Positions 1-64,000 of a stretch of 64,000 nucleotides of DNA are shown here, piece after piece (positions within the stretch are counted from its first letter, which is position 1; each line of letters begins with the position of its first letter). The notes beneath the pieces are model-generated. The model saw nothing but the letters and a program-made list of their open reading frames with translations. It was not told the DNA's origin and ran no database searches. Origin of the DNA: an uncultured Sphaerochaeta sp. (GTDB lineage Bacteria > Spirochaetota > Spirochaetia > Sphaerochaetales > Sphaerochaetaceae); the NCBI GenBank assembly GCA_965140595.1, contig OZ223274.1, forward strand, positions 1,806,856 to 1,870,855, given 5' to 3'. A program made the translations under genes and the position numbers.

Positions 1-686
1 TCATATTCCAAGACCCATTTGCCTCATTGAACCCCCGAATGACTGTTGCAGAAACTATTGGTGAAAGTTTGCTTATACAAAAGATATTCAAGCGCGGCCA
101 AGAAGCTGATCTGCTTGCGAGAATTTCTAAACTTATGGATTTGGTAGGGCTCTCCCCTCGCCTTATCAACAGCTACCCCCATGAACTTGATGGTGGCAGG
201 AGGCAACGTATCGGCATCGCCCGTGTACTCGCCCTTGATCCTAAGTTTGTGGTGTGTGATGAACCCGTCTCAGCTTTGGATGTCTCCATTCAGGCACAAA
301 TTCTCAACCTGATGCAGGATCTCCAGGAGGAGTTTGGGTTTACCTATCTTTTTATCACCCATGACCTCTCAGTCGTCAAGCATCTTTCAAACGATATCTT
401 GGTGATGTATCTCGGGCAAATGGTGGAAAAAGCTTCCTCTCAGGAGCTATTTGCAAAGCCACTTCATCCCTATACCCAAGCCTTGCTCTCTGCCATTCCT
501 GTCCCTGACCCTGACTACAAAACTGCTCGCCTCCTCTTGCAAGGCGAACTGACCAGCCCCATCGACCCTCTTCCTGGATGCCGTTTTGCCAAGCGCTGCC
601 CTTATGTCAGTGATGCCTGCCTCTCTGGAGACATCCCTCTCAAGGAAGTCAAAAAAGGGCATTTTGTTGCCTGTACCCTTGTGTAA
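1..686 (+). CDS. oppF: Oligopeptide/dipeptide ABC transporter ATP-binding protein (OppF/DppF family), 5' end truncated at the window edge
   Basis: The frame is open from base 3 ([13 protein letters not shown]). It has the ABC signature LSGGQ-like [15 protein letters not shown], Walker B VVCDEP and a C-terminal oligopeptide-ABC 'HPYTQALL' domain. Confidence 0.85.
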
Positions 687-729
687 TCGTTTGTTCCCGC
701 CCGTAGGGACATCGAAATAGGAGAAAGAA

Positions 730-2259
730 ATGAAAAGAGTTCTGACTGTACTTCTCGCATTGCTCTGCACCACGCTCATGTTTGCCGGAGGAGCAAAAGA
801 AAGCTCATCCCAAGCGGAGACAGGCTTCAAAGACACAATCGTCTTTGGTCAGGGTGCCGATGTCACTTCCTTCGACCCGCATGTGGGAAAAGAGACCCCA
901 GCGGTAGCTGTAACCAACCATATTTTCGACACATTGGTGGACACTGACCCCAAAACTGGGGAAGTCATTCCCCAGATTGCCGAAAGATGGGAACAGCTTT
1001 CCCCAGTTTCCTATCGGTTCTTCATCCGCAAAGGTATTACCTTCCATAATGGTGAAGAGCTCAAGGCTGACGATGTCAAATTCTCTCTTGACCGTGCCAT
1101 CGCAAGCGCTTCTGTCTCGTACATCGTTGATTTCATCAAGGAAGTCAAGATTGAAGACGACTACACAGTTGTTGTAACCACAAAGGCTCCTTATGGTCCC
1201 ACTTTGCGCAACCTTGCAGTCCCCTTTGCCGCAATTGTCCCCAAAGACTATGTGACAGCCAACCCTGATGCCTTGAAAACCAAGCCAGTGGGAAGCGGCC
1301 CTTACAAGTTTGTCTCTTGGGCACAGAGTGACAATGTGAAGCTTGAAGCCTTCGATCAGTATTTTGCGGGAGCCCCAAAGACCAAATATCTGGTGATGAA
1401 GGTTATTCCTGAAGCTGCCCAACGCACCATTGCTCTGGAAACAGGCGAACTGGATATTTCCTATGACATCCTCGTTTCTGATCTGAAACGAGTGACTGCC
1501 AACAAGGACCTCACGTTGTTTGAAGCTCCTTCCTTGACCTGTTTCTATATCTCGTTCAACATGCGCAAGGCTCCTTTCGACAACCAAATGGTTCGTCAGG
1601 CCATCAACATGGCCATCGACCGCCAGTTACTTGTCGATACTGTCAACAGTGGAACAGGTGCTGCTGCCGATGAAATCATCGCCCCAGCAGTATATGGTTA
1701 CTACTCTACCGGTGTGTGGGAATATAACCCAACCAAGGCTAAGGCACTTCTTGCCGAGGCTGGCTATCCTGATGGCTTCTCTTGCACCTTGTGGGTCAAC
1801 AACAACCAGAGCAGAGTTGAGATGTGTCAGGCTATCCAGGAGATGCTCAGAGAAATTGGTATCACCTGTAAGGTAGAGGTCATGGAATTCGGTACTTTCA
1901 TCAGCCGTTCTACCGCCGGGGAACATGACATGGGTTACTTTGGTTGGGTCACCTCCACAAAAGATGCTGACTACACCTATTATTCCTTGGAGCACAGCTC
2001 ACAGCAGGGTGCCCCTGGAAACAGGTCTTTCATCAATGATCCTGAAGTTGACCGCCTCGTTGAACTTGGACGCACTAGTGCAGATACCAAGGTCCGTGAT
2101 GCTGCCTACAAGGATTTGGCAATCAAACTGAAGGAAGTGGCAAACAACGCTCCCATCATCTATACTGCCATCACAGCAGGAGCCAGCAACAAAGTACAGA
2201 ACTTTGTGTTGGATCCAATTGGATATCACAGGCTTGAAGGTGTAACAGTAGCCAAGTAA
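730..2259 (+). CDS. ABC transporter substrate-binding protein, family 5 (peptide/nickel type), lipoprotein
   Basis: 509 aa with a signal peptide and Cys (LLCTTLMFAGG), typical SBP_bac_5 length and motifs. It lies directly downstream of oppF-like. Confidence 0.8.
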   Translation: MKRVLTVLLALLCTTLMFAGGAKESSSQAETGFKDTIVFGQGADVTSFDPHVGKETPAVAVTNHIFDTLVDTDPKTGEVIPQIAERWEQLSPVSYRFFIRKGITFHNGEELKADDVKFSLDRAIASASVSYIVDFIKEVKIEDDYTVVVTTKAPYGPTLRNLAVPFAAIVPKDYVTANPDALKTKPVGSGPYKFVSWAQSDNVKLEAFDQYFAGAPKTKYLVMKVIPEAAQRTIALETGELDISYDILVSDLKRVTANKDLTLFEAPSLTCFYISFNMRKAPFDNQMVRQAINMAIDRQLLVDTVNSGTGAAADEIIAPAVYGYYSTGVWEYNPTKAKALLAEAGYPDGFSCTLWVNNNQSRVEMCQAIQEMLREIGITCKVEVMEFGTFISRSTAGEHDMGYFGWVTSTKDADYTYYSLEHSSQQGAPGNRSFINDPEVDRLVELGRTSADTKVRDAAYKDLAIKLKEVANNAPIIYTAITAGASNKVQNFVLDPIGYHRLEGVTVAK

Positions 2260-2287
2260 GGCTTCTGGTTTCCACAAGACCAAAACA

Positions 2288-2320
2288 GGCAAAGAGCTGG
2301 ATCTCTCCGGCTCTTTGCCA
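2288..2320 (+). terminator. Hairpin (GGCAAAGAGC...GCTCTTTGCC, 10-bp stem) between the SBP and creatininase genes; possible attenuator or weak terminator
   Basis: A perfect inverted repeat was seen in the sequence. The T-tract after it is weak. Confidence 0.3.
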
Positions 2321-2337
2321 TCCATAGGAGAATAACC

Positions 2338-3099
2338 ATGTATTTGGCCCAGATAACATGGCCCAGAGCAGAGGCATACTTTAAGGAATCTGATATGGTA
2401 ATCATTCCAATAGGTAGCACTGAATGTCATGGAAGGCATATGCCTTTGGGAACTGATACGATGATTCCTGAAAAGATACTTCAACTTGTTGAAGAACTGA
2501 ACGATCGCATTATGATAGCTCCAACCATACCTTATGGTGCTTGTGAAAGCCTTTGGCCTTTCCCTGGTACCATCAACCTGGGAGGGGATCTACTATATCA
2601 AGTAGTAAAAAAAGTTGTAGAAAACCTTCGTTTTCATGGTGCAAGAAAGTTTATACTTCTCAATGGCCATGGAGGAAACATCAAAGCCCTGGAACGAATC
2701 GGCTATGAACTGGACAGTGATGGGTGCATGATGATCCTACTCAACTGGTGGCAAAATGTATGGGAGATGAATCCCCTTTGGAAGGGAGGTCATGGTGGTG
2801 GCGAAGAGACTGCTGCAGTCATGGCTATCGACGCTGACCTTATTGATACAAATGAGATTGACCACCCTTTAATTTTAAAAAATGTGAGTGATGCCTTCAA
2901 AGCCTCCGGTTTCAATACCGTGAAGTTCAAGGATGTTACCATAACCATACCCAGGCTTACCAACCATGTCACAGATAATGGCTGGATCGGGCCCGACCAC
3001 CCCAAACATGCCACAACTGAATGGGGTAAAGAGATGCTGGACTCTATGGCGGCTTATGTAGTCGCTTGTATTGAAGAATTTGAAAAGGTAGTGCTGTAA
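2338..3099 (+). CDS. Creatininase-family amidohydrolase
   Basis: 253 aa with the N-terminal IPIGSTECHG.HMPLGTD motif characteristic of the creatinine amidohydrolase family. The RBS is GGAGAATAACC ATG. Confidence 0.75.
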   Translation: MYLAQITWPRAEAYFKESDMVIIPIGSTECHGRHMPLGTDTMIPEKILQLVEELNDRIMIAPTIPYGACESLWPFPGTINLGGDLLYQVVKKVVENLRFHGARKFILLNGHGGNIKALERIGYELDSDGCMMILLNWWQNVWEMNPLWKGGHGGGEETAAVMAIDADLIDTNEIDHPLILKNVSDAFKASGFNTVKFKDVTITIPRLTNHVTDNGWIGPDHPKHATTEWGKEMLDSMAAYVVACIEEFEKVVL

Positions 3100-4176
3100 A
3101 TGAATACACAACGTACAATCGGTTATATTAAGAGAATCAGTGATGCCAATGGCATAAGCGGCTTTGAGGATGAGGTCCTCACTGTCCTTCGAGAAGAAGG
3201 CAAGGATTTGGGCGAATTTGCTGAGGACAGCATGCGCAACTTATACCTGTACAGGGAAGGAAACCAGGAAGGTCAGTGCACAGTCCAACTCAATGCCCAT
3301 ACCGATGAGGTTGGTTTCATGGTAAAGGCCATCCGCCCTGACGGAATGCTTGAATTCATCACAATTGGAGGTTGGATTCCCTCAAACGTTCCAGCCCATC
3401 TGGTCAGGATCAAGAACCAGGAGGGTGAGTACATCTCCGGTGTTGTAGCTAGCAAACCCCCTCATTTTATGAGTGAGACCGAAAAAAAGGCTTCCTTGGA
3501 GATTACCAGCCTAGTCATCGACATTGGGGCAAGAAGTGCTGATGAAGTTCGTGATAGCTACAAGGTCGGCATAGCTGCCCCGGTAGTGCCTGAGGTCACC
3601 TGTACCTATGATGAGAAGCATGACATCCTGGTTGGGAAGGCTTTTGATTGCCGTATCGGATGCGCCTCACTTCTTGCTACCTTGGAAGAACTGAAAGACC
3701 AATCATTGGGTGTAAATCTTGTGGGTGACTTCTCCAGCCAAGAAGAGGTCGGTACCCGAGGCTCAATTGTCAGTACCAACACCATTAAGGCAGATATTGC
3801 AATCGTCTTTGAAGGTTGTCCTGCTGATGACACAGTAGTCCCCGACTATCAGGCTCAGACTTGCATAAAGAAAGGCCCTATGCTTCGCCATATCGATGCT
3901 AGGATGATCACCAATCCTCGGTTCCAACGCTTCGCTTTGGACCTTGCCAAAAAGCATGGTATTCCCGTACAAGAAGCTGTAAGAAGTGCTGGTGCTACCA
4001 ATGGGGCTCCCATTCACCTTTCCAATGCAGGAGTTCCATCCATCGTTATCGGAGTTCCAGTACGGTATGCACACACCCATTATGGTATCTGCACCTACAG
4101 CGATGTCCAGAATAGTGTCAGGCTCGCCGTAGAAATCATCAAAAGCTTGAATGAAACAATAATTCGGAGTTTCTGA
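3100..4176 (+). CDS. M42 family metallopeptidase (glutamyl aminopeptidase/FrvX-like)
   Basis: 358 aa with GISGFEDEV at the N-terminus and an M42 fold pattern. The start abuts the creatininase stop. Confidence 0.75.
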   Translation: MNTQRTIGYIKRISDANGISGFEDEVLTVLREEGKDLGEFAEDSMRNLYLYREGNQEGQCTVQLNAHTDEVGFMVKAIRPDGMLEFITIGGWIPSNVPAHLVRIKNQEGEYISGVVASKPPHFMSETEKKASLEITSLVIDIGARSADEVRDSYKVGIAAPVVPEVTCTYDEKHDILVGKAFDCRIGCASLLATLEELKDQSLGVNLVGDFSSQEEVGTRGSIVSTNTIKADIAIVFEGCPADDTVVPDYQAQTCIKKGPMLRHIDARMITNPRFQRFALDLAKKHGIPVQEAVRSAGATNGAPIHLSNAGVPSIVIGVPVRYAHTHYGICTYSDVQNSVRLAVEIIKSLNETIIRSF

Positions 4177-4177
4177 T

Positions 4178-5239
4178 ATGCAGTATAGGATCGGTGGCAT
4201 GTTTGCCCTTGAACCACAGGCAAAAGGAGAACCATTCTTTCTCCAAAACATTGGGACTGACCTCAGGCACTATATGTCCGGTCGTTGTGCCCTCTATGGC
4301 TGCCTCAAGGAAATACGTGCCTCTGATACCAAACACAAAGCCTATGTACCCGCATATACTTGTGAGACTGTCCTCTCGAGCTATGAGAAAGCGGGATATG
4401 ACCTCTCTTTCTATGATGTGGACAGAGAAAGGCTTACCCCTTTGTTCAAGGAGGAAGATCTGCAAGATGTATCGGTGCTGGGATTGTGTGGATATTATGG
4501 ATTCAGCTCCTATGACAAAACTTTTGTACGCTATGCAAAGGAACAGGGAATAACAATCCTACAAGACACAACTCACAGCATGTTTTCTCTCGATGGGCAC
4601 TGCCCTGATGCTGATTACTATGCAGGGAGTGCCCGGAAGTGGATGGGAATAGCTTCAGGTGGAGTTGCCATCAAGCGAGAGGGCAAGTTTGCCTTTCCAA
4701 TGATCCCTCCGGAAGAGATCCATCTGAAGGGACGCTACCTTGCCATGGAATACAGAGAAAAAGCACTGCATACAGATGACGGCTACAATGACGACAAAGC
4801 CTATGAGGTGTTCTGGGAAACAGAGTTGCGCCTACGCCAGATGTTTGATACCTTTCAAGCAGATACTGGATCAGAGGAAATACTCTCACACTACAACCCT
4901 ACCCCTCTCGTCACAAAGAGGAGAGCCAATTATCAGATTGTAGTGGACAATCTACAGGAGTCTGAACTGTGCAAAGCTGTCTTTCCTGTTTTGGATGATA
5001 AAAGCTGTCCAAGCCATTTCTGTTTCTACAGCACCAACAGAGACCAAACACAAAAGCAACTCGAGCATATGGGTATCCGAAGTACAGTATATTGGCCACT
5101 ACCTCCTATGCTGAAAAATCCTACAGAGTTCCCTCATAGCACATGGATCTACGACCACATTGCCAGTGTTCAGATAGACCAGCGCTATGATGAGAGGGCT
5201 ATGGAATATCTGGGAAAATCACTTTCACATCTTCGTTGA
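4178..5239 (+). CDS. PLP-dependent aminotransferase-fold protein (DegT/DnrJ/EryC1-like), function unknown
   Basis: 353 aa with a pattern of S..K......GG (GSARKWMGIASGG) resembling the DegT-family PLP lysine region. Similarity is weak. Confidence 0.4.
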   Translation: MQYRIGGMFALEPQAKGEPFFLQNIGTDLRHYMSGRCALYGCLKEIRASDTKHKAYVPAYTCETVLSSYEKAGYDLSFYDVDRERLTPLFKEEDLQDVSVLGLCGYYGFSSYDKTFVRYAKEQGITILQDTTHSMFSLDGHCPDADYYAGSARKWMGIASGGVAIKREGKFAFPMIPPEEIHLKGRYLAMEYREKALHTDDGYNDDKAYEVFWETELRLRQMFDTFQADTGSEEILSHYNPTPLVTKRRANYQIVVDNLQESELCKAVFPVLDDKSCPSHFCFYSTNRDQTQKQLEHMGIRSTVYWPLPPMLKNPTEFPHSTWIYDHIASVQIDQRYDERAMEYLGKSLSHLR

Positions 5240-5387
5240 TACCATACCACTGCAAGGAAAATCCTATTCAGGTAGAGAGACACTCCCAAGAATATGTTCT
5301 TTCTTGGTTTATCCTCCGATTCGCTTGACAAAGATGCAACAGAAGCGAACTATATAGATATCTAAGCACTGTCCCTACAAGGATATC

Positions 5388-6365
5388 ATGTATACAAATC
5401 ACACCATCATCGTCCTACACAACCAGATCCAAAGCACCAGTCCAGAGGATGTTCTCGATATAGAGAGACAAGCCAAATGGATAGAAGAAATCCTCCAGAA
5501 ACAGGGATACAAAACCCTTCTGGTCCCATTTTCCCTTGAGGCTCTCTCGATGCTTGCAACAATGAACAGTGATACACAAATCATCGTTTTCAACCTAGTG
5601 GACTCAGAGCCAGGAAAAGAAAACCTTGCCTATCTGGTCCCAGGCTTGCTTGAACATATGCATCTGCCATATACAGGGTGTACCTTACAAAATCTTTATG
5701 TGACTACCAACAAGATGCTTGCCAAGCGAGTACTCAAGGCAGCAGGGATCGAAACACCGCCTTGGGTCTACAGAGACGAGACGGAACCACTAAACAACAG
5801 TTCCCTCAGGCGTTACATCATAAAACCTATATCTGAAGACGCTTCCATAGGTTTGAATGATAGCTCCATAGTCGGTGCAGAGAATGTTATGGTAGCATTG
5901 AAAGCCAAGGAAGAGGCCCTACTCACCCCTTGCTTCGCAGAGGCCTTCATTGAGGGACGGGAGTTTACTGCCTGTATGTATGGAACAACCCAGGAGTGTA
6001 CGGTTCTTACCCCTTACGAATGGGTATTCCAAGGCTATGAGGAGCATCAGAAGGAGAAGATAATCACCTATGATGCAAAATGGACTGAAAATTCATTTGG
6101 CTATGAGCACATAGTGGCAAAATACCATGCAGACACATGTGACCAGCCACTGCTGGAAAAACTAACGGCAATTGCCCTCCAATGTTGGAAAGCCTTCTCT
6201 CTTACTGGCTATGCCCGTGTAGATTTTCGAATCGATGAAAAGGGAAAGCCCTGGGTGTTGGAAGTAAACGGCAACCCCAGTTTCTATGGCTTCTATCACC
6301 TGGCTCTGGAGGGTGAGTTTACCTTTGGGGGCCTTGTTCAAGATATTGTGGAGCAGGCGCTCTAG
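5388..6365 (+). CDS. ATP-grasp ligase, D-Ala-D-Ala ligase-like (paralog of 7321..8274)
   Basis: 325 aa with motifs IIKP.SEDAS.G, FIEGREF, GYARVDFR and LEVNGNP typical of the Ddl-like ATP-grasp fold. Confidence 0.75.
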   Translation: MYTNHTIIVLHNQIQSTSPEDVLDIERQAKWIEEILQKQGYKTLLVPFSLEALSMLATMNSDTQIIVFNLVDSEPGKENLAYLVPGLLEHMHLPYTGCTLQNLYVTTNKMLAKRVLKAAGIETPPWVYRDETEPLNNSSLRRYIIKPISEDASIGLNDSSIVGAENVMVALKAKEEALLTPCFAEAFIEGREFTACMYGTTQECTVLTPYEWVFQGYEEHQKEKIITYDAKWTENSFGYEHIVAKYHADTCDQPLLEKLTAIALQCWKAFSLTGYARVDFRIDEKGKPWVLEVNGNPSFYGFYHLALEGEFTFGGLVQDIVEQAL

Positions 6366-6824
6366 TCAGAGGTATTTATCTACCCAGACCAACGACTCCA
6401 ATTCAAAGCCCATGTCTCGATAGAGAGCTTGGGCTTTTGCATTTGTTGGATGGGTCACCATAGCAAGATAGGAGACCCCCTGCTTCTCTGTCCACATCTG
6501 GACATACCCCAAAAGTTCTGAGCCAAGCCCTTGGTTTCTACACTCCTTCGAAACAAACAGCTCATTCAACCAAAAGTAGTCCCCTTTTGTCTCCAAGCCA
6601 CAACAGATGTTCCCATAGGCAAACCCAATGGCAGTTTCATCCTCCTCATAGGCGACAAAAAAAGCTGCCCTACTCTCCACTTTCATGGAATTTAGTATTT
6701 CTGAGGCTACCTCAATCCTACTTTGGTGATAGCCAATGAAGGACATCTGTTGCTGAACTAGGGTTATCACCCTCTCAAAATCCAGGATATGTTCGTCATG
6801 GTAATAAGCAATGATATTGGACAT
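6366..6824 (-). CDS. GNAT family N-acetyltransferase
   Basis: 152 aa with the acetyl-CoA-binding motif region (R.QGLGSELL). The stop codon abuts the convergent gene stop (6363-6368). Confidence 0.75.
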   Translation of the reverse strand: MSNIIAYYHDEHILDFERVITLVQQQMSFIGYHQSRIEVASEILNSMKVESRAAFFVAYEEDETAIGFAYGNICCGLETKGDYFWLNELFVSKECRNQGLGSELLGYVQMWTEKQGVSYLAMVTHPTNAKAQALYRDMGFELESLVWVDKYL

Positions 6825-6833
6825 ATTCTCTTC

Positions 6834-7316
6834 CTACCAAGCCTTCACATAGATGAGCTTGTTGTCGTTGGGGGCATAGTAAGACTCTAGTTCTGCCTCC
6901 AGATGATACCCGTTGCGTTCATAAAAGGATCTTGTCGGCACATACAGGTCACTGGAGGACGTCTCAATATAGATTCGCGTTCCTCCACGCCTCTCTATTT
7001 CCTGTTCCGTCTGTTTGAGGAGCACTGTCCCTAACCCCTGTCCACGATAGGTGGTATCGACTGCTATCCAATACAGATCGTAGCTGTTCCTTGTTCCAGG
7101 GATAGGACCAAAACAGGTGTAGCCTCTGACTGAGGATTCATGCATTGCAAACTGGAAGAAGTAGTCGCAGCCTTCCCCTTGCTCAAGGCGCTCACGTACG
7201 AGCGACACCCCTACCTCCTGCTCTTCGGCATTGAAAAATCCTGAAGTGCAAAGTATTGAAGCGATGCTCTCAATATCGGAAGCAACAGGTTGCTCTCTAA
7301 AGGTATAGGTTTCCAT
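6834..7316 (-). CDS. GNAT family N-acetyltransferase
   Basis: 160 aa with the motif RGQGLGTVLL. It lies in the operon with kamA. Confidence 0.75.
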   Translation of the reverse strand: METYTFREQPVASDIESIASILCTSGFFNAEEQEVGVSLVRERLEQGEGCDYFFQFAMHESSVRGYTCFGPIPGTRNSYDLYWIAVDTTYRGQGLGTVLLKQTEQEIERRGGTRIYIETSSSDLYVPTRSFYERNGYHLEAELESYYAPNDNKLIYVKAW

Positions 7317-7320
7317 AAGG

Positions 7321-8274
7321 TTACCCTTTGATGATCAAGGCGATCATCTGCTCATATGTAAGACCCAATCGTTGGGTTGCTGCAACAAAGCCACTGTCCT
7401 GAGCAATACAAGGATTCAGATTCACTTCGAGAATGTAGGGTTCATCCAACTCAGTTACGCGAAAATCTACCCTTGCATAGCCTTTCCCCCCGAAAAGCAG
7501 GAAGGCCTTACGGCTCAACTCTTGCAGTGTCTTAAGCAAGGGCTCATCATCTAGGCACAAGGAGAATGTGCGTTGGGTATGGATATACTCGAAAGAGGAT
7601 TCCTCCCACTTCGCTTCATAACCAACGATAGCCGGTTTATCTGAGGGATAATCTATAAAAAGCATTTCAGCGGGGTCAAAGACTATCGTTTCTCCATCAA
7701 CAGTAAGGAGGGAAACACTAAATTCCCGCCCTTGTATGAAGGTCTCTGCAAAGAGAGAACCTCCTACAAGGGCCTTTGCAAGGGAATCCTCATCATGAAA
7801 AGTTTGGACTGAAGCATCGGTAATACCCACCGAAGCTTCTTCAGCCACTGGCTTGATGATAAGGGGATGATCTAAGAAATCAGAAAGGCCCCCATTACTT
7901 GAAGCTTCAAGCCACGGAGGCGTCGGAAGCCCTTCCTTGGACATAAGATGTTTGGCAAAAAGCTTGTCTGAAGAGGACATCAGAGCATGGCTACCTCCAC
8001 CGGTAAACCTGATACCCATTGTTTCAAACAGAGCAGGGGCAAGATGGAGGAGACGACACCCCTCCAAGGTCTCCACAAGGTTGAACATGAGATCAGGTTT
8101 GGATGCAAGGATTCTCTTTCTCATCCTCTCTAGGTTCAGGGAGAAATCCAGATGAAGCACCTCATGACCTAAGGCCTTGAGGGCTTTACGTACTTGCTTT
8201 ACTTCCAATGCAGTGTCCAGTTCGTCTTTGCTAGGTTTTTTGGAAAGTTTGTCCGATACAATCAGGATACGCAT
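7321..8274 (-). CDS. ATP-grasp ligase, D-Ala-D-Ala ligase-like
   Basis: 317 aa with motifs IIKPVAEEASVG, FIQGREF, GYARVDFR and LEVNLNP. It is a paralog of 5388..6365. Confidence 0.75.
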   Translation of the reverse strand: MRILIVSDKLSKKPSKDELDTALEVKQVRKALKALGHEVLHLDFSLNLERMRKRILASKPDLMFNLVETLEGCRLLHLAPALFETMGIRFTGGGSHALMSSSDKLFAKHLMSKEGLPTPPWLEASSNGGLSDFLDHPLIIKPVAEEASVGITDASVQTFHDEDSLAKALVGGSLFAETFIQGREFSVSLLTVDGETIVFDPAEMLFIDYPSDKPAIVGYEAKWEESSFEYIHTQRTFSLCLDDEPLLKTLQELSRKAFLLFGGKGYARVDFRVTELDEPYILEVNLNPCIAQDSGFVAATQRLGLTYEQMIALIIKG

Positions 8275-9260
8275 TGGCTCTTCATCTCCCCTGCTCGAAG
8301 GAGGGCAGAATCCATTATCCGCGTTATCAGCTCATGATAGCTTATACCTGACTTCCTACAGAGGATAGGGAGATCAGAATCAACAGGATTCAAACCGGCA
8401 AGGGGATTCACTTCCAAGAAGTTCACCCTACCCTGGCCATCCATCTTCACATCGACTCGTCCACCATCACGACACCCAAGGGCATTCCAAGCTCCCAGGG
8501 CAACCTTTTCGCATTCATACGCCACTTCTCCTTCAACAAGATGATACGTAGCAAACTCCAGATACTCCTGCTTGGTCTTGTAGGAGTAAACGCCCAAGTC
8601 ACAAGCGGGGTCTACAATGATTTCCATCACCCCTGTTGTCCTTGCGTTTTCTCTTGTCCCTGTTATCCCGACAGTAAATTCCCGTCCTTCAAGATAGGTC
8701 TCTACCAGAACAGGTTGCCTGAACTCTTCGAGAAGGAGTTTCGAAACATGAGAGAGGGCTAGCGTATCCCTGACAATCGAATTGGCACTGATACCCATCC
8801 CTGTCCCACCACCTACGGGCTTGAGAAACAAGGGGAATGGAAGGTTAACTCCTACCACTTCTCCCTCGTCATGGATCACATAATAGTCAGGGGTAGGCAC
8901 GCCCTGCTCCCTGACTACAGCCTTGGTTATCCCCTTATGCAAAGTGAGAGCCAGAATTTGGGCGTCAGAGAACACATAGGGAATTTCATAGGCATCAAGG
9001 AGGGCTGGGATCTGCGCTTCACGACACAAACCATGTAACCCCTCTGCAATGTTGAAGACAAGGTCGCAACGATTGCCCTGGGCAAGATAAGAAACCAGTG
9101 CCTTGATATTACCAATGCGGATAGTCTCATAGCCAAGCAGCCTGAGAGAATCGTCAATGGCATCAATTGTTACAAGGTTGTCAAATTCAGCGACTGCCTC
9201 ATGTGGGTATCCCGCCGCGAGGTAGTCGTCTTTGAGGTCATAGGTCATTCCAATTAGCAT
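8262..9260 (-). CDS. ATP-grasp ligase, D-alanine-D-alanine ligase family
   Basis: The start is at ATG 9260 (MLIGMTYDL), immediately after the kamA stop at 9262-9264. It has Ddl-like motifs (LFLKPVGGGTGMG, ETYLEGREFTVG, FLEVNPL). Confidence 0.75.
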   Translation of the reverse strand: MLIGMTYDLKDDYLAAGYPHEAVAEFDNLVTIDAIDDSLRLLGYETIRIGNIKALVSYLAQGNRCDLVFNIAEGLHGLCREAQIPALLDAYEIPYVFSDAQILALTLHKGITKAVVREQGVPTPDYYVIHDEGEVVGVNLPFPLFLKPVGGGTGMGISANSIVRDTLALSHVSKLLLEEFRQPVLVETYLEGREFTVGITGTRENARTTGVMEIIVDPACDLGVYSYKTKQEYLEFATYHLVEGEVAYECEKVALGAWNALGCRDGGRVDVKMDGQGRVNFLEVNPLAGLNPVDSDLPILCRKSGISYHELITRIMDSALLRAGEMKSQCVS

Positions 9261-9261
9261 G

Positions 9262-10542
9262 TCAGTCCTCTGTACCCTCTTGGGCACGGTCGGGATAGGC
9301 AAAAACCTTCCCTTCATAGTTGCGGAGATAGAGGTTCTTCTCGTCTCGTCCCACTTCATAGTCGGGCAGGATGGGGACTTTTCCACCCCCTCCAGGAGTG
9401 TCTATGACATACTGGGGAACAGCATATCCACTGGTAAAGCCCCTGAGGCCTTGGATAAGTTCCTTACCCTTGTCCACCGTTGTGCGAAAGTGTGCAGATC
9501 CTGTGATTGGGTCACACTGGAAGAGGTAGTAGGGCTTGATCCTCACCTTCAGCAGACGGTGGTACAGCTCCATAAGGGTCTCAACGGAATCATTTACCCC
9601 TTTCAGCAGAACAGTCTGACTACCCATGACCACCCCTGCATCAGCTAAGCTGTTGCAGGCCTTGGAGGACTCTTCTGAGATCTCATCAGGATGGGTGCAG
9701 TGCACACTCAGATAAAGGGGCTTGTAGCGCTTGAGGATTCGCAGGAGATTTGGGGTAATCCGTTGGGGAAGTACCATGGGGACCTTGGTCCCTATCCTGA
9801 CCATCTCAACATGCTTGATGGAAGCAATTTCCTTGAGCAACCATTCAATCTTCTCATCAGAAAGGGTCAAGGGATCCCCTCCAGAGATGACAACATCCCG
9901 GATGGCAGGAGTATTCCTGATATACTCTATGGCATTCTTCCAATGAGTTTCCAACGGCTCAGTGTGTCCGCCTACAAGGCGGGATCGGGTACAATACCTG
10001 CAGTAGACTGAACAGAAGCTGGTAGTAAGAAACAGAGCACGATCCGGATACCGATGAACGATTCCTGGGACTGGGCTGGTGTTCTCTTCATGCAAGGGAT
10101 CTTCACTCTCCCCAGGAGAAGTAAAGGACTCAAGGATGGAGGGAACCACACTCTTTCGCAGGGCACTATTCGACTCAGAAGGATCGATAAGACTGAGATA
10201 GTAGGGGGTTACGGAGAAAGGAAAGCTGGATTCAGCATTTTCGAGGGCTTGACGCTCTTCGGTTGTAAGGGTAAGGAAACGGGAGATTTGAGCAAGGGTG
10301 GTAATTCGATGGGATACCTGCCAATGCCAATCATTCCACATTTCTTTGGTCGCGTCCGGAAAATAGGTCTTTCTGAACTTGGTGGTTCGGCTCCAACGAG
10401 AGTTTTCTATGCTTGCTCTGATTCGTTTGGGGTCGCTTGTTCCAGGGACACTCTGTGAAGGGCATACAGGCATGCCTTTGCCTATAAGCGGAGGGTCACC
10501 ATCATCGACATTAATTGTTTGATTTGTAGTAAAATGTTCCAT
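9262..10542 (-). CDS. kamA: Lysine 2,3-aminomutase (radical SAM, PLP-dependent)
   Basis: 426 aa with the radical-SAM CSVYCRYC motif and a KamA-type N-terminus (WHWQVSHRITT). The length matches KamA (about 416 aa) rather than EpmB. Confidence 0.85.
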   Translation of the reverse strand: MEHFTTNQTINVDDGDPPLIGKGMPVCPSQSVPGTSDPKRIRASIENSRWSRTTKFRKTYFPDATKEMWNDWHWQVSHRITTLAQISRFLTLTTEERQALENAESSFPFSVTPYYLSLIDPSESNSALRKSVVPSILESFTSPGESEDPLHEENTSPVPGIVHRYPDRALFLTTSFCSVYCRYCTRSRLVGGHTEPLETHWKNAIEYIRNTPAIRDVVISGGDPLTLSDEKIEWLLKEIASIKHVEMVRIGTKVPMVLPQRITPNLLRILKRYKPLYLSVHCTHPDEISEESSKACNSLADAGVVMGSQTVLLKGVNDSVETLMELYHRLLKVRIKPYYLFQCDPITGSAHFRTTVDKGKELIQGLRGFTSGYAVPQYVIDTPGGGGKVPILPDYEVGRDEKNLYLRNYEGKVFAYPDRAQEGTED

Positions 10543-11454
10543 AGGAACCTTCTTCGATCAGAGCGATTCATCCAAGCAAAAAACCATCATGATCCTCTAA
10601 TCTATTCCTTGCTAAAGTGTATCATCAAGGATAAAAAACGTCTCTAGTAAGATGATGATATTTAGGATATTTTTTAGATATTTGTCAGTGCATTTTACCT
10701 GTGTAAAGAAGAGAAAAAAATTCCACTGACGTGTAGCAATATCTGTCACCGCTTGGGAGAACACTCTAATAGTTTCAAGAGATAGCATTCTGAAGACAAA
10801 TCAGTTTTGCATGCTAAAACTCGTGATTATTCCTTTGTACATGCAGAGAAACTGGTTATGATGCTTTTACGAATGCATGGTATCGAGTGTATCATAATTT
10901 TTCGCTATACTCTCGCTATGAAATATATCGAAAGATATCTGCAACCCAACACAATAACTCGTCTTTACAAAGGAAAAGCTTTCATCCTCTATGCCCCCCG
11001 TCAATGAGGCAAATCGACTCTTATGAAGCACCTTATCAGAGAGCAAAGGCTAGACCCAGTCATCCTCAACAGGGATACTATGGATGTACTTCTCTTCTTG
11101 AAAGAGTCACCATGAGCCAGGGGATCAGATTCTGAATACTAAAATGACTGTATTCATATAAAGACACCAGAGCCTTGTGGGAGGATTTTCTTGTTTTGAA
11201 GAGAGTAAAAGCAAGTATGTATGCTCAAAACTATACCAAATCCTATTTTTGGAGGCCCCTAGCCAAATGAAAGTCGATTATCTCAGGACACAGAATAATA
11301 AGTTAACAGCCTTTACATTCAATTGGAGTCCAAAGATTCAGACCAGAAGAACTAAAACCGTTACAAACAGATATACTGAAGCCTCTCTTATGCTCGTAAA
11401 TTCCAGTAATTGTAACTCTTTCCTCAGGTTACATAGCCCAGATGGCAATCCTTC

Positions 11455-12756
11455 ATGAACCCACCCTTACCTACCCAAAAAGCCCAGAAAGCAGCCTCAC
11501 TTCTACAAGAGGCACTAGACTTCCATAAAGCTCTCGACTATGAGGGAGAAAAGCTCATATCCACTGACTACCTCTTTGGTCCTGCAAGAGGGCAGATGTT
11601 TGGCATCCTCGTCTGTGAGGACAAAGAGGGTAACGAGGTTGTACTCAAGGCCTTCTCCGGCCAATATGATGGAGTGTGGCTCATCCCAGGTTGGGTAGGA
11701 CCCGTAGCCGATCCTCTTTGCTTTGACCAGATAGTCAAAGCAAACGATGAAGCCCTGCATGAATTGACTGACAAGATTACCAGTGGGAAGTATGTCGACT
11801 CTCTTTTGCTTGCTCAACAAAGAAGAGCTCTCTCTCAATCGGTGTTGCAAGAACTCTACCGTCTCTATGAGTTTCGGTGCATCGATGGGAGCACTAAAAC
11901 TCTCTCTGATATCTTTGGCTCAAAGCTGCCCCCTACAGGGACAGGGGACTGCTGTGCACCCAAATTACTGCATTGGGCATGTACCCATGATTTGCAGCCC
12001 ATTAGCATGGCTGAGTTTTATTATGGCTTGCCAAACAAGTCAGGGAACAGAGAGCACAAGGCATTCTATGGCCCTTGTGACGATAAGTGCCAACCATTGC
12101 TCAAGCATATGCTAGGGTTGGACATCATCTACTGTGATGCATCATTGCTTGTGGTAAACAAAGTGGGGGGGCTTCTTTCGGTTCCCGGAAGAGGTGAAGA
12201 TAAACAGGATTGTGTGGAAAGCAGAGTAAGACGCCTTTTCCCTTCTGCACCCAAGCAGTGTGCTGTCCATCGTTTGGATATGGACACCTCAGGTCTGTTG
12301 GTCATCGCCTTGGACAAGGAAACCCACAGGCTTCTCTCAATACAGTTTATGGATAAAGAGATTGAGAAAGAGTACGTTGCCCTCTTGGAAGGGGTGGTCA
12401 AACAAGAAGGGGGAGAAGTAACACTCCCCTTCCGCCTCGATGTGGATCACCGGCCCTACCAGATCTTTGATGAAGAGCAGGGCAAATGGGGAACCACCTT
12501 GTGGAAAAAGCTGCGTGTAGAATCATCAAATGCTGGGTTAGTCACTCGAGTACACTTCACCCCCCTCACAGGCAGGACTCACCAACTGAGACTACACAGT
12601 TCCCATCCCAAGGGTATCGGGCATGCAATAGTAGGTGACCGTCTCTACGGAACAGGCAAAGAGGGTGATAGGCTCTGCCTTCACGCCTCAGTCCTATCAT
12701 TCTTCCATCCTAAAACCGGAGAGAAGCTTTCATTCACCTCACTGACTCCTTTTTAA
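11455..12756 (+). CDS. RluA-family pseudouridine synthase with an about 220-aa N-terminal domain of unknown function
   Basis: The C-terminal half has the RluA catalytic motifs (HRLDMDTSGLLV, THQLRLH). The N-terminal domain contains GDCCAPKLL and was not recognised. Confidence 0.7.
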   Translation: MNPPLPTQKAQKAASLLQEALDFHKALDYEGEKLISTDYLFGPARGQMFGILVCEDKEGNEVVLKAFSGQYDGVWLIPGWVGPVADPLCFDQIVKANDEALHELTDKITSGKYVDSLLLAQQRRALSQSVLQELYRLYEFRCIDGSTKTLSDIFGSKLPPTGTGDCCAPKLLHWACTHDLQPISMAEFYYGLPNKSGNREHKAFYGPCDDKCQPLLKHMLGLDIIYCDASLLVVNKVGGLLSVPGRGEDKQDCVESRVRRLFPSAPKQCAVHRLDMDTSGLLVIALDKETHRLLSIQFMDKEIEKEYVALLEGVVKQEGGEVTLPFRLDVDHRPYQIFDEEQGKWGTTLWKKLRVESSNAGLVTRVHFTPLTGRTHQLRLHSSHPKGIGHAIVGDRLYGTGKEGDRLCLHASVLSFFHPKTGEKLSFTSLTPF

Positions 12757-12938
12757 TATTGGGAAGCAGTAGAAGTAGGAGTACCATTAGGAGTAGTATT
12801 TGTGACAGAAAGAGAAATCCAAGAAAACTTGTTCGAAAGGTATGTATTGCACTTGGATAGTATCATGAAGGTTTCTTACTTTCTCACAGAAACAATATGT
12901 AGTATAGTTAGATTATACATAAGATAGAGGGGAGACCG

Positions 12939-13727
12939 ATGAAGCGAAAAAACAATGCCATCTATGTGGATCTGGAGAATATTCCTGCAAGTTTAGACCT
13001 CAAAAGTCTCTTCGATGAACTGACTCTCAAACACAATACCAATCCAGATGAAGAGAATGTGTTCGTCATCAAGCTAGCCTGTGGCAATGCCGCTTCCATC
13101 AAAAAGCTGGAGAAACAGCTTGCAGAATACAACTTCTACATACGAGATACTCCCTCCATAACCACCAATTACAAGAACAGGGCAGATCTCATCATCTCTC
13201 TCGAAGCCTTGGAAACCATCATCATTCAGAGCCCCATCATTGACCGGTATGTATTCATAACCTCTGACTCTGACTTTACTGTCATCATGGAAACCCTGAG
13301 AAAATATGGCAAGGAAGTCTACCTTGTCACAAAGGAATCAGTCAGTGACAAACCCATCTTCAACAATAGCTGTGATGAGATCCTCATCATGGAATCCTTC
13401 CAGACCAAACCTAAAATAGAGGAAACAAAAACCAATTCGGCAAAAGAAAAGGACAAGGAGAAGCCAGAATCCAACAATACCAAGCGCAATGACAAACTGG
13501 TAGAATCAATCATGAAAAAGGTGATCGACTCCATAGATCCTGATACCTGGTTACTAGTGAGTCTAATTGGGATAAAGTTTCATCAGATGGACAAGAGCAG
13601 AACTATTGAACGAAGCAGCTACAAAACAATAGGAAATCTCATGCTCAAGATGGAAAAAGATAATCTGATAGAGAGAAGACTTAATGACAAGGGACATCCA
13701 GAAGTCAAACCAATCCCCAAACAATAG
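12939..13727 (+). CDS. NYN (LabA-like) domain protein with a C-terminal OST-HTH/LOTUS-like domain
   Basis: It has an N-terminal NYN/PIN-like layout (IYVDLENI, ITSDSDF) and a C-terminal helix-rich module. Confidence 0.55.
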   Translation: MKRKNNAIYVDLENIPASLDLKSLFDELTLKHNTNPDEENVFVIKLACGNAASIKKLEKQLAEYNFYIRDTPSITTNYKNRADLIISLEALETIIIQSPIIDRYVFITSDSDFTVIMETLRKYGKEVYLVTKESVSDKPIFNNSCDEILIMESFQTKPKIEETKTNSAKEKDKEKPESNNTKRNDKLVESIMKKVIDSIDPDTWLLVSLIGIKFHQMDKSRTIERSSYKTIGNLMLKMEKDNLIERRLNDKGHPEVKPIPKQ

Positions 13728-13745
13728 GAATACAGGTGTTTTTCC

Positions 13746-15434
13746 ATGACCAGTAAGCAAAACTCCTTCAAACAAATTCAGCATATCGTGCTTTTTGTTG
13801 TCATGCTCATGTTTGTATTCGCTCTCTATTTGGACTCCTTACTTCAAGTAGAACCCTTGGACAATGAGCGTACTGTAACCTTGGACAATACTTGGGATGC
13901 CTATGTTGATGGTGAACTGCTAGCAACAGGAGTCTCCTTGCCTTATGCATTCCCTAAGCCGTTGACAGGAAAAACCTGCACCATTTCTACCATCCTGCCT
14001 TCAGTCTTTCCAAACGACAATACAAGCATCAACGTTGAGAGCAGTATGGCAGCATTAGACGTCTTCCTTGATGGAAAGAAAATATACTCGCTCGAAGGTC
14101 CTGGAAAAGGATGGGCAAGGCCAGTATTTGGAGGGAATTTCGCAAACTTCATCAGGCTTCCCAATGAAGCAAAAGGCAAGGAACTCTCTCTATCCTATCG
14201 CTTCACCTCCAATACACCCCCCGCTGGAAACGTAAGAGCCCCCGTCATGGGAAGCAAGGCCTCCCTCATACTGCTCAAACACAAACAGTGGCCTTCCCTG
14301 GTGTTTGGCTATACTCTCCTGTTTGTAGGTTTCATCTGTGTCATCGTGCCATTTTTTGGAATGAGTAGAGGAAGAGAGCGAGATAGCTTCATTTACTTCG
14401 GATGGCTGCAAGCCTCTTTGGGTGCTTGGATTTTCTCCCAAAGTCCCAGCAAGCTGCTCACCATCCGCAACCCAGCCCTTCCCATGAACATGAGCTTTAT
14501 TGCACTCTATCTTCTCCCCTTCTTTCTTGTAAACTATGTCTGTAACTCTTATTCAGTGGGAAAACCCATACGAGTAATGCGAAAGATATCCCTTATCTTT
14601 CCTATTGCCTACTTAGTGGGAGGAATACTGCAACTGTTTGGCATCCTCCAATACACTGACCTTCTTGTCATATCTGGCCTATTTTTAGGAATCTTCCTTT
14701 TGCTCTTATTGGGCATGCTTTTTGGCAATCATCTGAAGAAGCAAGCGAACCTCACATCATTCCTCATAGCGATGGGCATCTTGCTTGCCACCATCCTCGC
14801 AGAGGAAGGGTTGCTCATTTTCAACATCAAGCTGAACAGTCCTGTCCTACTGCATTTTGGCATGAGCTTGAGTGGGGCAATTCTATTCTGGCACAGCGCA
14901 AAACAACTGACAGAAAAGACATGTAGCATACTCAAGGAGCAGGTACTCCTTTCGATGGTATATACGGACTCTCTGACTGGCTTGAACAACCGTTCAGCCT
15001 ATGACAAACGCATTGATGAGATCAGCTCAGCATCCAACAAAGCAGAAGTCCTAGGAGTCCTGGTAATGGATATCAATGACCTAAAAGTCATCAATGATAC
15101 TAAAGGACACAAGGCTGGAGATAACGCATTACAAGATTTCACCGCTTGTGTACTCAAACTCTTACCTGAAAAGGCTGAGATGTTTCGTATCGGTGGCGAT
15201 GAATTTGCAGCATTCATTCCCGCTGTCATGGATGACCAGATGGAAAAGCTGGCCAATACTATTACAGAGTACTTCAAAGCGAGAAAATCAATCTATACAG
15301 TAGCTGTCGGGTGGTCCCTTTTCATTCCAAAAAAGAAGGAAAAGTTTATCAATGTCATCAATCATGCCGATAGTTCCATGTACGTATGCAAGGCAAATAT
15401 GAAGCATGGAAGAGTTTCCAAGCTTGACTCTTAA
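13746..15434 (+). CDS. Diguanylate cyclase with an N-terminal 7TMR-DISM-type periplasmic and 7TM sensor module
   Basis: It has an intact RIGGDEF motif and DINDLKVINDTKGH. About 7 hydrophobic helices follow an about 170-aa extracytoplasmic domain. Confidence 0.75.
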   Translation: MTSKQNSFKQIQHIVLFVVMLMFVFALYLDSLLQVEPLDNERTVTLDNTWDAYVDGELLATGVSLPYAFPKPLTGKTCTISTILPSVFPNDNTSINVESSMAALDVFLDGKKIYSLEGPGKGWARPVFGGNFANFIRLPNEAKGKELSLSYRFTSNTPPAGNVRAPVMGSKASLILLKHKQWPSLVFGYTLLFVGFICVIVPFFGMSRGRERDSFIYFGWLQASLGAWIFSQSPSKLLTIRNPALPMNMSFIALYLLPFFLVNYVCNSYSVGKPIRVMRKISLIFPIAYLVGGILQLFGILQYTDLLVISGLFLGIFLLLLLGMLFGNHLKKQANLTSFLIAMGILLATILAEEGLLIFNIKLNSPVLLHFGMSLSGAILFWHSAKQLTEKTCSILKEQVLLSMVYTDSLTGLNNRSAYDKRIDEISSASNKAEVLGVLVMDINDLKVINDTKGHKAGDNALQDFTACVLKLLPEKAEMFRIGGDEFAAFIPAVMDDQMEKLANTITEYFKARKSIYTVAVGWSLFIPKKKEKFINVINHADSSMYVCKANMKHGRVSKLDS

Positions 15435-15471
15435 GCAGTTATGCTGCACGGTTACATATCAGGAGGCTCCC

Positions 15472-16416
15472 ATGAAACGATCCATACTTTTTTTACTGCT
15501 TATGCTCATTTTGCTCAGCCCTCTTGTAGCAACTACAGAAAATACCACTACTTTTGGAGGAACCGAATCTCCTATCCCCACCAGCACAGAGCCAATACCT
15601 AGTGGGGAAGAGCCGACCATCATCACTGAAAACGAAGAGAATGCTACTGATCTCGACATCAGTGAAAAACCAATGCTCTCCAACGATGAGCTCGCAGCTA
15701 CTAAAAACGTAGTGAGCTTCCCTGCAGGAAACACCACAGTATCAGGAGTCAATGGATACTTGGTGCTCCCTAGTGCTGAACCAGCACCCAGTGGAAACGG
15801 AACAAGCATTACCACCGGTTACTCAGGGATTTTCTCTAGAGATGTATACGCTCATGTACCATTTGTCCAGCTGGGCTTTTCGGATATCGCAGAGGTCAGC
15901 CTCGCTGTCGACATAGACACAAAGGTCGACCTCTTGCTCAATGCCAAGTGGCGTTTCTCGCATCAGAAAGAAACGTCCATGGCGATAGGGATGGTAGGAC
16001 AGCTTATCGATGCCACTGCAGCAAATGACCTTGCGGCCCAACTGTACGTTGCTTCCACATTCTCCAGTTCCATCATGGACTTCTCTTCAAAAACCACGGT
16101 CTTGCTGGGATATACCTTCCACAAGGATCTCAATACCAATATTGACTTTGGCATTGCATTCCAGACACCCTTCTTTCCCTCCGCTTTCAAGGAAAAGATG
16201 TTCTTTCTCCTAGACTTCGGCAATGTCTCCTATAGTGTCAGCCCTTCTGCAGGAGATGCTGACAATAGAGGTCTTGTAAACGTGGGCTTGCGCCTGGTCC
16301 CCATAAAAGTCCTCAAATCAGTATATCTCACAGCTGATATCAGGGCCCTAGACCTCTTCGACCACAAGGGACGGGCCTTGAGCCTAGGTATTACACTGGC
16401 ATTCAGACCTGAATAA
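15472..16416 (+). CDS. Secreted Thr-rich hypothetical protein, possible outer-membrane beta-rich protein
   Basis: The start was chosen at MKRSILF after an AGGAGG RBS. It has a signal peptide, a T/P/E-rich linker and a beta-strand-like C-terminus. Confidence 0.5.
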   Translation: MKRSILFLLLMLILLSPLVATTENTTTFGGTESPIPTSTEPIPSGEEPTIITENEENATDLDISEKPMLSNDELAATKNVVSFPAGNTTVSGVNGYLVLPSAEPAPSGNGTSITTGYSGIFSRDVYAHVPFVQLGFSDIAEVSLAVDIDTKVDLLLNAKWRFSHQKETSMAIGMVGQLIDATAANDLAAQLYVASTFSSSIMDFSSKTTVLLGYTFHKDLNTNIDFGIAFQTPFFPSAFKEKMFFLLDFGNVSYSVSPSAGDADNRGLVNVGLRLVPIKVLKSVYLTADIRALDLFDHKGRALSLGITLAFRPE

Positions 16417-16456
16417 CGGATAGATTTGATTTTTCCCTGTAGCTTGTTATTAGGTA

Positions 16457-16497
16457 GAACGGCCCCCACACTTTATTGTGGAGGCCGTTCTTTTTTC
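16457..16497 (+). terminator. Rho-independent terminator (GAACGGCC...GGCCGTTC followed by T6)
   Basis: A perfect 8-bp GC-rich stem with a T-run was seen in the sequence, between convergent genes. Confidence 0.7.
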
Positions 16498-16519
16498 TCT
16501 TATCCTAGCAAATCAAGCG

Positions 16520-17974
16520 TTACTCAAACTCAAAAACCTTGATCATATTGGTCTTCCCGGCACTGCCTACCGGAACCCCTGCAGTTATCACCACAGAATC
16601 ACCTTTCTTGACATACCCATTCTCCTCCAAATAAGACGGAGCATAGGCAAGCAAAGAATCCACACTCTCCTGCTCCTCAATAAGGATTGGGGTTATCCCC
16701 CACGATAGGGCTAATCTCTGCACCACTGTTATATCAGGGCAGAAAGCGAGGATAGGAACACTGGGACGGAACTTTGAAATGAGACGCGCAGTACTTCCTG
16801 ACTTCGTAAAACAAGCGATATAGGATGCCTGGATCGAAAGTGCCAACTCCCTTGTAGAAAACCCGACAGCCTCAGTCCGAGTCTGTTTTTTCCTAGGTAG
16901 CACACTATCTCTAGAATAGAGCTGGTTGAATACCAATCGCTGAAAATCATTGCTACGTTCAGTAAGGAGGACAATCCTACTCATAGTGAGTACAGCTTGC
17001 AAGGGATAATCCCCTGCTGCAGTCTCTCCTGAAAGCATGACTGCACTGGTACCATCAAGGACAGCATTCGCTACGTCATTGGTCTCTGCCCTGGTGGGAC
17101 GTGGGTTGTGCATCATCGACTCGAGCATCTGTGTAGCGGTAATGACAGGCACCCCGCTTGCAATACAGGTACGGATAATGGATTTCTGGATGAGAGGGAC
17201 CTCTTCTGCAGGGACCTCAACCCCGAGGTCCCCACGTGCTATCATGATGACGCTAGACTGCTCCATTATGGAATCCAAAGCGGTGACAGCCTCAGGTTTC
17301 TCAATTTTAGCTATGATGGGTATGGTGCGACCAAACTTCTTCTGCATGAAAGTCTTCAGGGCTTTGACATCTTCTGCGCTACGAACAAAAGAGAGAGCCA
17401 CATAGTCCAAGTTATTCTCAAAGGCAAATGACAGGTCTTTCTCATCCTTCTCAGTAAAGGAACTGAGATGCTTCAGAGGAACCTTGGGGAGGTTCACCCC
17501 CTTCCTGGGTAGTATGACCCCATCCTCAACGAATGTGCAGTGGATGTCAGTATCCTCAATCCTTTCAACGACCAGAGACACCAACCCATCATTGATAAGA
17601 ATCTTACTCCCTGCAAGAATCTCCTGATGCAAATAGGGATAGTCAATGCTGATCCGCTCTCTGGTCCCAATGCAGGGCTTGGTGGATATGATCAGGCTCT
17701 CCCCTTTTTCAAAAGAAAGAGAAGGCTCTGCAAGCTGTCCTACCCTGATCTTCGGTCCCTGGAGGTCCATAAAAATGGTAATGGGAATACCCAACTCTTC
17801 AGACACAGCGCGGGCTCTGTCATACCGAACTTGCTGTTCAGCAGCATCACCATGGCTAAAATTCAATCTGAGCACCCGTGCACCACCCTTGATGATGGAC
17901 ATGATGACTTCCATCGATTCTGATGCCGGTCCGATAGTCGCAACAATCTTGGTATAGGTTCCCTGTATGAGCAT
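16520..17974 (-). CDS. pyk: Pyruvate kinase
   Basis: 484 aa with the N-terminus TKIVATIGPAS and MDLQGPKIR, canonical for PK. Confidence 0.9.
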   Translation of the reverse strand: MLIQGTYTKIVATIGPASESMEVIMSIIKGGARVLRLNFSHGDAAEQQVRYDRARAVSEELGIPITIFMDLQGPKIRVGQLAEPSLSFEKGESLIISTKPCIGTRERISIDYPYLHQEILAGSKILINDGLVSLVVERIEDTDIHCTFVEDGVILPRKGVNLPKVPLKHLSSFTEKDEKDLSFAFENNLDYVALSFVRSAEDVKALKTFMQKKFGRTIPIIAKIEKPEAVTALDSIMEQSSVIMIARGDLGVEVPAEEVPLIQKSIIRTCIASGVPVITATQMLESMMHNPRPTRAETNDVANAVLDGTSAVMLSGETAAGDYPLQAVLTMSRIVLLTERSNDFQRLVFNQLYSRDSVLPRKKQTRTEAVGFSTRELALSIQASYIACFTKSGSTARLISKFRPSVPILAFCPDITVVQRLALSWGITPILIEEQESVDSLLAYAPSYLEENGYVKKGDSVVITAGVPVGSAGKTNMIKVFEFE

Positions 17975-18131
17975 AGTAGCCCCCTTATCCTTCTATCATC
18001 CGGTATAACCATCTTTTTGTAAAGTTTTCTCTAATCGCCCCAACGGGTGAGTTTGATATGATCCTCTTTAGGTAGACAAATCATCTTTGAGGGCGATATC
18101 TGACAGAAGGTCAGAGTCTTATCATAAGAAC

Positions 18132-20594
18132 ATGAAAGAAAGAAAAGCCAAAGACCTGTTGCTTATTGCATCAATATTGTTGCTCAGTATAGTTTCCCTA
18201 ATGCAAATCGGAAACCTCCATATCGACAGCTCTACCAAGGCGTTCATTCCTCAGGATGAGCAAGTAGTACAGACAAACAAGGAGATCGAAGAGGCCTTTG
18301 GCTCGCTTGACCTCATAGTGGTCAATCTCTCAAGTAAGGAAGCCTCCATGCTTGAGAGCTCATCCCTTGCAATTCTTGACAGGGTCACCAGCGCCATAGA
18401 GACTCTAGCACTCTGTTCCTCGGCAACCTCGCTAACCAATACCGATCACTTAGGCAGTACAGATGAGGGGCTCTTGGTTGAGAAACTCTATGACAAGGAT
18501 GAAGTTGATGCATTGGGTAGCCTAAACACGCGCCTTGGAGAATGGGGGGATCTCTATGAAGGCAACCTCATCTCACGCGACAGGACCATGGCTTCAATCA
18601 TTGTCGAAGCGGTCGTAGGATCTGACTTGTCAGTGTTGCTCGAGCAAATCAAGGCCGAGATAGCCAAAATTGATCTGGGCGATCTCAAGCTCTCGATCAT
18701 CGGCCTTCCGGTAGTGACCGATGCCATCGAGCAGAGCCTGCTCACTGACTTGGCAATCCTCGCACCGATAGTCGGCCTGCTTATCATCATAGTCCTTTTC
18801 TTTTCCTTTGGCAGATTCCGCGCTGTTATTCTCTCCCTGTTCTGTCTACTTGTCAGCGCAAGCCTCATGCTTGGCCTTATGGCAGTATTTCACCTTACCT
18901 TTACCATGGCCACCATGCTTGTACCGGTCCTACTTTTGATAGTAGGCAGCGCATACACCATCCACATCCTCAGCCACTTCTACGAAGAGGCTTCCAACTC
19001 AGAAGAAGGCATGACCCAAGAAGGACGAGAGAGGATTATCGCCACTGTGGTGAAGAGAAACCGCAACCCTCTCATTATGGCAGGGGCTACCACTGCAGCA
19101 GGCTTCCTTGCCCAACTTACCAGCCCACTTGCCCCCTTCAGGACGTTTGGTCTCCTCTGTGCGATTGGAGTCATCCTTTCTCAACTTTCAGCCTTGTATC
19201 TCCTTCCTGCCCTGATCCGTGTGTCCTATGCGAACTCCTCCGTCCAGAAAAAAAGCAGGAAGACCCGTGAAAAGTTTGATCCTTCAGGCATCTTCATCTA
19301 TATTGTCTCCAAACAGGGCAAGCTCCTTATAGGACTATCGATCGTATTCGTAGTGGCCACGCTTCTGCTAATCCCCCGTATCCGCACAGGAACCAATATG
19401 CTGTCTTTCTTCAAGCCCTCTTCCACTCTTGTGAAGGATACCAAGCTCTACAACAGCAAGATGCAAGGCAGTGGCATCCTGACAGTTATGGTAAAGAATG
19501 ACAACAACACATCCGTCCTTCAGCCATCGTTCCTCACTTCCTTGGATGAGTTCTCCCAAAGCCTACAAGAACGTTCAGATGTGGGGGGAGTGCAGACCAT
19601 TCTCCCGTTCATCAAGCGGATGAACCAGATAATGGGTCCCCAGCAGGGCGAAACGCTCCAGATAGAGGATGACAGGCCAGACTTTGACTTCTTCGGTGGT
19701 TCCTTTGGTGTAATTGCCGAAGAGGAACCTCTGAGAGAAGTCGCTGAAAAGCCCATAGTCATCACCCAGAAGGGAAGCTACCACGAGATTCCCTCTGATC
19801 CAGCTAAGTACGGTCTGCAAACAGAAGAGGATCTGAGCCAGCTCATAACACAGTACCTATTGCTGTATAGTGGAAATCTAGGCAAGTTCATCAATGACCC
19901 GATCGAACCCGACTCTCTTCTGATGACCATACGTCTCATGAAGACTGACACCCCGACCTTGAGAAACATTACAAACACCATAGAAGAGCACTTCGCATCC
20001 ACGCTTCCCTCTGGCTGGACAATACAGATCGGTGGAGGCGAAGCTATTAACCTAGCCCTTACCGAGCTGGTCACCAAATCTCAGATTTACTCCCTCTTTG
20101 GAGCTCTCATCATTGTCTGGATACTATTGCTCTTGCTCTTCCGTTCATTCAAATTGGCAGCCCTTGGACTTATCCCTTGTGTATTTGCTCTCATGGGTAT
20201 CTTTGCCTCCATGGCAATCTTTGATATTGAGCTAGACATCATCACCAGCTTGCTCGCAGCCCTAGCCATTGGAATTGGGGTAGACTATGCGATACACCTG
20301 CTTGCTGCATACATAAGGATCGGTTCTATATTACCCCAAGAGGAGATTTTCACCGAGGTGATGAAAACAACAGGCAAGGCAATCCTCATCAACGCAGCTT
20401 CGGTGACACTAGGCTTTACTGGCTTGCTGTTCAGCCGTTTCACACCCATCTTCAGCATGGGCCTCCTGTTCTGTATATCGATGGTGTTCGCATCGTTGAG
20501 CAGTCTCACCATCATGCCGATCCTGCTTAGGCACATCAAACCCAAAAACCCGCTGCTCATGCCAGAAACACAACAACCAAGGAGAACCGTATAA
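18132..20594 (+). CDS. MMPL/RND-superfamily exporter (COG1033-like), 12 TM with two large periplasmic loops
   Basis: The TTG ORF starts at 18087 and ATG 18132 (MKERKAKDLLLIAS) is preferred. It has two 6-TM bundles separated by large soluble domains and is about 820 aa. Confidence 0.7.
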   Translation: MKERKAKDLLLIASILLLSIVSLMQIGNLHIDSSTKAFIPQDEQVVQTNKEIEEAFGSLDLIVVNLSSKEASMLESSSLAILDRVTSAIETLALCSSATSLTNTDHLGSTDEGLLVEKLYDKDEVDALGSLNTRLGEWGDLYEGNLISRDRTMASIIVEAVVGSDLSVLLEQIKAEIAKIDLGDLKLSIIGLPVVTDAIEQSLLTDLAILAPIVGLLIIIVLFFSFGRFRAVILSLFCLLVSASLMLGLMAVFHLTFTMATMLVPVLLLIVGSAYTIHILSHFYEEASNSEEGMTQEGRERIIATVVKRNRNPLIMAGATTAAGFLAQLTSPLAPFRTFGLLCAIGVILSQLSALYLLPALIRVSYANSSVQKKSRKTREKFDPSGIFIYIVSKQGKLLIGLSIVFVVATLLLIPRIRTGTNMLSFFKPSSTLVKDTKLYNSKMQGSGILTVMVKNDNNTSVLQPSFLTSLDEFSQSLQERSDVGGVQTILPFIKRMNQIMGPQQGETLQIEDDRPDFDFFGGSFGVIAEEEPLREVAEKPIVITQKGSYHEIPSDPAKYGLQTEEDLSQLITQYLLLYSGNLGKFINDPIEPDSLLMTIRLMKTDTPTLRNITNTIEEHFASTLPSGWTIQIGGGEAINLALTELVTKSQIYSLFGALIIVWILLLLLFRSFKLAALGLIPCVFALMGIFASMAIFDIELDIITSLLAALAIGIGVDYAIHLLAAYIRIGSILPQEEIFTEVMKTTGKAILINAASVTLGFTGLLFSRFTPIFSMGLLFCISMVFASLSSLTIMPILLRHIKPKNPLLMPETQQPRRTV

Positions 20595-21358
20595 TGAAAA
20601 AACCCATTACCATCATGCTCACACTACTGCTCATACTATTGGGCCCCCTCACAGGAGCACCACAACCCCAGGAAATTATGGATAGGGTCATGGAAAGCCA
20701 GAGTAGTGACAGCTCTGCTCTCGATATCGAGCTTACCCTCATAGATTCAGGAGGACAGGAACGCACAAGGAGGCTACAGACACTCTCCCTTACAGAGCAG
20801 GGCCGGACATCTTCCATAACCGTATTTCTATCCCCCTCAAGTGTGAAGAACACCCGCTTCCTTGCAGTTGAGAATGACCAGGGCAAGACAGACCAATGGA
20901 TATACCTTCCTGCCCTCAAGCGAGTCAAGCGCATAGCAGCCAATGAGGAAGGAGGCTCTTTCATGGGCAGTGATTTCTCCTATGCTGATATGGCTTCCAC
21001 CACCTATGAATCCGATGAGGCCACCCATACCCTACTTGAAGAAACAGCGAAAACGTATGTGCTCAGGTCTGTTCCTTTCGATGCAACGACCTATGGAAAG
21101 ACAGAGACCACCGTTGACAAGGATACCTACCTCCCCCTGCAGGTAGACTTCTACTCCAAAGATGGCACCACCTTGGAAAAACAACTGGTAACACAACAAA
21201 TTGAACAGGTGAAAGGGAAGTGGATACCAAAGGTCATCACCATGACCACCCTTTCAAGCGGGCACAGTACGAGAATTGAAATCCTCCAATCCCAGTATGA
21301 CCTTGCCATGAACAGCAACTACTTCACCACCAAATTCCTTGAAACCGGGAGGCCGTAA
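20594..21358 (+). CDS. Outer membrane lipoprotein-sorting (LolA-like) periplasmic protein
   Basis: It has a signal peptide and the GSDFSYADM motif shared with the second LolA-like gene at 35736. Its start overlaps the MMPL stop (taATG). Confidence 0.55.
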   Translation: MKKPITIMLTLLLILLGPLTGAPQPQEIMDRVMESQSSDSSALDIELTLIDSGGQERTRRLQTLSLTEQGRTSSITVFLSPSSVKNTRFLAVENDQGKTDQWIYLPALKRVKRIAANEEGGSFMGSDFSYADMASTTYESDEATHTLLEETAKTYVLRSVPFDATTYGKTETTVDKDTYLPLQVDFYSKDGTTLEKQLVTQQIEQVKGKWIPKVITMTTLSSGHSTRIEILQSQYDLAMNSNYFTTKFLETGRP

Positions 21359-22674
21359 TGAAACGTGTACTACTAGTGGTCCTAACCTTCAGCGTACTTC
21401 TGGGCAACCTCTTTGCCTTTGCAGGTTTTGATGACATATTCGCACCAGAAGCAACCAAAGAAGAGACAAAAAATCTCAAGTTCTCTGTCTCAGGCTCTGT
21501 AGGAGCTACTGTTGGAGTGTATTTCGATGACCAGGTCTTCTCTGAGCAGCTTCTGAGACTAAATCTCCTCGCTGACAGTCCGGCTTTCAAATCAGAGGCT
21601 GCCCTTTCCTTTGATGCGCAAGAGGGTACGCTTACTGCAGACACTATTGCAGTAACCTCTTTCTTTGACTGGGGCTTCATCAAGGCAGGCCTTCTCAAGG
21701 AAGAATGGGGATCAGGGGACGGCTTGCACGTGGTGGACGTTCTCAATGCCTTTGATTACTCCAAAGGTCTCTCTGATGATGTTTTCACCATGAAAAGAGC
21801 CACCTTCATGGTCACTTCCACCATCTACAATAACCAGAGTTCCTTGCAGTTCTACCTCCTGCCGAGATTCAAAGCAGGGCTTGCAAGCATGGATAAGACA
21901 GGTCATGACAGGTGGTCCATGCTTCCTGCAGCATTCATCAACACAGATATCAATGAGCCGGAAACTGACTCCTTAGAGTATGTCCAGTTCGGTGCTCGAG
22001 GAAGAACCAGTATTGGTGGTGCTGACCTAGGCCTACTCTACTATAAAGGGCACATGGCTCAGATGGGGTATGGAAACTTTGTCTATGACTCTGGGTTTGC
22101 TTATATTGAAAAAGCAGACACCATCTACACCCCCTATCAGCTTTTTGGCTCTGAAGCCACCTATGTGCTTGGCCAGTTCACCATCATGGCAGAGGGTGGC
22201 TACATGCTCAGTAAAGATACAAAAGGAACTGATTCAACACTCTATAACAGTAAATGGGTTTATCTGGGTGGAGTAAGTTACCTGGAAAGCACGAGCGGGC
22301 TGTACGTAGCCCTTATGTACAACGGCCATTATACAGAGCATTATGACCTGGTAGAAGCTAATGTTGCCAATCCTTCTGTGGGGTTTGATGTCGACCAAGG
22401 GCAGGCCTTCGACAACAAGGCCTATGGGAACACCCTCACCCTTGCAATGGAGCTGCCTCTTTTCCGTGAACGGGTACACGTGCGCCTGGGCTCTACCTAC
22501 CAGATTGAGACAGAAGGCTTTGCTCTGTTACCCTCCATTCGTTGGCAAGTTAGTGATGACCTGAAACTTGAGTGTAAGGCTGTTGTGTATGGATCGTTGG
22601 GATCAAAGGGCAGCCTATTCAAGACTTGGGATGACAACGATTACCTTACTATTGGTATAACACATTACTTCTAA
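21358..22674 (+). CDS. Predicted outer-membrane beta-barrel protein (DUF1302-like partner of the LolA-like protein)
   Basis: It has a signal peptide, alternating beta pattern and a C-terminal aromatic residue (..HYF). Its start overlaps the upstream stop. Confidence 0.45.
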   Translation: MKRVLLVVLTFSVLLGNLFAFAGFDDIFAPEATKEETKNLKFSVSGSVGATVGVYFDDQVFSEQLLRLNLLADSPAFKSEAALSFDAQEGTLTADTIAVTSFFDWGFIKAGLLKEEWGSGDGLHVVDVLNAFDYSKGLSDDVFTMKRATFMVTSTIYNNQSSLQFYLLPRFKAGLASMDKTGHDRWSMLPAAFINTDINEPETDSLEYVQFGARGRTSIGGADLGLLYYKGHMAQMGYGNFVYDSGFAYIEKADTIYTPYQLFGSEATYVLGQFTIMAEGGYMLSKDTKGTDSTLYNSKWVYLGGVSYLESTSGLYVALMYNGHYTEHYDLVEANVANPSVGFDVDQGQAFDNKAYGNTLTLAMELPLFRERVHVRLGSTYQIETEGFALLPSIRWQVSDDLKLECKAVVYGSLGSKGSLFKTWDDNDYLTIGITHYF

Positions 22675-22728
22675 ATCCTACCATTGAAGGGGCGAGTGTG
22701 GTAGAATCCTCTTCAGGAGGATCGGATA

Positions 22729-23688
22729 GTGTTCATCATCGGAGACATTCTGCTTTTTCTGACTACCGCACTCGTATTTTCCATTACCTGTCTGTGTATC
22801 CTCTTGCATATACGGGCAAAAGACAGTTTTACACGTGGGTTCTTGGATTTTCTGATACCTCTGTGCCTTCAGATGTTCCTGACCATGCTCTATGCATACA
22901 TACCCCGAGTCTATCCTCCTGAACTGCTTACAGGTAATATCTATAGGTATTTCTGTCTTTCAGCAACGCTGGTATCCATATTCCTTACAACTCTGATGCT
23001 TTTTACCATGAGTCGCTACCTTCTGTCCCTGTTGCCTGCAACAGAGAAGGAGAAAAGTCGGGGGAAGACCATCCTAGGCTTTCTCATCCTTACGTTCCTT
23101 ATCCTCAGTCTGCTTATCATCATCGGAAAGAGCGAAGGGGACTGGATATATGCGATGGACCTTACCTTCTCCTATCACCTCTTCAGTGGTAGCGTGTTCT
23201 TGATTATCCATGGCTTCATTTCGCTCTTCTATCGTAAGAAGGCGCAAGGATGGGAACAGGAGAGGCTTCTTACAGGAATCTGCATAACCTTCATTCCCTT
23301 GCTGGTGCTTTTTCCCCTTGACCTGATCTTTTTCTGGAACCATGCCTTCAAGTTCACCTATCTCAGCTTTGCGGCTTTCGCAGTCTACCTCTACTATTTC
23401 ATCAATCGTAGATACTTCCTTACCTATGAAGCGGTAACTGAGGCTTCCGTCACCTTACAAACTGAGTTCTTGGAAGAGCATGAGGTATCGAATCGGGAGA
23501 GAGAAATCATAGCCCTGCTGGTCAAAGGTCTGAGTAACCGTGAGATTGCAGAGAAGCTCTTCATCTCCCCCAACACAGTTAAGACCCATATCAAGAATAT
23601 CTATGCAAAGCTGGGGGTCTCCAATAGGGTGTTGCTTTTCTCTCTATTGCAAAAGAATCAAAGTCCTAACTCTTGTTTACAGCGCTGA
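22729..23688 (+). CDS. Membrane-anchored LuxR-family transcriptional regulator (about 8 TM plus a C-terminal HTH)
   Basis: It has a GTG start after a CAGGAGG RBS and the C-terminal LuxR HTH motif (REIAEKLFISPNTVKTHIKNIYAKLGV). Confidence 0.65.
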   Translation: MFIIGDILLFLTTALVFSITCLCILLHIRAKDSFTRGFLDFLIPLCLQMFLTMLYAYIPRVYPPELLTGNIYRYFCLSATLVSIFLTTLMLFTMSRYLLSLLPATEKEKSRGKTILGFLILTFLILSLLIIIGKSEGDWIYAMDLTFSYHLFSGSVFLIIHGFISLFYRKKAQGWEQERLLTGICITFIPLLVLFPLDLIFFWNHAFKFTYLSFAAFAVYLYYFINRRYFLTYEAVTEASVTLQTEFLEEHEVSNREREIIALLVKGLSNREIAEKLFISPNTVKTHIKNIYAKLGVSNRVLLFSLLQKNQSPNSCLQR

Positions 23689-24047
23689 CAGATACCTGTG
23701 AGATAGAAGGTATGGTCATTGACCCTGAAGCCATGCTCCGCTTCCAATTGACGAACGTACCCTGCATAAATACACCCACCCAAATCTATGAAACAATGAC
23801 AATGCTCACAATGAAACCAATGATGGTGATCATTCCCCTCCTTGGCAGAATAGTAACGTTCAGTTCCATGTTCACTGCAGTGTAGGATAAACGAGGTTGC
23901 CAGGTTGTTCTTCTCGAGGTAGTGTAGGTTTCTGTACACTGTCGCAGGGTCACAGAAGTCACTGAGCTGCTTAGCAAGCTCAGAAGCAGAGATAGGCTCT
24001 CTTGCATTCTCCAAAGCCAAGAAGATTGTTTTTCTAGCCTTTGTCAT
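23658..24047 (-). CDS. zur: Fur-family metalloregulator, probably Zur
   Basis: The start is at ATG 24047 (MTKARK) with an AGGAGGAGG RBS. It has the Fur fold with H/C metal sites (HHHWFHCEHCH, CQRC). It sits next to znuBCA. Confidence 0.7.
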   Translation of the reverse strand: MTKARKTIFLALENAREPISASELAKQLSDFCDPATVYRNLHYLEKNNLATSFILHCSEHGTERYYSAKEGNDHHHWFHCEHCHCFIDLGGCIYAGYVRQLEAEHGFRVNDHTFYLTGICQRCKQELGL

Positions 24048-24918
24048 TACGCAAAGTCCTCCTCCTGCTATAGGTGAAAAGCATCTTTGTAGCGGCAGTT
24101 CCAAGGAATACTCCTCCGGCAATGACGACCACCATCGCACCGACAGGGACATCAAGCATCCACCCGGCGGCCAATCCCCCAAAGGAAAAGAGTGCAGAAA
24201 ATAATGTGCCCAACCCCATCATGGCGGCAAGGTTCTTCGCCCAGTATCCGGCTGTCCCTGCAGGTAGGGTCAGCATTGCTATAACCATTACAATACCTAC
24301 AAAAGTCTGCAATAGGACCACTGCTACCGCTGTGATAGTGAGCATCAACAGGAACACTCGTTGGGTCGGTATTCCTCGCACTTGGGCAAACTCCTCATCA
24401 AAAGAGGTTGCTTCGATCTGGGGGTAGAAGCGCCAGGCAAGAAGGATTACCACCACATCGAGGGCAAGTAAAAGAATCAGATCCTTATTTGAAATTAACA
24501 GGATGTTTCCAAACAGATAGGAAGAAGGGTCTGTATAGCCAGGGGTTTTGGCCATGAAGAGGACACCAATACTCATACCAATGGCCCAGATTGCCTGTAT
24601 GACCGTGTCCTCACGTTGCTTCGCCTTCAGTGATACCACCCCAATGATAGCCGCAGCTATGATAGCAAAGACAATAGCCCCCATCATGGGAGTTATTCCA
24701 GGTACCTTCCCCGTTGCAGATAAGTAGAGTGCAATGCCAATACCACCCAGAACTGCGTGTGATATGGCTCCAGCAAGGCCTGCGATCCGTTTGACAGTAA
24801 CCACCGCTCCTATAACCCCAAATAGAATCGAAGAGAGCAGACCAGCAAACAAGGCATTTCTGACAAAGGGGAAGGCAGGATTTGCAAGGGCGCCAAAAAA
24901 ACCTGAGAGGTTATCCAT
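24034..24918 (-). CDS. znuB: Metal ABC transporter permease (ZnuB/ABC-3 family)
   Basis: The start is at ATG 24918 after a GGAGGGG RBS. The protein is polytopic. Confidence 0.75.
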   Translation of the reverse strand: MDNLSGFFGALANPAFPFVRNALFAGLLSSILFGVIGAVVTVKRIAGLAGAISHAVLGGIGIALYLSATGKVPGITPMMGAIVFAIIAAAIIGVVSLKAKQREDTVIQAIWAIGMSIGVLFMAKTPGYTDPSSYLFGNILLISNKDLILLLALDVVVILLAWRFYPQIEATSFDEEFAQVRGIPTQRVFLLMLTITAVAVVLLQTFVGIVMVIAMLTLPAGTAGYWAKNLAAMMGLGTLFSALFSFGGLAAGWMLDVPVGAMVVVIAGGVFLGTAATKMLFTYSRRRTLRNDKG

Positions 24919-25705
24919 TGTTTTCCCCTCCATCGAAGGTACAGTAATCAGCAGGAAGCTCAACATCATGAAGAACCCGTAAGGCTTCTCCTCCATACAG
25001 TTCTGAAGCATGCTGCATCGGCTCGGTGGTATGCTGGACAACGGTGCGGCCCTTCTGTCCAGGTTTTTGAGCCCCGATACAGAAGACCCTGTCAGTAAGT
25101 GAGGAGACAGTGCTCATATCATGGGTGACTATGAGGATGGTGGTCCTGCCCTTGAAGTTCCTGAGCGTATCGAAAAGACGTCTCTCACTTTCAGCATCCA
25201 TATTCGCTGTAGGTTCATCTAGGATGAGCATCTTAGGACCTGCGACGAGAGCACGTGCAACAAGAACTCGTCTTCGCTGCCCTCCTGATAGCTCGCTATA
25301 GGGTCTTTGCGCCAACTCTTCCATCTCTACCTGTTTGAGAGCCTGTAATGCAGCCCCATTTCTCTCTTCCCTGCTCTTTCTTGAAGTCGAGAGTACCCCG
25401 CCCATCCTTACAACCTCCACTACAGAGATTGGAAATGTCGGGTCGTAGGTCATATGCTGAGGCACATACCCTATCATGGATCTATTCTTTCTAGGCTGGT
25501 CTCCAAATAGCAGGACCTCTCCTTGCTGGCTCTGTTCGAGACCAAGGATAAGCTTGAGAAGGGTGGTCTTGCCAGAACCGTTGGGTCCGACCAGAGCGCT
25601 GAACTCCCCTTCATGGATATGGAAGTTTACATCCTCCAGGACGGGCAACATGTCATAGGAGAAGGCTACATCAGAAAAGCGCAGCGCGATAGGGGCTGGG
25701 CTCAT
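24911..25705 (-). CDS. znuC: Metal ABC transporter ATP-binding protein (ZnuC-like)
   Basis: It has Walker A GPNGSGKTT, the signature LSGGQRRRV and Walker B LILDEP. Confidence 0.8.
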   Translation of the reverse strand: MSPAPIALRFSDVAFSYDMLPVLEDVNFHIHEGEFSALVGPNGSGKTTLLKLILGLEQSQQGEVLLFGDQPRKNRSMIGYVPQHMTYDPTFPISVVEVVRMGGVLSTSRKSREERNGAALQALKQVEMEELAQRPYSELSGGQRRRVLVARALVAGPKMLILDEPTANMDAESERRLFDTLRNFKGRTTILIVTHDMSTVSSLTDRVFCIGAQKPGQKGRTVVQHTTEPMQHASELYGGEALRVLHDVELPADYCTFDGGENNG

Positions 25706-26625
25706 TGGCTCTTTCCTACAGTACTCAGAAGAACATCACCCATTGCCCGGATATTCTCCATCCAATCTCGAGCAAGAGGATTGAGGGCAAGGACCTTAGT
25801 CCCTGTCGCCTTTGCAACAGTCTCTGCAGATGCGAGGGGAAACTGTTTTTGGACAAAAAGGGCCACTGCCTTCTCGCTCTTAGCTTTTTGGATAAGAAGG
25901 GAGAGATCTTTGGCTGTAGGTTCCTTTCCCCCTATCTCAACAGCTTCTTGGATCAAGGAGAACTCATCGAAAAAGTATCCGAATGCAGGATGATAGACAA
26001 ACACCTTTCGTCCAGCTAAGGGGGCAAGTTTCTCCTTGAGGGTGAGGAAGGTTGTATCAATATCTGTTATAAGTTGTTGGTAGTTGGCTTCCAACAAGGT
26101 TTTCTGTTCTGGAAGCAGCAGTATGGTTGTTTCCAGGACATGCCCAGCCAAAATTTTTGCACTTTCCCAGCCAAGCCAGGTATGACGGTCACGCTTGAGA
26201 CTGTCTTCCTCAATTGCATGCGTTTCTTGCTCTTCATGATCATGAGCTTCCATGAACCTGAAGGTTACCCCTTCTGTCCCATCAATCACCAGGAGATTGG
26301 GATAGAGAGAGGAAACTTTGTCCTCAAGGACGAGCTCAAAGTCGGTGCCACTGAGTATCCAAGCCTTTGCCTGGGCTAAAAGGGCCATTTGAGAAGGAGT
26401 CGGCTCATAGGAGTGGGGACTCTGCCCCTCTCCAACCAACACCACACTGTTGACAAGGTCTCCCGCTATACGCTGGACAAAGTATTCTTGAGGCAAAATG
26501 CTCAGAGCCAGAGTTGGCTTACCCTCAGGATTTTGCTCTTCAGCTTTGCCTTGGGAAAACAGAAGTCCTGTCGCAAGAACCAGGAGTATCACTATGCTAT
26601 ATAGTATTCGGTTGTTCTTTCTCAT
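25702..26625 (-). CDS. znuA: Metal ABC substrate-binding lipoprotein (ZnuA/TroA family) with a His/acidic-rich loop
   Basis: It has a signal peptide and an HDHEEQETHAIEED loop typical of Zn-specific ZnuA. The RBS is AAGGAGG. Confidence 0.75.
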   Translation of the reverse strand: MRKNNRILYSIVILLVLATGLLFSQGKAEEQNPEGKPTLALSILPQEYFVQRIAGDLVNSVVLVGEGQSPHSYEPTPSQMALLAQAKAWILSGTDFELVLEDKVSSLYPNLLVIDGTEGVTFRFMEAHDHEEQETHAIEEDSLKRDRHTWLGWESAKILAGHVLETTILLLPEQKTLLEANYQQLITDIDTTFLTLKEKLAPLAGRKVFVYHPAFGYFFDEFSLIQEAVEIGGKEPTAKDLSLLIQKAKSEKAVALFVQKQFPLASAETVAKATGTKVLALNPLARDWMENIRAMGDVLLSTVGKSQ

Positions 26626-26682
26626 ATATCCTCCTTAGGAATTGGGGTAAGAATACTGAATAAAAAATATTTTTGCAAGTCA

Positions 26683-26702
26683 TTTGCAAAAAAAAATGCA
26701 AA
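26683..26702. promoter_or_regulatory. Perfect palindrome TTTGCA-A8-TGCAAA in the znuA / gamma-CA divergent promoter, with an additional TTGCAA direct repeat upstream; candidate Zur operator
   Basis: Seen in the sequence about 60 nt upstream of the znuA start, overlapping a putative -35 region. Confidence 0.35.
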
Positions 26703-26781
26703 CGATTCGCATAATTAAAGTAAAGACTACCCTAAAACCTCACTTTCACAGTATACTTAGGATGAAGAGAGGAACCCCATA

Positions 26782-27294
26782 ATGATCTTGAACTTCAAAG
26801 AAAAACAACCTCACATTGATCCATCTTGCTTTATCGCACCCTCTGCAGACGTCATTGGAGAGGTCGTGATTGGCAAAGCCTCCTCACTATGGTTCAACGC
26901 CACAGTAAGGGGTGATGTCTCCTCCATCCATATCGGTGAAGGGAGCAACATCCAAGACAATACGGTGGTTCATTGTACTATCGATGTACCGGTTTCAATC
27001 GGAGACAGCGTAACCATTGGACATGGGGCGATACTACACTCCTGTTCCATTGGAGACGGATGTCTTATCGGTATGGGTTCAACCATCTTAGATGGAGCGG
27101 TCCTAGCTGAGGAGACACTTGTAGGAGCAGCTTCCTTGATACCTCCGGGCAAGACGTATCCCCCAAAGAGCTTGGTCATGGGATCTCCTGCCAAATTCAT
27201 ACGAGCTTTGACTGAAATTGAGCTTCAGGATATGAGAGAGAATGCCAGACAGTATCAGAGGGCATCGGCAGAGTATATTGCCGAGCTCTCCTAG
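26782..27294 (+). CDS. Gamma-class carbonic anhydrase family / hexapeptide-repeat protein
   Basis: It has a left-handed beta-helix hexapeptide repeat pattern (IGEGSNIQDN, IGDSVTIGHG). Confidence 0.75.
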   Translation: MILNFKEKQPHIDPSCFIAPSADVIGEVVIGKASSLWFNATVRGDVSSIHIGEGSNIQDNTVVHCTIDVPVSIGDSVTIGHGAILHSCSIGDGCLIGMGSTILDGAVLAEETLVGAASLIPPGKTYPPKSLVMGSPAKFIRALTEIELQDMRENARQYQRASAEYIAELS

Positions 27295-27962
27295 ACCATG
27301 TTTGCCTTCTCAAATTTCTTAATGGCTTCGTTGGTTCCCCCTACCACCAAGATATCCTCAGTCTGCAAGACCAGTTCTGGGGTGATCTCACTGATTGCCT
27401 TATCGTTTCTAAGCACTACGATGATATTCAGGTGGTACTTCTTGCGAATATTCAACGCCTCGATCGTCTGATCGACAAAGCTCTCTGAAATGGGAATATT
27501 GGCTATGGAAAAATCATCACACAGCTCAAGGAAATCGAGAGTGCCAGTAGCGATGAGCGAGTGGGCAAGACGGGCTCCCATATCAACTTCAGGATAAATG
27601 GCTTCTGCCCCAATCTTCTCCAGAACCCTGCCATGGTCAACGCTGCTTGCCTTTGCTATGACTCGGGGAATCTTCAACTCCAAGGCATTCATCGTTGCAA
27701 GAATATTTGACTCAAGGTCCTTACCAATGCAGACAATGACCGTACCGCAATGGGCAACCCCAGACTCTTTCAGCACATCCTGGGTAATTCCCGTTACGGG
27801 ATAAATGTTTGCAAGCTGGTCCTTGACCGCATCGAGCTTTTCTTCCTCGATCTCCAACACAATTACATCCTTGCCCGCCTTGGTCAGTTCCAAGGCAAGG
27901 GAAAGTCCGAATTTCCCAAGTCCAATGATACCATAGGCATCCAGATCAAAGTCACTTTTCAT
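27291..27962 (-). CDS. ktrA: Potassium uptake regulatory subunit, TrkA/KtrA (RCK N and C domains)
   Basis: It has the Rossmann motif GIIGLGKFG and is 223 aa. Confidence 0.75.
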   Translation of the reverse strand: MKSDFDLDAYGIIGLGKFGLSLALELTKAGKDVIVLEIEEEKLDAVKDQLANIYPVTGITQDVLKESGVAHCGTVIVCIGKDLESNILATMNALELKIPRVIAKASSVDHGRVLEKIGAEAIYPEVDMGARLAHSLIATGTLDFLELCDDFSIANIPISESFVDQTIEALNIRKKYHLNIIVVLRNDKAISEITPELVLQTEDILVVGGTNEAIKKFEKANMV

Positions 27963-27978
27963 AGTACACGCTCCTTAA

Positions 27979-29304
27979 TCATCCAATGAACACCTTCTCC
28001 TCAACATACTTGAGTACTGATTGTTTACCCCTGATGCTGGTTGCAATCGTGATGGGTCCAACTCTTCCGATGAACATAACTGCAATAAGAACAAATTTCG
28101 ATGCTGTATGCAAGTGTGGGGTAATACCTGTCGAAAGGCCTACGGTTGCAAAAGCTGAGACGCTCTCAAAGGCAACCTGTAAAAAAGTAAAGCTGTTCTT
28201 TTCTATCAAGAGTAGAGCCGTAACACCAAATCCAAGCACCATTGAGGCCAGCAACAATACCTGAAATGCCTTGAGGATACTCATCTCATCAATTTTTCTT
28301 TTAAAAGCTGAAGGCTCTCTTCTGCTGATCATAGAGCCAAGGCTCAGCAGCAGAGCAAAGGCAGTAGTAGTCTTTATTCCACCTCCTGTAGAACCAGGGG
28401 AGGCTCCAATAAACATCAGGCTCATCATAATGAACTGTCCTACATAACTCATGGAACCAATATCTATGGTATTGAAGCCTGCAGTCCTTGCACTGGTACT
28501 TTGGAAGAAGGCACTCAACAATGAGGTTTTCTCGATGAAAAAGAAAACCAAAGTCCCCAATAGCAGTAGGCTTGTATTCATGAGCAGTACAATCTTACTG
28601 TGTAAGGAAAGGCGTTTCCAACTACGGGCCCTAGCAAGGTCTGCCAACACGAAAAAACCTGTTCCCCCGATGATGATCAAGGCCGAAGTGACCAGATTCA
28701 TGGACAAACTGTTCTTGTAGGCTGTCAGGCTTTGGTACCCGCCTTGGATATCAAAGCCTGCATTGTTGAATGCAGAGATAGTATTGAAGGCCGCGTGGCC
28801 TAAGGCCTGAAGGGGTGCATGAGTATCCTTGAATATGAAGAACTCAATAAGGATACCTAAAGATTGAAATATCAATGAGGCAAGACCAACAGTTTTCACT
28901 ACCTGCATCGTGCCTTTCACTGTTCCCAGATTATAGGCTTCCTTGATGACACTGTACTTGCCTATGGATATAGAGCCGCTGAACATCAGGATAAAAACCA
29001 TGACAGCCGAAGCAAAACCTAACCCCCCAAGCAAAATGAGTAGCGTAATGACAACTCTGCCAAAAAGGGAGAAGGTAGCAGCAACATCGATAGTGACCAG
29101 GCCTGTCACACATACAGCACTTGCAGAGGTAAAGAGTGCATCTATATAGCTGAGGTCCACTCCATTGTTCTGTGCGAAGGGAAGAGAAAGAAGAATCGAC
29201 CCTACTCCAATAATGAGCAAAAACCCCAGTAATAGATATTGATTAGGCAACAGGGCCTTGTGTTTGATTGCACTCATAGTTGAATTTGAGTCTACCATCA
29301 GCAC
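27979..29304 (-). CDS. ktrB: TrkH/KtrB family potassium transporter
   Basis: 441 aa and polytopic with TrkH-type repeats. It lies upstream of ktrA in the same operon. Confidence 0.75.
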   Translation of the reverse strand: MLMVDSNSTMSAIKHKALLPNQYLLLGFLLIIGVGSILLSLPFAQNNGVDLSYIDALFTSASAVCVTGLVTIDVAATFSLFGRVVITLLILLGGLGFASAVMVFILMFSGSISIGKYSVIKEAYNLGTVKGTMQVVKTVGLASLIFQSLGILIEFFIFKDTHAPLQALGHAAFNTISAFNNAGFDIQGGYQSLTAYKNSLSMNLVTSALIIIGGTGFFVLADLARARSWKRLSLHSKIVLLMNTSLLLLGTLVFFFIEKTSLLSAFFQSTSARTAGFNTIDIGSMSYVGQFIMMSLMFIGASPGSTGGGIKTTTAFALLLSLGSMISRREPSAFKRKIDEMSILKAFQVLLLASMVLGFGVTALLLIEKNSFTFLQVAFESVSAFATVGLSTGITPHLHTASKFVLIAVMFIGRVGPITIATSIRGKQSVLKYVEEKVFIG

Positions 29305-29414
29305 AAATCTAACACAATACGTAAAGCAATAGGGTCCCTATCATTTGCCGACAAACACATTTGATGCTATATTGAAGTATAACTGGAACTTATCCAGACA
29401 AAGTGAGGAAAGAC

Positions 29415-29927
29415 ATGATTGATAAAAAAATAGTGACTCTGCTGAACGAACAGATAAACAAAGAGTTCTTCTCTGCCTATCTCTATCTAGATATGGCAAA
29501 TTATTACGCACACAAAAACCTTCTGGGCTATGAAAACTGGTTCAAGGTACAAGCTCAGGAAGAGATGGCTCACGCCCTGCTCTTTAGGCAGTACCTCTTG
29601 AACAATGGCTATGCCGTCGAGTTTTCTACCATTGGAGACCCCACCAAGAAGTATGAGGACAACAAAGCTCCCCTGCTTGAAGCTTTGAAGCATGAAGAGT
29701 ACGTTACTGCTTCCATAAACACTATCTATGAACAAGCGGTACTTCTCAAGGACTACAGGACACTGCAATTCCTGGACTGGTTTGTTAAGGAACAGGGAGA
29801 AGAGGAAATGAATGCACAGGATAATATCCAGAAATATGAACTCTTCGGATCTGATCCCAAAAGCCTCTATATGCTCGATAAGGAGCTGCTATTGCGAGTC
29901 TTTGTTGCCCCTTCCCTGATAATCTAG
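29415..29927 (+). CDS. Ferritin (non-haem, ferritin-like diiron)
   Basis: ATG 29415 is preferred after a GAGGAAA RBS; the GTG ORF starts at 29403. It has ferritin ferroxidase ligand spacing (E..EE.AH). Confidence 0.75.
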   Translation: MIDKKIVTLLNEQINKEFFSAYLYLDMANYYAHKNLLGYENWFKVQAQEEMAHALLFRQYLLNNGYAVEFSTIGDPTKKYEDNKAPLLEALKHEEYVTASINTIYEQAVLLKDYRTLQFLDWFVKEQGEEEMNAQDNIQKYELFGSDPKSLYMLDKELLLRVFVAPSLII

Positions 29928-29944
29928 AACAAACACGACAAACA

Positions 29945-29980
29945 CCCGCTTTTCTGAAGGCGGGTGTTGCTTTTTTAGAC
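29945..29980 (+). terminator. Rho-independent terminator after the ferritin gene (CACCCGC...GCGGGTG followed by a T-run)
   Basis: A hairpin plus TTTTTT was seen. Confidence 0.55.
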
Positions 29981-30001
29981 CATTGCATCAAAGGAGTCCC
30001 T

Positions 30002-30847
30002 ATGCAAAGCAAACCTATCAAGAAGACTACAGGCGGATCAGTGCAGTATGACGGCGCTGGTGTTAAGCTTGTCAGGGTAATTGGCAATCAAGATGTCTAT
30101 GACTTCGATCCTTTCTTGATGCTTGATGCATTTGACTCAACTGACCCCAAAGATTACATAAAAGGGTTTCCCTGGCATCCACACCGTGGAATTGAGACTG
30201 TCACCTATCTGATAAGCGGTGAGATCGAACATGGGGATAGCTTGGGTAACGAGGGGACCATTAATGACGGGTGCTGCCAGTGGATGACCTCAGGAAGTGG
30301 CATCATTCACCAGGAGATGCCAAAAGAATCCAAGCGAATCCTTGGTAGCCAGCTATGGATCAACCTGCCCCAGAGAGACAAGATGACCGAGCCTGTCTAC
30401 AGGGATATTCGTTCTGAGCAGATTCCCACTGTCAATGAAGAGGACACTGAGGTACACATAATCAGCGGCACCTATGCAGGAACCAATGGGCCTGAGCAAG
30501 GTGACTTTGTCAAGACCATCTACCTCGATGTGAAGCTCAGTCCCAATAAAAAGTGGACTTTCGAAGTCGATCCCAGAAAGACTGTCTTCTGCTATATGGT
30601 GGAAGGCTCTGCCTTGGTAAGCGAATCCAAGCAAAAGATCGAAAGGGGTTTGGGCGTCCTGTTTGGAGAAGGTGATACAATTGACATCACAGCCACAGAG
30701 GAAGGCATCCGCTTCTTTCTGTATGCAGCTACCCCACTGAAGGAGAGCATTGCCTGGAGAGGTCCTATTGTTATGAACACCCAAGACGAACTCAAACTTG
30801 CTTCCAAGGAATTGCGGGAAGGCACGTTCATCAAACATACCAGATAA
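30002..30847 (+). CDS. Pirin family protein (cupin)
   Basis: It has the motif FPWHPHRGIETVTYL..G...H.D and is 281 aa. Confidence 0.8.
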   Translation: MQSKPIKKTTGGSVQYDGAGVKLVRVIGNQDVYDFDPFLMLDAFDSTDPKDYIKGFPWHPHRGIETVTYLISGEIEHGDSLGNEGTINDGCCQWMTSGSGIIHQEMPKESKRILGSQLWINLPQRDKMTEPVYRDIRSEQIPTVNEEDTEVHIISGTYAGTNGPEQGDFVKTIYLDVKLSPNKKWTFEVDPRKTVFCYMVEGSALVSESKQKIERGLGVLFGEGDTIDITATEEGIRFFLYAATPLKESIAWRGPIVMNTQDELKLASKELREGTFIKHTR

Positions 30848-30873
30848 AAAAAATCTGAAATCTGAGCAGCAGT

Positions 30874-30906
30874 ATCTCTCTTCATGATGAAGAGAGATTT
30901 CTTTAT
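30874..30906 (+). terminator. Terminator hairpin after pirin (ATCTCTCTTCAT / ATGAAGAGAGAT followed by TTCTTTAT); a second 16-bp perfect palindrome follows at 30925..30959
   Basis: Inverted repeats were seen in the sequence. Confidence 0.5.
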
Positions 30907-30982
30907 GCCAAGCTTACCATAGGGCATCATGCTCCTTTTCTGAAAAAGGAGCATGATGTGAAAGTTTGGATGAATGAATTTC

Positions 30983-31016
30983 TTGACATTGTACTAATGA
31001 ACCCGTACAATAGTAC
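30983..31016 (+). promoter_or_regulatory. Sigma70-type promoter (TTGACA-17-TACAAT) overlapped by three GTAC motifs (GTACTAATGAACCCGTACAATAGTAC), a GntR-type operator candidate
   Basis: Consensus hexamers with a 17-nt spacer were seen. GntR operators follow GT-N-AC. Coordinates are plus or minus 1 nt. Confidence 0.5.
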
Positions 31017-31032
31017 AAGAAAGGAAAACCAA

Positions 31033-31452
31033 GTGAAACCAGCAGGCGAAAGCAGACTTGAATTCAGTTTAGATATGAAGAGCGGAGTCCCATTCTACAA
31101 GCAGATCATCTTCCAAGTGGAGATGGCCATCGCTGATGGAAGATTAGAGAAAGGCGCTCAGTTGCCCACAGTCAGAAGCCTTGCTGTAGACTTGAGTATC
31201 AATCCCAATACGGTAGCCCGTGCTTATGCCGAGATGGAAATCCGCAACATCGTTGTCACCCAGCAGGGTTCAGGAACCTTCATCAGCGACAAGAAAGTCA
31301 ATCTCAATGCAATAGAACGCGAACAGGTGCTTACGCAGATTACCAAGGTCTATCTCACCAAGGCAGCATCCTTTGGATTCTCCCTGGAAGAGATTTTTGC
31401 AAATATCAATGATTTGGGCTCTGAATTGAAGCGAAAAAAGGAAACAGTATGA
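31033..31452 (+). CDS. GntR-family transcriptional regulator, YtrA-like (short wHTH)
   Basis: The start is at GTG 31033 after an AAGGAAA RBS and downstream of the promoter. The ATG at 30958 lies upstream of the -10. It has the HTH motif LPTVRSLAVDLSINPNTVARAY. Confidence 0.65.
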   Translation: MKPAGESRLEFSLDMKSGVPFYKQIIFQVEMAIADGRLEKGAQLPTVRSLAVDLSINPNTVARAYAEMEIRNIVVTQQGSGTFISDKKVNLNAIEREQVLTQITKVYLTKAASFGFSLEEIFANINDLGSELKRKKETV

Positions 31453-32552
31453 ATTTTTACCAGAAGAAGTTTGACAGGATCAAGAACATCAAGACATTCA
31501 GCCTCAAGAAGGACTTCAATTTTGGAGCAATCTCCTTCTTTTCTTTAGCGAGCTTTATGGGCGTCGGTGCATGGGTACAGTTGCTTATCTTCCCATCCTT
31601 TCCCTTGGAGGGCATTATCCTACTTGTCTCTTTCGTTTTGGTGATGGCCCTCATCACCGCACTTCTGCCGATGTGGCTTACTACCATTGCCTTGCTCCTA
31701 ATCATGTGGATATCAGTAATGGGACAGCTATCCCCCTACCTCTACCCTCTTGCAATCTTTGCAACGGTGGGCATTCTCCTATCAAGTGGCATCCAGCTGA
31801 TACAACACTGGGACAAGGTCGTTGTCCTGCGCCTTGGAAAATTCAAGAAGGTACATGGGACAGGTCTCTTTTTCCTCATTCCCATGGTAGACAGGATTGC
31901 TGAGTTTGTAGACATGCGCATTAGGGCGACAGATTTCAGTGCGGAGAAGACGCTCACCAAGGACACCGTCCCAGTTCATGTCGACGCTCTCGCATTCTGG
32001 ATGATCTGGGATGCCAAGAAGGCCATCCTAGAGGTAGAAAACTACACTGAGGCGGTAATCCTTTCTGCACAAACAGCCCTTCGAGACTCCATTGGGAAAT
32101 ATAAGTTGTCTTCACTGCTTTCCGAACGGGAAGAGTTGGGCAGGGAAATCCAGCAGTCACTCGATGCAAAAACCAACCCATGGGGAGTAACCATCCTCTC
32201 GGTAGAGATTACTGACATCATCATCCCCAAGGAGCTGGAAAACTCCCTAAGCAAACAGGCTCAGGCAGAGAGGGAAAAAGAATCAAGAATCATTCTAGGG
32301 GCTGCTGAAGTGGAAATTGCCAAGAAGTTCACCGAAGCATCAAAAGAATATGCAAATGACCCAGTGGCCTTACAACTTCGTTCCATGAACATGATCTATG
32401 AAGGCATCAGGCAGAACAACTCAATGATGCTCTTGCCGGCTTCCATCCTCGACCATATGGATTTGGGAGCAGTATTGGGAAGTGCTGCCATACAGAAAAC
32501 CCAAGAATCCAATAATTCACAGCAACCTAAAACACAACCCATTGAGGAGTAG
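31449..32552 (+). CDS. SPFH/band-7 (stomatin/HflC-like) membrane protein
   Basis: It has N-terminal TM helices and an SPFH domain with a coiled-coil tail (QAQAEREKESR). Confidence 0.7.
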   Translation: MNFYQKKFDRIKNIKTFSLKKDFNFGAISFFSLASFMGVGAWVQLLIFPSFPLEGIILLVSFVLVMALITALLPMWLTTIALLLIMWISVMGQLSPYLYPLAIFATVGILLSSGIQLIQHWDKVVVLRLGKFKKVHGTGLFFLIPMVDRIAEFVDMRIRATDFSAEKTLTKDTVPVHVDALAFWMIWDAKKAILEVENYTEAVILSAQTALRDSIGKYKLSSLLSEREELGREIQQSLDAKTNPWGVTILSVEITDIIIPKELENSLSKQAQAEREKESRIILGAAEVEIAKKFTEASKEYANDPVALQLRSMNMIYEGIRQNNSMMLLPASILDHMDLGAVLGSAAIQKTQESNNSQQPKTQPIEE

Positions 32553-32555
32553 ATC

Positions 32556-33239
32556 ATGATCAGGATAGAAAACGTTTCCCGTAACTACAAAACAGGAGAG
32601 ACTGTCGTTAAGGCACTAAAAAAAGTATCTCTTGATATTGCCGATGGGGAATTCCTCTCCATTGCTGGTCCTTCAGGGTCAGGGAAGACCACATTGCTCA
32701 ATCTTATCGGTTGTATCGATGCCTTGGACGAAGGGGAGATTACCATCAATGGGGAAAAAGTTACCACAATGGGGAAAAAGGGTATGACCGAGTTCCGCAG
32801 GAACAACCTCGGTTTTGTATTCCAGACCTACAATCTCATCCCTGTTCTCTCTGCCTATGAAAATGTTGCCTTCGTGCTCTCAATCCTCAATATCGGTGAA
32901 GAGGAGACAAAAAAACGCACTATGGCCATCCTCAAAGAGGTCGGACTGGAAGGAATGGAAAACCGCCGTCCTGGCAAACTCAGCGGAGGACAGCAACAAC
33001 GAGTCGCCATTGCCAGAGCCCTGATCAAGAACCCCCAGATTGTCCTAGCAGACGAACCGACAGCAAACCTCGATTCAAAGACAGGTGAAGGAATCCTCCG
33101 TCTCATGAAAAACATGAACGAGAAGTACAAGACCACTTTCATTTTTTCAACCCATGACCAGATGGTCATGGACTACGCCTCCCGTCTGGTTCTTCTCCAT
33201 GATGGAACCATCATCAGCGATGAAAGGAGGAATGGATGA
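32556..33239 (+). CDS. ABC transporter ATP-binding protein, MacB/LolD-like
   Basis: It has Walker [10 protein letters not shown], the signature [15 protein letters not shown] and Walker B VLADEPT. Confidence 0.85.
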
Positions 33240-34495
33240 AATTCATCTTCACCCTCGCGATGAAGAATCTGGCCCGATATAAAAGGCGTACTGCCATCAC
33301 TGCAATCGCCATTGCATTTGGCCTGATGATGTACCTTATTGTCGATTCCATGCTCCTGGGAGTCGAACAGGAATCGGTGCGTAACCTGATCTGGTACGAA
33401 ACATCATCGGTGAGAATACATCAGAAGGATTACTGGCCTGACAGACTGCTCTTCCCCTTGGAAGAGGGAATTGAAAATCCCGAGAAGGTCATCGACATCC
33501 TCAAGAAAGATGGCTATACAGCAACCGAACGTACCCTGTTCAAGGCTGATATGATCCTCTATAGCGATGACTTTGGGGAAGAAGGAAACCTGTCAGTAAT
33601 GGTAACAGGCATCGACTCCGAGACGGACAACCAGGTCTTTCACTTTGAAGACACCCTTGTTGAAGGGAGGCTACTCAACAAAGGCGAAAAGGATGGCATC
33701 CTCATGGGATCCTGGCTTGCTGAAGACATAGGGGCAAAGGTCGGGTACTGGGTCACCCTGGTCACCAGGGGAAACGGAGGCTTTTTTGAAGCAATCGATG
33801 TCCAGATTGTAGGTATCGTCAACTGCCCCAACCCCAATGTGAACCGCACACTCATCATGATGGACAAGGATACTGCTGGCACTGTCTTAGGTATGGATGG
33901 AGCAGTTACTGAGATAGATATCCTGCTGCCTAACCGCTCTGATGTCGACGTTGAGGTTATAAGAATACAGGCGAGCCTTGATTCTCATGGCTTTAATGAC
34001 CTTGAGGCAAGGAGCTGGAGAGAATTGGCCAAAGACTACCTGGCAATAACCGAGGCAAAGCGTGGGGGGACAGGAATAATCCTCTTTCTGGTATTCATTA
34101 TCGCTGCTGTGGGCATATCAAACACCATGCTTATGGCAATGTACGAACGTACACGCGAGCTAGGTATGATGAGAGCCCTAGGTATGAAGGACAACGATAT
34201 TCGCCTTTCGTTCATCATTGAAGCGGGTGGCATAGGTCTGGTTGGATCGCTTGTGGGGATAGCCATGGGAGCGCTTGTAAACATCTACATAGCCAACGTA
34301 GGTATCGATTTTGGGTTCCTAATGCGTGATATGGACATTGGCTATAGAATCCAAAGCATTATGCGAGGGACATGGAGCTTTAAGTCGTTTGTCATGACAT
34401 TCGTCTCAGGTATCACCCTTTCCATGATTGTATCGATCATCCCCATCAGGCGCTCACTCAAGATGGATATCCCTTCTTGCCTCAGACACCAATAG
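33236..34495 (+). CDS. ABC transporter permease, FtsX/MacB-type (4 TM plus a periplasmic domain)
   Basis: It has the FtsX topology and conserved C-terminus. It is a paralog of 37623..38876. Confidence 0.8.
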   Translation: MKFIFTLAMKNLARYKRRTAITAIAIAFGLMMYLIVDSMLLGVEQESVRNLIWYETSSVRIHQKDYWPDRLLFPLEEGIENPEKVIDILKKDGYTATERTLFKADMILYSDDFGEEGNLSVMVTGIDSETDNQVFHFEDTLVEGRLLNKGEKDGILMGSWLAEDIGAKVGYWVTLVTRGNGGFFEAIDVQIVGIVNCPNPNVNRTLIMMDKDTAGTVLGMDGAVTEIDILLPNRSDVDVEVIRIQASLDSHGFNDLEARSWRELAKDYLAITEAKRGGTGIILFLVFIIAAVGISNTMLMAMYERTRELGMMRALGMKDNDIRLSFIIEAGGIGLVGSLVGIAMGALVNIYIANVGIDFGFLMRDMDIGYRIQSIMRGTWSFKSFVMTFVSGITLSMIVSIIPIRRSLKMDIPSCLRHQ

Positions 34496-34507
34496 GAGAA
34501 TGCAACG

Positions 34508-35743
34508 ATGATGACAAACCTTCCGAAACTAGCTTTCCGGAACATATTCAGGAATCTGAGGCGTTCAATCCTCTCAGCTGTTGCCATTGCAGTATCAGCG
34601 ATGAGCATCGTCATGCTCTTCGGTCTGCTCGATGGTATGGAAACTGACATGGCCAACAACCTCAAATCCTACTATACGGGACAGATACGTATACAGAACG
34701 CTGATTTTGAGAAGTATGAACGCTACAACCCTCTGCATCTTGGAGTCGACTGGACAAACATTGAGCCCATCCTGGCAAAAAACAACAATGTGCGTGCTGC
34801 AACGCCAAGAATCAACTTCCCTGCAAATATGTACCTAGGGGAGAAAACCCATGCGATCATGGGTGTCGGTGTGGATTTCACCAAAGAGGAGGCCTTCATT
34901 GACTTTCCCTCCTTGGTCAAAGAAGGCAGACTGCCTGAAACAGGGAAGAACGAGATTCTGATGGGCTTTGCACTCGCAAATGACATGCATCTCACCCTCG
35001 GGGACAAGGTAACGTTGTTGAGCACTACTGCAACAAGAGGAAGCAATGCCTTCACATTCCAGATTGTAGGTATCGCAGGCTTCCCTGTCGCCAGCCTCAA
35101 TGCAAACACGGTTTGGGCACCGATAGACCGGATCCAGAGGTTTCTCGGCATGGATGGAATCACCCAGGAGATTCTGATAATGCTTGAAAATGGAACAGAT
35201 GAGAAACTAGTGGCAACCCAAATAGATAATGAAATCGAGAGAACATTGGGTATTCCAACCGACACCCGTTCCTGGAGAGACCTTAACAAATTATACAGTA
35301 TGTTCATGATAGCCAAGGTCGCATACTATTTCATCGCCATGTTCTTTTTTGTTCTGGGTAGTACGGTCATCATCAACACAACCATGATGGTCATCTTTGA
35401 GAGGATGCGCGAGATCGGGACACTCTCTGCTTTAGGGATGCAAGGGTCCGAACTGACCAGACTTTTTCTGCTTGAAGGCTTCTTCATCAGTGTCATCGGC
35501 TCGTTTGTCGGTGCCCTGATCGGATTCATCGGCACCTACTATATGGGCAAAGTAGGACTAGACTTCACAGAAGCCTTCAGTGGTATCGATATAGAAATTT
35601 CCTCTATCCTTTATCCTGAGACAAACATAGTGAAAGCCATTATTATCTGGGCCTATGCTGTAGTCATATCCACCTTGTCAACATTCATCCCTTCTCGTCA
35701 CGCTTCAAAAATTCAACCTGTGGAGGCTTTACGTTATGTATAA
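34508..35743 (+). CDS. ABC transporter permease, FtsX/MacB-type (second, divergent permease)
   Basis: It has the FtsX topology (MacB_PCD plus FtsX). Confidence 0.8.
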   Translation: MMTNLPKLAFRNIFRNLRRSILSAVAIAVSAMSIVMLFGLLDGMETDMANNLKSYYTGQIRIQNADFEKYERYNPLHLGVDWTNIEPILAKNNNVRAATPRINFPANMYLGEKTHAIMGVGVDFTKEEAFIDFPSLVKEGRLPETGKNEILMGFALANDMHLTLGDKVTLLSTTATRGSNAFTFQIVGIAGFPVASLNANTVWAPIDRIQRFLGMDGITQEILIMLENGTDEKLVATQIDNEIERTLGIPTDTRSWRDLNKLYSMFMIAKVAYYFIAMFFFVLGSTVIINTTMMVIFERMREIGTLSALGMQGSELTRLFLLEGFFISVIGSFVGALIGFIGTYYMGKVGLDFTEAFSGIDIEISSILYPETNIVKAIIIWAYAVVISTLSTFIPSRHASKIQPVEALRYV

Positions 35744-36482
35744 AAAACTACCTACCCTACTTCTTGCAATTCTGCTGTTGCTGATTGTTCCCTCTGCTCT
35801 ATTCGCCCTTAGTGCCGAAGAAATCATAGGAAGAATGGACAGCATGGCAACCTTCGACACCACCTTCTCCACAGGATCCATCCAGACAACAGACCGTTTT
35901 GGAACAAAAACCAGCCTCTTCAAATCATGGAGTCAGGGAAAAAACGACTCGCTGATCGAGTTCACCAGCAAGGCTGAACGCGGACAGAAGGTCCTCCGTA
36001 CTGAGGGGAGTCTCTATCTCTTTTACCCTGATGCAGAGCAGATCATCCGGATGCAAGGAGCGGCCCTACGTCAAGCCATGTTAGGATCGGACATTTCCTA
36101 TGAGGACATGACCGAGGAAAAAAACACCCTGGACAACTACACGGCCAAGCTTGAAGGTTTGGAAACCTTCAAAGGGAGGGAGTGCCATGTACTGACCCTT
36201 ACAGCCAAAACAAGGACTGTGGCCTACCCGATCCAGAAGATCTGGGTCGACACAGAGTCATTCCTGACATGGAAGGGCGAGTACTCCACCCAAGCAGGAA
36301 GGCTTCTCAAGGAGATGGAGGTATTGGAAACCTTCAAATCAGGGGACAGGGTACTTCCGAAGCAGACCAAGATTGCAGACAAGATGAAGAAAGACTCTTC
36401 CACTCTCATGACGATAGATACATTTGAAGCAAACCCAACGCTGGACAGAAGCATCTTTACCTTGGAGAACCTCACATGGTAA
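35736..36482 (+). CDS. Outer membrane lipoprotein-sorting (LolA-like) periplasmic protein
   Basis: It has a signal peptide and the GSDISYEDM motif (compare GSDFSYADM at 20594). Confidence 0.55.
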   Translation: MYKKLPTLLLAILLLLIVPSALFALSAEEIIGRMDSMATFDTTFSTGSIQTTDRFGTKTSLFKSWSQGKNDSLIEFTSKAERGQKVLRTEGSLYLFYPDAEQIIRMQGAALRQAMLGSDISYEDMTEEKNTLDNYTAKLEGLETFKGRECHVLTLTAKTRTVAYPIQKIWVDTESFLTWKGEYSTQAGRLLKEMEVLETFKSGDRVLPKQTKIADKMKKDSSTLMTIDTFEANPTLDRSIFTLENLTW

Positions 36483-37609
36483 GCAGGACCAAGAAACATA
36501 AAATTCCCTTCATTTGCTTTTGTTTGCTGGCCCTGTCTTCACTAGGGGCAGCAGAAAATCCTGTGATAAGCATGAACCTGTTGCCAACAGTGGCCTACAA
36601 GGCAAATGACGATAGCTGGTCTGAATTCATGCTTGCAGACCTTTCCCTCTCCCTCTCTTCCAAGCGAGAAGGGAATGTCCGAGGGGAAGTTGTGCTGAAA
36701 GGCAACTCCCTTGAAACTCCCTCTACCTTTGATGATGTGCTGTATAAGGCATACTTTAAAGCCCGCTTTCCCTCCTTCCGCCTTACAGCGGGTAAAACAC
36801 GACTCTCTTGGGGTGATGGCATGCTTTTCAATGCAGGTGATGTGCTGTATGGAAGCAACTCCACCTCGGTCTCCCTGACCCAGGCGGAGCTGAGAAGCAC
36901 TACGAATTGGCTGGCCTCAATCAACTATCCCTTGGGATTCTTCTCATTTGCAGAAGCTGTGGTGATGCCCTCTGACACTCATAACCCCACAGAGATGCTA
37001 TTCGGAGCTAGATATTATACCACCGTCAAAGATGTAAAGGTCGAGATAGGATATGCTACCAACACTCCAGAAACCACAACAGTACGTCTGCATAAACCCT
37101 ATCTGAGCCTGCAGGGCAATCTCGGCATTGACTGGTACCTCTCCTCCTCGGTAGCTATCCCGGTAGCTGGAGATATAGCACAGGAAAGCGGTGAGTCCTG
37201 GATGATAAGTGCAGGGATTTTCCACCTAGTCACCCTACCTTTTGACATGTCGCTCACCCTTAGACTGGAACTTCTTGCCAGGCCTTTCGGCATATGGGAA
37301 ACAGGTCCAGTCACAGACGGGACAGCAGCAATCTTGCTCTATCCTGAACTTGGTTTTACCTATTCACCTTCACTGTCATTCAGTCTTCGCTCGATTATTT
37401 CGCCCTTGGATATTTCTGCCAAGAGTATCCTTGGCATGAGTTGGAATATCTTTGATGCTTTCAACCTCATAAGCAATATCGCCCTAGTTACTGGTGATGA
37501 GGGGGATCTGTTCGCCTGGACCACAACTGATCCTACAAACCCAACTTCTTCCGACCCTACAAAACCAGCTTCCTTCTCTGTAACAATTGGCAGCAGCTGG
37601 GTTTTCTAA
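36476..37609 (+). CDS. Predicted outer-membrane beta-barrel protein
   Basis: It has a signal peptide, a beta-rich sequence and a C-terminal ..SSWVF. Its start overlaps the upstream stop. Confidence 0.45.
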   Translation: MVSRTKKHKIPFICFCLLALSSLGAAENPVISMNLLPTVAYKANDDSWSEFMLADLSLSLSSKREGNVRGEVVLKGNSLETPSTFDDVLYKAYFKARFPSFRLTAGKTRLSWGDGMLFNAGDVLYGSNSTSVSLTQAELRSTTNWLASINYPLGFFSFAEAVVMPSDTHNPTEMLFGARYYTTVKDVKVEIGYATNTPETTTVRLHKPYLSLQGNLGIDWYLSSSVAIPVAGDIAQESGESWMISAGIFHLVTLPFDMSLTLRLELLARPFGIWETGPVTDGTAAILLYPELGFTYSPSLSFSLRSIISPLDISAKSILGMSWNIFDAFNLISNIALVTGDEGDLFAWTTTDPTNPTSSDPTKPASFSVTIGSSWVF

Positions 37610-37622
37610 CAAGGAGATATCT

Positions 37623-38876
37623 TTGAGATTTGCTTTCCTCCTAGCAATGAAGAACCTCTCTCGTTACAAGAGGCGAACCTTCATCACAGCCGTAGCCATT
37701 GCCTTTGGTCTTGCGATGTATATCATAGTTGACTCCTTGATATTGGGAATGGAACAGGAGTCCATACGCAACCTACTCTGGTATGAGACCTCTTCGATAA
37801 GGATTCATACACCACAGTACTGGCCAGATCATCAGCTCTATCCTTTGGAACAGGGGATACAGAAGCCAGAAAACATACTGAAGATTCTCAAGGATGAAGG
37901 TTGGACAGCAACAGGGCGTACCATGTTTACAGGTGATATGATCCTCTATAGCGATGACTTTGGAGAAGACGGGAACATGAGCGTCCTGGTCACTGCCATT
38001 GACCCTGAAACTGATAATGACGTATTCCATTTTGAGGACACCCTTATCGACGGCAGACTCCTCAACATCAATGATGTGGAGGGGATTCTCATGGGATCGT
38101 GGTTTGCTCAGGATATCGGTGCAAAGGTCGGCTACTGGATAACCATAGTCACCCGAGGCAATGGAGGGTTCTTTGGAGCCATTGACTTACAGATTGTAGG
38201 AATCGTCAACTGTCCCAATCCCAATGTAAACAGAACTCTCCTTATGATGAACAAGAATAGTGCAGACACTCTGTTAGGCATGGAGGGATCAGTGACAGAA
38301 ATCGATGTCAGACTACCCCTACAAGCTGATGTTGATGTGGCTGTTGAAAGATTGCAAAAGACCCTGAATACTGATTTTGACCTTGAGGCAAGAAACTGGA
38401 AAGCCCTAGCCAAGGATTACCTCTCAGCATTGGAAGCAGATAAAGGAGGCTCAGCCATAATCCTCTTTCTGGTCTTCATCATAGCTGCAGTGGGAATATC
38501 CAATACGATGCTCATGTCCATGTATGAACGGACACGGGAATTGGGGATGATGAGAGCTTTGGGAATGAAAGACAGTCATATCCTTCTCTCCTTCTTGTTT
38601 GAAGCTGGAGGCATCGGATTTGTAGGATCTGTCATCGGCCTTGTATTGGGGGCTTTGGGTAATCTCTATATGGTCAATGTAGGCATTGATTTTGGGTTTG
38701 TCATGCGCGATATGGATATTGGCTATAGGATTCAAAGTATTATGCGCGGCACTTGGAATCTCCGATCTTTCTCCCTGGCAGCGGCTTCTGGAATCATCCT
38801 CTCGATGATTGTTGCCTGGCTTCCTATCAGACGTTCCCTAAAAATGGATATTCCTTCTTGCTTACGTCACCAATAG
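37623..38876 (+). CDS. ABC transporter permease, FtsX-type (duplicate of 33236..34495, about 75% identical)
   Basis: The TTG start at 37623 follows an AAGGAGA RBS and gives the N-terminus LRFAFLLAMKNL, parallel to [12 protein letters not shown] in the paralog. Confidence 0.75.
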   Translation: MRFAFLLAMKNLSRYKRRTFITAVAIAFGLAMYIIVDSLILGMEQESIRNLLWYETSSIRIHTPQYWPDHQLYPLEQGIQKPENILKILKDEGWTATGRTMFTGDMILYSDDFGEDGNMSVLVTAIDPETDNDVFHFEDTLIDGRLLNINDVEGILMGSWFAQDIGAKVGYWITIVTRGNGGFFGAIDLQIVGIVNCPNPNVNRTLLMMNKNSADTLLGMEGSVTEIDVRLPLQADVDVAVERLQKTLNTDFDLEARNWKALAKDYLSALEADKGGSAIILFLVFIIAAVGISNTMLMSMYERTRELGMMRALGMKDSHILLSFLFEAGGIGFVGSVIGLVLGALGNLYMVNVGIDFGFVMRDMDIGYRIQSIMRGTWNLRSFSLAAASGIILSMIVAWLPIRRSLKMDIPSCLRHQ

Positions 38877-38941
38877 GTGAGTATCATAAGGGCAATACTC
38901 CATCATAGAGAAAAATATGAAAACTACAGAGGAAAGACCTC

Positions 38942-39685
38942 ATGGAATTTATAACCCTTACCCCAGAGAACTTAGAGCAAGAACACATCTGCTGTGCAAT
39001 TGCCGATAAAAAACACCAACGGGGAGTTGAAGAAAAAAAAGCTTGGCTTGCAGAAAGGCTTACAGAAGGACACATATTCAGGAAACTGAATACCCGGGGT
39101 AAGGTTTTCATCGAGTATACCCCACTAGAAAATGCATGGGTACCTGTCATAGGTGACAACTTTCTCTATATACACTGTCTCTGGGTTTCCGGCAGTTTCA
39201 AAGGCAAGGGATATGCACAAGAGTTGTTGGCCTCATGTATTGCCGATGCCAAAGAGCAAAAACGATCGGGAGTATGTGTAATCAGTGCAAAGAAAAAGAA
39301 ACCCTTTTTGAGCGACAAGGCCTTTATGATCAAGCATGGCTTTGAAACAGTCGATCATATTGGAAAAGAATATGAGCTCTTGGCCTTTTCTTTTGATGGA
39401 ACCAAGCCTCAGTTTGCAGAATCGGCAAGAGAACAAAGCATAGCGAACCAGGACTTGACCATCTATTACGGATTGCAATGTCCGTACATCCCCAATTGCC
39501 TTCATGAAGTTCAAGCTTACTGCGAAGCCAATGGGGTTACGGTAAATTTGGTGAAGGTTGATACCCTGCAAAAGGCAAAAGCCATGCCCTGTGTATTCAA
39601 CAACTGGGCAGTGTTCTATCACGGGAAGTTTGAAACAGTGCATCTGCTAAACGAAGGCTATCTCAAGAAAAAGCTTGGTATATGA
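38942..39685 (+). CDS. GNAT N-acetyltransferase with a YoaP-like C-terminal domain
   Basis: It has an N-terminal GNAT core and a C-terminal YoaP-type extension (IYYGLQCPY..C). Confidence 0.55.
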   Translation: MEFITLTPENLEQEHICCAIADKKHQRGVEEKKAWLAERLTEGHIFRKLNTRGKVFIEYTPLENAWVPVIGDNFLYIHCLWVSGSFKGKGYAQELLASCIADAKEQKRSGVCVISAKKKKPFLSDKAFMIKHGFETVDHIGKEYELLAFSFDGTKPQFAESAREQSIANQDLTIYYGLQCPYIPNCLHEVQAYCEANGVTVNLVKVDTLQKAKAMPCVFNNWAVFYHGKFETVHLLNEGYLKKKLGI

Positions 39686-39720
39686 CCTTTTCGATTCTTC
39701 TGCATCCTACCCCTCTCCTA

Positions 39721-40422
39721 TCAGAGAATCTCCCCTTCTGAAGAAAGCATGACTACCGCAATTGGTAAAATCTTGCCTGATGCAGCAATGGCTCGTTTTA
39801 CAGCACCATCAAGGCCTCCACAACAGGGCACTTCCATCCTGACTACCGTAATACTTCTGATGTCATTGTGCTCAAAGATGAGTGCAAGCTTTTGGGCATA
39901 GTCGCCTTCATCAAGTTTGGGGCATCCGATGAGGGTTACCTTGTCCTTGATGAATGTGTTGTGAAAGTCTGCATACGCATAGGCAGAACAGTCTGCAGCA
40001 ATGAGCAAGTCACAATTCTTGAAGAAAGGGGCATTGGGTGAGGCCAGCTTGATCTGTACAGGCCACTGGCGTAACTGGCTGACAGGCTTTGTTGTAGCAT
40101 GTCCCGTAGTTTCCTCTGCTTTCTTTTCTTCAGCCTGTTCCATGACTTTCATGTGAGTACCTGGGCAACTAAAAATAGGGGCTTCTTCTCCTATCAGATG
40201 TGCAACTGCCTCATGGTTGAAGACAGGAGCTTCGCGATCTTCAAACGTGATGGCCGAGGTGGGACAAACAGGCAGACAGTTGCCCAACCCATCACAATAG
40301 TCCTCACGCAGCAAGATGGCTTTGCCGTTTTTCATCCCGATAGCGCCCTCTAGACAAGCACTTGCACACAAACCACAGCCATTACACAACTCTTCATCTA
40401 TACGTATCATCTGTCTGATCAT
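39721..40422 (-). CDS. 4Fe-4S ferredoxin-domain protein with a Cys-rich C-terminal domain
   Basis: It has two CxxCxxC(x)nCP clusters (CNGCGLCASAC, CDGLGNCLPVCP). The start is at the third ATG after a GGAGG RBS. Confidence 0.6.
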   Translation of the reverse strand: MIRQMIRIDEELCNGCGLCASACLEGAIGMKNGKAILLREDYCDGLGNCLPVCPTSAITFEDREAPVFNHEAVAHLIGEEAPIFSCPGTHMKVMEQAEEKKAEETTGHATTKPVSQLRQWPVQIKLASPNAPFFKNCDLLIAADCSAYAYADFHNTFIKDKVTLIGCPKLDEGDYAQKLALIFEHNDIRSITVVRMEVPCCGGLDGAVKRAIAASGKILPIAVVMLSSEGEIL

Positions 40423-40509
40423 CATCATCCTCCATTGTCCTACATCCATAAGCATGATACTATGGCAATAAAGTTTATTATGTTGTTTTTACAACAAAAG
40501 GACAGTTTT

Positions 40510-41175
40510 ATGGATTCTCTGCCAATTCTTGCACATAGCCTTCTTTTTGAAGGGATAAGCTTGCATGACCTCCCACACCTACTCAAGTGCCTGGAGCCCA
40601 AAGAGGTCACGTATCCTAAGGACTATACCATCATCGAGGAGGGGGATATCCTTGATGAACTGGCCCTTATCATATCAGGTTCGGTCACCATTGTTCGCCA
40701 CGATTTTTGGGGAAACCGGACTCTAGTGGCAAAATTGGGTGTAGGTGACATCTTCGCAGAGACTGTTGCATGCACAGCAGACAGGAGTGTAGCATCTGTC
40801 ATCTCAGAAGAAAAAACTGTGGTGCTCTTCCTTGGCGTAGAAAAAATAATCTCCACCTGCCCATCTGCTTGTGTGTTCCACCACGCCATCATCAAAAACA
40901 TGGTCAAGTTGTTGGCACAAAAGAATCTTTCCCTGATGCAAAAGATGAATCATATAACCAAACGAAGCACCCACGAGAAGTTGCTCTCCTTTCTCTCCGA
41001 ACAGGCTTTGAATGGAGGCAACCAGGAGTTCTCCATACCCTTTGACCGACAACAGCTTGCCGATTACCTCTGTGTGGACCGTAGTGCCATGTCCAGCTGC
41101 CTAAGCAAGATGAAAAACGAGGGACTGCTTGAATATAACAAAAGCACCTTTACTCTCAAGCAAGGGGAACAGTAG
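40510..41175 (+). CDS. Crp/Fnr-family transcriptional regulator
   Basis: It has a cNMP-binding fold and a C-terminal HTH. The start is at ATG 40510 (221 aa). Confidence 0.7.
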   Translation: MDSLPILAHSLLFEGISLHDLPHLLKCLEPKEVTYPKDYTIIEEGDILDELALIISGSVTIVRHDFWGNRTLVAKLGVGDIFAETVACTADRSVASVISEEKTVVLFLGVEKIISTCPSACVFHHAIIKNMVKLLAQKNLSLMQKMNHITKRSTHEKLLSFLSEQALNGGNQEFSIPFDRQQLADYLCVDRSAMSSCLSKMKNEGLLEYNKSTFTLKQGEQ

Positions 41176-41255
41176 CCTGCATTTTTGCTATGGCAAGCAT
41201 AGCCTGCCTGGAGTACAATTAGGCATCACAAGAATTCACTATGAATGGAGGGCTT

Positions 41256-42401
41256 ATGAAACGATTGAGAAATCTTCTACTAGTAATCTTAGTGGCCACT
41301 ATGATGATTTTCACTTCCTGTGCGACTGTTCAAGAGCAAACAGTTCCTGAAATACAGCTGCAAACTCTGGAATCAGATGTTGCAATCATCGATAAATATG
41401 GGAATCTCACCCTGGCTATGAAGGAACAACTCCTATTGGACGCTGGCTATGAGGTCGGGGATATCGTATCTATTACCGTAGGAGACTTCACCTATGAATC
41501 TCCCATTGGTACCGCCTACAGCGATGTGGATAAGGGCAACTATGTAGTAAGGCTCAACAAGGGTGCTGTTATCCTAGCCATTAACTACGGGAACCTTGCA
41601 AAAACCAGCAATGCTGTAGAAAATGCACCTGTCACTATTGCCTTGTCTGAGAAAGGTGGCTACCTACAGGAGTTTGAACTGAGGCACCTTGTACGAACTG
41701 AAGTGCGATCGGATTATGCTTCGGATGCTGTCTTTGCCAATTTCCGTATGGTCTCCTTTGGCTCGATAGCTGAGGGCATGCTCTATCGGTCAGCCAATCC
41801 CGTACTCGGTGATGAGCGGGCTCCATTCGTTGCAAAGCTAGCAGAGCTGGTTGGTATCAAAACTGTCATCAACTTGGCAGATGACAAAAAAAGCCTCTAT
41901 GCAAATCTCGATGATGCACCTTACTACAAGACCTTGGTTGATGAAGGTTCGGTCATCGCCCTGAATATGGGCGTCACTTTCACTGATCCTGATTTCATCA
42001 TCAAACTCCGCGAAGGCCTCGCTTTCATGGCTGACCACAAGGGACCCTATCTCGTGCACTGCAACGAAGGAAAGGACAGGGCAGGCTTTGTAAGTGCCCT
42101 TCTCAGTGCCATAATGGGGGCAACAGTTGATGAGGTAGTAGAGGATTATATGATCAGCTACGAAAACTATTATGGTGTGGAGAAAGGTACAGAACGTTAT
42201 GAGCTTATCAGCAAGATTATCATCAACCTCTTCTCTGATATCAACGATGGCAAGAAGGTTACTGACAAGAACATGAGAAAGGTGGCAGAATCCTATCTGC
42301 TGAACCAGGTCAAGCTCACGCCAGCACAATTACATGCTATCAAGGATAATCTTTCAGGAAAGAAAGTGAAGATCAGCGGACAAATTGTATTTGCACTCTG
42401 A
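41256..42401 (+). CDS. Lipoprotein with a protein-tyrosine/dual-specificity phosphatase-like domain
   Basis: It has a lipobox (IFTSC) and the CX5R catalytic loop HCNEGKDRAG. Confidence 0.65.
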   Translation: MKRLRNLLLVILVATMMIFTSCATVQEQTVPEIQLQTLESDVAIIDKYGNLTLAMKEQLLLDAGYEVGDIVSITVGDFTYESPIGTAYSDVDKGNYVVRLNKGAVILAINYGNLAKTSNAVENAPVTIALSEKGGYLQEFELRHLVRTEVRSDYASDAVFANFRMVSFGSIAEGMLYRSANPVLGDERAPFVAKLAELVGIKTVINLADDKKSLYANLDDAPYYKTLVDEGSVIALNMGVTFTDPDFIIKLREGLAFMADHKGPYLVHCNEGKDRAGFVSALLSAIMGATVDEVVEDYMISYENYYGVEKGTERYELISKIIINLFSDINDGKKVTDKNMRKVAESYLLNQVKLTPAQLHAIKDNLSGKKVKISGQIVFAL

Positions 42402-42490
42402 TGAAATGACAACCTTTGCAGGCAACCTCTTTAGTTGCCTGCAACCTATACGTACCATAATGCCAATGATTTGGGAATACGGGAGGCCTC

Positions 42491-42877
42491 ATGCAAGAGC
42501 AGTGCATTTTTTGTGGGATAGGTAACGATCGGATTATTGATGAGAACCCTCTTTCTTATGCAATCACAGACAATTTCCCTGTTTCAGAGGGGCATACGCT
42601 CATCATTCCCAAACGTCATGAACCAAACTACTTCCTCCTTACCAAAGAGGAAAAAAGCTCTTGTGATGAACTATTGGATAGAGCTCGAAGCCGCATCCTC
42701 TCATCAGATCCAACAGTTGAAGGGTTTAATATTGGCATCAATATAGGAGAGGTGGCTGGTCAGTCAATTTTCCACTGCCATATCCACCTCATCCCCAGGA
42801 GAAAGGGCGACACACCGAACCCCAGAGGTGGAGTTCGTCATGTCATAGCCCACAAGGGATGCTATCCTAAGGCTTGA
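42491..42877 (+). CDS. HIT-family hydrolase
   Basis: It has the histidine triad HCHIHLIP. Confidence 0.8.
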   Translation: MQEQCIFCGIGNDRIIDENPLSYAITDNFPVSEGHTLIIPKRHEPNYFLLTKEEKSSCDELLDRARSRILSSDPTVEGFNIGINIGEVAGQSIFHCHIHLIPRRKGDTPNPRGGVRHVIAHKGCYPKA

Positions 42878-43334
42878 GTACCTGAACTGGTGCTTCAAGA
42901 ATATCCAGGTTGTCACAAACAGTATCCAGGAAAAACAGACGGAGAACCTGCAGATCGAGTTTATCCTCATAAGGACCGAGATCTTCCCGGGTATCCTTGG
43001 TATACAGAAAACTTCTTAGCTCTGAAAAGTTTGCCTTTGTCTGATAATCCTGCTGCAACTCTTTCAGAGAACATCCTAACGTATGAGAAAGCGAGCGTAG
43101 ATCTTCCTGCTCAAGGGAGACAACCATCTTAAGCTTGCCATTATGGGTTACCGCCATCGCATAAGGGATAAAGACAAGGTCTTCTCCACTTTTACAGGCA
43201 GGGCTTTTAAGCATGGTACAGATAACTTCTCCACATTTCCATATTTCATCATACATAATACCATCGGTGACGTCGGGCAATGAGTGCCACATCAAGGGGT
43301 CTATCTTTTTCAGTGTCGTAATATCCAAGATCAT
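42867..43334 (-). CDS. Hypothetical protein
   Basis: The ORF has a GGAAGG RBS and the start was chosen at MILDIT. No recognisable domain was found. Confidence 0.35.
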   Translation of the reverse strand: MILDITTLKKIDPLMWHSLPDVTDGIMYDEIWKCGEVICTMLKSPACKSGEDLVFIPYAMAVTHNGKLKMVVSLEQEDLRSLSHTLGCSLKELQQDYQTKANFSELRSFLYTKDTREDLGPYEDKLDLQVLRLFFLDTVCDNLDILEAPVQVLKP

Positions 43335-43430
43335 ACAATCCTTCCTATGCAAGGTAGCTCATCCTTAATTGTATAGGGAAAAGCGATTTTTGCTATTGAC
43401 TGACTAGTAACAAGACTTTATCGTATCTTT

Positions 43431-44237
43431 ATGAATAATCCAATAGCCATGGCCTTAGTGGCCACACTCGGAACTTGGGGAATGACTGCTTTGGGAGCAG
43501 CTCTTGTATTCTTTTTCAAAACCATTAAAGATCATGTGATGAACACCATGTTGGGTTTCGCAAGCGGTGTCATGATTGCAGCTAGCTTCTGGTCTTTGCT
43601 TGCCCCTGCCATAGACATGGCTCAAGAGGGTCCGGTTCCAGCCTATTTGGTTGCAACAATCGGTTTTCTGTTGGGTGGTGCTTTCCTCTGGCTCAGTGAC
43701 AGGCTCCTTCCCCATGCCCACTTTGGCTCTGTGCCCGGTGAGACTGAAGGCATCCCTACCCACTTGCGCCGAAGCATCCTCTTGGTCCTCTCCATCACCT
43801 TGCACAATATCCCCGAAGGGCTAGCCGTCGGGGTTGCCTTCGGAGCTGCCGCGTTATCATCAGAGCCCAATGCGTATTTGGGTGCTATTGCAGTAGCAAT
43901 TGGTATTGGATTACAGAACTTCCCTGAAGGGGCCGCGGTATCCATACCCCTCAGAAGGGAAAATCTCAGCAGGTTCAGAAGTTTCATGTATGGCCAGGCT
44001 TCAGGGCTTGTGGAGCCCATAGCAGGAGTCTTGGGTGCATTGTTAGTTATCCAAGTGCAAGCAATACTGCCCTATGCCCTCGCTTTTGCAGCAGGGGCTA
44101 TGATCTACGTAGTTGTTGAAGAGCTCGTCCCTGCAGCTCAGGGCGACTCTGACGATCACAGTGCAACACACTATGCCACAATCGGGACCATGATAGGCTT
44201 CACGGTCATGATGATGCTGGATGTGGGCTTGAGTTAA
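43431..44237 (+). CDS. zupT: ZIP-family zinc transporter ZupT
   Basis: It has the signature HNIPEGLAVG, 8 TM and is 268 aa. Confidence 0.8.
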   Translation: MNNPIAMALVATLGTWGMTALGAALVFFFKTIKDHVMNTMLGFASGVMIAASFWSLLAPAIDMAQEGPVPAYLVATIGFLLGGAFLWLSDRLLPHAHFGSVPGETEGIPTHLRRSILLVLSITLHNIPEGLAVGVAFGAAALSSEPNAYLGAIAVAIGIGLQNFPEGAAVSIPLRRENLSRFRSFMYGQASGLVEPIAGVLGALLVIQVQAILPYALAFAAGAMIYVVVEELVPAAQGDSDDHSATHYATIGTMIGFTVMMMLDVGLS

Positions 44238-44238
44238 T

Positions 44239-45480
44239 TTAGATTCTTTGTAAGAGGTTTTCGATAGTAAGGTTTCCCAAAGAGGAGACACCCCGAGCCT
44301 GAACCTGACTAGCTATAGCTTCCCCTGCAGTATCACGTTCATCTATCTCTATGGTATTCAGGCCATAGAGTGAATTTACCAGGTCCTGTACCTTGAGATT
44401 CTCCAAAGGTTGCATGGGGATAAACATCGTGTTGCCGTTGTTTGTGGGGGTGATGAATTTCAATTGTGTCAGCAACTCCAAGAATCCATTGAGTCGCCGA
44501 TCTGGGATGGCCAGACGATCCATCATCTCCTTGGTGGTGGTAGAACCTCCCCCATTGCGAAAATTACTGCCAATGAGCATCATGATATTGATCCCTTCGC
44601 AAAGCTGTAATGCCGGACTCTGGGGAAGGCCTTTGTATACCTGGATATCGGGGCGAAACTGGTGTACGTACGCCAGTTCGATACAATAGAAAACAATAAC
44701 CCAAAACACATAAAAAAGCACAAGAAAAAGGAATACGATGGCAAGAGAGCCATAGATTACCGAATATCTGGCTGCCATACTGGAAAGCAAGAACAGAAAC
44801 TTGCTGAACACCATGAGAAACAAAGCGCCTGTGACAGAACCAAGTATAGCAGAGGAGAAACGAACCTTGGTATTGGGTACAAAATACGTAAGCATGAAAA
44901 GGATGACCCAAGAAATGATTATTGGGGCGACCACCCCCACTATTCTGGACCAAAGTGCAACAGATGCACCAATAAGGTTCAGATACCAGGAGTTCACCAC
45001 CGATTGGAGGCTGATGTAAGCAGCACCAAGTAAACAGGCGACGATAAGGAATGTCACGGAATTGGCCAAACGTTTGAGCGAGTTCCTGTTGGGGGTAGTG
45101 CGATAGATATGGTTGATGACTATCCAGACCTTATTGATCAGAAGCACCATGGTAATAAGAAAGGAAATCAGCCCTACAACCCCCAGGCTTGTTGCATTGG
45201 TCGTATAGAGGTTTAACAGGTCCATCAGCTGAAGCCCACCTTCAGGACCAACAATCTCTACAAGCCACTGCCGGAGCAGATCGACAAGTGGCTCAAGAAC
45301 ACCAAAAGCACTGAAGAAAGTGAAGATGAAGGTGACAGCAGGGACAAAAGCCATCAAGGAGGAATAGACCATACTTGATGCCGATTGCATCACATCGTCC
45401 CTAAGCGCTTGATTTGAAGCAAGGGAAGCGAGTTTCAATGATGCTAGAATCTGTTTTCTTATGATACGGATAAGAGCCAT
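44239..45480 (-). CDS. YihY/BrkB-family membrane protein with a C-terminal soluble extension
   Basis: It has a polytopic N-terminal about 280 aa with the YihY pattern and about a 120-aa tail. Confidence 0.55.
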   Translation of the reverse strand: MALIRIIRKQILASLKLASLASNQALRDDVMQSASSMVYSSLMAFVPAVTFIFTFFSAFGVLEPLVDLLRQWLVEIVGPEGGLQLMDLLNLYTTNATSLGVVGLISFLITMVLLINKVWIVINHIYRTTPNRNSLKRLANSVTFLIVACLLGAAYISLQSVVNSWYLNLIGASVALWSRIVGVVAPIIISWVILFMLTYFVPNTKVRFSSAILGSVTGALFLMVFSKFLFLLSSMAARYSVIYGSLAIVFLFLVLFYVFWVIVFYCIELAYVHQFRPDIQVYKGLPQSPALQLCEGINIMMLIGSNFRNGGGSTTTKEMMDRLAIPDRRLNGFLELLTQLKFITPTNNGNTMFIPMQPLENLKVQDLVNSLYGLNTIEIDERDTAGEAIASQVQARGVSSLGNLTIENLLQRI

Positions 45481-45484
45481 GCTA

Positions 45485-46411
45485 CTACACTTGATCCATG
45501 ATCCATGAGGTAAGGTACTTCATGGTGGTTTCCCTGTCTGTCTCATTCAGAAGCTCATGTCTTGCTCCGTCAACCAGATGCAGGGTGAGATCCTCAATAC
45601 CAGCCTGCTTGTAAAAATCATAGACCTTTACCAATCCTTTGCCATAGTTTCCTACAGGATCCATACTTCCACTAATGATAAGAATTGGCAGGTCGTTATG
45701 CAGATGTTTTGCCCGTTCACTGCTGTTGGCATAGCCAATACCTTCCAGCATATCCTCAAAAAACTTTGCAGTGCAGACAAACCCACAAAGCGGATCATCA
45801 TCATACTTCTGCACCTCTTTCTCATCACGGCTAAGCCAGGCAAAGACTGAAGAGGCATCTGGTATCTGTTTGTTATAGGAGCCGAAGCTCATCTTATTCA
45901 GTTGGGCATCGACAAACTTCGAACCATGTTTCTTCACATGTGATCGTGCAATCATGCCCCCTATCTTGCCTAGGATTCCCATCGAAGCGCCTGTTCCCAT
46001 CATGATGACCCCATCATAGAGATCAGGGGTATCCGTAATAATGGTTCTGGCCAAGAAGGATCCCATGCTGTGTCCCATCAAAAAGAAGGGTGTTTTGGGA
46101 TATTCAGAAGAGATTAGATTGGAGAGTTCCTTTGAATCTTCAGCTACACGCATCCACCCGTCGCTCTCAGCAAACCAACCAAGAGTCTCTTCAGCTTTCG
46201 TCGCAGTAAGACCATGACCTCGATGGTCCTGGGCATAGAGAGCTATGCCCTCCTTGTTGAGGTAACGAGCAAATCTATCATAGCGTTGGCTATATTCAGC
46301 CATTCCATGGAGAAGGTGTACCACAGCTTTTACAGGACTCCCTTCTGGAATCCATGCATGATAGTACAACACGTGAGAGTCACTACAGGTCAATTCCCTG
46401 ATTTCAGACAT
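45485..46411 (-). CDS. Alpha/beta hydrolase (lysophospholipase/monoacylglycerol lipase-like)
   Basis: It has the GHSMGS nucleophile elbow and an HGMAEYS motif. The start is at ATG 46411 after an AGGAGG RBS. Confidence 0.7.
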   Translation of the reverse strand: MSEIRELTCSDSHVLYYHAWIPEGSPVKAVVHLLHGMAEYSQRYDRFARYLNKEGIALYAQDHRGHGLTATKAEETLGWFAESDGWMRVAEDSKELSNLISSEYPKTPFFLMGHSMGSFLARTIITDTPDLYDGVIMMGTGASMGILGKIGGMIARSHVKKHGSKFVDAQLNKMSFGSYNKQIPDASSVFAWLSRDEKEVQKYDDDPLCGFVCTAKFFEDMLEGIGYANSSERAKHLHNDLPILIISGSMDPVGNYGKGLVKVYDFYKQAGIEDLTLHLVDGARHELLNETDRETTMKYLTSWIMDQV

Positions 46412-46543
46412 ACGCTCCCTCCTAAATGTACAATTCCTATATAATTTCAATGTTATTCTACCAGTAATGTAGCTTACTAACAAGAATATCCTACTTCAAT
46501 AGGGTAAATTCACAACGATGTTCTTTTATGATAGTATGAAGAT

Positions 46544-47089
46544 ATGGATACTATCATCTTTGGATCAGATTTGCACGGCTCCTTGCCAGCACTTACCTCA
46601 CTCCTCGAGAAAGCAGAGAAACTTCATGCCTCAAGGCTCTTGCTGGGAGGGGATCTCTGTCCTCCTGAAAACAATCTCTTCAATATTGCCCTTGCCAACA
46701 GTACAATGGAAATCCTACATGTCAGGGGGAATTGTGATACTGCATACGACTTTGCGAAAGCCCAATTGCCTCTTCCCCCCCTTATCCACAAAGTCTTATT
46801 TGGAGAAAGGACCATCTTGCTTACCCATGGGGATAGATACCCTTCTCCCTATGGCCTTGGGCTAAGAAAAGGTGACATCTTTATTTCTGGGCACACCCAT
46901 ACTCCACAACTGCATACTGACGCCATGGGCATCATATGCGTCAACCCAGGATCGACAACCTTTCCAAGAAATATTCTCGGCCCCACCTATGGGATCATTG
47001 ACAGCAACGGCATCAGAATACTCTCCCTGAAGGATGATGTCTGCATAACAGAGCTGTCGACTTACTCAATGCCCCGCAAAGACCAGTAG
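46544..47089 (+). CDS. Metallophosphoesterase (YfcE-like)
   Basis: It has the motifs GSDLHG, GGD, GNCD, THGD and GHTH. Confidence 0.75.
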   Translation: MDTIIFGSDLHGSLPALTSLLEKAEKLHASRLLLGGDLCPPENNLFNIALANSTMEILHVRGNCDTAYDFAKAQLPLPPLIHKVLFGERTILLTHGDRYPSPYGLGLRKGDIFISGHTHTPQLHTDAMGIICVNPGSTTFPRNILGPTYGIIDSNGIRILSLKDDVCITELSTYSMPRKDQ

Positions 47090-48822
47090 GCATCAAGAAG
47101 ACGAGCAAGAGGGACTACACGGGAAGTCGGGTGATTGCTGGAAGCATTGACCAGAAGTTGTTCGGGCAACGATCCATACCTGCCATTTTGACCTGTCAGC
47201 TTATTGTTGATTTCCTGTTGCAAGCGCCACGCCCTTGCACCGATATTTGCAATTATCTCGGGCTTTACCTGATACCCCTCTGAAAGGGAAACCAACTTTG
47301 CAAGCAGACTCCAGGCTTTTGCCTTATTCAGGCAATGAGGAAACCTGACAAGAAATTTCTCATAAAATGGAATAGACAGCCAAGGACAGAGCCCTAGAGA
47401 CTCCATCGCATAGCGAAGGTCCTGAGAAAAAACAGCCCACCGGGCGAGCTTTCTCTCATTACCCCTATGGTAGCGGTTCCCATACATCAGTTCAGCAAAA
47501 ACAAGAGTGTCATCGCCTGTGGAGGCAAGGATTGCCTGGGTTGGCAAGCCCCGATAGTCAAAGGGCGGAAGTGCCAGCTTATCAACCATATAGGCGTGTT
47601 CTTCTCCACCATACATGCTTACCAACTGAGCAAAAGGTTCTGCAAGCTGTTCTCCAGTGCCCTTACGGTAGGCAATTGCATCGATTATCCGCATATATTG
47701 CATCACAGTCGAACTTCCCAGATTGGGAAGAAAGGACAAGCCCCCTTCTACTCGAGTCTTTCTTGCCCAAGAGAGGATTGTCCCCACACTGATGGGGTCA
47801 AGACCATTGTCAGAGCATCGTTGTACAAGAAGCGAAACACGACGGTAGTCAAAGAGCTCCAGGTTTGAACCCAATGCCATCAGGTTGGAAAAATCAAGAA
47901 GATTCTGTCTTAGTGACATGGGTATCCCTGAGGCAGGGCATCCTGCACAGACTGAGTCATCGTTGGTCGGAGCGGTGCTCTGCACCTTGGGACAGAGACC
48001 CCACAGCCTCCCATCCACTCGCATGGAGTAGTTATCTATGGCAGCCCAACCATGCCGATTAGCCATTTTCAAGAGGGTCGCTGGCCCCTCTTCCTGCATT
48101 GCCCTACCAATCCTTGTCTTTTTTAAAAGCCCAAGATATTTCTTGCTACAAAGGCCCAGTTTTTTGGTATCATAGCTTTCCCTTCCACTGGCAATGCTTT
48201 GAAATAGGATAAACTTGAGATTTTTCAGACCGAACACCATACCGACTCCGCCTCGGGTTATGTTAAGTTCGTTGTAGACGAGTGAAGCATAGGGAACCTG
48301 ATGTTCCCCGGCAGGTCCGATACACAAGAGAGGACGATCACGAAAATGCTTCTGTACTTCACTTGTAGTCAGGTCATGAAAACGCTCTGCATTGGAGAAG
48401 GTTACTTTCTGGGAATCTATCTCCAGACTACACAACCGTCGACTCCTGCCAATGATAACTAGAGCAGAATAGCCGCACCCTAACAGATTCTTGGCAAGCG
48501 TGCTGCTTCCACTATTCACTGCAAGCTTTCCCGTTACAGGAGAACGCGTGATTACTGTAGAGGAGTCAGCACACCACATGGAGGTGTCGCAAGCCGCTCC
48601 AGCAGCTATTACAACCGGATTCCCCACCTCGTACAGATGGCTGTCGAGACTATCATAGGAGACATACGTATCCCAGAGGGAGAGAGCAAGAAGTCGTCCT
48701 CCCAACAGAGCTTGCGCATCTGCTTCAGAAAGAGGGAGTTTTTGCCAAGACTCTTGGGAGAGGTCTATAAGAAGGATTGCCCGTTGGCGATACGGGAATG
48801 CCATTATCTGCTTTTTTGCCAT
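47062..48822 (-). CDS. Aldehyde:ferredoxin oxidoreductase family protein (tungstopterin enzyme)
   Basis: 586 aa with an AOR N-terminal domain pattern and Cys ligands (CAGCPASG). Confidence 0.6.
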   Translation of the reverse strand: MAKKQIMAFPYRQRAILLIDLSQESWQKLPLSEADAQALLGGRLLALSLWDTYVSYDSLDSHLYEVGNPVVIAAGAACDTSMWCADSSTVITRSPVTGKLAVNSGSSTLAKNLLGCGYSALVIIGRSRRLCSLEIDSQKVTFSNAERFHDLTTSEVQKHFRDRPLLCIGPAGEHQVPYASLVYNELNITRGGVGMVFGLKNLKFILFQSIASGRESYDTKKLGLCSKKYLGLLKKTRIGRAMQEEGPATLLKMANRHGWAAIDNYSMRVDGRLWGLCPKVQSTAPTNDDSVCAGCPASGIPMSLRQNLLDFSNLMALGSNLELFDYRRVSLLVQRCSDNGLDPISVGTILSWARKTRVEGGLSFLPNLGSSTVMQYMRIIDAIAYRKGTGEQLAEPFAQLVSMYGGEEHAYMVDKLALPPFDYRGLPTQAILASTGDDTLVFAELMYGNRYHRGNERKLARWAVFSQDLRYAMESLGLCPWLSIPFYEKFLVRFPHCLNKAKAWSLLAKLVSLSEGYQVKPEIIANIGARAWRLQQEINNKLTGQNGRYGSLPEQLLVNASSNHPTSRVVPLARLLDAYWSLRGIE

Positions 48823-48953
48823 ATTTTCAGGGTACCTACTACGCTTTGAGCTGTCAATTCAGTCGAAACTACTTTGAATGATTCAGTATACCACAAAAAC
48901 CAGCATTCGTTTTACCCTTGTTCTATAACCCTTGTTGGTCGTATGATAGGGAT

Positions 48954-50639
48954 ATGAAACAGATAGTAGTAACATATAACGACAAGAACCTGAATCTGCC
49001 AATGGGATCAACAGTCGAGGAAGGCCTTCTGGCCTTTGGTATCGTACAATCAACTGATACCCCATCCTATCTGAACAATCCCATTGTAGGAGCTCTGGTG
49101 AATCATGAGCTCAAATCCTGTTCAAGTGCCCTAGTCAGTGACTGCTCTCTAGAAGGGGTGAGGTTATTTGGAGATATGGGCAAGAGAATGTACCGTCACA
49201 GCATCTGCTACCTGCTATGTTGTGCGGTCTCGATGCTCTACCCTAGCAGGAGGCTTGTCATCGGGCACTCCCTTGGGGATGGCTACTACTTCAGCTTCGA
49301 TGATGACCTGACCCTGCAGGCAGACGATATAGGAACCATCTCTGAGACAATGAGAGCTCTTGTTGATCAGGATCTTCCCATCGAGGAAGTGGTACTTCCC
49401 TATGAAGAGGCTATGACCTACTTCAGGGAAAACCATTTCGAACAGACAGCTAGTCTTATTGCTACCCATAACGATCCCGTAGTCGAACTCTACCGACTAC
49501 AAGGCTATCTGGACATTTCTTATGAACCGCTATTGTGCCAGACCGGACTGATGCAGGTATGGGAACTCAAGCCCTACCAGGATCGTGGTATGTTGCTACG
49601 TTATCCCAGGTCCCATAACATTGGGGCTTTGGATCCTTTTACAGACAACCCACTTTTATTCGCCATCTTCAAGGAGTACAAGGCGTGGGGAAGCATCCTC
49701 AACGTCCAGGCTCTTGGCCAGCTCAACCAACTGGGAAATCAGAATACCATAGAGTCTTTCATCCGACTGGCAGAAGCCCTGCAACAAAAGAAGATAGCAA
49801 ATATTGCGGACCAGATTACTATGCATAGCAGCGTAAAAGCTGTACTTATCGCAGGCCCCTCATCTTCGGGAAAGACCACTTTTGCCCACAAGCTTGCCGT
49901 CCAGCTACAGGTGCTGGGAAAACGCACTATCAAGATATCACTGGACAACTACTACCTGGCCCCCCACTTGGCACCAAAAGACGAAGACAACAAACCCGAT
50001 TTGGAAGCTCTAGAGGCCATCGACCTTCTCCACTTTCAAAAGAACCTTGTTGCCTTAATCGCTGGAGAGAAGGTAACCCTTCCCCGTTTTGATTTTAAAA
50101 GTGCAACCAGGACCTTTGAAGAAGAGTATGTACAGATGGACAAACGCACCATCCTCATCATCGAAGGCATCCATGGGATGAACCCGAAACTTACCAACTC
50201 TATTGATGGCGATGCACTGTTTCGTGTATATATCTCGGCTCTCACTCAACTGAACCTTGATGACCACAACCGCATCAGTACTACAGATAACCGAATGATC
50301 CGTAGGGTGATTAGGGATAACAGGACTCGGGGTACTGATGCTACGACGACGCTGAACATGTGGCCTTCTGTTCGACGTGGAGAAGACCTGTATATCTTTC
50401 CGTACCAAAACAATGCCAACGTAATGATCAACTCAGCTCTCGACTATGAGCTTGGAGTGCTTTCCCCTTATGCACAGCCATTGTTGAAAATGGTAAAGCC
50501 CAGTGCAGGAGCTGCGTATGAGACATCAAGGCGCATGCTTAAGTTCCTGGAGAATGTGAACCCAATCCCGGCTACCCTTGTCCCTGAAGACTCACTACTG
50601 AGGGAGTTCATAGGAGGCAGTGAGTTCGAGGTCATCTGA
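48954..50639 (+). CDS. Uridine-kinase-family P-loop protein fused to an N-terminal TGS/ThrRS-N-like domain
   Basis: It has the P-loop GPSSSGKTT mid-protein and an N-terminal beta-grasp-like region. ATG 48954 is preferred over TTG 48918. Confidence 0.55.
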   Translation: MKQIVVTYNDKNLNLPMGSTVEEGLLAFGIVQSTDTPSYLNNPIVGALVNHELKSCSSALVSDCSLEGVRLFGDMGKRMYRHSICYLLCCAVSMLYPSRRLVIGHSLGDGYYFSFDDDLTLQADDIGTISETMRALVDQDLPIEEVVLPYEEAMTYFRENHFEQTASLIATHNDPVVELYRLQGYLDISYEPLLCQTGLMQVWELKPYQDRGMLLRYPRSHNIGALDPFTDNPLLFAIFKEYKAWGSILNVQALGQLNQLGNQNTIESFIRLAEALQQKKIANIADQITMHSSVKAVLIAGPSSSGKTTFAHKLAVQLQVLGKRTIKISLDNYYLAPHLAPKDEDNKPDLEALEAIDLLHFQKNLVALIAGEKVTLPRFDFKSATRTFEEEYVQMDKRTILIIEGIHGMNPKLTNSIDGDALFRVYISALTQLNLDDHNRISTTDNRMIRRVIRDNRTRGTDATTTLNMWPSVRRGEDLYIFPYQNNANVMINSALDYELGVLSPYAQPLLKMVKPSAGAAYETSRRMLKFLENVNPIPATLVPEDSLLREFIGGSEFEVI

Positions 50640-50682
50640 GCCTCCACCCATATCTGGCAAACAACTTTTCTACAGTTCCAAC

Positions 50683-50717
50683 AAAGGAGAGAGGCGACCA
50701 AGTCGCCTCTCTCCTTT
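50683..50717. terminator. Perfect 16-bp hairpin (AAAGGAGAGAGGCGAC caa GTCGCCTCTCTCCTTT) between convergent genes; bidirectional terminator candidate
   Basis: Seen in the sequence. Confidence 0.55.
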
Positions 50718-50769
50718 GTGTATCTCACTATTCTACAATTAATTGCATATTTGTTCACTATCCTTAGGA

Positions 50770-51381
50770 TCAGGTGCTATAGATATGCTTGTACTGGTCA
50801 AACAGCTCGGCAACCTCGCTTTTACACTTTCCACAGATTGTACCATACCCGGTGATTCTTTCCAAATCATCAAGGGTCTTGGCCTCACCACTCTTCACCA
50901 GGTCTTCGATGGCAACATCGGTGACGTTCTTGCACTCGCAGATGACCTTGGCAATTTTCTTCTTAAATGGGTTGTCACGCTTCTGCTTGACCAGATAGTC
51001 ATCAATAGCAGCACGAAGTCCCTTATCCCCAAGGACAGAGCAGTGGAACTTATGTTCGGGCAATCCACCAAGGGCTTCGGTTATCGTAGCGGGAGAGAGG
51101 TTATAGGCCTCTTCAAGGCCCATTCCTATAACCATCTCACTCATCATGGAGGTGCTGGCAATAGCCGAAGCACAACCATAGGTAAGCCAACGAAGATCAA
51201 CTATCACATCATCCTTGACCTGGATGGCAATCCTCATCTGGTCTCCACAGGCAAGAGATCCAACCTCACCGATACCGTCAAACTCAAAATTCTCGTCTTC
51301 GACCCAGGTGTTTCTGGGATTCATAAAATGATCTTTGACTACAGGGGAGTATACCCACTGGCTCATAAAATTTGTACTCAT
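50770..51381 (-). CDS. nifU: Fe-S cluster scaffold NifU/IscU-type with a BFD-like [2Fe-2S] domain
   Basis: It has the motifs DHFMNPRN, LACGDQ and CxxC...CGKC. Confidence 0.8.
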   Translation of the reverse strand: MSTNFMSQWVYSPVVKDHFMNPRNTWVEDENFEFDGIGEVGSLACGDQMRIAIQVKDDVIVDLRWLTYGCASAIASTSMMSEMVIGMGLEEAYNLSPATITEALGGLPEHKFHCSVLGDKGLRAAIDDYLVKQKRDNPFKKKIAKVICECKNVTDVAIEDLVKSGEAKTLDDLERITGYGTICGKCKSEVAELFDQYKHIYST

Positions 51382-52538
51382 CGTGTTGACATTCCTCTTA
51401 GGCGTTTGATAATCGGTGGCAGTTTCTCCAAAACATAGAGAACCTCTTGTTCAGTGTTGTATCGACCAAAACTGAACCTGATCGATCCATGCGCCAGTTC
51501 TATATCCACTCCAGCAGCAAGCAGCACGTAGCTGGGTTCAAGGGACCCGCTTGCACAAGCACTGCCAGTGGAGACCATAATTCCTTCCATATCGAGATAG
51601 AGCAGAATAGATTCACCTTCTGCACTGGGAAACGACACATCCAAGGTGCCGGGAAGGCAGTGTTCTTGGTTTCCATTCACCACTACATTGGGGATATTCT
51701 CTTCTATCCCTTTGCGAAGCATCTCCCTGAGGGACCAAAGGTATGCACTCTCACTTTCCAGGTTCTGCTTTGCAAGCTCGGCAGCAACCCCAACGCCCAC
51801 GATTGAAGGGGTATTGTAGGTCCCGGCGCGCTTGCCGCCTTCCTGATGCCCTCCATGTACAAAGGCCTCAAAAGGAACTTTCTTCTTGACTGCAAGAATA
51901 CCAATACCCTTAGGTCCGTAGAACTTATGGGCTGAAATGCTCATATAGTCTACATCCCATGTCTTCATCTGTACTGGAATTTTTCCAATCGCTTGGGTTG
52001 CATCAGTATGCATATAGGCCCCAACGGCATGTGCCATTTTGGTAATCTCTGCGATTCTTTGGATGGTACCTATCTCGTTGTTTCCTGTCATAACCGAAAC
52101 CAAGGCAACATCCTCATCAAGGTAGGTAGCAAGAGTCTCAAGCTCCACACGTCCTGTCTTGTCAACAGGAACTTCGTCGATTCGATAGCCCCTCTTCCTC
52201 AGAAACTTTACCGTTTCAGTGATGGAGGGGTGTTCGATGACGGTGGTGACGATACGGTTTCTCTTGGATCCAAGATCGATGGCATCACGAAAAATATTGA
52301 AGACAGTATTATTTGCTTCACTGGCCCCACTGGTAAAGACAACCTCATTAGGGTCACACTCTATCAGGGCAGCGATTTTCTCTCTTGAATGTTCAATGGC
52401 AAAGGCAGCTTCACGGCCAAAACCATGCATGCTTGAGGCATTGCCAAAAAGTGTATTTGCTTCTGAGATAGCTTCAACGACCTCTTGCGCCATAGGCGTA
52501 GTCGCATTGTTATCCAGATATATTATCTGTTGTTCCAT
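51378..52538 (-). CDS. nifS: Cysteine desulfurase NifS (class V aminotransferase)
   Basis: 386 aa with the SAHKFYGPKG PLP-lysine motif and the active-site loop GSACASG. Confidence 0.85.
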   Translation of the reverse strand: MEQQIIYLDNNATTPMAQEVVEAISEANTLFGNASSMHGFGREAAFAIEHSREKIAALIECDPNEVVFTSGASEANNTVFNIFRDAIDLGSKRNRIVTTVIEHPSITETVKFLRKRGYRIDEVPVDKTGRVELETLATYLDEDVALVSVMTGNNEIGTIQRIAEITKMAHAVGAYMHTDATQAIGKIPVQMKTWDVDYMSISAHKFYGPKGIGILAVKKKVPFEAFVHGGHQEGGKRAGTYNTPSIVGVGVAAELAKQNLESESAYLWSLREMLRKGIEENIPNVVVNGNQEHCLPGTLDVSFPSAEGESILLYLDMEGIMVSTGSACASGSLEPSYVLLAAGVDIELAHGSIRFSFGRYNTEQEVLYVLEKLPPIIKRLRGMSTR

Positions 52539-52596
52539 ATACTAATCCTCTCTGTAAAAATAATAACAAAGACCTTATACGGTCAAGGCACACCAC

Positions 52597-52959
52597 TTAG
52601 AAAGCAGCGTAGATATCTTTGTCAGATTCGTCAGAAGGACAGGTCTTGCTATGGATGAACCTAAGCATATGATGAGGGGCAAACCTGATGTGGTTTGCCT
52701 TTGCCCATTTTACATAGGCACAACTATCGGGTATATAGGAAGCGAACATTGCACGAAGATAGGTCATCTTCTTACAACGTTTACTCTGGGTGAAACGTTC
52801 GGCATAGACACTACATTGTCTTGTCTCAGGATCAAAGAACTCACACCAGGAGTCCAGATCAATTACCAGTAGATGCCCATACATCGCCTTCTCGTGACAA
52901 CAGAAGCCACATTGGGTGCATTTGTTCTCCCAGGAAGAGCTGGTACAGCTGCTACACAT
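52597..52959 (-). CDS. YkgJ-family Cys-cluster protein (CxxCGxCC)
   Basis: It has the motif CTQCGFCCH plus additional Cys residues. Confidence 0.6.
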   Translation of the reverse strand: MCSSCTSSSWENKCTQCGFCCHEKAMYGHLLVIDLDSWCEFFDPETRQCSVYAERFTQSKRCKKMTYLRAMFASYIPDSCAYVKWAKANHIRFAPHHMLRFIHSKTCPSDESDKDIYAAF

Positions 52960-53752
52960 GCAGAGTCCCTTCAGAGAGCAGTGTCAGTCTATTCTGGATG
53001 TCCTTCTGTATGGGGGGAAGGATTGAGAGAACTGAGATACTGACATAGCCAGCAGAGACAGCCTGATAGTCGGTCTCAACCGTATCGCACTTCTGGACTG
53101 GAGGTGAGCCACCTTTCAAGGAAAAAACCACAGAATTACCCAATTGGATAGAAGAGTCCTCATACACTTTCTGATTCTCATCCTCGTGTTTTGTCACGGC
53201 ATCACGATAATCAAGATAGCTCATGACAGCAGGCTTCCATTTCCCGTTTCCCTTGGCAGGCACGTTGATATTGAGGATGCATTCACTACTGCACAGGGGA
53301 TAAAGCTCGTCGAGGTGGTCAACGACAAACCGGGCAGACTGCGCAAAAACAAAGCGCCCATTTTCATCACGCGTACAGCTCAAGGCTATAGCCTTCATAC
53401 CCGTGAGAGCAGCTTCCCGTGCAGCTCCGACAGTGCCTGAATAGAGAATATCAGTAGAAATATTATAGCCATGATTGATGCCGCTAATGACCAGATCTGG
53501 ATCGGAGGAGAAGACATTCCCCTTACGGGCATAAAGCATGCAATCGGCAGGAGTCCCACTGCAATGGTAATGCATGGGAGCATATTCGGTGATGGTTATA
53601 TCACCACGGAGAGTCATGGAATGGCTACTGGCACTTCGCTCGTGTGATGGCGCACAGACCCAAACCTCATGTCCTGCTTGGACAAGGGCCTTCTCAAGAA
53701 CAGCTATGCCCTCGCTCAGGTATCCGTCATCATTTGTCAGTAAAATTTTCAT
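52952..53752 (-). CDS. surE: 5'/3'-nucleotidase SurE
   Basis: It has the N-terminus ILLTNDDGY. Confidence 0.85.
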   Translation of the reverse strand: MKILLTNDDGYLSEGIAVLEKALVQAGHEVWVCAPSHERSASSHSMTLRGDITITEYAPMHYHCSGTPADCMLYARKGNVFSSDPDLVISGINHGYNISTDILYSGTVGAAREAALTGMKAIALSCTRDENGRFVFAQSARFVVDHLDELYPLCSSECILNINVPAKGNGKWKPAVMSYLDYRDAVTKHEDENQKVYEDSSIQLGNSVVFSLKGGSPPVQKCDTVETDYQAVSAGYVSISVLSILPPIQKDIQNRLTLLSEGTLHV

Positions 53753-54918
53753 GTATGATCTTGGAACACAACCTTGGCTGAACCGCCACCTTCATAGATG
53801 TACCATCGGGGATGAAAACCGAAAATGTGTTCGTACTCCTCTAGACGGCTAATATAACTTGGAAGCGCCTGTTTACTCAAGAGGACCATGACATTCCCAC
53901 TAAATCCATTGGATACGAGTACAGCTCCCACACTGCCATTAATTTCTGATGAGCGTTTTGTAAGCCAGTCGACCTCAGGACAGGAAACCTCAAGCAAATC
54001 ACGCAAACCTGTCTGAATCTTCACCATAGTCTTGCCATACAGCGCAACATCTTTAGGATTGAGCATCGAGGCAGCATCGAAGGTGAGCCTGGATTCCATA
54101 AGGATATATTCACAAATATGCCTTGCATCTTCTTCAAGAGGAACAACGCGGGCAGACAGGTCCCCTTCAGGAAAATCCCTAATGAACCCGCCGGGCTTCA
54201 ATTCCCTGAGCTTGGCAAAAGCAACGTTAATGGCCCTACGTTTTGCAGCAATCTCTTCACGCATTGCATTGGGAGAAATCTTGCTGTCAACGATGAGCGC
54301 TACATACTCCTCGCTCTCTTCCGTAAAAGGAAAGGCTAGTTCCTGGAATGTCAGGTGTTGCAGATCAAAGAAAAGAACTTTTCCCTTTTGTCCGTTTATC
54401 ATAGTCAAAAGGTCGCTAATCTTGCACAGCTCATTGTTGAAAGTGGTGTTTGCCTGGTAAATAACACGAATCATGGAGGAAATGCTCATCTGCAGGTCCA
54501 TAAGAGTATTGAGAGCCATACAGACGCCCAAGGCAATGGCAGAACTGACCATCTGGTTGTCACTGAGAAGCAAGGGGCCTTCAACAGTCACATTCAAACC
54601 TGAAAATTCAACACCTTCACTTGATAAGATACCAATCACACCCTTGATGTAATTTCCCCACCTATCCTCTTTACGAAATTTGATATTGCTCAATGAGAAC
54701 CGTTTGCGATCATTAAGGGTAGCATTGGCCAGTTTTACCAACTGGTCATCGCGCTGAGAAATACCCACAAACAAGGTGGCAATATCGGTGCCCAAAATGG
54801 ACCAACCCTTGCAGGAATCTGAATAACTGCCAAAAAGAGTACAGGTCCCCGGCACCTCTACAATTACGAGAGGTGATTCTTCGTACTCTTTTCTATGATG
54901 ACTTAGTATGTTTTCCAT
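53749..54918 (-). CDS. GHMP-kinase-family (galactokinase-like) protein, divergent
   Basis: It has galactokinase-like motif positions (VPGTCTLFGSYSD, WGNYIKG, VSSAIALG, VSNGFSGNV) but several conserved Gly/Ser are substituted. Confidence 0.45.
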   Translation of the reverse strand: MENILSHHRKEYEESPLVIVEVPGTCTLFGSYSDSCKGWSILGTDIATLFVGISQRDDQLVKLANATLNDRKRFSLSNIKFRKEDRWGNYIKGVIGILSSEGVEFSGLNVTVEGPLLLSDNQMVSSAIALGVCMALNTLMDLQMSISSMIRVIYQANTTFNNELCKISDLLTMINGQKGKVLFFDLQHLTFQELAFPFTEESEEYVALIVDSKISPNAMREEIAAKRRAINVAFAKLRELKPGGFIRDFPEGDLSARVVPLEEDARHICEYILMESRLTFDAASMLNPKDVALYGKTMVKIQTGLRDLLEVSCPEVDWLTKRSSEINGSVGAVLVSNGFSGNVMVLLSKQALPSYISRLEEYEHIFGFHPRWYIYEGGGSAKVVFQDHT

Positions 54919-54971
54919 GCCCAACCTAGCTTTTATGCGTAATTTTAGGATACTTACCAATAGATTGCAAC

Positions 54972-55099
54972 AAAAAACCACCATTTAGCGATTTGGTGGC
55001 TGATTCCTTAGGGAAATCCTAGAAAAAGGGCTGGTAAGCACAGAAAAATAAATAATGAAAAGCTTCAAGCAACAGAAAAACCACCATTTCTGGTGGTTT
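54972..55099 (-). terminator. Two tandem hairpins sharing the core AAAAACCACCATTT..TGGTGG downstream of rpmE; the rpmE terminator (55071..55099) plus a second copy (54972..55000)
   Basis: Stems followed by T-runs on the minus strand were seen. Confidence 0.5.
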
Positions 55100-55116
55100 C
55101 CTGTTGTTTATGCAGC

Positions 55117-55320
55117 TTATTTTTCCAGACTGTATCTTTTCTTAAAGCGTTCGATACGCCCTGCGGTATCAACCATTTTCTGGGTACCGGTAAAGAATGG
55201 ATGACAAGCTGAACAAATTTCAACCTCAAGTTTCTTTGCGGTTGTCTTAGTCTTGATCACATTGCCACAAGAGCAAGTGACTTCAGCAACTTCATAACGG
55301 GGGTGGATTCCCTTTTTCAT
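55117..55320 (-). CDS. rpmE: 50S ribosomal protein L31
   Basis: 67 aa with CxxC...CxxC (C..CGN...CSACHPF). Confidence 0.9.
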
Positions 55321-55394
55321 AATATATATCCTCCAGGAATATGTGTTTTCTGCTGGCAGTACGCAGCAGACACGTTTCTGTAGCCGTCTCCGTC

Positions 55395-57407
55395 CTAATA
55401 ACCTGCAGAATTCGAATGAATCCCTGTATTTATCGAACGCAAGAACGCCTCATTATCCTTAGTCTTTCTAATTTTGTCAATGAGGAAAGGCGTCATCTCT
55501 TGATCATCCATATCACTGACTGCATTTCTTGTAAGCCAAATTCTTGCTGCCTCATCACTGGGGATCAAAAGATCTTCCCTTCTTGTTCCGCTTTTCTTGA
55601 TATTAATGGCTGGGAACTGGCGTTTGTCTGCCAATCTCCGATCAAGGATAATCTCATTATTACCTGTTCCCTTGAACTCTTCGAAGATAACCTCATCCAT
55701 GCGTGAGCCGGTTTCTACAAGACCTGTGGCGATAATGGTCAGACTTCCGCCAAACTCGATATTTCGCGCAGCACCAAAAAACCGCTTGGGCTTGTGCAGT
55801 GCATTGGAGTCGACACCACCACTGAGGATCTTGCCACTTGCAGGAACCGTCTGGTTATAGGCGCGAGCTAAACGGGTAATGGAGTCCAAAAGGATGACAA
55901 CATCCTTCTTGTGTTCGACAAGGCGCTTGGCCTTTTCGATTACCATCTCAGCCACCTGTACATGTCGTGAAGCCTGCTCATCAAAGGTGGAGGCAATGAC
56001 CTCGCCCTTGACATGGCGGCGCATATCCGTAACCTCTTCAGGCCTTTCATCCACAAGCAAAACCATCAATACCACATCAGGGTGGTTGGTGCTTATGGAA
56101 TTGGCAATCTTCTGAAGCAGTACAGTCTTACCAGTACGGGGAGGAGCGACGATCAGCGAACGTTGCCCTTTTCCGATCGGACAGAACATATCAATAATTC
56201 TAGTTGCCATATCCTCTTCAGCTGTCTCAAAACGCATCCTCTCATCAGGAAAGAGTGGTGTAAGGCTATCGAAAGGAACTCGCATCTTTGCTTTTATTGG
56301 CTCATCGTCATTGACTTGCAGTATTCGCAAGATGGCAAAGAACCGCTCATTTTCACGGGGGGTACGCACCTGCCCTTTCACCACATCACCGGTCTTCAGG
56401 TAGAGACTCTTGATCTGGGCGGGTGATACATAGATATCTTCTAAGCCAGAGAGATAGCTATTTGCAGGGGAACGCAGAAATCCAAACCCATCAGGAAGAA
56501 TCTCCAAAGTACCCAGCCCTACAATAACACCACCTTGAGCTGAATGAAGCCTGAGAATCTCTGCTATTATCTCCTGCTTGCGAAGGTCCAAGATGTTGTC
56601 AGAGCTCATCCCTTTCTCTACACCGCTCTTTCGTACTTCATCAATAGAGAGGTTGGTATAGTCAATCAGGTTCAGTACTGGTGCTTCTGGATGTTCTTCA
56701 ATATTCAAATCATTTGAGACCTCATCCTGCTGACCTTGCCTCATTGGACGGTTCTGGTTGTAGGACTGCCCTTTTTGGTAACTTCCCTTGCTATGGGGTC
56801 TGTTTTGCTGAGTTCTCCCACCGGTTCGAGAACCATAGGGGCTGTTCTTTCTTGGTTGGCTCTGGTTAGGGTTTCTATTCTGACTTGAATTTTGGTTTTG
56901 ATTCGGGTTCAAGTTCGGGTTTTGATTTTGATTTTGGTTTGGATTCTGATTTGTGTTCTGGTTCTGATTTGTGTATTGGTTTTGGCTTTGATTTTGATTT
57001 TGGTTCTGGTTTTGGTTTTGGTTCAGGCCCTGGTCCTGGGAAGCCGATACTGGCTGGGAAAAGGAAACTGAAGTGACCGGAGCTTGCTTGATTCTGCTCT
57101 TTGGCGCAGGAGGTGTAGGTATTGACGCCTTCTCATTAGGAATCAACTCCAACTGCGAGGTATCTTTCTTAGGAGCAGGTTTCCTCTTGGGTGAAACCTT
57201 AGTTGCTGTGGACCCCTTAGGCCTTCCTCTCTTCTTAGGCTCAGAGGGAACCTCCTCCTGCTTTGTAACAGGGGGTGTGGGTTCGGCTGAACCAGCCACT
57301 ACTGGGCTTTTTTTGCGAGTAATGCGACGTATCACTTTCTTTGCAGGTTCCTGCACAGAAGGACGAGCTACGTCAGCTTGATCATTCAGTATTTCTTCGG
57401 AAGACAT
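55395..57407 (-). CDS. rho: Transcription termination factor Rho with a long N-terminal insertion (AT-hook-like plus N/Q-rich tract)
   Basis: The C-terminus has Rho motifs (P-loop GKT, FGFLR, Q- and R-loops). ATG 57407 follows a GGAG RBS; the TTG ORF starts at 57440. Confidence 0.85.
56853..57035 (-). repeat. In-frame hexanucleotide repeat tract encoding an (NQ)n low-complexity region within rho
   Basis: GTTTTGATTTTG/GTTCTGGTTTTG-type repeats lie on the plus strand and translate to NQNQNQ... on the minus strand. Confidence 0.8.
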
Positions 57408-57561
57408 AGGATAAACTCCAACGAAACGGGTTTTTGACAAGTACCTGATAGCACGTGCTAAAAGATATAGTCCAGTACCGGTTTCTAAACGTAAAACTTA
57501 ATGTAAGAATGTGCGGAAATGTGAAGGAGTGTGTACCATTAGTATTTCCGCGATTAGTAAC

Positions 57562-58827
57562 TTAAATATATTGCCACTTGCGCACAGTGTCAAGCAAGGC
57601 ATCCCCATTGATGTACTTACTGGCTAGTATTAACGCCGCAACTGAGGCTTTTCGTCGTACAGAGACCCTACCCCAAGATGTAAACTGTAATTTCACAGTT
57701 TGAGTCATTTTCCCTTTTGCAGCAAACCCCAACCATACCATGCCGATTGGCTTCTCTTCACTTCCTCCGGTAGGTCCGGCTATCCCAGTGATGGAAAGGG
57801 CGTAATCAGTGCCTGAGACTTCTAGGATACCCTCAGCCATTTCAGAGGCACATTCACCACTTACCGCACCATAGGCTTGAAGTGTACGTTCCTTTACCCC
57901 TAGCATCTTCATTTTTGCATCGTTGGAATAGGTTGCCGCTCCACCCCAGAACCAAGAGGAACTTCCACTTTCGTCTGTGAGCAGTTTTGCCACATACCCT
58001 GAGGTACAACTCTCTGCACAACTGATGGTCTGACCTTTCGATCGGAGCAAATCTGTCAGCACGGTTGCAGGCATGATATCCCCATCGACTACCAAAGCAG
58101 GTCCTACAAGAGAGCGCAAGCGTTGAACCATCTCTTGCCTTCGTTCTTCAGCCTCGCCCACCAGATAGAGACTGATTTTCAAATCCTGAAAACGAGTCCC
58201 CCATTGTATCCCCTCTGAAGCAACCTGACAGCAGAGTTCTTCAAGTTTTGCTTCTGCCAATAAAAAAGTCGAGAATTCGGTACGGGAGAAGTCATTATGA
58301 CCAATTAGCTGTGCAAGCCAGGGCAGTACCACATCAAAAAACATGGGATCCATCTCACGAGGAGGACCGGGCATCGCAACACAGGCAACAGAACGCTCTC
58401 CTACAGGAATAAATCCCTTAAAGCCTGCGGCAGTCCCAAGAGGATTGGCTATCGATTCAAATCCAGAGGGAAACATTGCTTGTTGTTCATTCGCTCCCCA
58501 AATGCGCTCCCCAATTCTTGCATAGAGCGTGTCAAAAGCACTTTGGTCCCTGACAAGGGGAACTTTGGCAAGCGTGGCAACAATGCTGCGTGTAAGGTCA
58601 TCACTGGTAGGGCCTAACCCTCCGGTAAGGATTACCACATCACAGGAATCGAGGCAGGCCCTGAGGGCACTATCAATGGTCCCGTCATCAGGGACAATCA
58701 CCATACGCTCCACCTGATAGCCAAGTTGGGTTAATTGGCTGGAGATAACCTGACAATGCTTGTCAGCTATCACCCCTCGGGTAAGTTCCGTACCAATGAC
58801 GAAAAGAGATGCTGTTTTGTAGAGCAT
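57562..58827 (-). CDS. cinA: Competence/damage-inducible protein CinA (MoeA-like N-domain plus a CinA C-domain)
   Basis: It has the N-terminus FVIGTELTRG and is 421 aa. Confidence 0.8.
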   Translation of the reverse strand: MLYKTASLFVIGTELTRGVIADKHCQVISSQLTQLGYQVERMVIVPDDGTIDSALRACLDSCDVVILTGGLGPTSDDLTRSIVATLAKVPLVRDQSAFDTLYARIGERIWGANEQQAMFPSGFESIANPLGTAAGFKGFIPVGERSVACVAMPGPPREMDPMFFDVVLPWLAQLIGHNDFSRTEFSTFLLAEAKLEELCCQVASEGIQWGTRFQDLKISLYLVGEAEERRQEMVQRLRSLVGPALVVDGDIMPATVLTDLLRSKGQTISCAESCTSGYVAKLLTDESGSSSWFWGGAATYSNDAKMKMLGVKERTLQAYGAVSGECASEMAEGILEVSGTDYALSITGIAGPTGGSEEKPIGMVWLGFAAKGKMTQTVKLQFTSWGRVSVRRKASVAALILASKYINGDALLDTVRKWQYI

Positions 58828-58829
58828 GT

Positions 58830-60509
58830 TTAGACCTTCTTCCTTAATCGAACAAATGTCAGCAAACCCCTGAGGACTCCAAAGGCAAGCAGGATCAGAG
58901 AGAGAGAGATGGAGGCAAAGGCAAACCAGTCATCATACTTGGTATAGAATGTCTGTCCATGGCTTTCACTCGTATAGACCGGAACATCATAGATATGCCA
59001 TCCTGTCTTGAAGGGTTCCATGGGATCAATGATCTTACCAGTGACATCTATGAGGCAGGTCATACCGCTGTTGGTTCCACGCACAGTAGTCCTACGATTC
59101 TCGACAGAACGGAAGACAGCCATACCAAGATGTTGCATCTCCGCAGAGATGGCTTTTGACCACCCGTCGTTGGTCATATTCACGATAACCTGAGCCCCAT
59201 TACGTACAAACCTGGCATTGAGTGCTCCAAAAACATCTTCAAAACAGATTGGGGTGGAAAACTTGACCCCCTCATCTGTTTCAAATACGACACTATCATA
59301 CCCGGTTTCCCACCAGTTATAGTCATTTGCCAAGAGAAGGTTATATAGCCAAGGCAACTCTTTCTCATAGGGGAAGTGCTCAGTAAAAGGAACCAAGTGT
59401 TGCTTCCTATAGGAATTCTTGACCCTGCCCCCTTCGAAGAAGGTTACCGTATTGTAATCCTTACGGTTCCACGACCCGTCTTGCAGCAAGGCGGGCATAG
59501 AGGGATCGTCAAGGACGCCTTCAGGGTTTCCGCTCAACAGTGGGATAGGCAGTGATTTTCCAAAGCTGACAAACTCCTCCACTAGGGCGGAGGTCGCCTC
59601 ATCAGAGGGATATTTCTCATGCCATGCTACAGAAGGAACAAAGGCAGTCTCTGACCAGAGGATCATATCAGGTTCTGCAACAAGCGCTTCAAGGCTTAGT
59701 TTCCTGAGATTGTTGAAGTTTCTCTTGTAGGTGGCATAGCCACCTTTCCAGGTATCTGCATTATGCTGGATGGTTGCGACTTTCCAGCTTGTATCTGGCT
59801 CCTGAGCATTCCAGTACTGGATGCTTACAAAACCAAAAATAAGCGAGGCAATGACTACAACACCATATGCGATAACTGGAAGCAGATGGGATCTGAGAGT
59901 TGCAATAAGATTATCACCATCTGAGCGCAAGCGGTCACAAAGCCAAGCGCCAAGGAAGGTCTGTGGGATCACCATAAGAAAGGTAATACCCCATACGCCT
60001 ACCAGTGAAGCAATCTGAATGAGAGGCAGGTACTCGTAGACGGCATACCCCAAGGTCCCGTAAGGATAACCGGCAAACCAATTCTGACTCACATACGTAT
60101 AGGCTACCCATATGACAGCCTGAACCAGATAGCCATACTTCTTAAACAGTCGCTCACCCGCCTTCAATAAAGGAAAGAGAAGGACCATTTCCCCACCCTT
60201 GATAATCGGTACGATTAGGATTGCCAGGGGATGGAAGGTCTTCAACCAGTAGTTGAAAAACAGATAGAAAACAAACCCAAAGAAAAACCCATAGACAGGG
60301 ACCAGTTTCCAGGTTGTGTTTCTGATAACAGCAAATAGTGGAATCAACGCAAAAAAAGCAATGAATCCAAATCCGTGATTTGTGATGAAGCCGGGAAAAG
60401 CCATCGAATAGACGAAAGCTGTAACCACCAATATAAAAACCTCAGAACAGACTGTTCTGAGGCTCCGTCTCTTTATCAAGCTATGCAAAAGAGTCTCTCC
60501 TACATTCAA
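58830..60509 (-). CDS. lnt: Apolipoprotein N-acyltransferase
   Basis: It has about 6-7 N-terminal TM helices followed by a CN-hydrolase domain and is 559 aa. Confidence 0.75.
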   Translation of the reverse strand: MNVGETLLHSLIKRRSLRTVCSEVFILVVTAFVYSMAFPGFITNHGFGFIAFFALIPLFAVIRNTTWKLVPVYGFFFGFVFYLFFNYWLKTFHPLAILIVPIIKGGEMVLLFPLLKAGERLFKKYGYLVQAVIWVAYTYVSQNWFAGYPYGTLGYAVYEYLPLIQIASLVGVWGITFLMVIPQTFLGAWLCDRLRSDGDNLIATLRSHLLPVIAYGVVVIASLIFGFVSIQYWNAQEPDTSWKVATIQHNADTWKGGYATYKRNFNNLRKLSLEALVAEPDMILWSETAFVPSVAWHEKYPSDEATSALVEEFVSFGKSLPIPLLSGNPEGVLDDPSMPALLQDGSWNRKDYNTVTFFEGGRVKNSYRKQHLVPFTEHFPYEKELPWLYNLLLANDYNWWETGYDSVVFETDEGVKFSTPICFEDVFGALNARFVRNGAQVIVNMTNDGWSKAISAEMQHLGMAVFRSVENRRTTVRGTNSGMTCLIDVTGKIIDPMEPFKTGWHIYDVPVYTSESHGQTFYTKYDDWFAFASISLSLILLAFGVLRGLLTFVRLRKKV

Positions 60510-60522
60510 CCGCTAAGGTCAA

Positions 60523-60843
60523 TCAGTCAATGACAGCTTTATTCTCGCGCAGATTCCAGACATAATCCTTGAGTTCTTTCCCAGGACGGAAAATAGCGAC
60601 CCCGTGAGTCTCTACTGCTACGATAGCTCCAGTCTTGGGGTTACGAGCCCTCTCCCTACCCTTGCGAGTACGGACCTCAAAGGTGCCAAAACCACGCAAC
60701 TCGATGACCTGGTCGTTCTTAAGCCCAGCTTTCACCTCTTCAAAAAATGCGTCGATTATCATATGGATGTCTGACCGATTCAGTCCATGTTTTTCATGAA
60801 GACTTTCAATAATGGCCGCTTTTGTCAATTTTGGTTCTGCCAT
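60523..60843 (-). CDS. HU/IHF-family DNA-binding protein
   Basis: The start is at ATG 60843 after an AAGGAG RBS. It has the motif RGFGTFEVRTRKGRERARNPKTG. Confidence 0.8.
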   Translation of the reverse strand: MAEPKLTKAAIIESLHEKHGLNRSDIHMIIDAFFEEVKAGLKNDQVIELRGFGTFEVRTRKGRERARNPKTGAIVAVETHGVAIFRPGKELKDYVWNLRENKAVID

Positions 60844-60925
60844 GGTAACTCCTTCAACAATTCTATTTCTCATGCGTAGGCCGGCATATCAAACACACCG
60901 GCAGAAAATACTCAGAACTATATTG

Positions 60926-61207
60926 TTATGCCTGAACAGCAGCCTGAGCACTCATCTTATTGAATCGGGCATACAGTCTTGACTTCTTTCTATCAGCAGT
61001 GCGGGAATGTATGACGCCTTTACTTGCTGTTGAATCAAGCAACTTGAGGCTAAGTGCGAGGGCAGCAGAAGCACTATCAACATCCCCAGCTACCAAAGCA
61101 GCATCAAATTTCTTTATGGCTGTGCGCATAGTACTCTTTGCAGCACGGTTCCTCATTCTGCGAACGACGTTTTGTCGCTCTCTTTTTTCAGCAGACTTGT
61201 TAATCAC
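60926..61207 (-). CDS. rpsT: 30S ribosomal protein S20
   Basis: It has a GTG start after a GGAGG RBS, with the sequence KSAEKRERQ..., and is 93 aa. Confidence 0.85.
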   Translation of the reverse strand: MINKSAEKRERQNVVRRMRNRAAKSTMRTAIKKFDAALVAGDVDSASAALALSLKLLDSTASKGVIHSRTADRKKSRLYARFNKMSAQAAVQA

Positions 61208-61330
61208 GTAATACCTCCAAACATATCACTTAGAATACGTATTTCTTGTATAAATATAGAATCGGCAACGAGGGCCGACGATTAAACAAAATATCACACT
61301 CTCTAAAATCGGTCAATACAATGCTTTATA

Positions 61331-62428
61331 TCAGTTCGACAAATATTCGGATGAATACTCCTTGGTAATCTCCCAACGATTGGCTCCTTCATTGAAAATA
61401 ACAGCTGAATGGGGGATGCTGAGCATTCTTCCTTCTGGTCCCAATAGTGTAATTTTTTTTCTGAGAATGTTTATTTCAGTAATTTTCATCAATTCAAACC
61501 CAACTTTGAGCTTACTTCCTTCTGATGGGTACTTACGTTTCTCCTCCACATAGAAATCAAACTCATAGGAAAGGCAGCAGAGCAAACGTCCGCATGGACC
61601 CGAAATCTTCATGGAATTGAGCGAAAGATTCTGTTCTTTTGCCATCTTGATGGAAACGGGGTCAAGCTTGTCCGTCACACTATGGCAACAATAATCACGT
61701 CCACATACGGCAAGACCTCCAAGAACGCGACTCTCATCACGAACCCCAATCTGTCTCAACTCTATGCGAATCCTGAATACCGACACCAAATCTTTGACCA
61801 ATTCCCTGAAATCCACCCGGACATCAGCGGTGAAGAAAAAGATAATCTTAGGCTCCCCAAGCAAGAAATGGGCTGTCACCAGTTTCATTTCCAGCTTGTG
61901 CATGGCAATCTTTTCCCTACAAATCCTCATCGCTTCATCTTCCTTGGCAGATAGTTCCTGGTAGCGGGACATATCAGAAGGGGTGGCCAGACGATCGATC
62001 CACTGGGTATCCCCAGAAAGCTTAACCATCTCGAGAGGAGTTTGCCCAAAACATCCATCATTGGAAATTTCATCAGGTTCGCTTTCATAGGGAATATCTT
62101 TGCCAGAGGCTAGCTCTTCACCGTTCTCTGGTCCTGCCTGGACAGCTTCCTCTTCATCGATGGGTTCACAGTGGAGGCATGCCCCACGACACTGGTCACT
62201 ACCCTTCTGGTACTCTCTGCCCAAGGTATGGGCACTAGCCACTACAACGCCCATATCAAGTCCGTAACGAGTAGGAGAAACGACAGAGGTTCCCGGGTAG
62301 AGAACCGAATCCCATGCACAGATGGTGGTCTCATTGGAGGAAGTGTTTTTTACCAAATATATATAAGCGCTGGAGGGCTTGTTTTTCACGGGAGCCTTCT
62401 CAACACTGCGTACACGATCTTTTTTCAT
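61331..62428 (-). CDS. PSP1 C-terminal domain protein (YaaT/RicT family)
   Basis: It has the PSP1 motifs GGLAVCGRDYCC and GPCGRLLCC. ATG 62428 follows an AAGGA RBS; the TTG ORF starts at 62500. Confidence 0.65.
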   Translation of the reverse strand: MKKDRVRSVEKAPVKNKPSSAYIYLVKNTSSNETTICAWDSVLYPGTSVVSPTRYGLDMGVVVASAHTLGREYQKGSDQCRGACLHCEPIDEEEAVQAGPENGEELASGKDIPYESEPDEISNDGCFGQTPLEMVKLSGDTQWIDRLATPSDMSRYQELSAKEDEAMRICREKIAMHKLEMKLVTAHFLLGEPKIIFFFTADVRVDFRELVKDLVSVFRIRIELRQIGVRDESRVLGGLAVCGRDYCCHSVTDKLDPVSIKMAKEQNLSLNSMKISGPCGRLLCCLSYEFDFYVEEKRKYPSEGSKLKVGFELMKITEINILRKKITLLGPEGRMLSIPHSAVIFNEGANRWEITKEYSSEYLSN

Positions 62429-62626
62429 GCTAATCCTTTGCCACAAGGGCGGAGCATACTCGCTAAAACTTACGCTATCACGAGTAAGAATAATTGTCAA
62501 ACTCTATGTATCCTTTATATAAGTATTTTCTGCTCTATGAATTACGTATATTGACGATTACCTTTGCTCATGGTATATTTTAGACACTCTCCCGAACAAG
62601 CGAGAATTCAAACTCAAGGGGCATGT

Positions 62627-63409
62627 ATGCAATTTTTCGATACGCACGCACATATAGGGTTGCTCCAAGATGATAGAATGGAACAACTGCTGGCAGTCCA
62701 ACTTGCTAAAGTCAAGATGGTCAAACATATTGTGAGCATTTGCAACAGTCTTTCTGACTTTGAGAAAACCTATGCGAACCTTGAGAGTGCAGACGATGTA
62801 TACCATGCTGTAGGGGTATCACCTACTGAGGTGGCTAATCCAGGTAGGGATTGGGAAGAGAGAATTTTACACCATGCAAAAAAAGATCGGATCGTGGCCA
62901 TTGGTGAGACAGGTCTAGATTACTACCATATGTTCGGTGGTGACAAAAGTGCTCAGGTCGAATTGTTTCTCAGGCATCTGGACATTGCCAAGCAACTTGA
63001 CCTGCCTATCATTATCCACAACAGGAACGCTGGCGAAGATATCCTGAACATCCTTGAGCAAAAACTCCCCCCAAAGGGAGGGATTCTCCACTGCTTCGGT
63101 GAGGACTGGGCCTTTGCCAAGAAAGCTCTTTCACTCAACCTCATGTTCTCCTTTGCCGGAAACCTTACCTTCAAGAACAGCAGATCGATCCAAGAGGTTG
63201 CACACAATCTCCCTCTGGACAGAATTGTCATAGAAAGTGAAGCTCCATTCATGACTCCCTACCCTTACAAGGGTGAACGAAACAAGATACCCTACATCAT
63301 CGAAACAGCAAAAGCTCTCAGTGAAATTAGGGAAACCTATCTTGAAGAGCTCAGTGAAAGTCTTTATGCTAACAGCCTAAGGGCATTCTCCCTTCCAAAG
63401 GACGTATGA
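62627..63409 (+). CDS. tatD: TatD-family metal-dependent hydrolase (DNase)
   Basis: It has FDTHAHI at the N-terminus, with the start at ATG 62627. Confidence 0.8.
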   Translation: MQFFDTHAHIGLLQDDRMEQLLAVQLAKVKMVKHIVSICNSLSDFEKTYANLESADDVYHAVGVSPTEVANPGRDWEERILHHAKKDRIVAIGETGLDYYHMFGGDKSAQVELFLRHLDIAKQLDLPIIIHNRNAGEDILNILEQKLPPKGGILHCFGEDWAFAKKALSLNLMFSFAGNLTFKNSRSIQEVAHNLPLDRIVIESEAPFMTPYPYKGERNKIPYIIETAKALSEIRETYLEELSESLYANSLRAFSLPKDV

Positions 63410-64000
63410 ACGAACAGAACCTATATCATCCGGTAAAGATAGGAAACACCCTTCTCAGAGGGAATCTTTTTCTCGCGCCACTGGCGGGCTATACTGATGT
63501 ACCCTTCCGTTCGCTATGCCTTGAGTTGGGATCAGATATGACCTTCACCGAAATGGTAAGCACAGAAGGTCTCTTTCGTGGAGGAGACAAAACCCTTGCC
63601 CTACTCCAGAAGGCTCCTAACGAGAAAGAATATGCTGTGCAGCTTTTCATGGGCACAACAGATTCCCTTCCAGGCGCCCTAGAACAACTCCAATCGTTTA
63701 ACCCTACATTCATAGACATTAACTGTGGATGCCCTGTCCCTAAGGTCACCAAGACCGGTGCAGGGTCAGCAATGATGAAAAATCCTCCACGTATCACAGA
63801 AATTGTAAAGATGATTACCAAAACCCTTCCTACTCCTGTTTCAGTAAAGTTCCGTACAGGGTGGGATGCCAATAGTCAGAACTACCTGGAGTTTGCCCAG
63901 GCAGCCTTGGATGGAGGAGCCTCAATGCTCACTCTGCATGCAAGGACCAGAGCCCAGGGTTATGCACCTTTTGCCGACTGGACAAAACTGAAGGCATTGA
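63406..64000 (+). CDS. dus: tRNA-dihydrouridine synthase, 3' end beyond the window
   Basis: The ATG at 63406 overlaps the tatD stop (ATGA). It has the motif LAPLAGYTDVPFR and an FMN-binding TIM pattern. Confidence 0.75.
   Translation, partial: MNEQNLYHPVKIGNTLLRGNLFLAPLAGYTDVPFRSLCLELGSDMTFTEMVSTEGLFRGGDKTLALLQKAPNEKEYAVQLFMGTTDSLPGALEQLQSFNPTFIDINCGCPVPKVTKTGAGSAMMKNPPRITEIVKMITKTLPTPVSVKFRTGWDANSQNYLEFAQAALDGGASMLTLHARTRAQGYAPFADWTKLKAL

Follow-up and report, generated by a model that had tools for sequence, protein, structure and literature searches.

A widespread KamA-linked cassette of two Ddl-like ATP-grasp ligases and an acetyltransferase, predicted to make a small beta-lysine-derived amide

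A compact operon in an uncultured Sphaerochaeta genome carries a four-gene cassette, KamA-AG1-AG2-GNAT1, whose core keeps its gene order across hundreds of bacterial species in more than 10 phyla. The cassette represents a real and widespread pathway, composed of known enzyme types and apparently uncharacterized. Our leading reading, which we hold with slightly more belief than doubt, is that it encodes a cytoplasmic, non-ribosomal four-enzyme module for a small beta-lysine-derived amide, with two extra enzymes in this genome.

We analysed a window of 64,000 nucleotides, the whole stretch of DNA studied here. The minus-strand gene set 10542..6366 encodes a KamA-family radical-SAM enzyme, AG1, AG2, GNAT1 and GNAT2, with the following features in and around it:

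10543..10710, minus strand: conserved 5' leader/promoter region of the operon, from nucleotide identity to relatives
9262..10542, minus strand: KamA-family aminomutase (426 aa; Pfam Radical_SAM and LAM_C)
8262..9260, minus strand: AG1, Ddl-like ATP-grasp ligase (332 aa)
7321..8274, minus strand: AG2, second Ddl-like ATP-grasp ligase (317 aa)
6834..7316, minus strand: GNAT1, small acetyl-CoA-type N-acetyltransferase (160 aa)
6366..6824, minus strand: GNAT2, second small GNAT (152 aa)
5388..6365, plus strand: AG3, third Ddl-like ATP-grasp ligase (325 aa)

An earlier note on this DNA had described a tightly packed minus-strand kamA, two ATP-grasp genes and two GNAT genes, and gene calls and Pfam matches bear this out at the same positions. 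Its CSVYCRYC motif is present in kamA (FCSVYCRYC in the protein), and the AG1 ATG does start 2 nt beyond the end of the kamA stop codon TGA, which leaves a 1-nt spacer. AG2 then overlaps the 3' end of AG1 by 13 nt, GNAT1 follows 4 nt beyond AG2, and GNAT2 9 nt beyond GNAT1 (successive spacers of 1, -13, 4 and 9 nt). The AG1 start was placed at ATG 9260 because 332-aa homologues align over 100% of that form; a longer ORF from a GTG at 9386 was rejected. The 'three ATP-grasp proteins' of which the note had spoken are accounted for by AG3, which is convergent with the operon, its stop codon abutting that of GNAT2 with zero intergenic bases. Pfam Dala_Dala_lig_C matched AG1, AG2 and AG3 with E-values of 1e-25, 2e-21 and 2e-14, respectively, and Acetyltransf_1 matched GNAT1 (3e-13) and GNAT2 (1e-15). 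Judged by sequence, the five operon ORFs are genuine genes rather than chance ORFs.

Conservation was assessed in 80 species-level genomes, with 60 loci fully assessable for all four genes. The complete KamA-AG1-AG2-GNAT1 set was present in 51 of these 60, KamA lay directly upstream of AG1 in 71/74 assessable loci, and AG2 and GNAT1 were present in 68/70 and 55/63 loci, respectively. The phyla include Spirochaetota, Desulfobacterota, Bacteroidota, Acidobacteriota, Planctomycetota and Bacillota, and gene order was identical in contigs of Planctomycetes and Margulisiibacteriota. Each adjoining pair of the core is also joined by a fusion somewhere: KamA-AG1 (746 aa, from one metagenomic gene call and so a possible assembly error), AG1-AG2 (about 40 of the 150 best cluster representatives) and AG2-GNAT (480 aa, at locus L003). 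The cassette is a self-contained unit spread well beyond spirochaetes, and conservation of the neighbourhood with kamA, which the earlier note had proposed as a test, is strong.

The minimal pair is KamA and AG1, which occur alone at two Bacillota loci. AG1-AG2 was found with no KamA within reach at three loci (L044, L054 and L070), and GNAT1 was missing in 8/63; beta-lysine supply in cis and acetylation are therefore both optional. Among the loci compared, GNAT2 was restricted to L006-L008, L010-L012, L016, L019 and L021, and AG3 accompanied it even at loci with no adjoining peptide operon (L016, L019 and L021). GNAT2 and AG3 are therefore lineage-specific additions of Sphaerochaetaceae-like genomes, so that the operon proposed earlier is real, but its conserved core has four genes and not five.

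The KamA-family protein aligned with lysine 2,3-aminomutase (PDB 2A5H) at E 1.4e-131. The only NCBIfam model that it passed was TIGR00238 (KamA family); it scored below the cut-offs for the lysine (AblA; 458 bits, cut-off 525), glutamate (437, cut-off 650), arginine (368, cut-off 600) and EpmB (274, cut-off 369) enzymes. It has an N-terminal extension of about 58 aa and a short C terminus that lacks the Zn-site cysteines. Across 76/76 cassette-linked KamA homologues the CxxxCxxC motif, the PLP lysine K337, R134, D293 and D330 were invariant, and C268 varied. R134, D293 and D330 are reported to bind the substrate lysine in 2A5H. This residue pattern fits lysine, not glutamate. Because the Lys, Glu and Arg equivalog cut-offs were all missed, the lysine assignment rests on these pocket residues and the roles reported for them, and we predict that the cassette KamA is an L-lysine 2,3-aminomutase making beta-lysine.

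Ddl and VanA are the best sequence and fold match of AG1-AG3, and the earlier note had allowed that the ligases might be bona fide cell-wall Ddl. They are not: their top NCBIfam Ddl scores (135, 114 and 107 bits) were about half the family cut-off of 243, and their genes keep company with kamA instead of mur genes. The ligases keep the full ATP/Mg catalytic set (K97, K144, E180, E187, K215, R255, D257 and N272 invariant, DdlB numbering; E270 likewise, except for Asp in 5/66 AG2 sequences), whereas the D-Ala-specific Ser150, Tyr216, His63 and Leu282 are replaced, Leu282 giving way to an invariant Asp in AG1 and to Gly in AG2. Their N-terminal motif differs from that of Ddl, in an alignment too weak to identify a Glu15 equivalent or to read specificity. 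AG1 and AG2 share 25% identity and form separate subfamilies; AG3 is an AG2 paralogue (33% identity) with invariant catalytic residues. AG1, which is 52-60% identical across phyla, is KamA's most tightly coupled partner. We predict that it forms the first amide linkage in which beta-lysine takes part and that AG2 catalyses a second amide-bond step.

GNAT1 matched PDB 2R7H at E 9e-36, and 2R7H matched the GNAT1 encoded in the cassette of an Oleidesulfovibrio MAG at E 1.5e-74. By sequence, 2R7H is an uncharacterized GNAT1 orthologue. Its structural genomics entry is titled 'putative D-alanine N-acetyltransferase of GNAT family', a name that appears to derive from adjoining 'Ddl' genes; literature searches returned no assayed function for it, and we know of none. 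The best NCBIfam match of GNAT1 was rimI, below the cut-off. GNAT1 and GNAT2 share 25% identity over 71 aa only, so GNAT2 is no recent duplicate; its nearest PDB relatives, all weak, are AAC(6'), polyamine and nourseothricin acetyltransferases.

The enzyme families, the intact catalytic residues, the lysine-type pocket, the lost D-Ala-specific residues and the packing, conservation and fusions of the genes can all be read from the sequences, and they suggest the following route. The KamA-family enzyme would convert free L-lysine to beta-lysine with SAM, a [4Fe-4S] cluster and PLP. AG1 would then make the first amide bond involving beta-lysine through an acyl-phosphate, AG2 would attach a second amide-linked unit, and GNAT1 would acetylate a remaining free amine from acetyl-CoA. 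In Sphaerochaetaceae, AG3 may add a further ligation and GNAT2 a further acetylation. The expected product is an N-acetylated di-, tri- or tetra-(pseudo)peptide containing beta-lysine; we infer the order of steps, the co-substrates, the acetylated amine and the physiological role. Full-text literature searches, which did not extend to the relevant comparative genomics of Iyer et al. 2009 (PMC3268129), found no paper describing the cassette, in agreement with the earlier note's remark that no pathway of such composition had been described. Since the conserved cassette occurs in more than 10 phyla with no described product, that product is probably an unknown small acetylated beta-lysine peptide. 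None of the three refutation tests that the earlier note had proposed went against its idea, and its interpretation is partly supported: the genes and their linkage hold, with the acetylated di- or tripeptide and its role as predictions.

For its role we favour, by analogy with AblAB and NAGGN, a compatible solute or a polyamine-like metabolite. In the NAGGN osmolyte system, Ngg is a GNAT and ATP-grasp fusion that works alongside AsnO and an M42 peptidase. The cassette resembles it in pairing N-acetylation with an ATP-grasp peptide bond to give a small capped peptide, in the AG2-GNAT fusion and in the M42 peptidase near the operon in the window, a neighbour confined to the closest relatives. 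However, GNAT2 scored 22 bits where the Ngg cut-off is 569, the window M42 scored 34 bits where the NAGGN-type peptidase model requires 398, AsnO amidotransferase was not seen, and an aminomutase supplies the building block. Next to the cassette, Desulfovibrionaceae and one Bacteroidales MAG have a GNAT and histone-deacetylase-family fusion, which we read as N-acetyl turnover and as favouring a small acetylated product. An MFS transporter is embedded in the cassette at L085 and ABC-2 exporters follow it at L048 and L083, in keeping with a small-molecule product, but membrane proteins lay nearby in 23/80 loci, about background, so export is no general feature and the osmolyte role is an analogy. 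Many source habitats, according to record titles, are not obviously saline (for example, digesters, groundwater and freshwater sediment), which also counts against this reading.

The module might instead act on protein by an ATP-grasp route, beta-lysylating a side chain or C terminus of a target encoded elsewhere and then extending and acetylating it. Known protein modifiers include EpmAB on EF-P, RimK on S6 and LysX on LysW, and an EpmB-like aminomutase, RimK/LysX-like ligases and a RimI-like GNAT would parallel such modifiers of the translation machinery; as with EpmB/EpmA, a KamA-family aminomutase would feed beta-lysine to a dedicated ligase. The rimI match of GNAT1, the unusually high conservation of AG1 and the absence of a nearby transporter at most loci fit this reading, as do an AG1-like domain fused to LRR repeats in the protist Paratrimastix and a CxxCxxCC domain fused to AG1 in P0257 (probably also in L003, from its Cys-rich extension). 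We nevertheless think it unlikely. The aminomutase is nearer to KamA/AblA than to EpmB, the cassette ligase is an ATP-grasp enzyme and not a LysRS paralogue, and both ligases are nearest to Ddl, a small-molecule ligase. efp was absent from the window and from 84 cassette loci, and neither a ribosomal-protein gene nor a conserved small ORF or carrier peptide lay near the cassette in the loci examined. The patchy distribution among phyla is that of an accessory trait, and a few loci have transporters inside or after the cassette. The pyrrolysine biosynthesis enzymes PylB and PylC differ as well: PylB lies outside the KamA-family PLP-dependent aminomutases, PylC is much more distant from the cassette ligases than Ddl is, and the cassette lacks PylD while carrying a GNAT and an additional ligase.

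That the ligases, with Ddl as their nearest family, build an alternative peptidoglycan dipeptide, a cross-bridge or an envelope-linked peptide with beta-lysine seems quite improbable given their unconserved D-Ala-binding residues and Ddl scores. A Mpl/MurC-like ligase, named from sequence reading and not by HMM, does lie directly downstream at three Desulfobacteraceae loci (L038, L056 and L061), and an M23 peptidase near three loci, but these neighbours are limited to closely related genomes, mur, fem or glycosyltransferase genes did not recur consistently in a census of 96 neighbours, and the cassette phyla differ greatly in envelope type. Very improbable, and already disfavoured, is a reading in which the ATP-grasp genes are unrelated neighbours of plain N-epsilon-acetyl-beta-lysine synthesis or of lysine fermentation. 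KamA plus GNAT make up the AblAB osmolyte pathway of methanogens and some bacteria as well as the B. subtilis kamA-yodP pair, and an example is described in Pelobacter (PMC3543383). The cassette likewise has an aminomutase followed by a GNAT in an operon, with the lysine-binding residues kept. Unlike AblAB, it places two ATP-grasp ligases between them as the tightest partners of KamA (fusions, the 1-nt spacer and the KamA and AG1-only loci); the aminomutase falls under the AblA cut-off, and neither GNAT matched the AblB model (TIGR03827) in the NCBIfam scan. The earlier note had named kamDE and kce as signs of fermentation, and no kamDE/kdd/kce-type catabolic gene was recognised among the inspected recurrent flanking families or in the nearest-neighbour Pfam census.

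Upstream of the cassette in this genome, the leader 10543..10710 matched zero Rfam families at E<=1. It is 75-85% identical in nucleotides at the same position in Sphaerochaeta relatives, in which the remaining intergenic region has no counterpart, and within it the palindrome GGTTCCtATGGAACa spans the kamA start codon.

The operon in the window is tightly packed on the minus strand, and a third ligase gene converges on it.

Genes of the operon and the convergent ligase gene, in window positions
10542..9262, minus strand: KamA-family radical-SAM protein, 426 aa; Pfam Radical_SAM and LAM_C; motif FCSVYCRYC
9260..8262, minus strand: AG1, a Ddl-like ATP-grasp ligase, 332 aa; Pfam Dala_Dala_lig_C, 1e-25
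8274..7321, minus strand: AG2, a second ATP-grasp ligase, 317 aa; Pfam Dala_Dala_lig_C, 2e-21
7316..6834, minus strand: GNAT1, a small acetyltransferase, 160 aa; Pfam Acetyltransf_1, 3e-13
6824..6366, minus strand: GNAT2, a second small acetyltransferase, 152 aa; Pfam Acetyltransf_1, 1e-15
5388..6365, plus strand: AG3, a third Ddl-like ATP-grasp ligase; its end coincides exactly with that of GNAT2

Both features described in an earlier note, the kamA motif CSVYCRYC and an AG1 start 2 nt after the kamA stop, were confirmed in the sequence: the spacer is 1 nt, and the AG1 ATG lies 2 nt past the kamA TGA. AG1 and AG2 overlap by 13 nt, AG2 and GNAT1 are separated by 4 nt, and GNAT1 and GNAT2 by 9 nt. 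A 374-aa form of AG1 with a GTG start, taken from a mechanical ORF list, was discarded, as 332-aa homologues cover 100% of the form that starts at the ATG at 9260. The best homologues come from Sphaerochaeta MAGs and isolates (85–91% identity), and one database record (P0121) carries a 100%-identical AG2.

To survey the spread of the cassette, we ran AG1-specific motifs against a single genome of each species and obtained at least 577 confirmed matches. The best 80 of these, at 52–89% identity to AG1, fell in Spirochaetota, Desulfobacterota (Desulfovibrionaceae, Syntrophales and Desulfobacterales), Acidobacteriota, Planctomycetota, Bacillota, Sumerlaeota, Bacteroidota (including the isolate Prolixibacter denitrificans), Alphaproteobacteria (Virgifigura deserti), Victivallaceae, Bacteriovoracaceae, Gastranaerophilaceae and a Dependentiae bin. 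Contigs of Planctomycetes and Margulisiibacteriota had the identical gene order. Among those of the best 80 loci with sufficient flanking DNA, KamA was encoded immediately 5' of AG1 in 71 of 74, AG2 followed AG1 in 68 of 70, GNAT1 came next in 55 of 63, and the complete set was present in 51 of 60. The unit is a widespread four-gene cassette (KamA-AG1-AG2-GNAT1), and the linkage to kamA that the earlier note had read from one operon holds across genomes. Two Bacillota loci carry KamA and AG1 without the other core genes, so this pair represents the minimal core.

Gene fusions also tie the four genes together. AG1 matched 626 representatives at E ≤ 1e-30 in a library clustered at 50% identity; about 40 of the best 150 were fusions of two ATP-grasp proteins (520–790 aa, in either order), and Pfam found two Dala_Dala_lig_C stretches in all three examples scanned. 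At one locus (L086) such a double fusion lies between kamA and a GNAT gene, behind a sigma54 activator, and another locus (L003) encodes a 480-aa AG2-GNAT fusion. KamA is fused to AG1 in a single metagenomic call (P0251, 746 aa; Radical_SAM, LAM_C and Dala_Dala_lig_C). At its locus (L085, 6001-10666), the fusion gene is followed by an MFS transporter gene and then AG2, with transposase fragments on both sides; the fusion may be either genuine or a frameshift artefact of assembly. Outside the bacteria, a protein of the anaerobic protist Paratrimastix pyriformis (P0388, KAJ4454857.1) joins an AG1-like ATP-grasp domain to leucine-rich repeats, an arrangement suggesting that a eukaryote acquired the ligase by transfer, with a protein-interaction domain attached to it. 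Some metagenomic AG1 homologues bear a Cys-rich N-terminal extension: in P0257 it matches CxxCxxCC (PF03692), a putative metal-chelating domain according to Pfam, and at L003 (8001-9728) the Cys-rich motif was found by sequence reading only.

We aligned 76 cassette-linked aminomutases to Clostridium lysine 2,3-aminomutase (2A5H; E 1.4e-131). The three cysteines of the CxxxCxxC cluster (C125, C129 and C132) and the PLP lysine K337 were invariant in all 76, as were R134, D293 and D330. In 2A5H, we take R134 to contact the substrate carboxylate, and D293 and D330 the epsilon-ammonium group; because all three are invariant, the pocket is predicted to fit free L-lysine. The glutamate enzyme reportedly has Lys and Asn in place of the two lysine-binding Asp residues. 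Glutamate 2,3-aminomutase was rejected as an identity, since both Asp residues are kept and the score against TIGR04368 is below its cut-off (437 versus 650 bits). The protein passed the KamA family model TIGR00238 (348 versus 199 bits) and fell below the cut-offs of the AblA/KamA equivalog TIGR03820 (458 versus 525), the arginine equivalog (368 versus 600) and the EpmB model TIGR03821 (274 versus 369). Its LAM_C match covers only profile positions 1–57 of 127, with most of the C-terminal domain missing, and the Zn ligand C268 is not conserved in cassette aminomutases. Judged by sequence, the cassette aminomutase is a distinct KamA subfamily.

Residues of the ligases were read against Escherichia coli DdlB in 82 AG1, 66 AG2 and 13 AG3 sequences. 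K97, K144, E180, E187, K215, R255, D257 and N272 were invariant, apart from a single E187D in AG2 and another in AG3; at E270, 5 of 66 AG2 sequences carried Asp. These catalytic ATP-grasp residues are common to Ddl and the cassette ligases, but the D-Ala-binding residues are not: Ser150 is Thr in AG1 and Ala in AG2/AG3, Tyr216 is variable in AG1 and an invariant Trp in AG2/AG3, Leu282 is an invariant Asp in AG1 and Gly in AG2/AG3, and His63 is Glu in AG1 and mostly Glu or Asp in AG2/AG3. Glu15 aligned to Asp in AG2 and, with the N-terminal alignment ambiguous by one residue, to Leu9 or the invariant Asp8 in AG1; substrate specificity read from this N-terminal alignment was set aside as unreliable. 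The best scores against Ddl models (135, 114 and 107 bits) were about half the cut-off of 243. The possibility left by the earlier note that these are bona fide Ddl enzymes is therefore not borne out. AlphaFold models were confident (pLDDT 90 and 91). AG1 and AG2 share only 25% identity, and AG3 is an AG2-type paralogue (33%).

Both acetyltransferases contain the R/Q-x-x-G-x-G acetyl-CoA motif. TIGR03827, presumably the AblB model, was not among the NCBIfam matches of GNAT1 or GNAT2 at E ≤ 1e-3. GNAT1 is orthologous to PDB 2R7H, a structural-genomics entry titled 'putative D-alanine N-acetyltransferase'; the title was apparently taken from the adjacent 'Ddl' genes. A guess that 2R7H is Dde_3044 was dropped, as the only tag that turned up, Dde_3047, carries a phosphatase annotation.

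The cassette recalls three known systems. It shares an aminomutase and a GNAT with AblAB, but its aminomutase is below the equivalog cut-off and an AblB-type GNAT is absent. With the system for NAGGN, a capped dipeptide, it has a GNAT and ATP-grasp chemistry in common, but scores against Ngg (TIGR03103, 22 versus 569 bits) and the M42 peptidase (TIGR03106, 34 versus 398 bits) were both below cut-off. PylB/PylC offer a third analogy, a radical-SAM lysine rearrangement with a Ddl-related ligase acting directly after it. By membership tests the cassette falls outside all three and therefore resembles them without belonging to them. The sequences establish the enzyme families, their intact catalytic residues and their genetic coupling; the step order, the partners and the role of the following proposed pathway are our inference. 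The KamA homologue would convert free L-lysine to beta-lysine, AG1 would form an amide bond involving beta-lysine, AG2 would form a second amide bond, and GNAT1 would cap a free amine. In this genome, AG3 and GNAT2 would provide one extra ligation and one extra acetylation. The product that we favour is a small N-acetylated, beta-lysine-containing (pseudo)peptide.

The same enzymes could instead act on a protein. An ATP-grasp, EpmA-independent beta-lysyl modification might target some conserved protein whose gene lies elsewhere, such as a translation factor or a ribosomal protein, with AG1 attaching the beta-lysine, AG2 extending it and GNAT1 adding the cap. The cast of RimK-, LysX-, RimI- and EpmB-like proteins and the leucine-rich repeat and CxxCxxCC fusions are consistent with protein modification, but the cassette lacks a linked target gene. 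No efp gene was found in the window or in 84 loci, which, with the aminomutase score below the EpmB cut-off, sets the cassette apart from EF-P beta-lysylation by EpmAB. Unlike RiPP or LysW-type ATP-grasp systems, it has no conserved small precursor or carrier gene nearby: clusters of 30–95-aa ORFs near the cassette were out-of-frame shadows of AG1 or tRNA. We consider this protein-modification reading unlikely; if it were true, it would amount to a new post-translational modification system across many anaerobic phyla.

An envelope or peptidoglycan role, to which the resemblance to Ddl and a small number of Mpl/M23 neighbours confined to certain lineages point, is in our view very unlikely. 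Least probable, and hardly to be expected, is plain N-acetyl-beta-lysine synthesis or lysine fermentation, which the AblB, equivalog and catabolic-gene tests all disfavour. Unlike the fermentation cluster (kamA-kamDE-kdd-kce), the cassette lacks recognised downstream catabolic genes: no genes for beta-lysine 5,6-aminomutase or of kdd or kce type were recognised in those recurrent neighbour families that were inspected or scanned or in a Pfam census of the 96 nearest neighbours, in line with the earlier argument that kamDE or kce would have indicated fermentation.

Beyond the four core genes, flanks vary from phylum to phylum, and no family dominated the census (histone-deacetylase family, 5; sigma54 activators, 5; MatE, 5; ABC ATPases, 4). 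The deacetylase is a GNAT-HDAC fusion of about 590 aa, co-directional with the cassette (L044, L051, L062, L064, L068 and L079; for example, L068 11839-13599). In Desulfovibrionaceae and a number of unclassified MAGs its gene is 3' of the cassette; in one Bacteroidales MAG (L044), where kamA is missing from the surrounding 9 kb, it is immediately 5' of AG1. This neighbour gives a hint that an aliphatic amine is N-acetylated reversibly. Transporter linkage was dropped as general evidence, since a protein with at least five TM segments lay within two genes in 23 of 80 loci, roughly the background rate; individual cases include the MFS gene embedded in L085 and ABC-2 exporters after the cassette in L048 and L083. 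None of the seven proteins compared with PADLOC models (anti-phage defence) had a match. In four Spirochaetales loci (L013, L014, L017 and L078), a tRNA gene and a MatE efflux gene are convergent to the cassette, the tRNA at L013 7035-7151 having shown up in translation as a conserved 'shadow' ORF; the arrangement looks like mere synteny, not functional linkage.

The cassette arranges known enzyme types, with familiar chemistry, in a new way. Full-text literature searches, with a scope that did not extend to Iyer et al. 2009 (which might mention the cassette), returned no description of it; the papers they led to concerned AblAB, a general sigma54 survey and an unrelated TupA-like ATP-grasp protein. 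Within that scope, the search agrees with the earlier impression that a pathway of this composition is undescribed. Should the (pseudo)peptide reading hold, a dedicated, uncharacterized pathway to a beta-lysine-containing metabolite would be common to hundreds of bacterial species from more than ten phyla, including Sphaerochaeta, sulfate reducers, syntrophs and Bacteroidales from guts and digesters. It would be a third route of beta-lysine use beside N-acetyl-beta-lysine and EF-P modification, and would give functions to two large protein groups automatically annotated 'D-alanine--D-alanine ligase', a misannotation that can mislead surveys of cell-wall and vancomycin-resistance genes. With four genes, no membrane parts and a solved structure of a GNAT1 orthologue (2R7H), the pathway is directly testable by heterologous expression.

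Some features are particular to Sphaerochaeta and its relatives. Among the loci compared, GNAT2 (nine loci) and AG3 were limited to Sphaerochaetaceae-like genomes. On the plus strand 5' of AG3, a co-directional operon (27-5239) encodes an OppF-like ATPase, a family-5 peptide-binding protein, a creatininase-family amidohydrolase, an M42 aminopeptidase and a 353-aa protein (4178-5239) with no match in Pfam, NCBIfam, PDB or PADLOC. Among the loci compared, just the three closest Sphaerochaeta relatives (L008-L010) have this peptide-uptake operon beside the cassette, and GNAT2 and AG3 travel together even without it. The operon could serve to take up and hydrolyse a small (acyl)peptide, which may be what the cassette itself makes.

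Upstream of kamA, a stretch of about 110–170 nt (within 10543-10710, minus strand) is 75–85% identical in Sphaerochaeta relatives. It contains a promoter-like TTGATG...TAGATT and a palindrome, GGTTCCtATGGAACa, that overlaps the kamA start codon. An Rfam scan of 5000-13000 (E ≤ 1) found no known riboswitch or leader, and a promoter and terminator scan gave no more sites than shuffled sequence. The rest of the intergenic region (about 740 bp, 10714-11453) lacked a counterpart in relatives and matched neither Rfam nor Pfam. Divergent from kamA lies a gene for a 433-aa RluA-family pseudouridine synthase (11455-12756, plus strand), whose catalytic domain spans only residues ~220–430, the N-terminal ~220 residues being without matches; this divergent arrangement is kept in Sphaerochaeta relatives.

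Follow-up and report, generated by a model that had tools for sequence, protein, structure and literature searches.

Hydrophobic compounds are extracted from the inner membrane by YbbAP-TesA (PMC12646458), and in AmeABCD an RND transporter, a LolA-superfamily protein and a barrel provide tolerance to monoterpenes (PMC6394551); both serve as precedents for the system described here, as do LolCDE-LolA and the purely computational proposal for Borrelia BBJ23-29 (PMC13078400). Within the LolA superfamily, the function of LolA3 is separate from that of LolA according to the paper describing it (PMC13103446). We analysed an operon within a 64,000-nucleotide stretch of Sphaerochaeta DNA (the window) whose probable function is to carry greasy cargo outward, from inner to outer membrane. 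Our main reading, to which we give a probability of roughly 0.55, is that it encodes a self-contained, repressor-controlled accessory Lol-like shuttle for hydrophobic cargo, distinct from the Lol pathway. No experimental characterisation of any member of this operon family was found in the literature.

Organization and conservation of the operon

The ORF list and Pfam place eight genes in 31033-38876, all on the + strand, in the order GntR, SPFH, ABC ATPase, permease A, permease B, PF17131 carrier, barrel and permease A'. With their control region they are:

30983..31011, + strand: sigma-70-type promoter, TTGACA-17 nt-TACAAT, 11/12 consensus matches
30989..31018, no strand assigned: candidate operator, inverted repeat TTGTACTA-N14-TAGTACAA, overlapping -35 and -10
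31033..31452, + strand: YtrA-subfamily GntR repressor, 139 aa from GTG 31033 (PF00392, 2.4e-14)
31449..32552, + strand: SPFH/Band-7 membrane protein, 367 aa (PF01145, 1.8e-36)
32556..33239, + strand: ABC ATPase, 227 aa (PF00005, 6.7e-36), the operon's only nucleotide-binding subunit
33236..34495, + strand: type VII (FtsX/MacB-type) permease A, 419 aa (PF02687, 3.5e-19)
34508..35743, + strand: type VII permease B, 411 aa (PF12704 and PF02687), 31% identical to permease A
35736..36482, + strand: soluble periplasmic carrier of the PF17131 (TP_0789/LolA3) type, 248 aa (LolA_like PF17131, 3.2e-46)
36476..37609, + strand: orphan outer-membrane beta-barrel, 377 aa, with signal peptide, C-terminal Phe and ~18 strands
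37623..38876, + strand: permease A', a second copy of permease A that is specific to the lineage, 72% identical

The first-pass annotation had counted nine genes, one too many, and had every gene overlapping the next by 1-8 nt, which holds at 4/7 junctions (4, 4, 8 and 7 nt) but not at the other three, where there are gaps of 3, 12 and ~13 nt. Otherwise its description stands: ORFs and Pfam agree with the gene order and family identities of all eight listed genes, all are co-directional, one ATPase and two different FtsX-type permeases are followed by a LolA-superfamily protein and a barrel, and the third FtsX permease is indeed an extra duplicate.

The seven-gene core GntR-SPFH-ATPase-A-B-carrier-barrel is syntenic in ~80 Spirochaetia species, its order being seen in Sphaerochaeta, Pleomorphochaeta, Oceanispirochaeta, Thalassospirochaeta and Sediminispirochaeta; since this order is identical in ~80 species genomes, the arrangement is far beyond chance. 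Relatives were found in only 231 of the 185,579 species genomes searched. Neither was a cargo or biosynthesis gene co-conserved in the operon flanks, nor an HlyD/MacA membrane-fusion adaptor or TolC-like duct present in the operon or in any of the ~80 loci. Plasmids of Aliiroseovarius and Burkholderia thailandensis carry an ABC protein, an FtsX permease and a PF17131 protein together with an unannotated protein of ~380-480 aa, which in Burkholderia aligns with the barrel profile (hhalign probability 71%, E 3.8e-5).

Regulation and the SPFH protein

The promoter comes after the pirin stop codon and two hairpins and precedes the start of GntR by ~20 nt; because it falls inside the longer ORF from 30958 it supports the GTG at 31033 as the start of GntR, which is preceded by the ribosome-binding site AAAGGAAAA at 31020-31028; GntR homologues have 134 aa. 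The palindrome of the candidate operator (TTGTAYTA…TARTACAA) occurs a single time in the window, against a chance expectation of 0; in 56/59 related loci GntR is immediately preceded by at least two of its half-sites, and the same half-sites are also present upstream of the extra permease where this stands apart, in S. pleomorpha and L060. The best NCBIfam matches of GntR are the short YtrA-type models Rv1152 and PmtR, both below cut-off. Four loci lack GntR and SPFH and have instead, immediately before the ATPase gene, a TetR regulator, a replacement that also fits an inducible system. The conserved YtrA-type repressor, for which some lineages have TetR, speaks for a conditional accessory system and not for housekeeping lipoprotein sorting.

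The ATGA start of the SPFH gene overlaps the GntR stop. Its product has four N-terminal hydrophobic segments by hydropathy which, together with the K/R distribution, predict a cytoplasmic SPFH domain, and a regulatory or sensing role may be proposed for it. The first-pass annotation suggested that SPFH may gather the complex in membrane microdomains; what was observed here is its joint gain and loss with the regulator. GntR and SPFH are jointly present in 52 of the 57 loci with room for both and jointly absent from the other five. This co-loss amounts to only about two independent events, and plain adjacency could account for it.

Transport components and proposed mechanism

The ATPase scores 223 bits against LolD TIGR02211 (cut-off 308) and equally against DarD, its best PDB match being MJ0796. 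Permeases A and B reach 99.6 and 136.5 bits, respectively, against the lolCE cut-off of 362. Their best PDB matches are LolF (1.5e-10), YtrF (4.5e-10) and MacB (1e-8) for A, and LolF (5.8e-15), LolE (1e-13), LolC (3.8e-12) and MacB (8.8e-8) for B. Clustering with MacB or antimicrobial-peptide-resistance systems, the outcome that the first-pass annotation had set against its own proposal, was checked and not found, since the closest solved permease relatives are LolF, LolE and LolC, not MacB. The region corresponding to the LolA-binding Hook of LolC is six residues shorter in both A and B, so carrier docking, if any, would not be LolC-like. The longest ORF of permease A' begins at 37587; translation most likely begins at TTG 37623, which an AGGAG ribosome-binding site precedes. 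Of 48 complete loci, 19 have such an extra permease; it takes four different positions, is always of A type and arose independently in at least five clades, each copy grouping with permease A of the same clade. It is tempting to speculate that A is the cargo-selecting subunit and B the constant one.

The carrier has a signal peptide without lipobox cysteine. Its designation as LolA-like holds at the family level (PF17131), but its modelled structure is of the LolA3/DUF1329 type and not LolA; residues 97-128 are its most conserved stretch, yet the lowest-confidence part of the model. The 18-strand barrel is previously undescribed. Its model is confident, its structural matches are 18-strand channels, it is found in every locus with room for it, and it has a conserved motif akin to that of DUF1302, below threshold only. 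Its nearest structural neighbours are the uptake channels OccD (OccD3), chitoporin and maltoporin, which count against an outward shuttle.

In the mechanism we propose, the short YtrA-type GntR repressor would keep the operon off by binding the palindromic operator that overlaps its own promoter, until a signal relieves the repression. Two copies of the single ATPase would then drive an A/B (or A'/B) heterodimer as a LolCD2E-like type VII ABC extractor, which would remove hydrophobic or lipid-anchored cargo from the outer leaflet of the inner membrane and pass it to the soluble PF17131 (LolA3/TP_0789-type) carrier. This carrier would traverse the periplasm to the dedicated 18-strand barrel, where the cargo may be inserted into, or released through, the outer membrane. 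The outward direction is presumed by analogy with known type VII ABC transporters, and the physical hand-off steps between extractor, carrier and barrel are likewise postulated.

Other loci in the window

A comparable set of genes lies outside the operon:

18087..23688, + strand: parallel module with MMPL transporter, second PF17131 carrier, orphan 438-aa barrel and LuxR/GerE regulator

Pfam supports its MMPL (4.4e-36), LolA_like (3e-55) and GerE (3.5e-20) members, and the barrel has 58 homologues, all those with a source name coming from Sphaerochaeta/Sphaerochaetaceae. The earlier notion of two parallel engine, LolA-like and barrel systems is upheld as to the MMPL, LolA_like and barrel genes at 18087-22674 but does not extend to the two barrels, for which homology was not demonstrable (hhalign probability 3-4%). 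Lnt had also been called a neighbour; its coordinates, 58830-60509, are right but the link fails, as it lies on the opposite strand, 20 kb of unrelated genes away from the operon, among the housekeeping genes CinA, Rho and SurE.

Alternative explanations

The operon could instead be the housekeeping Lol system of Sphaerochaetaceae, in which A and B would correspond to LolC/E, the ATPase to LolD and the PF17131 protein to a divergent LolA, while the barrel would replace LolB as outer-membrane acceptor. One ATPase with two dissimilar permeases matches the LolCD2E layout, LolF, LolE and LolC are the nearest solved permease relatives, the organism makes triacylated lipoproteins, as deduced from the presence of Lnt, and LolB is absent from spirochetes (PMC11326224). 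However, membership of the Lol pathway proper was not borne out, the equivalog scores being far under the cut-offs (lolCE 100-136 bits vs 362, LolD 223 vs 308) and the Hook shortened in both permeases; a conserved repressor operator or TetR in front would be unusual for an essential constitutive system, and relatives are sparse among the species genomes searched. The predicted LolA3/DUF1329-type carrier also speaks against this identification, since P. gingivalis has a canonical LolA beside its member of the LolA3 branch, and the latter fails to bind LolB (PMC13103446), and canonical LolA homologues are reported from diverse environmental spirochetes (PMC11326224). We hold it to be improbable. 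Slightly less so, but still doubtful, is efflux or antimicrobial-peptide resistance through a pump of the MacB type that expels toxic amphiphiles, with carrier and barrel in the roles of MacA adaptor and TolC. The MacB_PCD and FtsX domains of the permeases, GntR/YtrA or TetR control, typical for efflux and stress operons, and the solvent tolerance and Nile-red efflux conferred by the analogous RND cassette AmeABCD (PMC6394551) would agree with such a pump, but adaptor and duct are lacking throughout the loci, MacB ranks under the Lol permeases in PDB matches, and a soluble carrier with a lipid-binding fold implies shuttling rather than a continuous duct.

Traffic could also run inward, the barrel admitting a hydrophobic nutrient or mislocalised lipid that the carrier brings to the ABC complex in an Mla-like retrograde or uptake route, which we regard as unlikely. 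The best structural matches of the barrel are substrate-specific uptake channels, and P. putida DUF1302/DUF1329 mutants grow defectively on fatty esters (bioRxiv 10.1101/2020.07.04.188060), both in favour of uptake; against it, the conserved unit has no catabolic gene. Mla, built in a similar way from an ABC complex, a soluble lipid carrier and an outer-membrane component associated with a porin, offers a parallel, but type VII ABC transporters (LolCDE, MacB, YbbAP) have no transmembrane substrate path and include no known importer. Finally, it is very improbable that the complex does not transport at all and acts on a periplasmic partner in envelope stress by FtsEX- or B. subtilis YtrEF-like mechanotransmission or signalling. 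The YtrA-type regulator heading the operon, YtrF among the top PDB matches and an SPFH protein hinting at a tie to membrane state point that way, but the YtrF likeness does not reach beyond the FtsX transmembrane domain, and a partner with a lipid-carrier fold and an invariable barrel are both foreign to FtsEX and YtrEF systems.

Comparison with known systems

LolCDE-LolA(-LolB) shares with the operon one ATPase gene, two dissimilar type VII permeases and a LolA-superfamily carrier encoded directly downstream. It differs in that the permeases and ATPase of the operon score far under the LolCE/LolD cut-offs, both permeases have a shortened Hook, the carrier belongs to the PF17131/LolA3 branch, the outer-membrane partner is an 18-strand barrel instead of the lipoprotein LolB, and the operon is under repressor control and also encodes an SPFH protein. 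MacAB-TolC resembles it in MacB_PCD and FtsX permease make-up and in ATPase class, whereas the operon has a separate ATPase gene, a heterodimeric permease and a soluble carrier, without MacA adaptor or TolC. The B. subtilis ytrGABCDEF operon (YtrA; YtrEF, PDB 9O9X) is likewise a type VII ABC transporter operon headed by a short YtrA-type GntR repressor, and YtrF is among the top permease matches for the FtsX transmembrane domain only, but that bacterium has a single membrane, no carrier and no barrel.

For another spirochete, Borrelia burgdorferi, export of a non-polar ligand has been proposed, on computational grounds only, for lp38 BBJ23-BBJ29 (PMC13078400). In that system the permease is a homodimer, the barrel is Omp85/TamA-like and not 18-strand porin-like, and TPR proteins stand where the operon has GntR and SPFH; tblastn of the operon carrier gave no Borrelia plasmid match at E <= 1e-3. 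PF17131 is common to the carrier, P. gingivalis LolA3 (PGN0947, PDB 9TP6) and T. pallidum TP0789, but TP0789 adjoins the RND-type pump TP0790 (PMC8407342), whereas the carrier lies behind an ABC transporter and before a barrel. The AmeABCD/DUF1302-DUF1329-RND (HAE3) cassettes of Castellaniella and Pseudomonas (PMC6394551; bioRxiv 10.1101/2020.07.04.188060) use a proton-driven RND/MMPL engine instead of an ABC transporter, have longer barrels (~600 aa) that are true DUF1302 members, and include a BNR/COG4447 protein absent from the operon. Like the operon, they are inducible and join an engine in the inner membrane to a periplasmic protein of the LolA superfamily and a dedicated barrel, a layout mirrored within the window by the MMPL module and its LuxR regulator.

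Organization and conservation of the operon

Eight open reading frames, all co-directional on the plus strand, occupy positions 31033-38876. The GntR-led gene order described in the first-pass annotation stands, with a count of eight genes instead of nine.

Table. The operon, its upstream hairpins and the MMPL module (families by Pfam)
18087-23688, plus strand: MMPL module (MMPL transporter of 835 aa, PF17131 carrier of 254 aa, barrel of 438 aa, LuxR/GerE regulator)
30874-30898: hairpin 1, 3' of the pirin stop codon and 5' of the operon promoter; perfect, 12-bp stem
30925-30958: hairpin 2, likewise 3' of the pirin stop codon and 5' of the promoter; perfect, 15-bp stem, 4-nt loop
31033-31452, plus strand: GntR regulator (PF00392, 2.4e-14)
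31449-32552, plus strand: SPFH/Band 7 protein (PF01145, 1.8e-36)
32556-33239, plus strand: ABC ATPase (PF00005)
33236-34495, plus strand: permease A (FtsX)
34508-35743, plus strand: permease B (MacB_PCD and FtsX)
35736-36482, plus strand: carrier (LolA_like PF17131, 3.2e-46)
36476-37609, plus strand: barrel (no family assigned)
end 38876, plus strand: permease A' (FtsX and MacB_PCD)

The overlaps of 1-8 nt reported for all genes occur at four junctions (4, 4, 8 and 7 nt), the others being short gaps of 3 and 12 nt, plus 13 nt between the barrel stop codon and permease A'. Since the sequence at this last junction reads TAA-caAGGAGatatct-TTG, the true start of permease A' is most likely 37623, 13 nt past the barrel stop, rather than the longest-ORF start at 37587. 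A GNAT/YoaP-like acetyltransferase gene (38942-39685, same strand) lies 65 nt past permease A', without a terminator-like site in the intervening DNA, and may be co-transcribed with the operon; it is also found 3' of the extra permease in three related loci (L012, L014 and L015), is missing in S. pleomorpha and is outside the conserved unit.

A carrier-alignment scan of 185,579 species genomes detected relatives in 231, the best 80 of which are all Spirochaetota (Sphaerochaeta, Pleomorphochaeta, Oceanispirochaeta, Thalassospirochaeta and Sediminispirochaeta). Annotation of these 80 loci by BLASTP with the window proteins revealed that the order GntR-SPFH-ATPase-A-B-carrier-barrel is kept throughout, GntR and SPFH both being present in 52 of the 57 loci with sufficient upstream sequence, and the barrel following the carrier wherever the contig permits, at an identity of sometimes just 27-33%. 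The annotated contigs of S. pleomorpha Grapes and of a 4.3-Mb Spirochaetia assembly give the same picture. In the latter genome (locus L003, which is also L065) a 395-aa ORF without Pfam match (10170-11357), directly 3' of the barrel on the same strand, occupies the slot held by the extra permease in the window's clade.

The flanks of about 80 loci contained no lipid, glycan or lipoprotein gene as candidate cargo or biosynthesis function, and no further co-conserved gene family; the TrkH/TrkA, ferritin, pirin and Fe-S protein genes in these flanks are lineage-specific. Just 5' of the operon (24034-26625, minus strand, and 27291-29927) lies a cluster for metal and ion homeostasis with a ZnuABC-type transporter, TrkA/TrkH and ferritin; many genomes of Sphaerochaeta, unlike those of other genera, have TrkH/TrkA, ferritin and pirin adjoining the operon. 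Elsewhere in the window, three sizeable ORFs had no Pfam match at E <= 1e-4: 53749-54984 (minus strand, 411 aa), 15406-16416 (plus strand, 336 aa) and 50743-51438 (plus strand, 231 aa).

Beyond the spirochetes, a PF17131 gene accompanies an ABC ATPase, an FtsX permease and an unannotated protein of 380-480 aa on plasmids of Aliiroseovarius and Burkholderia thailandensis (L085, 4581-11206, and L086, 6908-12009). A two-component system comes after the Aliiroseovarius cluster, whose 480-aa protein 3' of the carrier has no similarity to the barrel profile; in the B. thailandensis cluster a single 832-aa fusion protein comprises both permease halves. A tblastn search of plasmids with the carrier retrieved no Borrelia record at E <= 1e-3.

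The ABC transporter and its extra permease

The operon encodes a single ATPase, of the MacB/LolD/FtsE class, and two different permeases (A and B, 31% identical) predicted to form a heterodimer, which is the subunit make-up of LolCDE; A' is 72% identical to A. All three permeases display the layout of the type VII (MacB/FtsX) superfamily, with TM1, a periplasmic domain of ~230-240 aa and TM2-4 (hydropathy; PF02687, PF12704), and the ABC part was assigned to this superfamily. The LolD/LolC/LolE reading of the first-pass annotation is therefore upheld as to architecture, but membership of the Lol families is not. Against the lolCE equivalog TIGR02212 (cut-off 362 bits) permeases A, B and A' reached 99.6, 136.5 and 102.8 bits, and the ATPase scored 223.1 bits against the LolD equivalog TIGR02211 (cut-off 307.75 bits), the same as against the darobactin exporter DarD. 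Ranking against PDB sequences did not separate LolD, MacB and BceA for the ATPase; for permease B the order was LolF (5.8e-15), LolE, YtrF, LolC and MacB (8.8e-8), and for permease A LolF, YtrF and MacB, then LolC/LolE. The Hook hairpin by which LolC recruits LolA (E. coli residues 167-179) appears to have no counterpart in A-type or B-type permeases: when aligned by MAFFT to LolC and LolE of E. coli, they are six residues shorter and dissimilar there, although an identity of ~20% limits the reliability of the alignment. On the NCBIfam scores, the PDB ranking and the Hook region, the complex has a LolCD2E layout and lies closer to Lol permeases than to MacB, yet is not a LolCDE orthologue.

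An additional permease is present in 19 of 48 complete loci, always of the A type and in one of four positions: 3' of the barrel (as in the window's clade), 5' of GntR, between SPFH and ATPase, or between carrier and barrel. A neighbour-joining tree places every extra copy with the A permease of the same clade, which implies either repeated gene conversion or duplication on at least five independent occasions. None of the loci examined has a duplicated permease B. From this asymmetry we infer that B would be the constant subunit, and A the one that varies and possibly selects the cargo.

Carrier and barrel

The LolA-like character ascribed to the carrier was confirmed for PF17131 (157.7 bits, gathering score 30 bits) but not for canonical LolA as defined by a PF03548 match with LolA as the closest structures; its sequence matches among solved structures are 3buu, 9tp6, 4z48 and 3bk5. 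A cleavable signal peptide and the absence of cysteine predict a soluble periplasmic protein. LolA3 occurs alongside a canonical LolA and a LolB, to which it does not bind, and has neither the LolA signature Arg nor the LolB signature Leu (PMC13103446), and TP0789, the namesake of PF17131, adjoins the RND pump TP0790 (PMC8407342). These traits, together with the PF17131 matches, place the carrier in a distinct branch of the LolA superfamily. Its residues 97-128 (36038-36119; YPDA...LGSDISYEDMT) are the most conserved stretch, yet the least confident in the AlphaFold model (pLDDT <50). The motif GSD[IF]SY[EA]DM recurs in the MMPL-linked paralogue, adjoining residues 74-118 that match DUF1329, and the stretch could be a docking or lid element.

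The barrel carries a signal peptide and ends in ...SSWVF, and its confident AlphaFold2 model (pLDDT 85, pTM 0.77) is a closed barrel; these features, with the C-terminal aromatic residue, identify it as an outer-membrane beta-barrel. It matches no Pfam or NCBIfam family, and neither its sequence nor its family profile has a meaningful match among PDB sequences. The profile has only 369 relatives among 1.84 billion representative proteins, and even those of 25-32% identity match nothing at any Pfam threshold. Barrel homologues with a named source are from Sphaerochaeta and other Spirochaetia. The barrel represents a small, previously undescribed family, whose most conserved element is the loop R-L-T-A-G-K-T-R-L-S-W-G-D-G-x-x-F-N-A-G-D. 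Membership of Wzi (PF14052) was rejected at 14.1 bits against a gathering score of 30.1, and that of DUF1302 (PF06980) at a sub-threshold E of 0.097; Wzi matches below threshold came from 15 of 31 family members in one set and 5 of 34 in another. Nor does the barrel fit Omp85, a 16-strand barrel with POTRA domains and the identity of BBJ25 in the Borrelia cluster. The protein encoded 3' of the B. thailandensis PF17131-ABC-FtsX genes has a motif resembling the conserved loop and a DUF1302 score just short of threshold, and aligns to the barrel profile with an hhalign probability of 71% (E 3.8e-5); this link to an ABC-associated, near-DUF1302 barrel is suggestive only.

Promoter, operator and SPFH protein

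The near-consensus promoter TTGACA-17-TACAAT (30983-31011; 11 of 12 consensus positions) lies 3' of the two hairpins that come after the pirin gene, both of which are probably terminators shielding the operon from pirin transcription. Its placement supports the GTG at 31033 as the GntR start, which AAAGGAAAA precedes. Overlapping the promoter is the inverted repeat TTGTACTA-N14-TAGTACAA (30989-31018), unique within the 64-kb window and with a chance expectation of none. At least two copies of its half-sites TTGTAYTA/TARTACAA occur just 5' of GntR in 56 of 59 related loci, usually spaced 14 nt start-to-start. In S. pleomorpha and the related locus L060 a second copy of the candidate operator precedes the separately transcribed extra permease, which therefore belongs to the same regulon.

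The 139-aa regulator consists of an N-terminal GntR winged helix (PF00392) and a very short C-terminal part without effector domain; its best NCBIfam matches are the YtrA-type Rv1152 and PmtR models (120-125 positions), both under their equivalog cut-offs. These features and the palindromic candidate operator at its own promoter would assign it to the YtrA subfamily of GntR regulators. YtrA-subfamily regulators typically control ABC exporters and, to our knowledge, have no effector-binding domain. A TetR-family regulator lies directly 5' of the ATPase in four of the five loci without GntR and SPFH.

The SPFH protein scores 126.3 bits against PF01145 (gathering 23.6) and was rejected as HflK/HflC equivalog (69 bits against 159). 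It has four N-terminal hydrophobic segments, and the Lys/Arg-rich stretches before the first and after the last predict, by the positive-inside rule, that the SPFH domain faces the cytoplasm. Its conservation with the operon, but joint loss with GntR where TetR replaces them, would fit a function in sensing or regulation, although the co-loss amounts to about two independent events and mere adjacency could explain it.

The MMPL module and Lnt

The MMPL-PF17131-barrel-LuxR module is the proton-driven counterpart of the operon, and two parallel systems of engine, LolA-like carrier and barrel are indeed present in the window, as had been proposed. The MMPL-linked orphan barrel (438 aa) has a signal peptide and a C-terminal Phe, and only 58 detectable homologues, all with a source name being from Sphaerochaeta or Sphaerochaetaceae. 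Homology between the two barrels is not claimed since only a short aG..r..WG.G motif aligns (hhalign probabilities 3.9% and 3.5%). Lnt is encoded at 58830-60509, where the first-pass annotation had placed it; its suggested involvement was rejected because the gene is 20 kb from the operon, on the minus strand and among the housekeeping genes CinA, Rho and SurE. On the whole, the original observation was essentially right, with minor miscounts.

Function of the operon and comparison with known systems

The operon is best understood as an inducible accessory system whose mode of action would resemble that of the Lol pathway. Powered by ATP, a type VII extractor would take hydrophobic or lipid-anchored cargo out of the inner membrane and load it onto the LolA3-type carrier, which would bring it to the dedicated barrel. 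Rival readings are a housekeeping Lol system, a MacB-like efflux pump, transport in the inward or retrograde direction, and mechanotransmission alone. A housekeeping Lol system shares the LolCD2E layout but fits poorly with the sub-cut-off scores; moreover, the conserved autoregulated repressor, exchangeable for TetR, points to conditional expression, and its conserved operator argues indirectly against a constitutive one. As to MacB-like efflux, a MacAB-TolC-type pump is excluded because the operon encodes neither a MacA/HlyD membrane-fusion adaptor nor a TolC-like protein, the barrel being modelled as 18-stranded and porin-like instead. Among these alternatives, including transport in the reverse direction and mechanotransmission, the Lol-like accessory system remains the best-supported reading.

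Both engine versions, type VII ABC and MMPL, stand beside a PF17131 carrier and a barrel within this window. It is tempting, if rather improbable, to speculate that carrier and barrel are a general portable pair for outer-membrane delivery, able to work with an engine driven by ATP (type VII ABC) as well as with one driven by protons (MMPL/RND), the ABC version using SPFH and the effector-less YtrA repressor as a membrane-state switch and the duplicated A-type permease to set cargo specificity. If true, the pair would add to Lol and Lpt a third broad route by which hydrophobic molecules pass through the periplasm. The annotation of PF17131 as outer membrane lipoprotein-sorting protein is spread over many diderm phyla, pathogens included (T. 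pallidum TP0789, B. burgdorferi BBJ28, P. gingivalis LolA3), and the solved LolA3 behaves unlike LolA. For studying the roles of PF17131 carriers and their partner barrels, the operon family is a defined setting, both conserved and regulated: a Lol-like extractor and a dedicated barrel enclose the carrier, promoter and operator are defined, the number of A permeases (one or two) and the type of regulator vary naturally, and Sphaerochaeta species are culturable. Spirochetes lack LolB (PMC11326224), and the identity of the cargo would bear on lipid or lipoprotein supply to their outer membrane and show whether the lipoprotein-sorting label misleads.

Our literature search found no Sphaerochaeta Lol genes and no characterised system combining ABC, PF17131 and barrel components, but individual steps have precedents in LolCDE-LolA, in YbbAP-TesA (PMC12646458) and in AmeABCD, an RND-driven cassette that pairs a DUF1302 barrel with a carrier-like protein of the DUF1329 type and gives monoterpene tolerance (PMC6394551), as well as in Borrelia BBJ23-29, though this is a purely computational proposal (PMC13078400). 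In its layout the MMPL module resembles the DUF1302/DUF1329/RND cassettes that LuxR regulators control in Pseudomonas and Castellaniella, and it is similar to the DUF1302/DUF1329 genes under LuxR regulation in P. putida (bioRxiv 10.1101/2020.07.04.188060).

What the first reader, a model, noticed from the sequence alone, without database searches (positions are those of the whole stretch)
55395..57407. Rho factor with an AT-hook-like RGRPKG and a 60-residue (NQ)n prion-like tract encoded by hexanucleotide repeats
- The N-terminal insertion (about 270 aa) contains a K/R/P-rich segment ([24 protein letters not shown]) followed by [45 protein letters not shown]...
- A Clostridium botulinum Rho has been shown to carry a functional prion-forming domain in its N-terminal insertion.
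- The N/Q richness here fits prion-like domain criteria.
- The coding DNA is a near-perfect 6-bp repeat array (56853..57035), so it is prone to in-frame expansion or contraction and could give strain-to-strain variation in tract length.
Basis: partly seen in the sequence, partly recalled or inferred. Interest (0 to 1): 0.6.

Follow-up and report, generated by a model that had tools for sequence, protein, structure and literature searches.

The report
Sphaerochaeta Rho with disordered N/Q-rich head
This is the transcription terminator Rho of a Sphaerochaeta spirochaete, carrying a roughly 240-residue floppy N-terminal head with a conserved AT-hook-like RNA/DNA-binding motif and an unusually long, length-variable asparagine/glutamine tract; it is an extreme member of a class of "atypical Rho" proteins already described, not a new kind of system.

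Summary
Window 55395..57407 (-) encodes Rho (TIGR00767, 658 bits). About 240 extra residues precede the canonical N-terminal domain. They include KKRGRPKGS and a 61-residue tract with 45 N/Q (binomial P about 5e-39).

Three corrections:
- The extra region is an N-terminal "initial region" (Type 2a atypical Rho, NAR 2024), not an insertion.
- The DNA is 6-periodic but not near-perfect. TRF gives 72% matches, and the longest perfect run is 17 nt.
- Prion predictors disagree. The tract passes the 30-per-80 N/Q count I recall as Michelitsch-Weissman (49/80) and an approximate PLAAC-style score. My PAPA re-implementation gives 0.003, below the 0.05 threshold.

The organism is a Sphaerochaeta species; the nearest Rho is 84% identical by BLASTP. 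Sphaerochaetaceae Rho proteins generally carry this head. The RGRP motif is conserved in 88 of 114 relatives. The N/Q tract varies in 2- or 6-residue steps. Two nearly identical metagenome contigs differ by a single 18-nt unit.

The best reading is a disordered RNA-binding and self-association module, like the condensate-forming IDR of Bacteroides Rho, with a slippage-labile prion-like subdomain. A true Clostridium-type prion is possible but unproven. It is a new member of a known kind, of moderate interest.

The parts
55395..57407 (-). rho coding sequence (670 aa plus stop), ATG start MSSEEIL
   Evidence: ORF list. TIGR00767 658 bits and NF006886 641 bits. Pfam Rho_RNA_bind and ATP-synt_ab. 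The MSSEE N-terminus is shared by homologs.
56718..57407 (-). Disordered N-terminal 'initial region', aa 1-230 (the non-canonical sequence runs to about aa 240-250)
   Evidence: It lies before the Rho N-terminal domain. AlphaFold2 with a 40-sequence alignment gives pLDDT 30-42 and no secondary structure over aa 1-230, against 80-92 for aa 231-380. The extension has no Pfam family.
57309..57341 (-). Conserved basic motif 1, [11 protein letters not shown] (aa 23-33)
   Evidence: The alignment consensus is KKxVRRVTRKK across 40 Sphaerochaetaceae Rho, and K24 is at least 90% conserved. The aa 21-35 segment has net charge +7.
57210..57236 (-). AT-hook-like motif KKRGRPKGS (aa 58-66)
   Evidence: It has a G-R-P core with flanking K/R, as in the AT-hook definition (PMC4615771). 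A basic-flanked GRP is present once in 88 of 114 relatives, mostly as KKRRGRPKK. Composition alone predicts 0.07 occurrences. It did not register as a Pfam hit.
57165..57200 (-). Second K/R/P-rich patch [12 protein letters not shown] (aa 70-81)
   Evidence: Read directly from the sequence. The aa 57-92 segment has net charge +8.
56856..57038 (-). N/Q tract, aa 124-184 (45 N/Q in 61 residues), encoded by a degenerate hexanucleotide (AAY-CAR) array
   Evidence: Binomial P 4.9e-39. TRF reports period 6, 17.7 copies and 72% matches at 56918..57023. Offset-6 identity is 64% and the longest perfect run is 17 nt. Tract length varies among relatives.
56943..57032 (-). Longest proline- and charge-free N/Q segment, [30 protein letters not shown] (aa 126-155); the candidate soft amyloid core, if there is one
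   Evidence: It is 30 residues long. The median in 114 relatives is 7 and the next longest is 25. pWALTZ uses 21-residue cores (PMC4703818).
56727..56855 (-). Conserved basic R/Q/G/Y/S-rich segment [43 protein letters not shown] (aa 185-227)
   Evidence: The alignment consensus is RKxNxxYxNRNxRNQQxRxHxK...QKxQ....NRxxRQ, and R198 is at least 90% conserved. It is conserved across Sphaerochaeta while the N/Q tract is not.
56529..56654 (-). Rho N-terminal helix-bundle domain (aa about 252-293)
   Evidence: The Pfam Rho_N match is weak: 16.7 bits against a cut-off of 24.9. The region is covered by TIGR00767. AF2 predicts helices with pLDDT around 90.
56298..56513 (-). Rho OB-fold RNA-binding domain (aa 299-370)
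   Evidence: Pfam PF07497, 97.4 bits.
55590..56204 (-). Rho ATPase domain (aa 402-606)
   Evidence: Pfam PF00006, 97.9 bits. The P-loop residues of PPRTGKT are invariant or at least 90% conserved in the alignment.
57565..57593 (-). Promoter-like site TTGACA-17-TATATT upstream of rho (context only)
   Evidence: Consensus scan, 11 of 12 matches. The number of such sites in the region is no higher than in shuffles, so this is weak evidence.
55076..55320 (-). rpmE (L31, 55117..55320) immediately downstream of rho, followed by a terminator-like hairpin (55076..55101)
   Evidence: Pfam Ribosomal_L31, 109.9 bits. The hairpin has 11 pairs and a T-run.

Best explanation
The gene encodes the transcription termination factor Rho of a Sphaerochaeta species (Spirochaetota). 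A complete canonical Rho (helix bundle, OB fold, RecA-type ATPase) is preceded by an intrinsically disordered N-terminal 'initial region' of about 240 residues. This makes it a Type 2a atypical Rho.

The head is modular:
- an acidic tip;
- two or three conserved basic short motifs: [11 protein letters not shown], the AT-hook-like KKRGRPKGS, and KRKPAPKK;
- a hypervariable N/Q tract;
- a conserved R/Q/G/Y-rich basic segment next to the RNA-binding domain.

Inferred mechanism:
- The basic motifs add extra, multivalent contacts with nascent RNA. There would be six heads per hexamer.
- Together with the N/Q-rich prion-like subdomain they promote or tune Rho self-association or condensation, and through that its termination activity. 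The analogy is the IDR of Bacteroides thetaiotaomicron Rho.
- The N/Q tract grows and shrinks by in-frame replication slippage of 6- to 18-nt units. Its length therefore differs between species and strains. The window's species carries the longest and purest version seen.

Shown: gene identity, domain layout, predicted disorder, compositional bias, motif conservation, and tract-length polymorphism in relatives. Inferred: RNA binding by the motifs, condensation, and any effect on termination.
For: - Rho identity and a contiguous core.
- Sphaerochaeta origin, and heads of 190-370 aa in nearly all full-length Sphaerochaetaceae Rho.
- AF2 pLDDT 30-42 with no secondary structure over aa 1-230.
- Conserved short charged motifs within an otherwise variable head. 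The RGRP motif is present in 88 of 114 relatives.
- The head evolves faster than the core: aa 1-123 are 73-87% identical to the closest relatives against 97-99% for the core.
- N/Q bias P 4.9e-39.
- Tract indels in 2- and 6-residue steps within 90%-identity clusters.
- An 18-nt unit present in 3, 2 or 1 copies in otherwise almost identical sequences.
- Other repeat types occupy the same position in other lineages: (NT)n, (NNA)n and poly-N.
[quoted passage not shown] These regions carry QN and arginine-rich motifs and are predicted to be disordered and droplet-forming (PMC11347177).
- BtRho has conserved charged motifs that drive RNA-dependent condensation, plus a 68-aa N/Q prion-like subdomain that modulates it. 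Composition is conserved but length is not (PMC13269538).
- Canonical AT-hooks can bind RNA (PMC4615771).
Against: - No experiment exists on any spirochaete Rho head, so RNA binding and condensation rest only on analogy.
- BtRho's IDR is an insertion between the helix bundle and the OB fold and is K/E-rich. This one is N-terminal and K/R/P-rich.
- Some relatives have almost no N/Q tract (P0006, P0063-P0075), so the tract is dispensable for basic Rho function.
- 26 of 114 relatives lack the RGRP motif.
- FuzDrop, flDPnn and the official PLAAC could not be run here.
Confidence: 0.55

Rival explanations
1. The N/Q tract is a genuine prion-forming domain like that of Clostridium botulinum Rho. It can convert to a self-propagating amyloid that inactivates Rho, giving heritable, bistable read-through of Rho-dependent terminators. 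Tract length would set the switching frequency.
For: - 49 N/Q per 80 residues exceeds the 30-per-80 count I recall as the Michelitsch-Weissman criterion.
- My approximate PLAAC-style log-odds for the best 60-residue window is 84 bits. Sup35 scores 88 and the Rho core scores -30.
- The region is predicted disordered.
- There is a 30-residue proline- and charge-free N/Q segment containing L, Y and T. It is longer than the 21-residue cores used by pWALTZ and is the longest in the family (PMC4703818).
- CbRho is an experimentally supported precedent (PMC11175392).
- Rho is among the most widely distributed predicted prion-like families (PMC6400439).
Against: - The PAPA re-implementation gives a maximum of 0.003, below 0.05, while the Sup35 and Ure2 controls pass. 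No relative passes.
- The second half of the tract is interrupted by proline every 4-10 residues, and the flanks are highly basic.
- There is only one aromatic residue in the tract, whereas the CbRho core depends on two Phe (PMC4703818).
- A QN motif is not sufficient, and B. fragilis Rho did not aggregate (PMC11347177).
- The BtRho prion-like subdomain acts as an inhibitor of condensation, not as a prion (PMC13269538).
- The tract is short or absent in many congeners.
Confidence: 0.15
2. The N/Q tract is a selectively near-neutral by-product of replication slippage in a tolerant disordered linker. It has no role beyond spacing, and the expanded version in the window is simply a recent, unselected expansion.
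For: - Length and sequence are not conserved, and the tract ranges from none to about 60 residues.
- Different repeat units ([13 protein letters not shown], poly-N) occupy the same site.
- Strain-level copy-number change in a perfect 18-nt repeat shows ongoing slippage.
- The head diverges much faster than the core.
Against: - N- or N/Q-richness at the same position recurs across Sphaerochaeta, Pleomorphochaeta and related lineages despite different repeat units. 40 of 114 relatives have at least 30 N/Q per 80 residues, and the median is 29. This suggests that composition is maintained.
- The window's array is degenerate at synonymous sites, with a longest perfect run of 17 nt. It is therefore old enough to have accumulated substitutions while staying N/Q at the protein level.
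- The same 'composition conserved, length not conserved' pattern belongs to a functional subdomain in BtRho (PMC13269538).
Confidence: 0.25
3. The RGRP motif is a true DNA-binding AT-hook that tethers Rho to AT-rich DNA or the nucleoid, so that Rho sits near transcribing polymerase, rather than binding RNA.
For: - KKRGRPKGS fits the canonical AT-hook definition of a GRP core with adjacent basic residues (PMC4615771).
- From my own recollection, not checked here, RGRPKGS also occurs in the second AT-hook of HMGA1.
- The motif is conserved in 88 of 114 relatives.
- The genome is moderately AT-rich, at 46.8% GC in the window.
Against: - There is only one hook per chain.
- Rho's substrate is RNA, and arginine-rich additions in other Rho proteins raise RNA affinity (PMC11347177).
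- AT-hooks also bind RNA, sometimes better than DNA (PMC4615771).
- No Pfam AT_hook hit was obtained.
Confidence: 0.05

Closest known systems
Type 2a atypical Rho with an 'initial region', e.g. Xanthomonas oryzae Rho (+214 aa, 95-residue QN-rich predicted prion-like stretch), as classified in 'Diversification of the Rho transcription termination factor in bacteria' (PMC11347177)
   Same: - The extra region of more than 25 aa lies before the N-terminal domain.
- It is disordered and carries a QN motif in its centre plus arginine-rich motifs.
- The paper reports that most Spirochaetota have Type 2 Rho.
   Different: - It comes from a different phylum and shows no sequence similarity in the head.
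- Here the QN part is an almost pure (NQ)n dipeptide array.
- The head carries a conserved single RGRP AT-hook-like motif, which that paper does not mention (0 occurrences of 'AT-hook').
Bacteroides thetaiotaomicron Rho IDR (Krypotou et al. 2023; PMC13269538)
   Same: - A large disordered addition contains a few conserved short charged motifs inside otherwise variable sequence.
- It also has an N/Q-rich prion-like subdomain of about 60-70 residues, conserved in composition but not in length, with a conserved positively charged element beside it.
   Different: - BtRho's IDR is an insertion between the helix bundle and the OB fold, and its charged part is K/E-rich.
- Here the IDR is N-terminal and K/R/P-rich.
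- Condensation, the ppGpp response and the fitness role are demonstrated for BtRho and untested here.
Clostridium botulinum Rho prion domain (Pallares 2016, PMC4703818; Yuan & Hochschild 2017, as summarised in PMC11175392)
   Same: A polar N/Q-type low-complexity region sits in a disordered N-terminal part of Rho, upstream of the RNA-binding domain.
   Different: - CbRho's region is an insertion (+119 aa) that is asparagine- and serine-rich. Its 21-residue core contains two Phe, and PAPA predicts it as a prion domain.
- Here the tract is alternating N/Q, proline-interrupted and PAPA-negative in my implementation, and it lies before the helix bundle.
- Amyloid formation and propagation are shown for CbRho only.
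Canonical AT-hook (HMGA-type GRP motif; PMC4615771)
   Same: The G-R-P core is directly flanked by K/R: KKRGRPKGS.
   Different: - It is a single copy in a bacterial RNA helicase.
- The likely ligand is RNA.
- Pfam did not detect it.
- Binding is untested.
Bacterial coding-region tandem-repeat (VNTR / contingency) loci
   Same: In-frame copy-number change of a short tandem repeat (18-nt unit) occurs between near-identical strains of a sister species.
   Different: - The window's own array is degenerate, with a longest perfect run of 17 nt.
- The changes alter the length of a disordered tract rather than switching the gene on and off.

Membership tests
Transcription termination factor Rho (TIGR00767 / NF006886) | Full-length equivalog HMM score above the curated cut-off | tested here: met
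   TIGR00767 scores 658.3 bits against a cut-off of 509.45. NF006886 scores 640.7 bits against 315.
Transcription termination factor Rho (TIGR00767 / NF006886) | OB-fold RNA-binding domain and RecA-type ATPase domain with a P-loop | tested here: met
   PF07497 scores 97.4 bits and PF00006 scores 97.9 bits. The GKT of the P-loop is invariant in the 40-sequence alignment.
Transcription termination factor Rho (TIGR00767 / NF006886) | N-terminal helix-bundle domain (Rho_N) | tested here: inconclusive
   Pfam Rho_N scores 16.7 bits, below the 24.9 cut-off. The region is nevertheless covered by TIGR00767 from model position 6, and AF2 predicts helices there with pLDDT around 90.
Atypical Rho Type 2a (initial region; PMC11347177) | [quoted passage not shown] | tested here: met
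   About 250 residues precede the first residue matched by the Rho models.
Atypical Rho Type 2a (initial region; PMC11347177) | [quoted passage not shown] | tested here: met
   TIGR00767 positions 6-414 (409 positions) align to 411 contiguous residues.
Prion-forming domain of the CbRho / yeast Q/N type | Disordered region of at least about 60 residues strongly enriched in N/Q | tested here: met
   45 N/Q in 61 residues and 49 in 80, with P 4.9e-39. AF2 pLDDT is below 50 there.
Prion-forming domain of the CbRho / yeast Q/N type | PAPA prion-propensity score of at least 0.05 | tested here: not met
   My re-implementation, with parameters recalled from the published script, gives a maximum of 0.003. 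The Sup35 and Ure2 controls score 0.100 and 0.103.
Prion-forming domain of the CbRho / yeast Q/N type | Positive PLAAC core score | tested here: inconclusive
   Only an approximate log-odds table of my own could be used. The best 60-residue window scores 84 bits against 88 for Sup35. The official PLAAC was not available.
Prion-forming domain of the CbRho / yeast Q/N type | Soft amyloid core (pWALTZ, 21 residues) | not tested
   pWALTZ was not available. The only proxy is a 30-residue proline- and charge-free N/Q segment.
Prion-forming domain of the CbRho / yeast Q/N type | Amyloid formation, heritable self-propagation and ClpB dependence | not testable with these tools
   These require wet-lab assays. 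No clpB-like ORF was recognised in the window by a Walker-motif scan.
BtRho-like condensate-forming Rho IDR (PMC13269538) | Disordered region with conserved short charged motifs in otherwise non-conserved sequence | tested here: met
   The consensus shows KKxVRRVTRKK and KKRRGRPxK islands. RGRP is present in 88 of 114 relatives. Disorder is supported by AF2.
BtRho-like condensate-forming Rho IDR (PMC13269538) | N/Q-rich prion-like subdomain conserved in composition but not in length | tested here: met
   The median is 29 N/Q per 80 residues across 114 relatives, and tract lengths vary widely.
BtRho-like condensate-forming Rho IDR (PMC13269538) | IDR inserted between the helix bundle and the OB fold, with a K/E-rich driver subdomain | tested here: not met
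   The head is N-terminal to the helix bundle. Its composition is K/R/P-rich, with 34 K+R against 20 D+E in aa 1-250.
BtRho-like condensate-forming Rho IDR (PMC13269538) | RNA- and ppGpp-dependent phase separation that raises termination activity | not testable with these tools
   This requires purified protein and in vivo imaging.
AT-hook | G-R-P core flanked by basic residues within 1-5 positions | tested here: met
   KKRGRPKGS at aa 58-66. The definition is taken from PMC4615771.
AT-hook | Recognition by a curated profile (Pfam AT_hook) | tested here: not met
   There was no Pfam hit for the 32-aa peptide or the 239-aa head at E up to 10. The model is very short and HMMER filters may drop it.
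AT-hook | Minor-groove binding to AT-rich DNA | not testable with these tools
   A biochemical assay is needed.
Slippage-prone coding tandem repeat (VNTR) | Long perfect tandem array in the sequence itself | tested here: not met
   The longest perfect period-6 run is 17 nt, and TRF gives 72% matches.
Slippage-prone coding tandem repeat (VNTR) | Copy-number differences between closely related genomes | tested here: met
   L083 and L084 are 99.2% identical over 2555 nt, and the only gap is one 18-nt unit. Tracts differ in 2-residue steps within 90% clusters. This was shown in sister species, not in the window's own species.

The most novel reading that the evidence does not exclude
In Sphaerochaeta, the Rho N/Q array is a tunable, slippage-driven 'knob'. 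Its length would set the threshold for a self-templating (prion-like) or condensate state of an essential global terminator. Strains differing by a few NQ units would then differ heritably in genome-wide termination read-through. The window's species, with a 30-residue uninterrupted N/Q core, would have crossed into the switchable regime.
Probability: 0.1. Interest if true: 0.7.

Novelty: new member of a known kind. Interest (0 to 1): 0.35.

Why it matters
Rho controls pervasive and antisense transcription genome-wide, so anything that modulates its assembly state acts as a global regulator. Disordered additions to Rho are now known to drive condensation (Bacteroides) or prion-like inactivation (C. 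botulinum), but none has been studied in a spirochaete.

This locus offers three things:
- a natural allelic series of N/Q tract lengths, from 0 to about 60 residues across one genus and 1 to 3 copies of an 18-nt unit within one population;
- an invariant core and conserved charged motifs alongside that series;
- the most extreme tract in the family, which is the obvious construct to test first.

If the tract does nothing, that would also be informative. It would show how much low-complexity sequence an essential hexameric motor tolerates.

Tried and rejected
- Exact-sequence look-up of the window's Rho found that it is not in the 15-billion-protein collection.
- A metagenome scan with the first 127 residues found only relatives up to 81% identical in the head and no same-species contig. 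Tract-length variation in this species itself could therefore not be examined.
- The genome-contig scan was largely swamped by generic Rho and NQNQNQNQ pattern hits. Its best locus was 83% identical.
- Pfam on the isolated head and on the AT-hook peptide gave no meaningful hit.
- Rfam on the whole window gave no hit, so no known leader RNA precedes rho.
- The Toombs 2010 PAPA paper and the Yuan & Hochschild 2017 paper are not held. PAPA parameters therefore came from memory and were sanity-checked with Sup35 and Ure2, whose sequences I also entered from memory. CbRho facts came from PMC4703818 and PMC11175392.
- The official PLAAC, pWALTZ, FuzDrop and flDPnn could not be run. My PLAAC-style table is an approximation and was used only as a rough indicator.
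- I rejected the TTG at 57440 as the start, because homologs begin at MSSEE and GGAG lies 8 nt upstream of the ATG.
- I rejected 'insertion domain'.
- I rejected assembly artefact. The window's array is imperfect and hence uniquely assemblable, unlike L086, whose contig ends inside a perfect (NNA)n run.
- I rejected on/off phase variation, because all observed indels are in frame.
Full report
**What is there**

The ORF on the minus strand from 57407 (ATG) to 55395 encodes a 670-aa protein. An in-frame TTG at 57440 would add 11 residues. I prefer the ATG because homologs begin MSSEE and a GGAG lies 8 nt upstream of it.

The protein is transcription termination factor Rho. TIGR00767 scores 658 bits against a cut-off of 509, and NF006886 scores 641 bits. 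Pfam finds Rho_RNA_bind (97 bits) and the ATP-synt_ab ATPase domain (98 bits).

The Rho model aligns from position 6 to 414 with 411 contiguous residues at the C-terminal end. All the extra sequence, about 240-250 residues, therefore lies in front of the canonical N-terminal helix bundle. Nothing is inserted between the helix bundle and the OB fold.

In the vocabulary of the 2024 survey of Rho diversity, this is an 'initial region' and the protein is a Type 2a atypical Rho (PMC11347177).

**The observation**

The K/R/P-rich stretch [24 protein letters not shown] is at aa 58-81.

The N/Q tract is at aa 124-184 (window 56856..57038).
- It has 45 N or Q in 61 residues. The window's other long ORFs have an N+Q frequency of 0.069, which gives binomial P = 4.9e-39.
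- It has 49 N/Q in the best 80-residue window. No other ORF in the window exceeds 15.

The DNA is periodic but degenerate.
- Tandem Repeats Finder reports period 6, 17.7 copies and 72% matches.
- Identity at offsets that are multiples of 6 is 62-65%, against 22-31% at offsets 2-4 positions out of phase.
- Synonymous AAC/AAT and CAA/CAG alternation, together with Ser/Thr/Pro/Leu/Tyr/Arg interruptions, limits the longest perfect period-6 run to 17 nt.

'Near-perfect' is therefore an overstatement, and the window's own array should slip much less readily than a perfect microsatellite.

**Organism and family**

The best protein matches are Rho proteins annotated as Sphaerochaeta sp. (Spirochaetota). 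The closest is 84% identical by BLASTP and 91-94% in a gapped global alignment.
- The core is 97-99% identical to the closest relatives, while head residues 1-123 are only 73-87% identical.
- Flanking DNA is 85-89% identical to the nearest metagenome contigs. These are therefore congeners, not the same species.
- The exact protein is absent from the 15-billion-sequence collection.

The neighbourhood is lnt - cinA - rho - rpmE on one strand. A promoter-like site lies just upstream of rho, and a hairpin terminator follows rpmE.

**The head is a family trait and is modular**

Of the 120 best homologs, 114 have more than 150 residues in front of the GFGFLR motif, in the range 177-368.

The 40-sequence alignment shows islands of conservation inside otherwise variable sequence:
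- MSSEE at the tip;
- KKxVRR(V/I)TRKK;
- KKR(R)GRP(K/R)K;
- a QL(E/D)L motif;
- after the variable N/Q tract, a conserved basic R/Q/G/Y-rich block that runs into [13 protein letters not shown] at the start of the helix bundle.

A basic-flanked G-R-P occurs once in 88 of 114 relatives, whereas composition alone predicts 0.07 occurrences per head. It fits the AT-hook definition of a GRP core with adjacent basic residues (PMC4615771). Pfam did not register it.

AlphaFold2 with the alignment gives pLDDT 30-42 and no secondary structure for aa 1-230. The helix bundle and OB fold score 80-92. This is consistent with intrinsic disorder of the head.

**The tract is evolutionarily labile**

Across the genus the tract ranges from essentially absent (P0006, P0063-P0075) to the window's 61 residues.

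Within single 90%-identity clusters the tract differs by NQ or NT units. Examples are P0121 against P0122 (one NQ), P0134 against P0142 (two NT), and P0129 and P0130, which are longer and shorter.

The clearest case is two metagenome contigs, L083 and L084.
- They are 99.2% identical over 2555 nt, and the only gap is one perfect 18-nt unit, AACCAGAATCAGAATACA (NQNQNT). L083 has 3 copies and L084 has 2.
- P0001 has the same flanking residues around the tract and carries one copy.

Other lineages carry (NT)n, (NNA)n or poly-N at the same position. The (NNA)n contig ends inside its repeat.

It could not be tested in the window's own species, because no same-species sequence was found.

**Prion-likeness**

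Compositional criteria are met.
- The tract has 49 N/Q per 80 residues, against the threshold of 30 that I recall from Michelitsch and Weissman.
- A rough PLAAC-style log-odds, using my own approximate table, gives 84 bits for the best 60 residues. Sup35 scores 88 and the Rho core scores -30.
- The window's protein is the most extreme of its family on both measures. It also has the longest proline- and charge-free N/Q segment: 30 residues (aa 126-155), against a family median of 7.

A re-implementation of PAPA, with parameters recalled from the published script, points the other way.
- It gives a maximum of 0.003, below the 0.05 threshold.
- The Sup35 and Ure2 controls score 0.100 and 0.103.
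- None of the 114 relatives passes.

The reasons are visible in the sequence:
- N and Q are nearly neutral in that scale.
- The tract has almost no hydrophobic or aromatic residues.
- The second half has a proline every 4-10 residues.
- The flanks are strongly basic.

The literature adds further caution:
- The QN motif is common in atypical Rho additions but 'not sufficient', and B. fragilis Rho with such a motif did not aggregate (PMC11347177).
- The CbRho core depends on two phenylalanines (PMC4703818).
- In B. thetaiotaomicron Rho, the 68-residue N/Q prion-like subdomain is an inhibitory modulator of RNA-driven condensation. It is not the driver, and it is not a prion (PMC13269538).

**Most likely mechanism**

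The architecture closely parallels the molecular grammar described for BtRho. Both have conserved short charged motifs in a variable disordered region, an N/Q subdomain of conserved composition but variable length, and a conserved positively charged block beside it. The location differs (N-terminal rather than inserted), and so does the charge type (K/R/P rather than K/E).

I therefore favour the following model, with confidence about 0.55.
- The head gives each Rho hexamer six flexible, positively charged arms. The aa 1-250 region has 34 K+R against 20 D+E.
- These arms add RNA contacts, including through the RGRP motif. Canonical AT-hooks are reported to bind RNA (PMC4615771).
- The arms also promote or tune self-association or condensation, with the N/Q tract acting as a length-variable modulator.

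The alternatives are:
- a genuine CbRho-type prion switch (0.15);
- a near-neutral slippage product (0.25);
- DNA tethering by the AT-hook (0.05).

**Novelty and score**

Atypical Rho proteins with disordered, QN-containing, sometimes prion-like additions are already well documented.
- They occur in 39.8% of genomes, and most Spirochaetota have Type 2 (PMC11347177).
- Rho is among the most widespread predicted prion-like families (PMC6400439).

This is therefore a new member of a known kind. Three points appear to be new:
- the almost pure (NQ)n form and extreme length of the tract in this species;
- direct evidence for strain-level copy-number change of the tract in a sister species;
- a conserved single AT-hook-like RGRP motif in Sphaerochaetaceae Rho heads.

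These make a good experimental entry point, but a specialist would not be surprised by them. Interest: 0.35.

Noticed in passing
L083 (Ga0307992_1002487) and L084 (Ga0307990_1039518), Rho N/Q tract about 390 nt into the gene: Two metagenome contigs are 99.2% identical over 2555 nt. The only gap is one perfect 18-nt unit, AACCAGAATCAGAATACA (NQNQNT), present in 3 copies in L083 and 2 in L084. P0001 has 1 copy. This is a strain-level VNTR inside an essential gene.
   Followed up: yes
L086 (Ga0172378_10058153), 3' end of the locus: A more distant Sphaerochaeta-like Rho carries at least 11 units of (NNA)n at the same position as the NQ tract. The contig ends inside the repeat, so perfect arrays at this site break short-read assemblies.
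   Followed up: partly
window 57309..57341 (-), aa 23-33: A second conserved basic motif, KKxVRR(V/I)TRKK, follows an acidic MSSEE tip. It is conserved even in Pleomorphochaeta and Parasphaerochaeta Rho, which lack the RGRP motif or have it in altered form. Its function is unknown.
   Followed up: partly
window 57565..57593 (-) and 55076..55101 (-): A promoter-like site TTGACA-17-TATATT (11 of 12) lies at the 3' end of cinA, about 150 nt upstream of the rho ATG. A strong hairpin with a T-run follows rpmE. This suggests a rho-rpmE transcription unit with a long leader. No Rfam family matches the leader.
   Followed up: partly
window 53749..54984 (-): A 411-aa ORF lies downstream of rpmE on the same strand and has no Pfam match at E <= 1e-5.
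   Followed up: no
window 56885..57076 (+): The antisense reading of the NQ array gives a 63-aa G/F/D/S-rich ORF ([16 protein letters not shown]...). It is almost certainly a mirror artefact of the repeat, not a gene.
   Followed up: no
L003 (CAVGEF010000104.1, labelled Bacteroidaceae bacterium): A contig binned as Bacteroidaceae encodes a Rho that tblastn reports as 62% identical to this spirochaete Rho over query residues 147-662. This may be a mis-binned contig.
   Followed up: no
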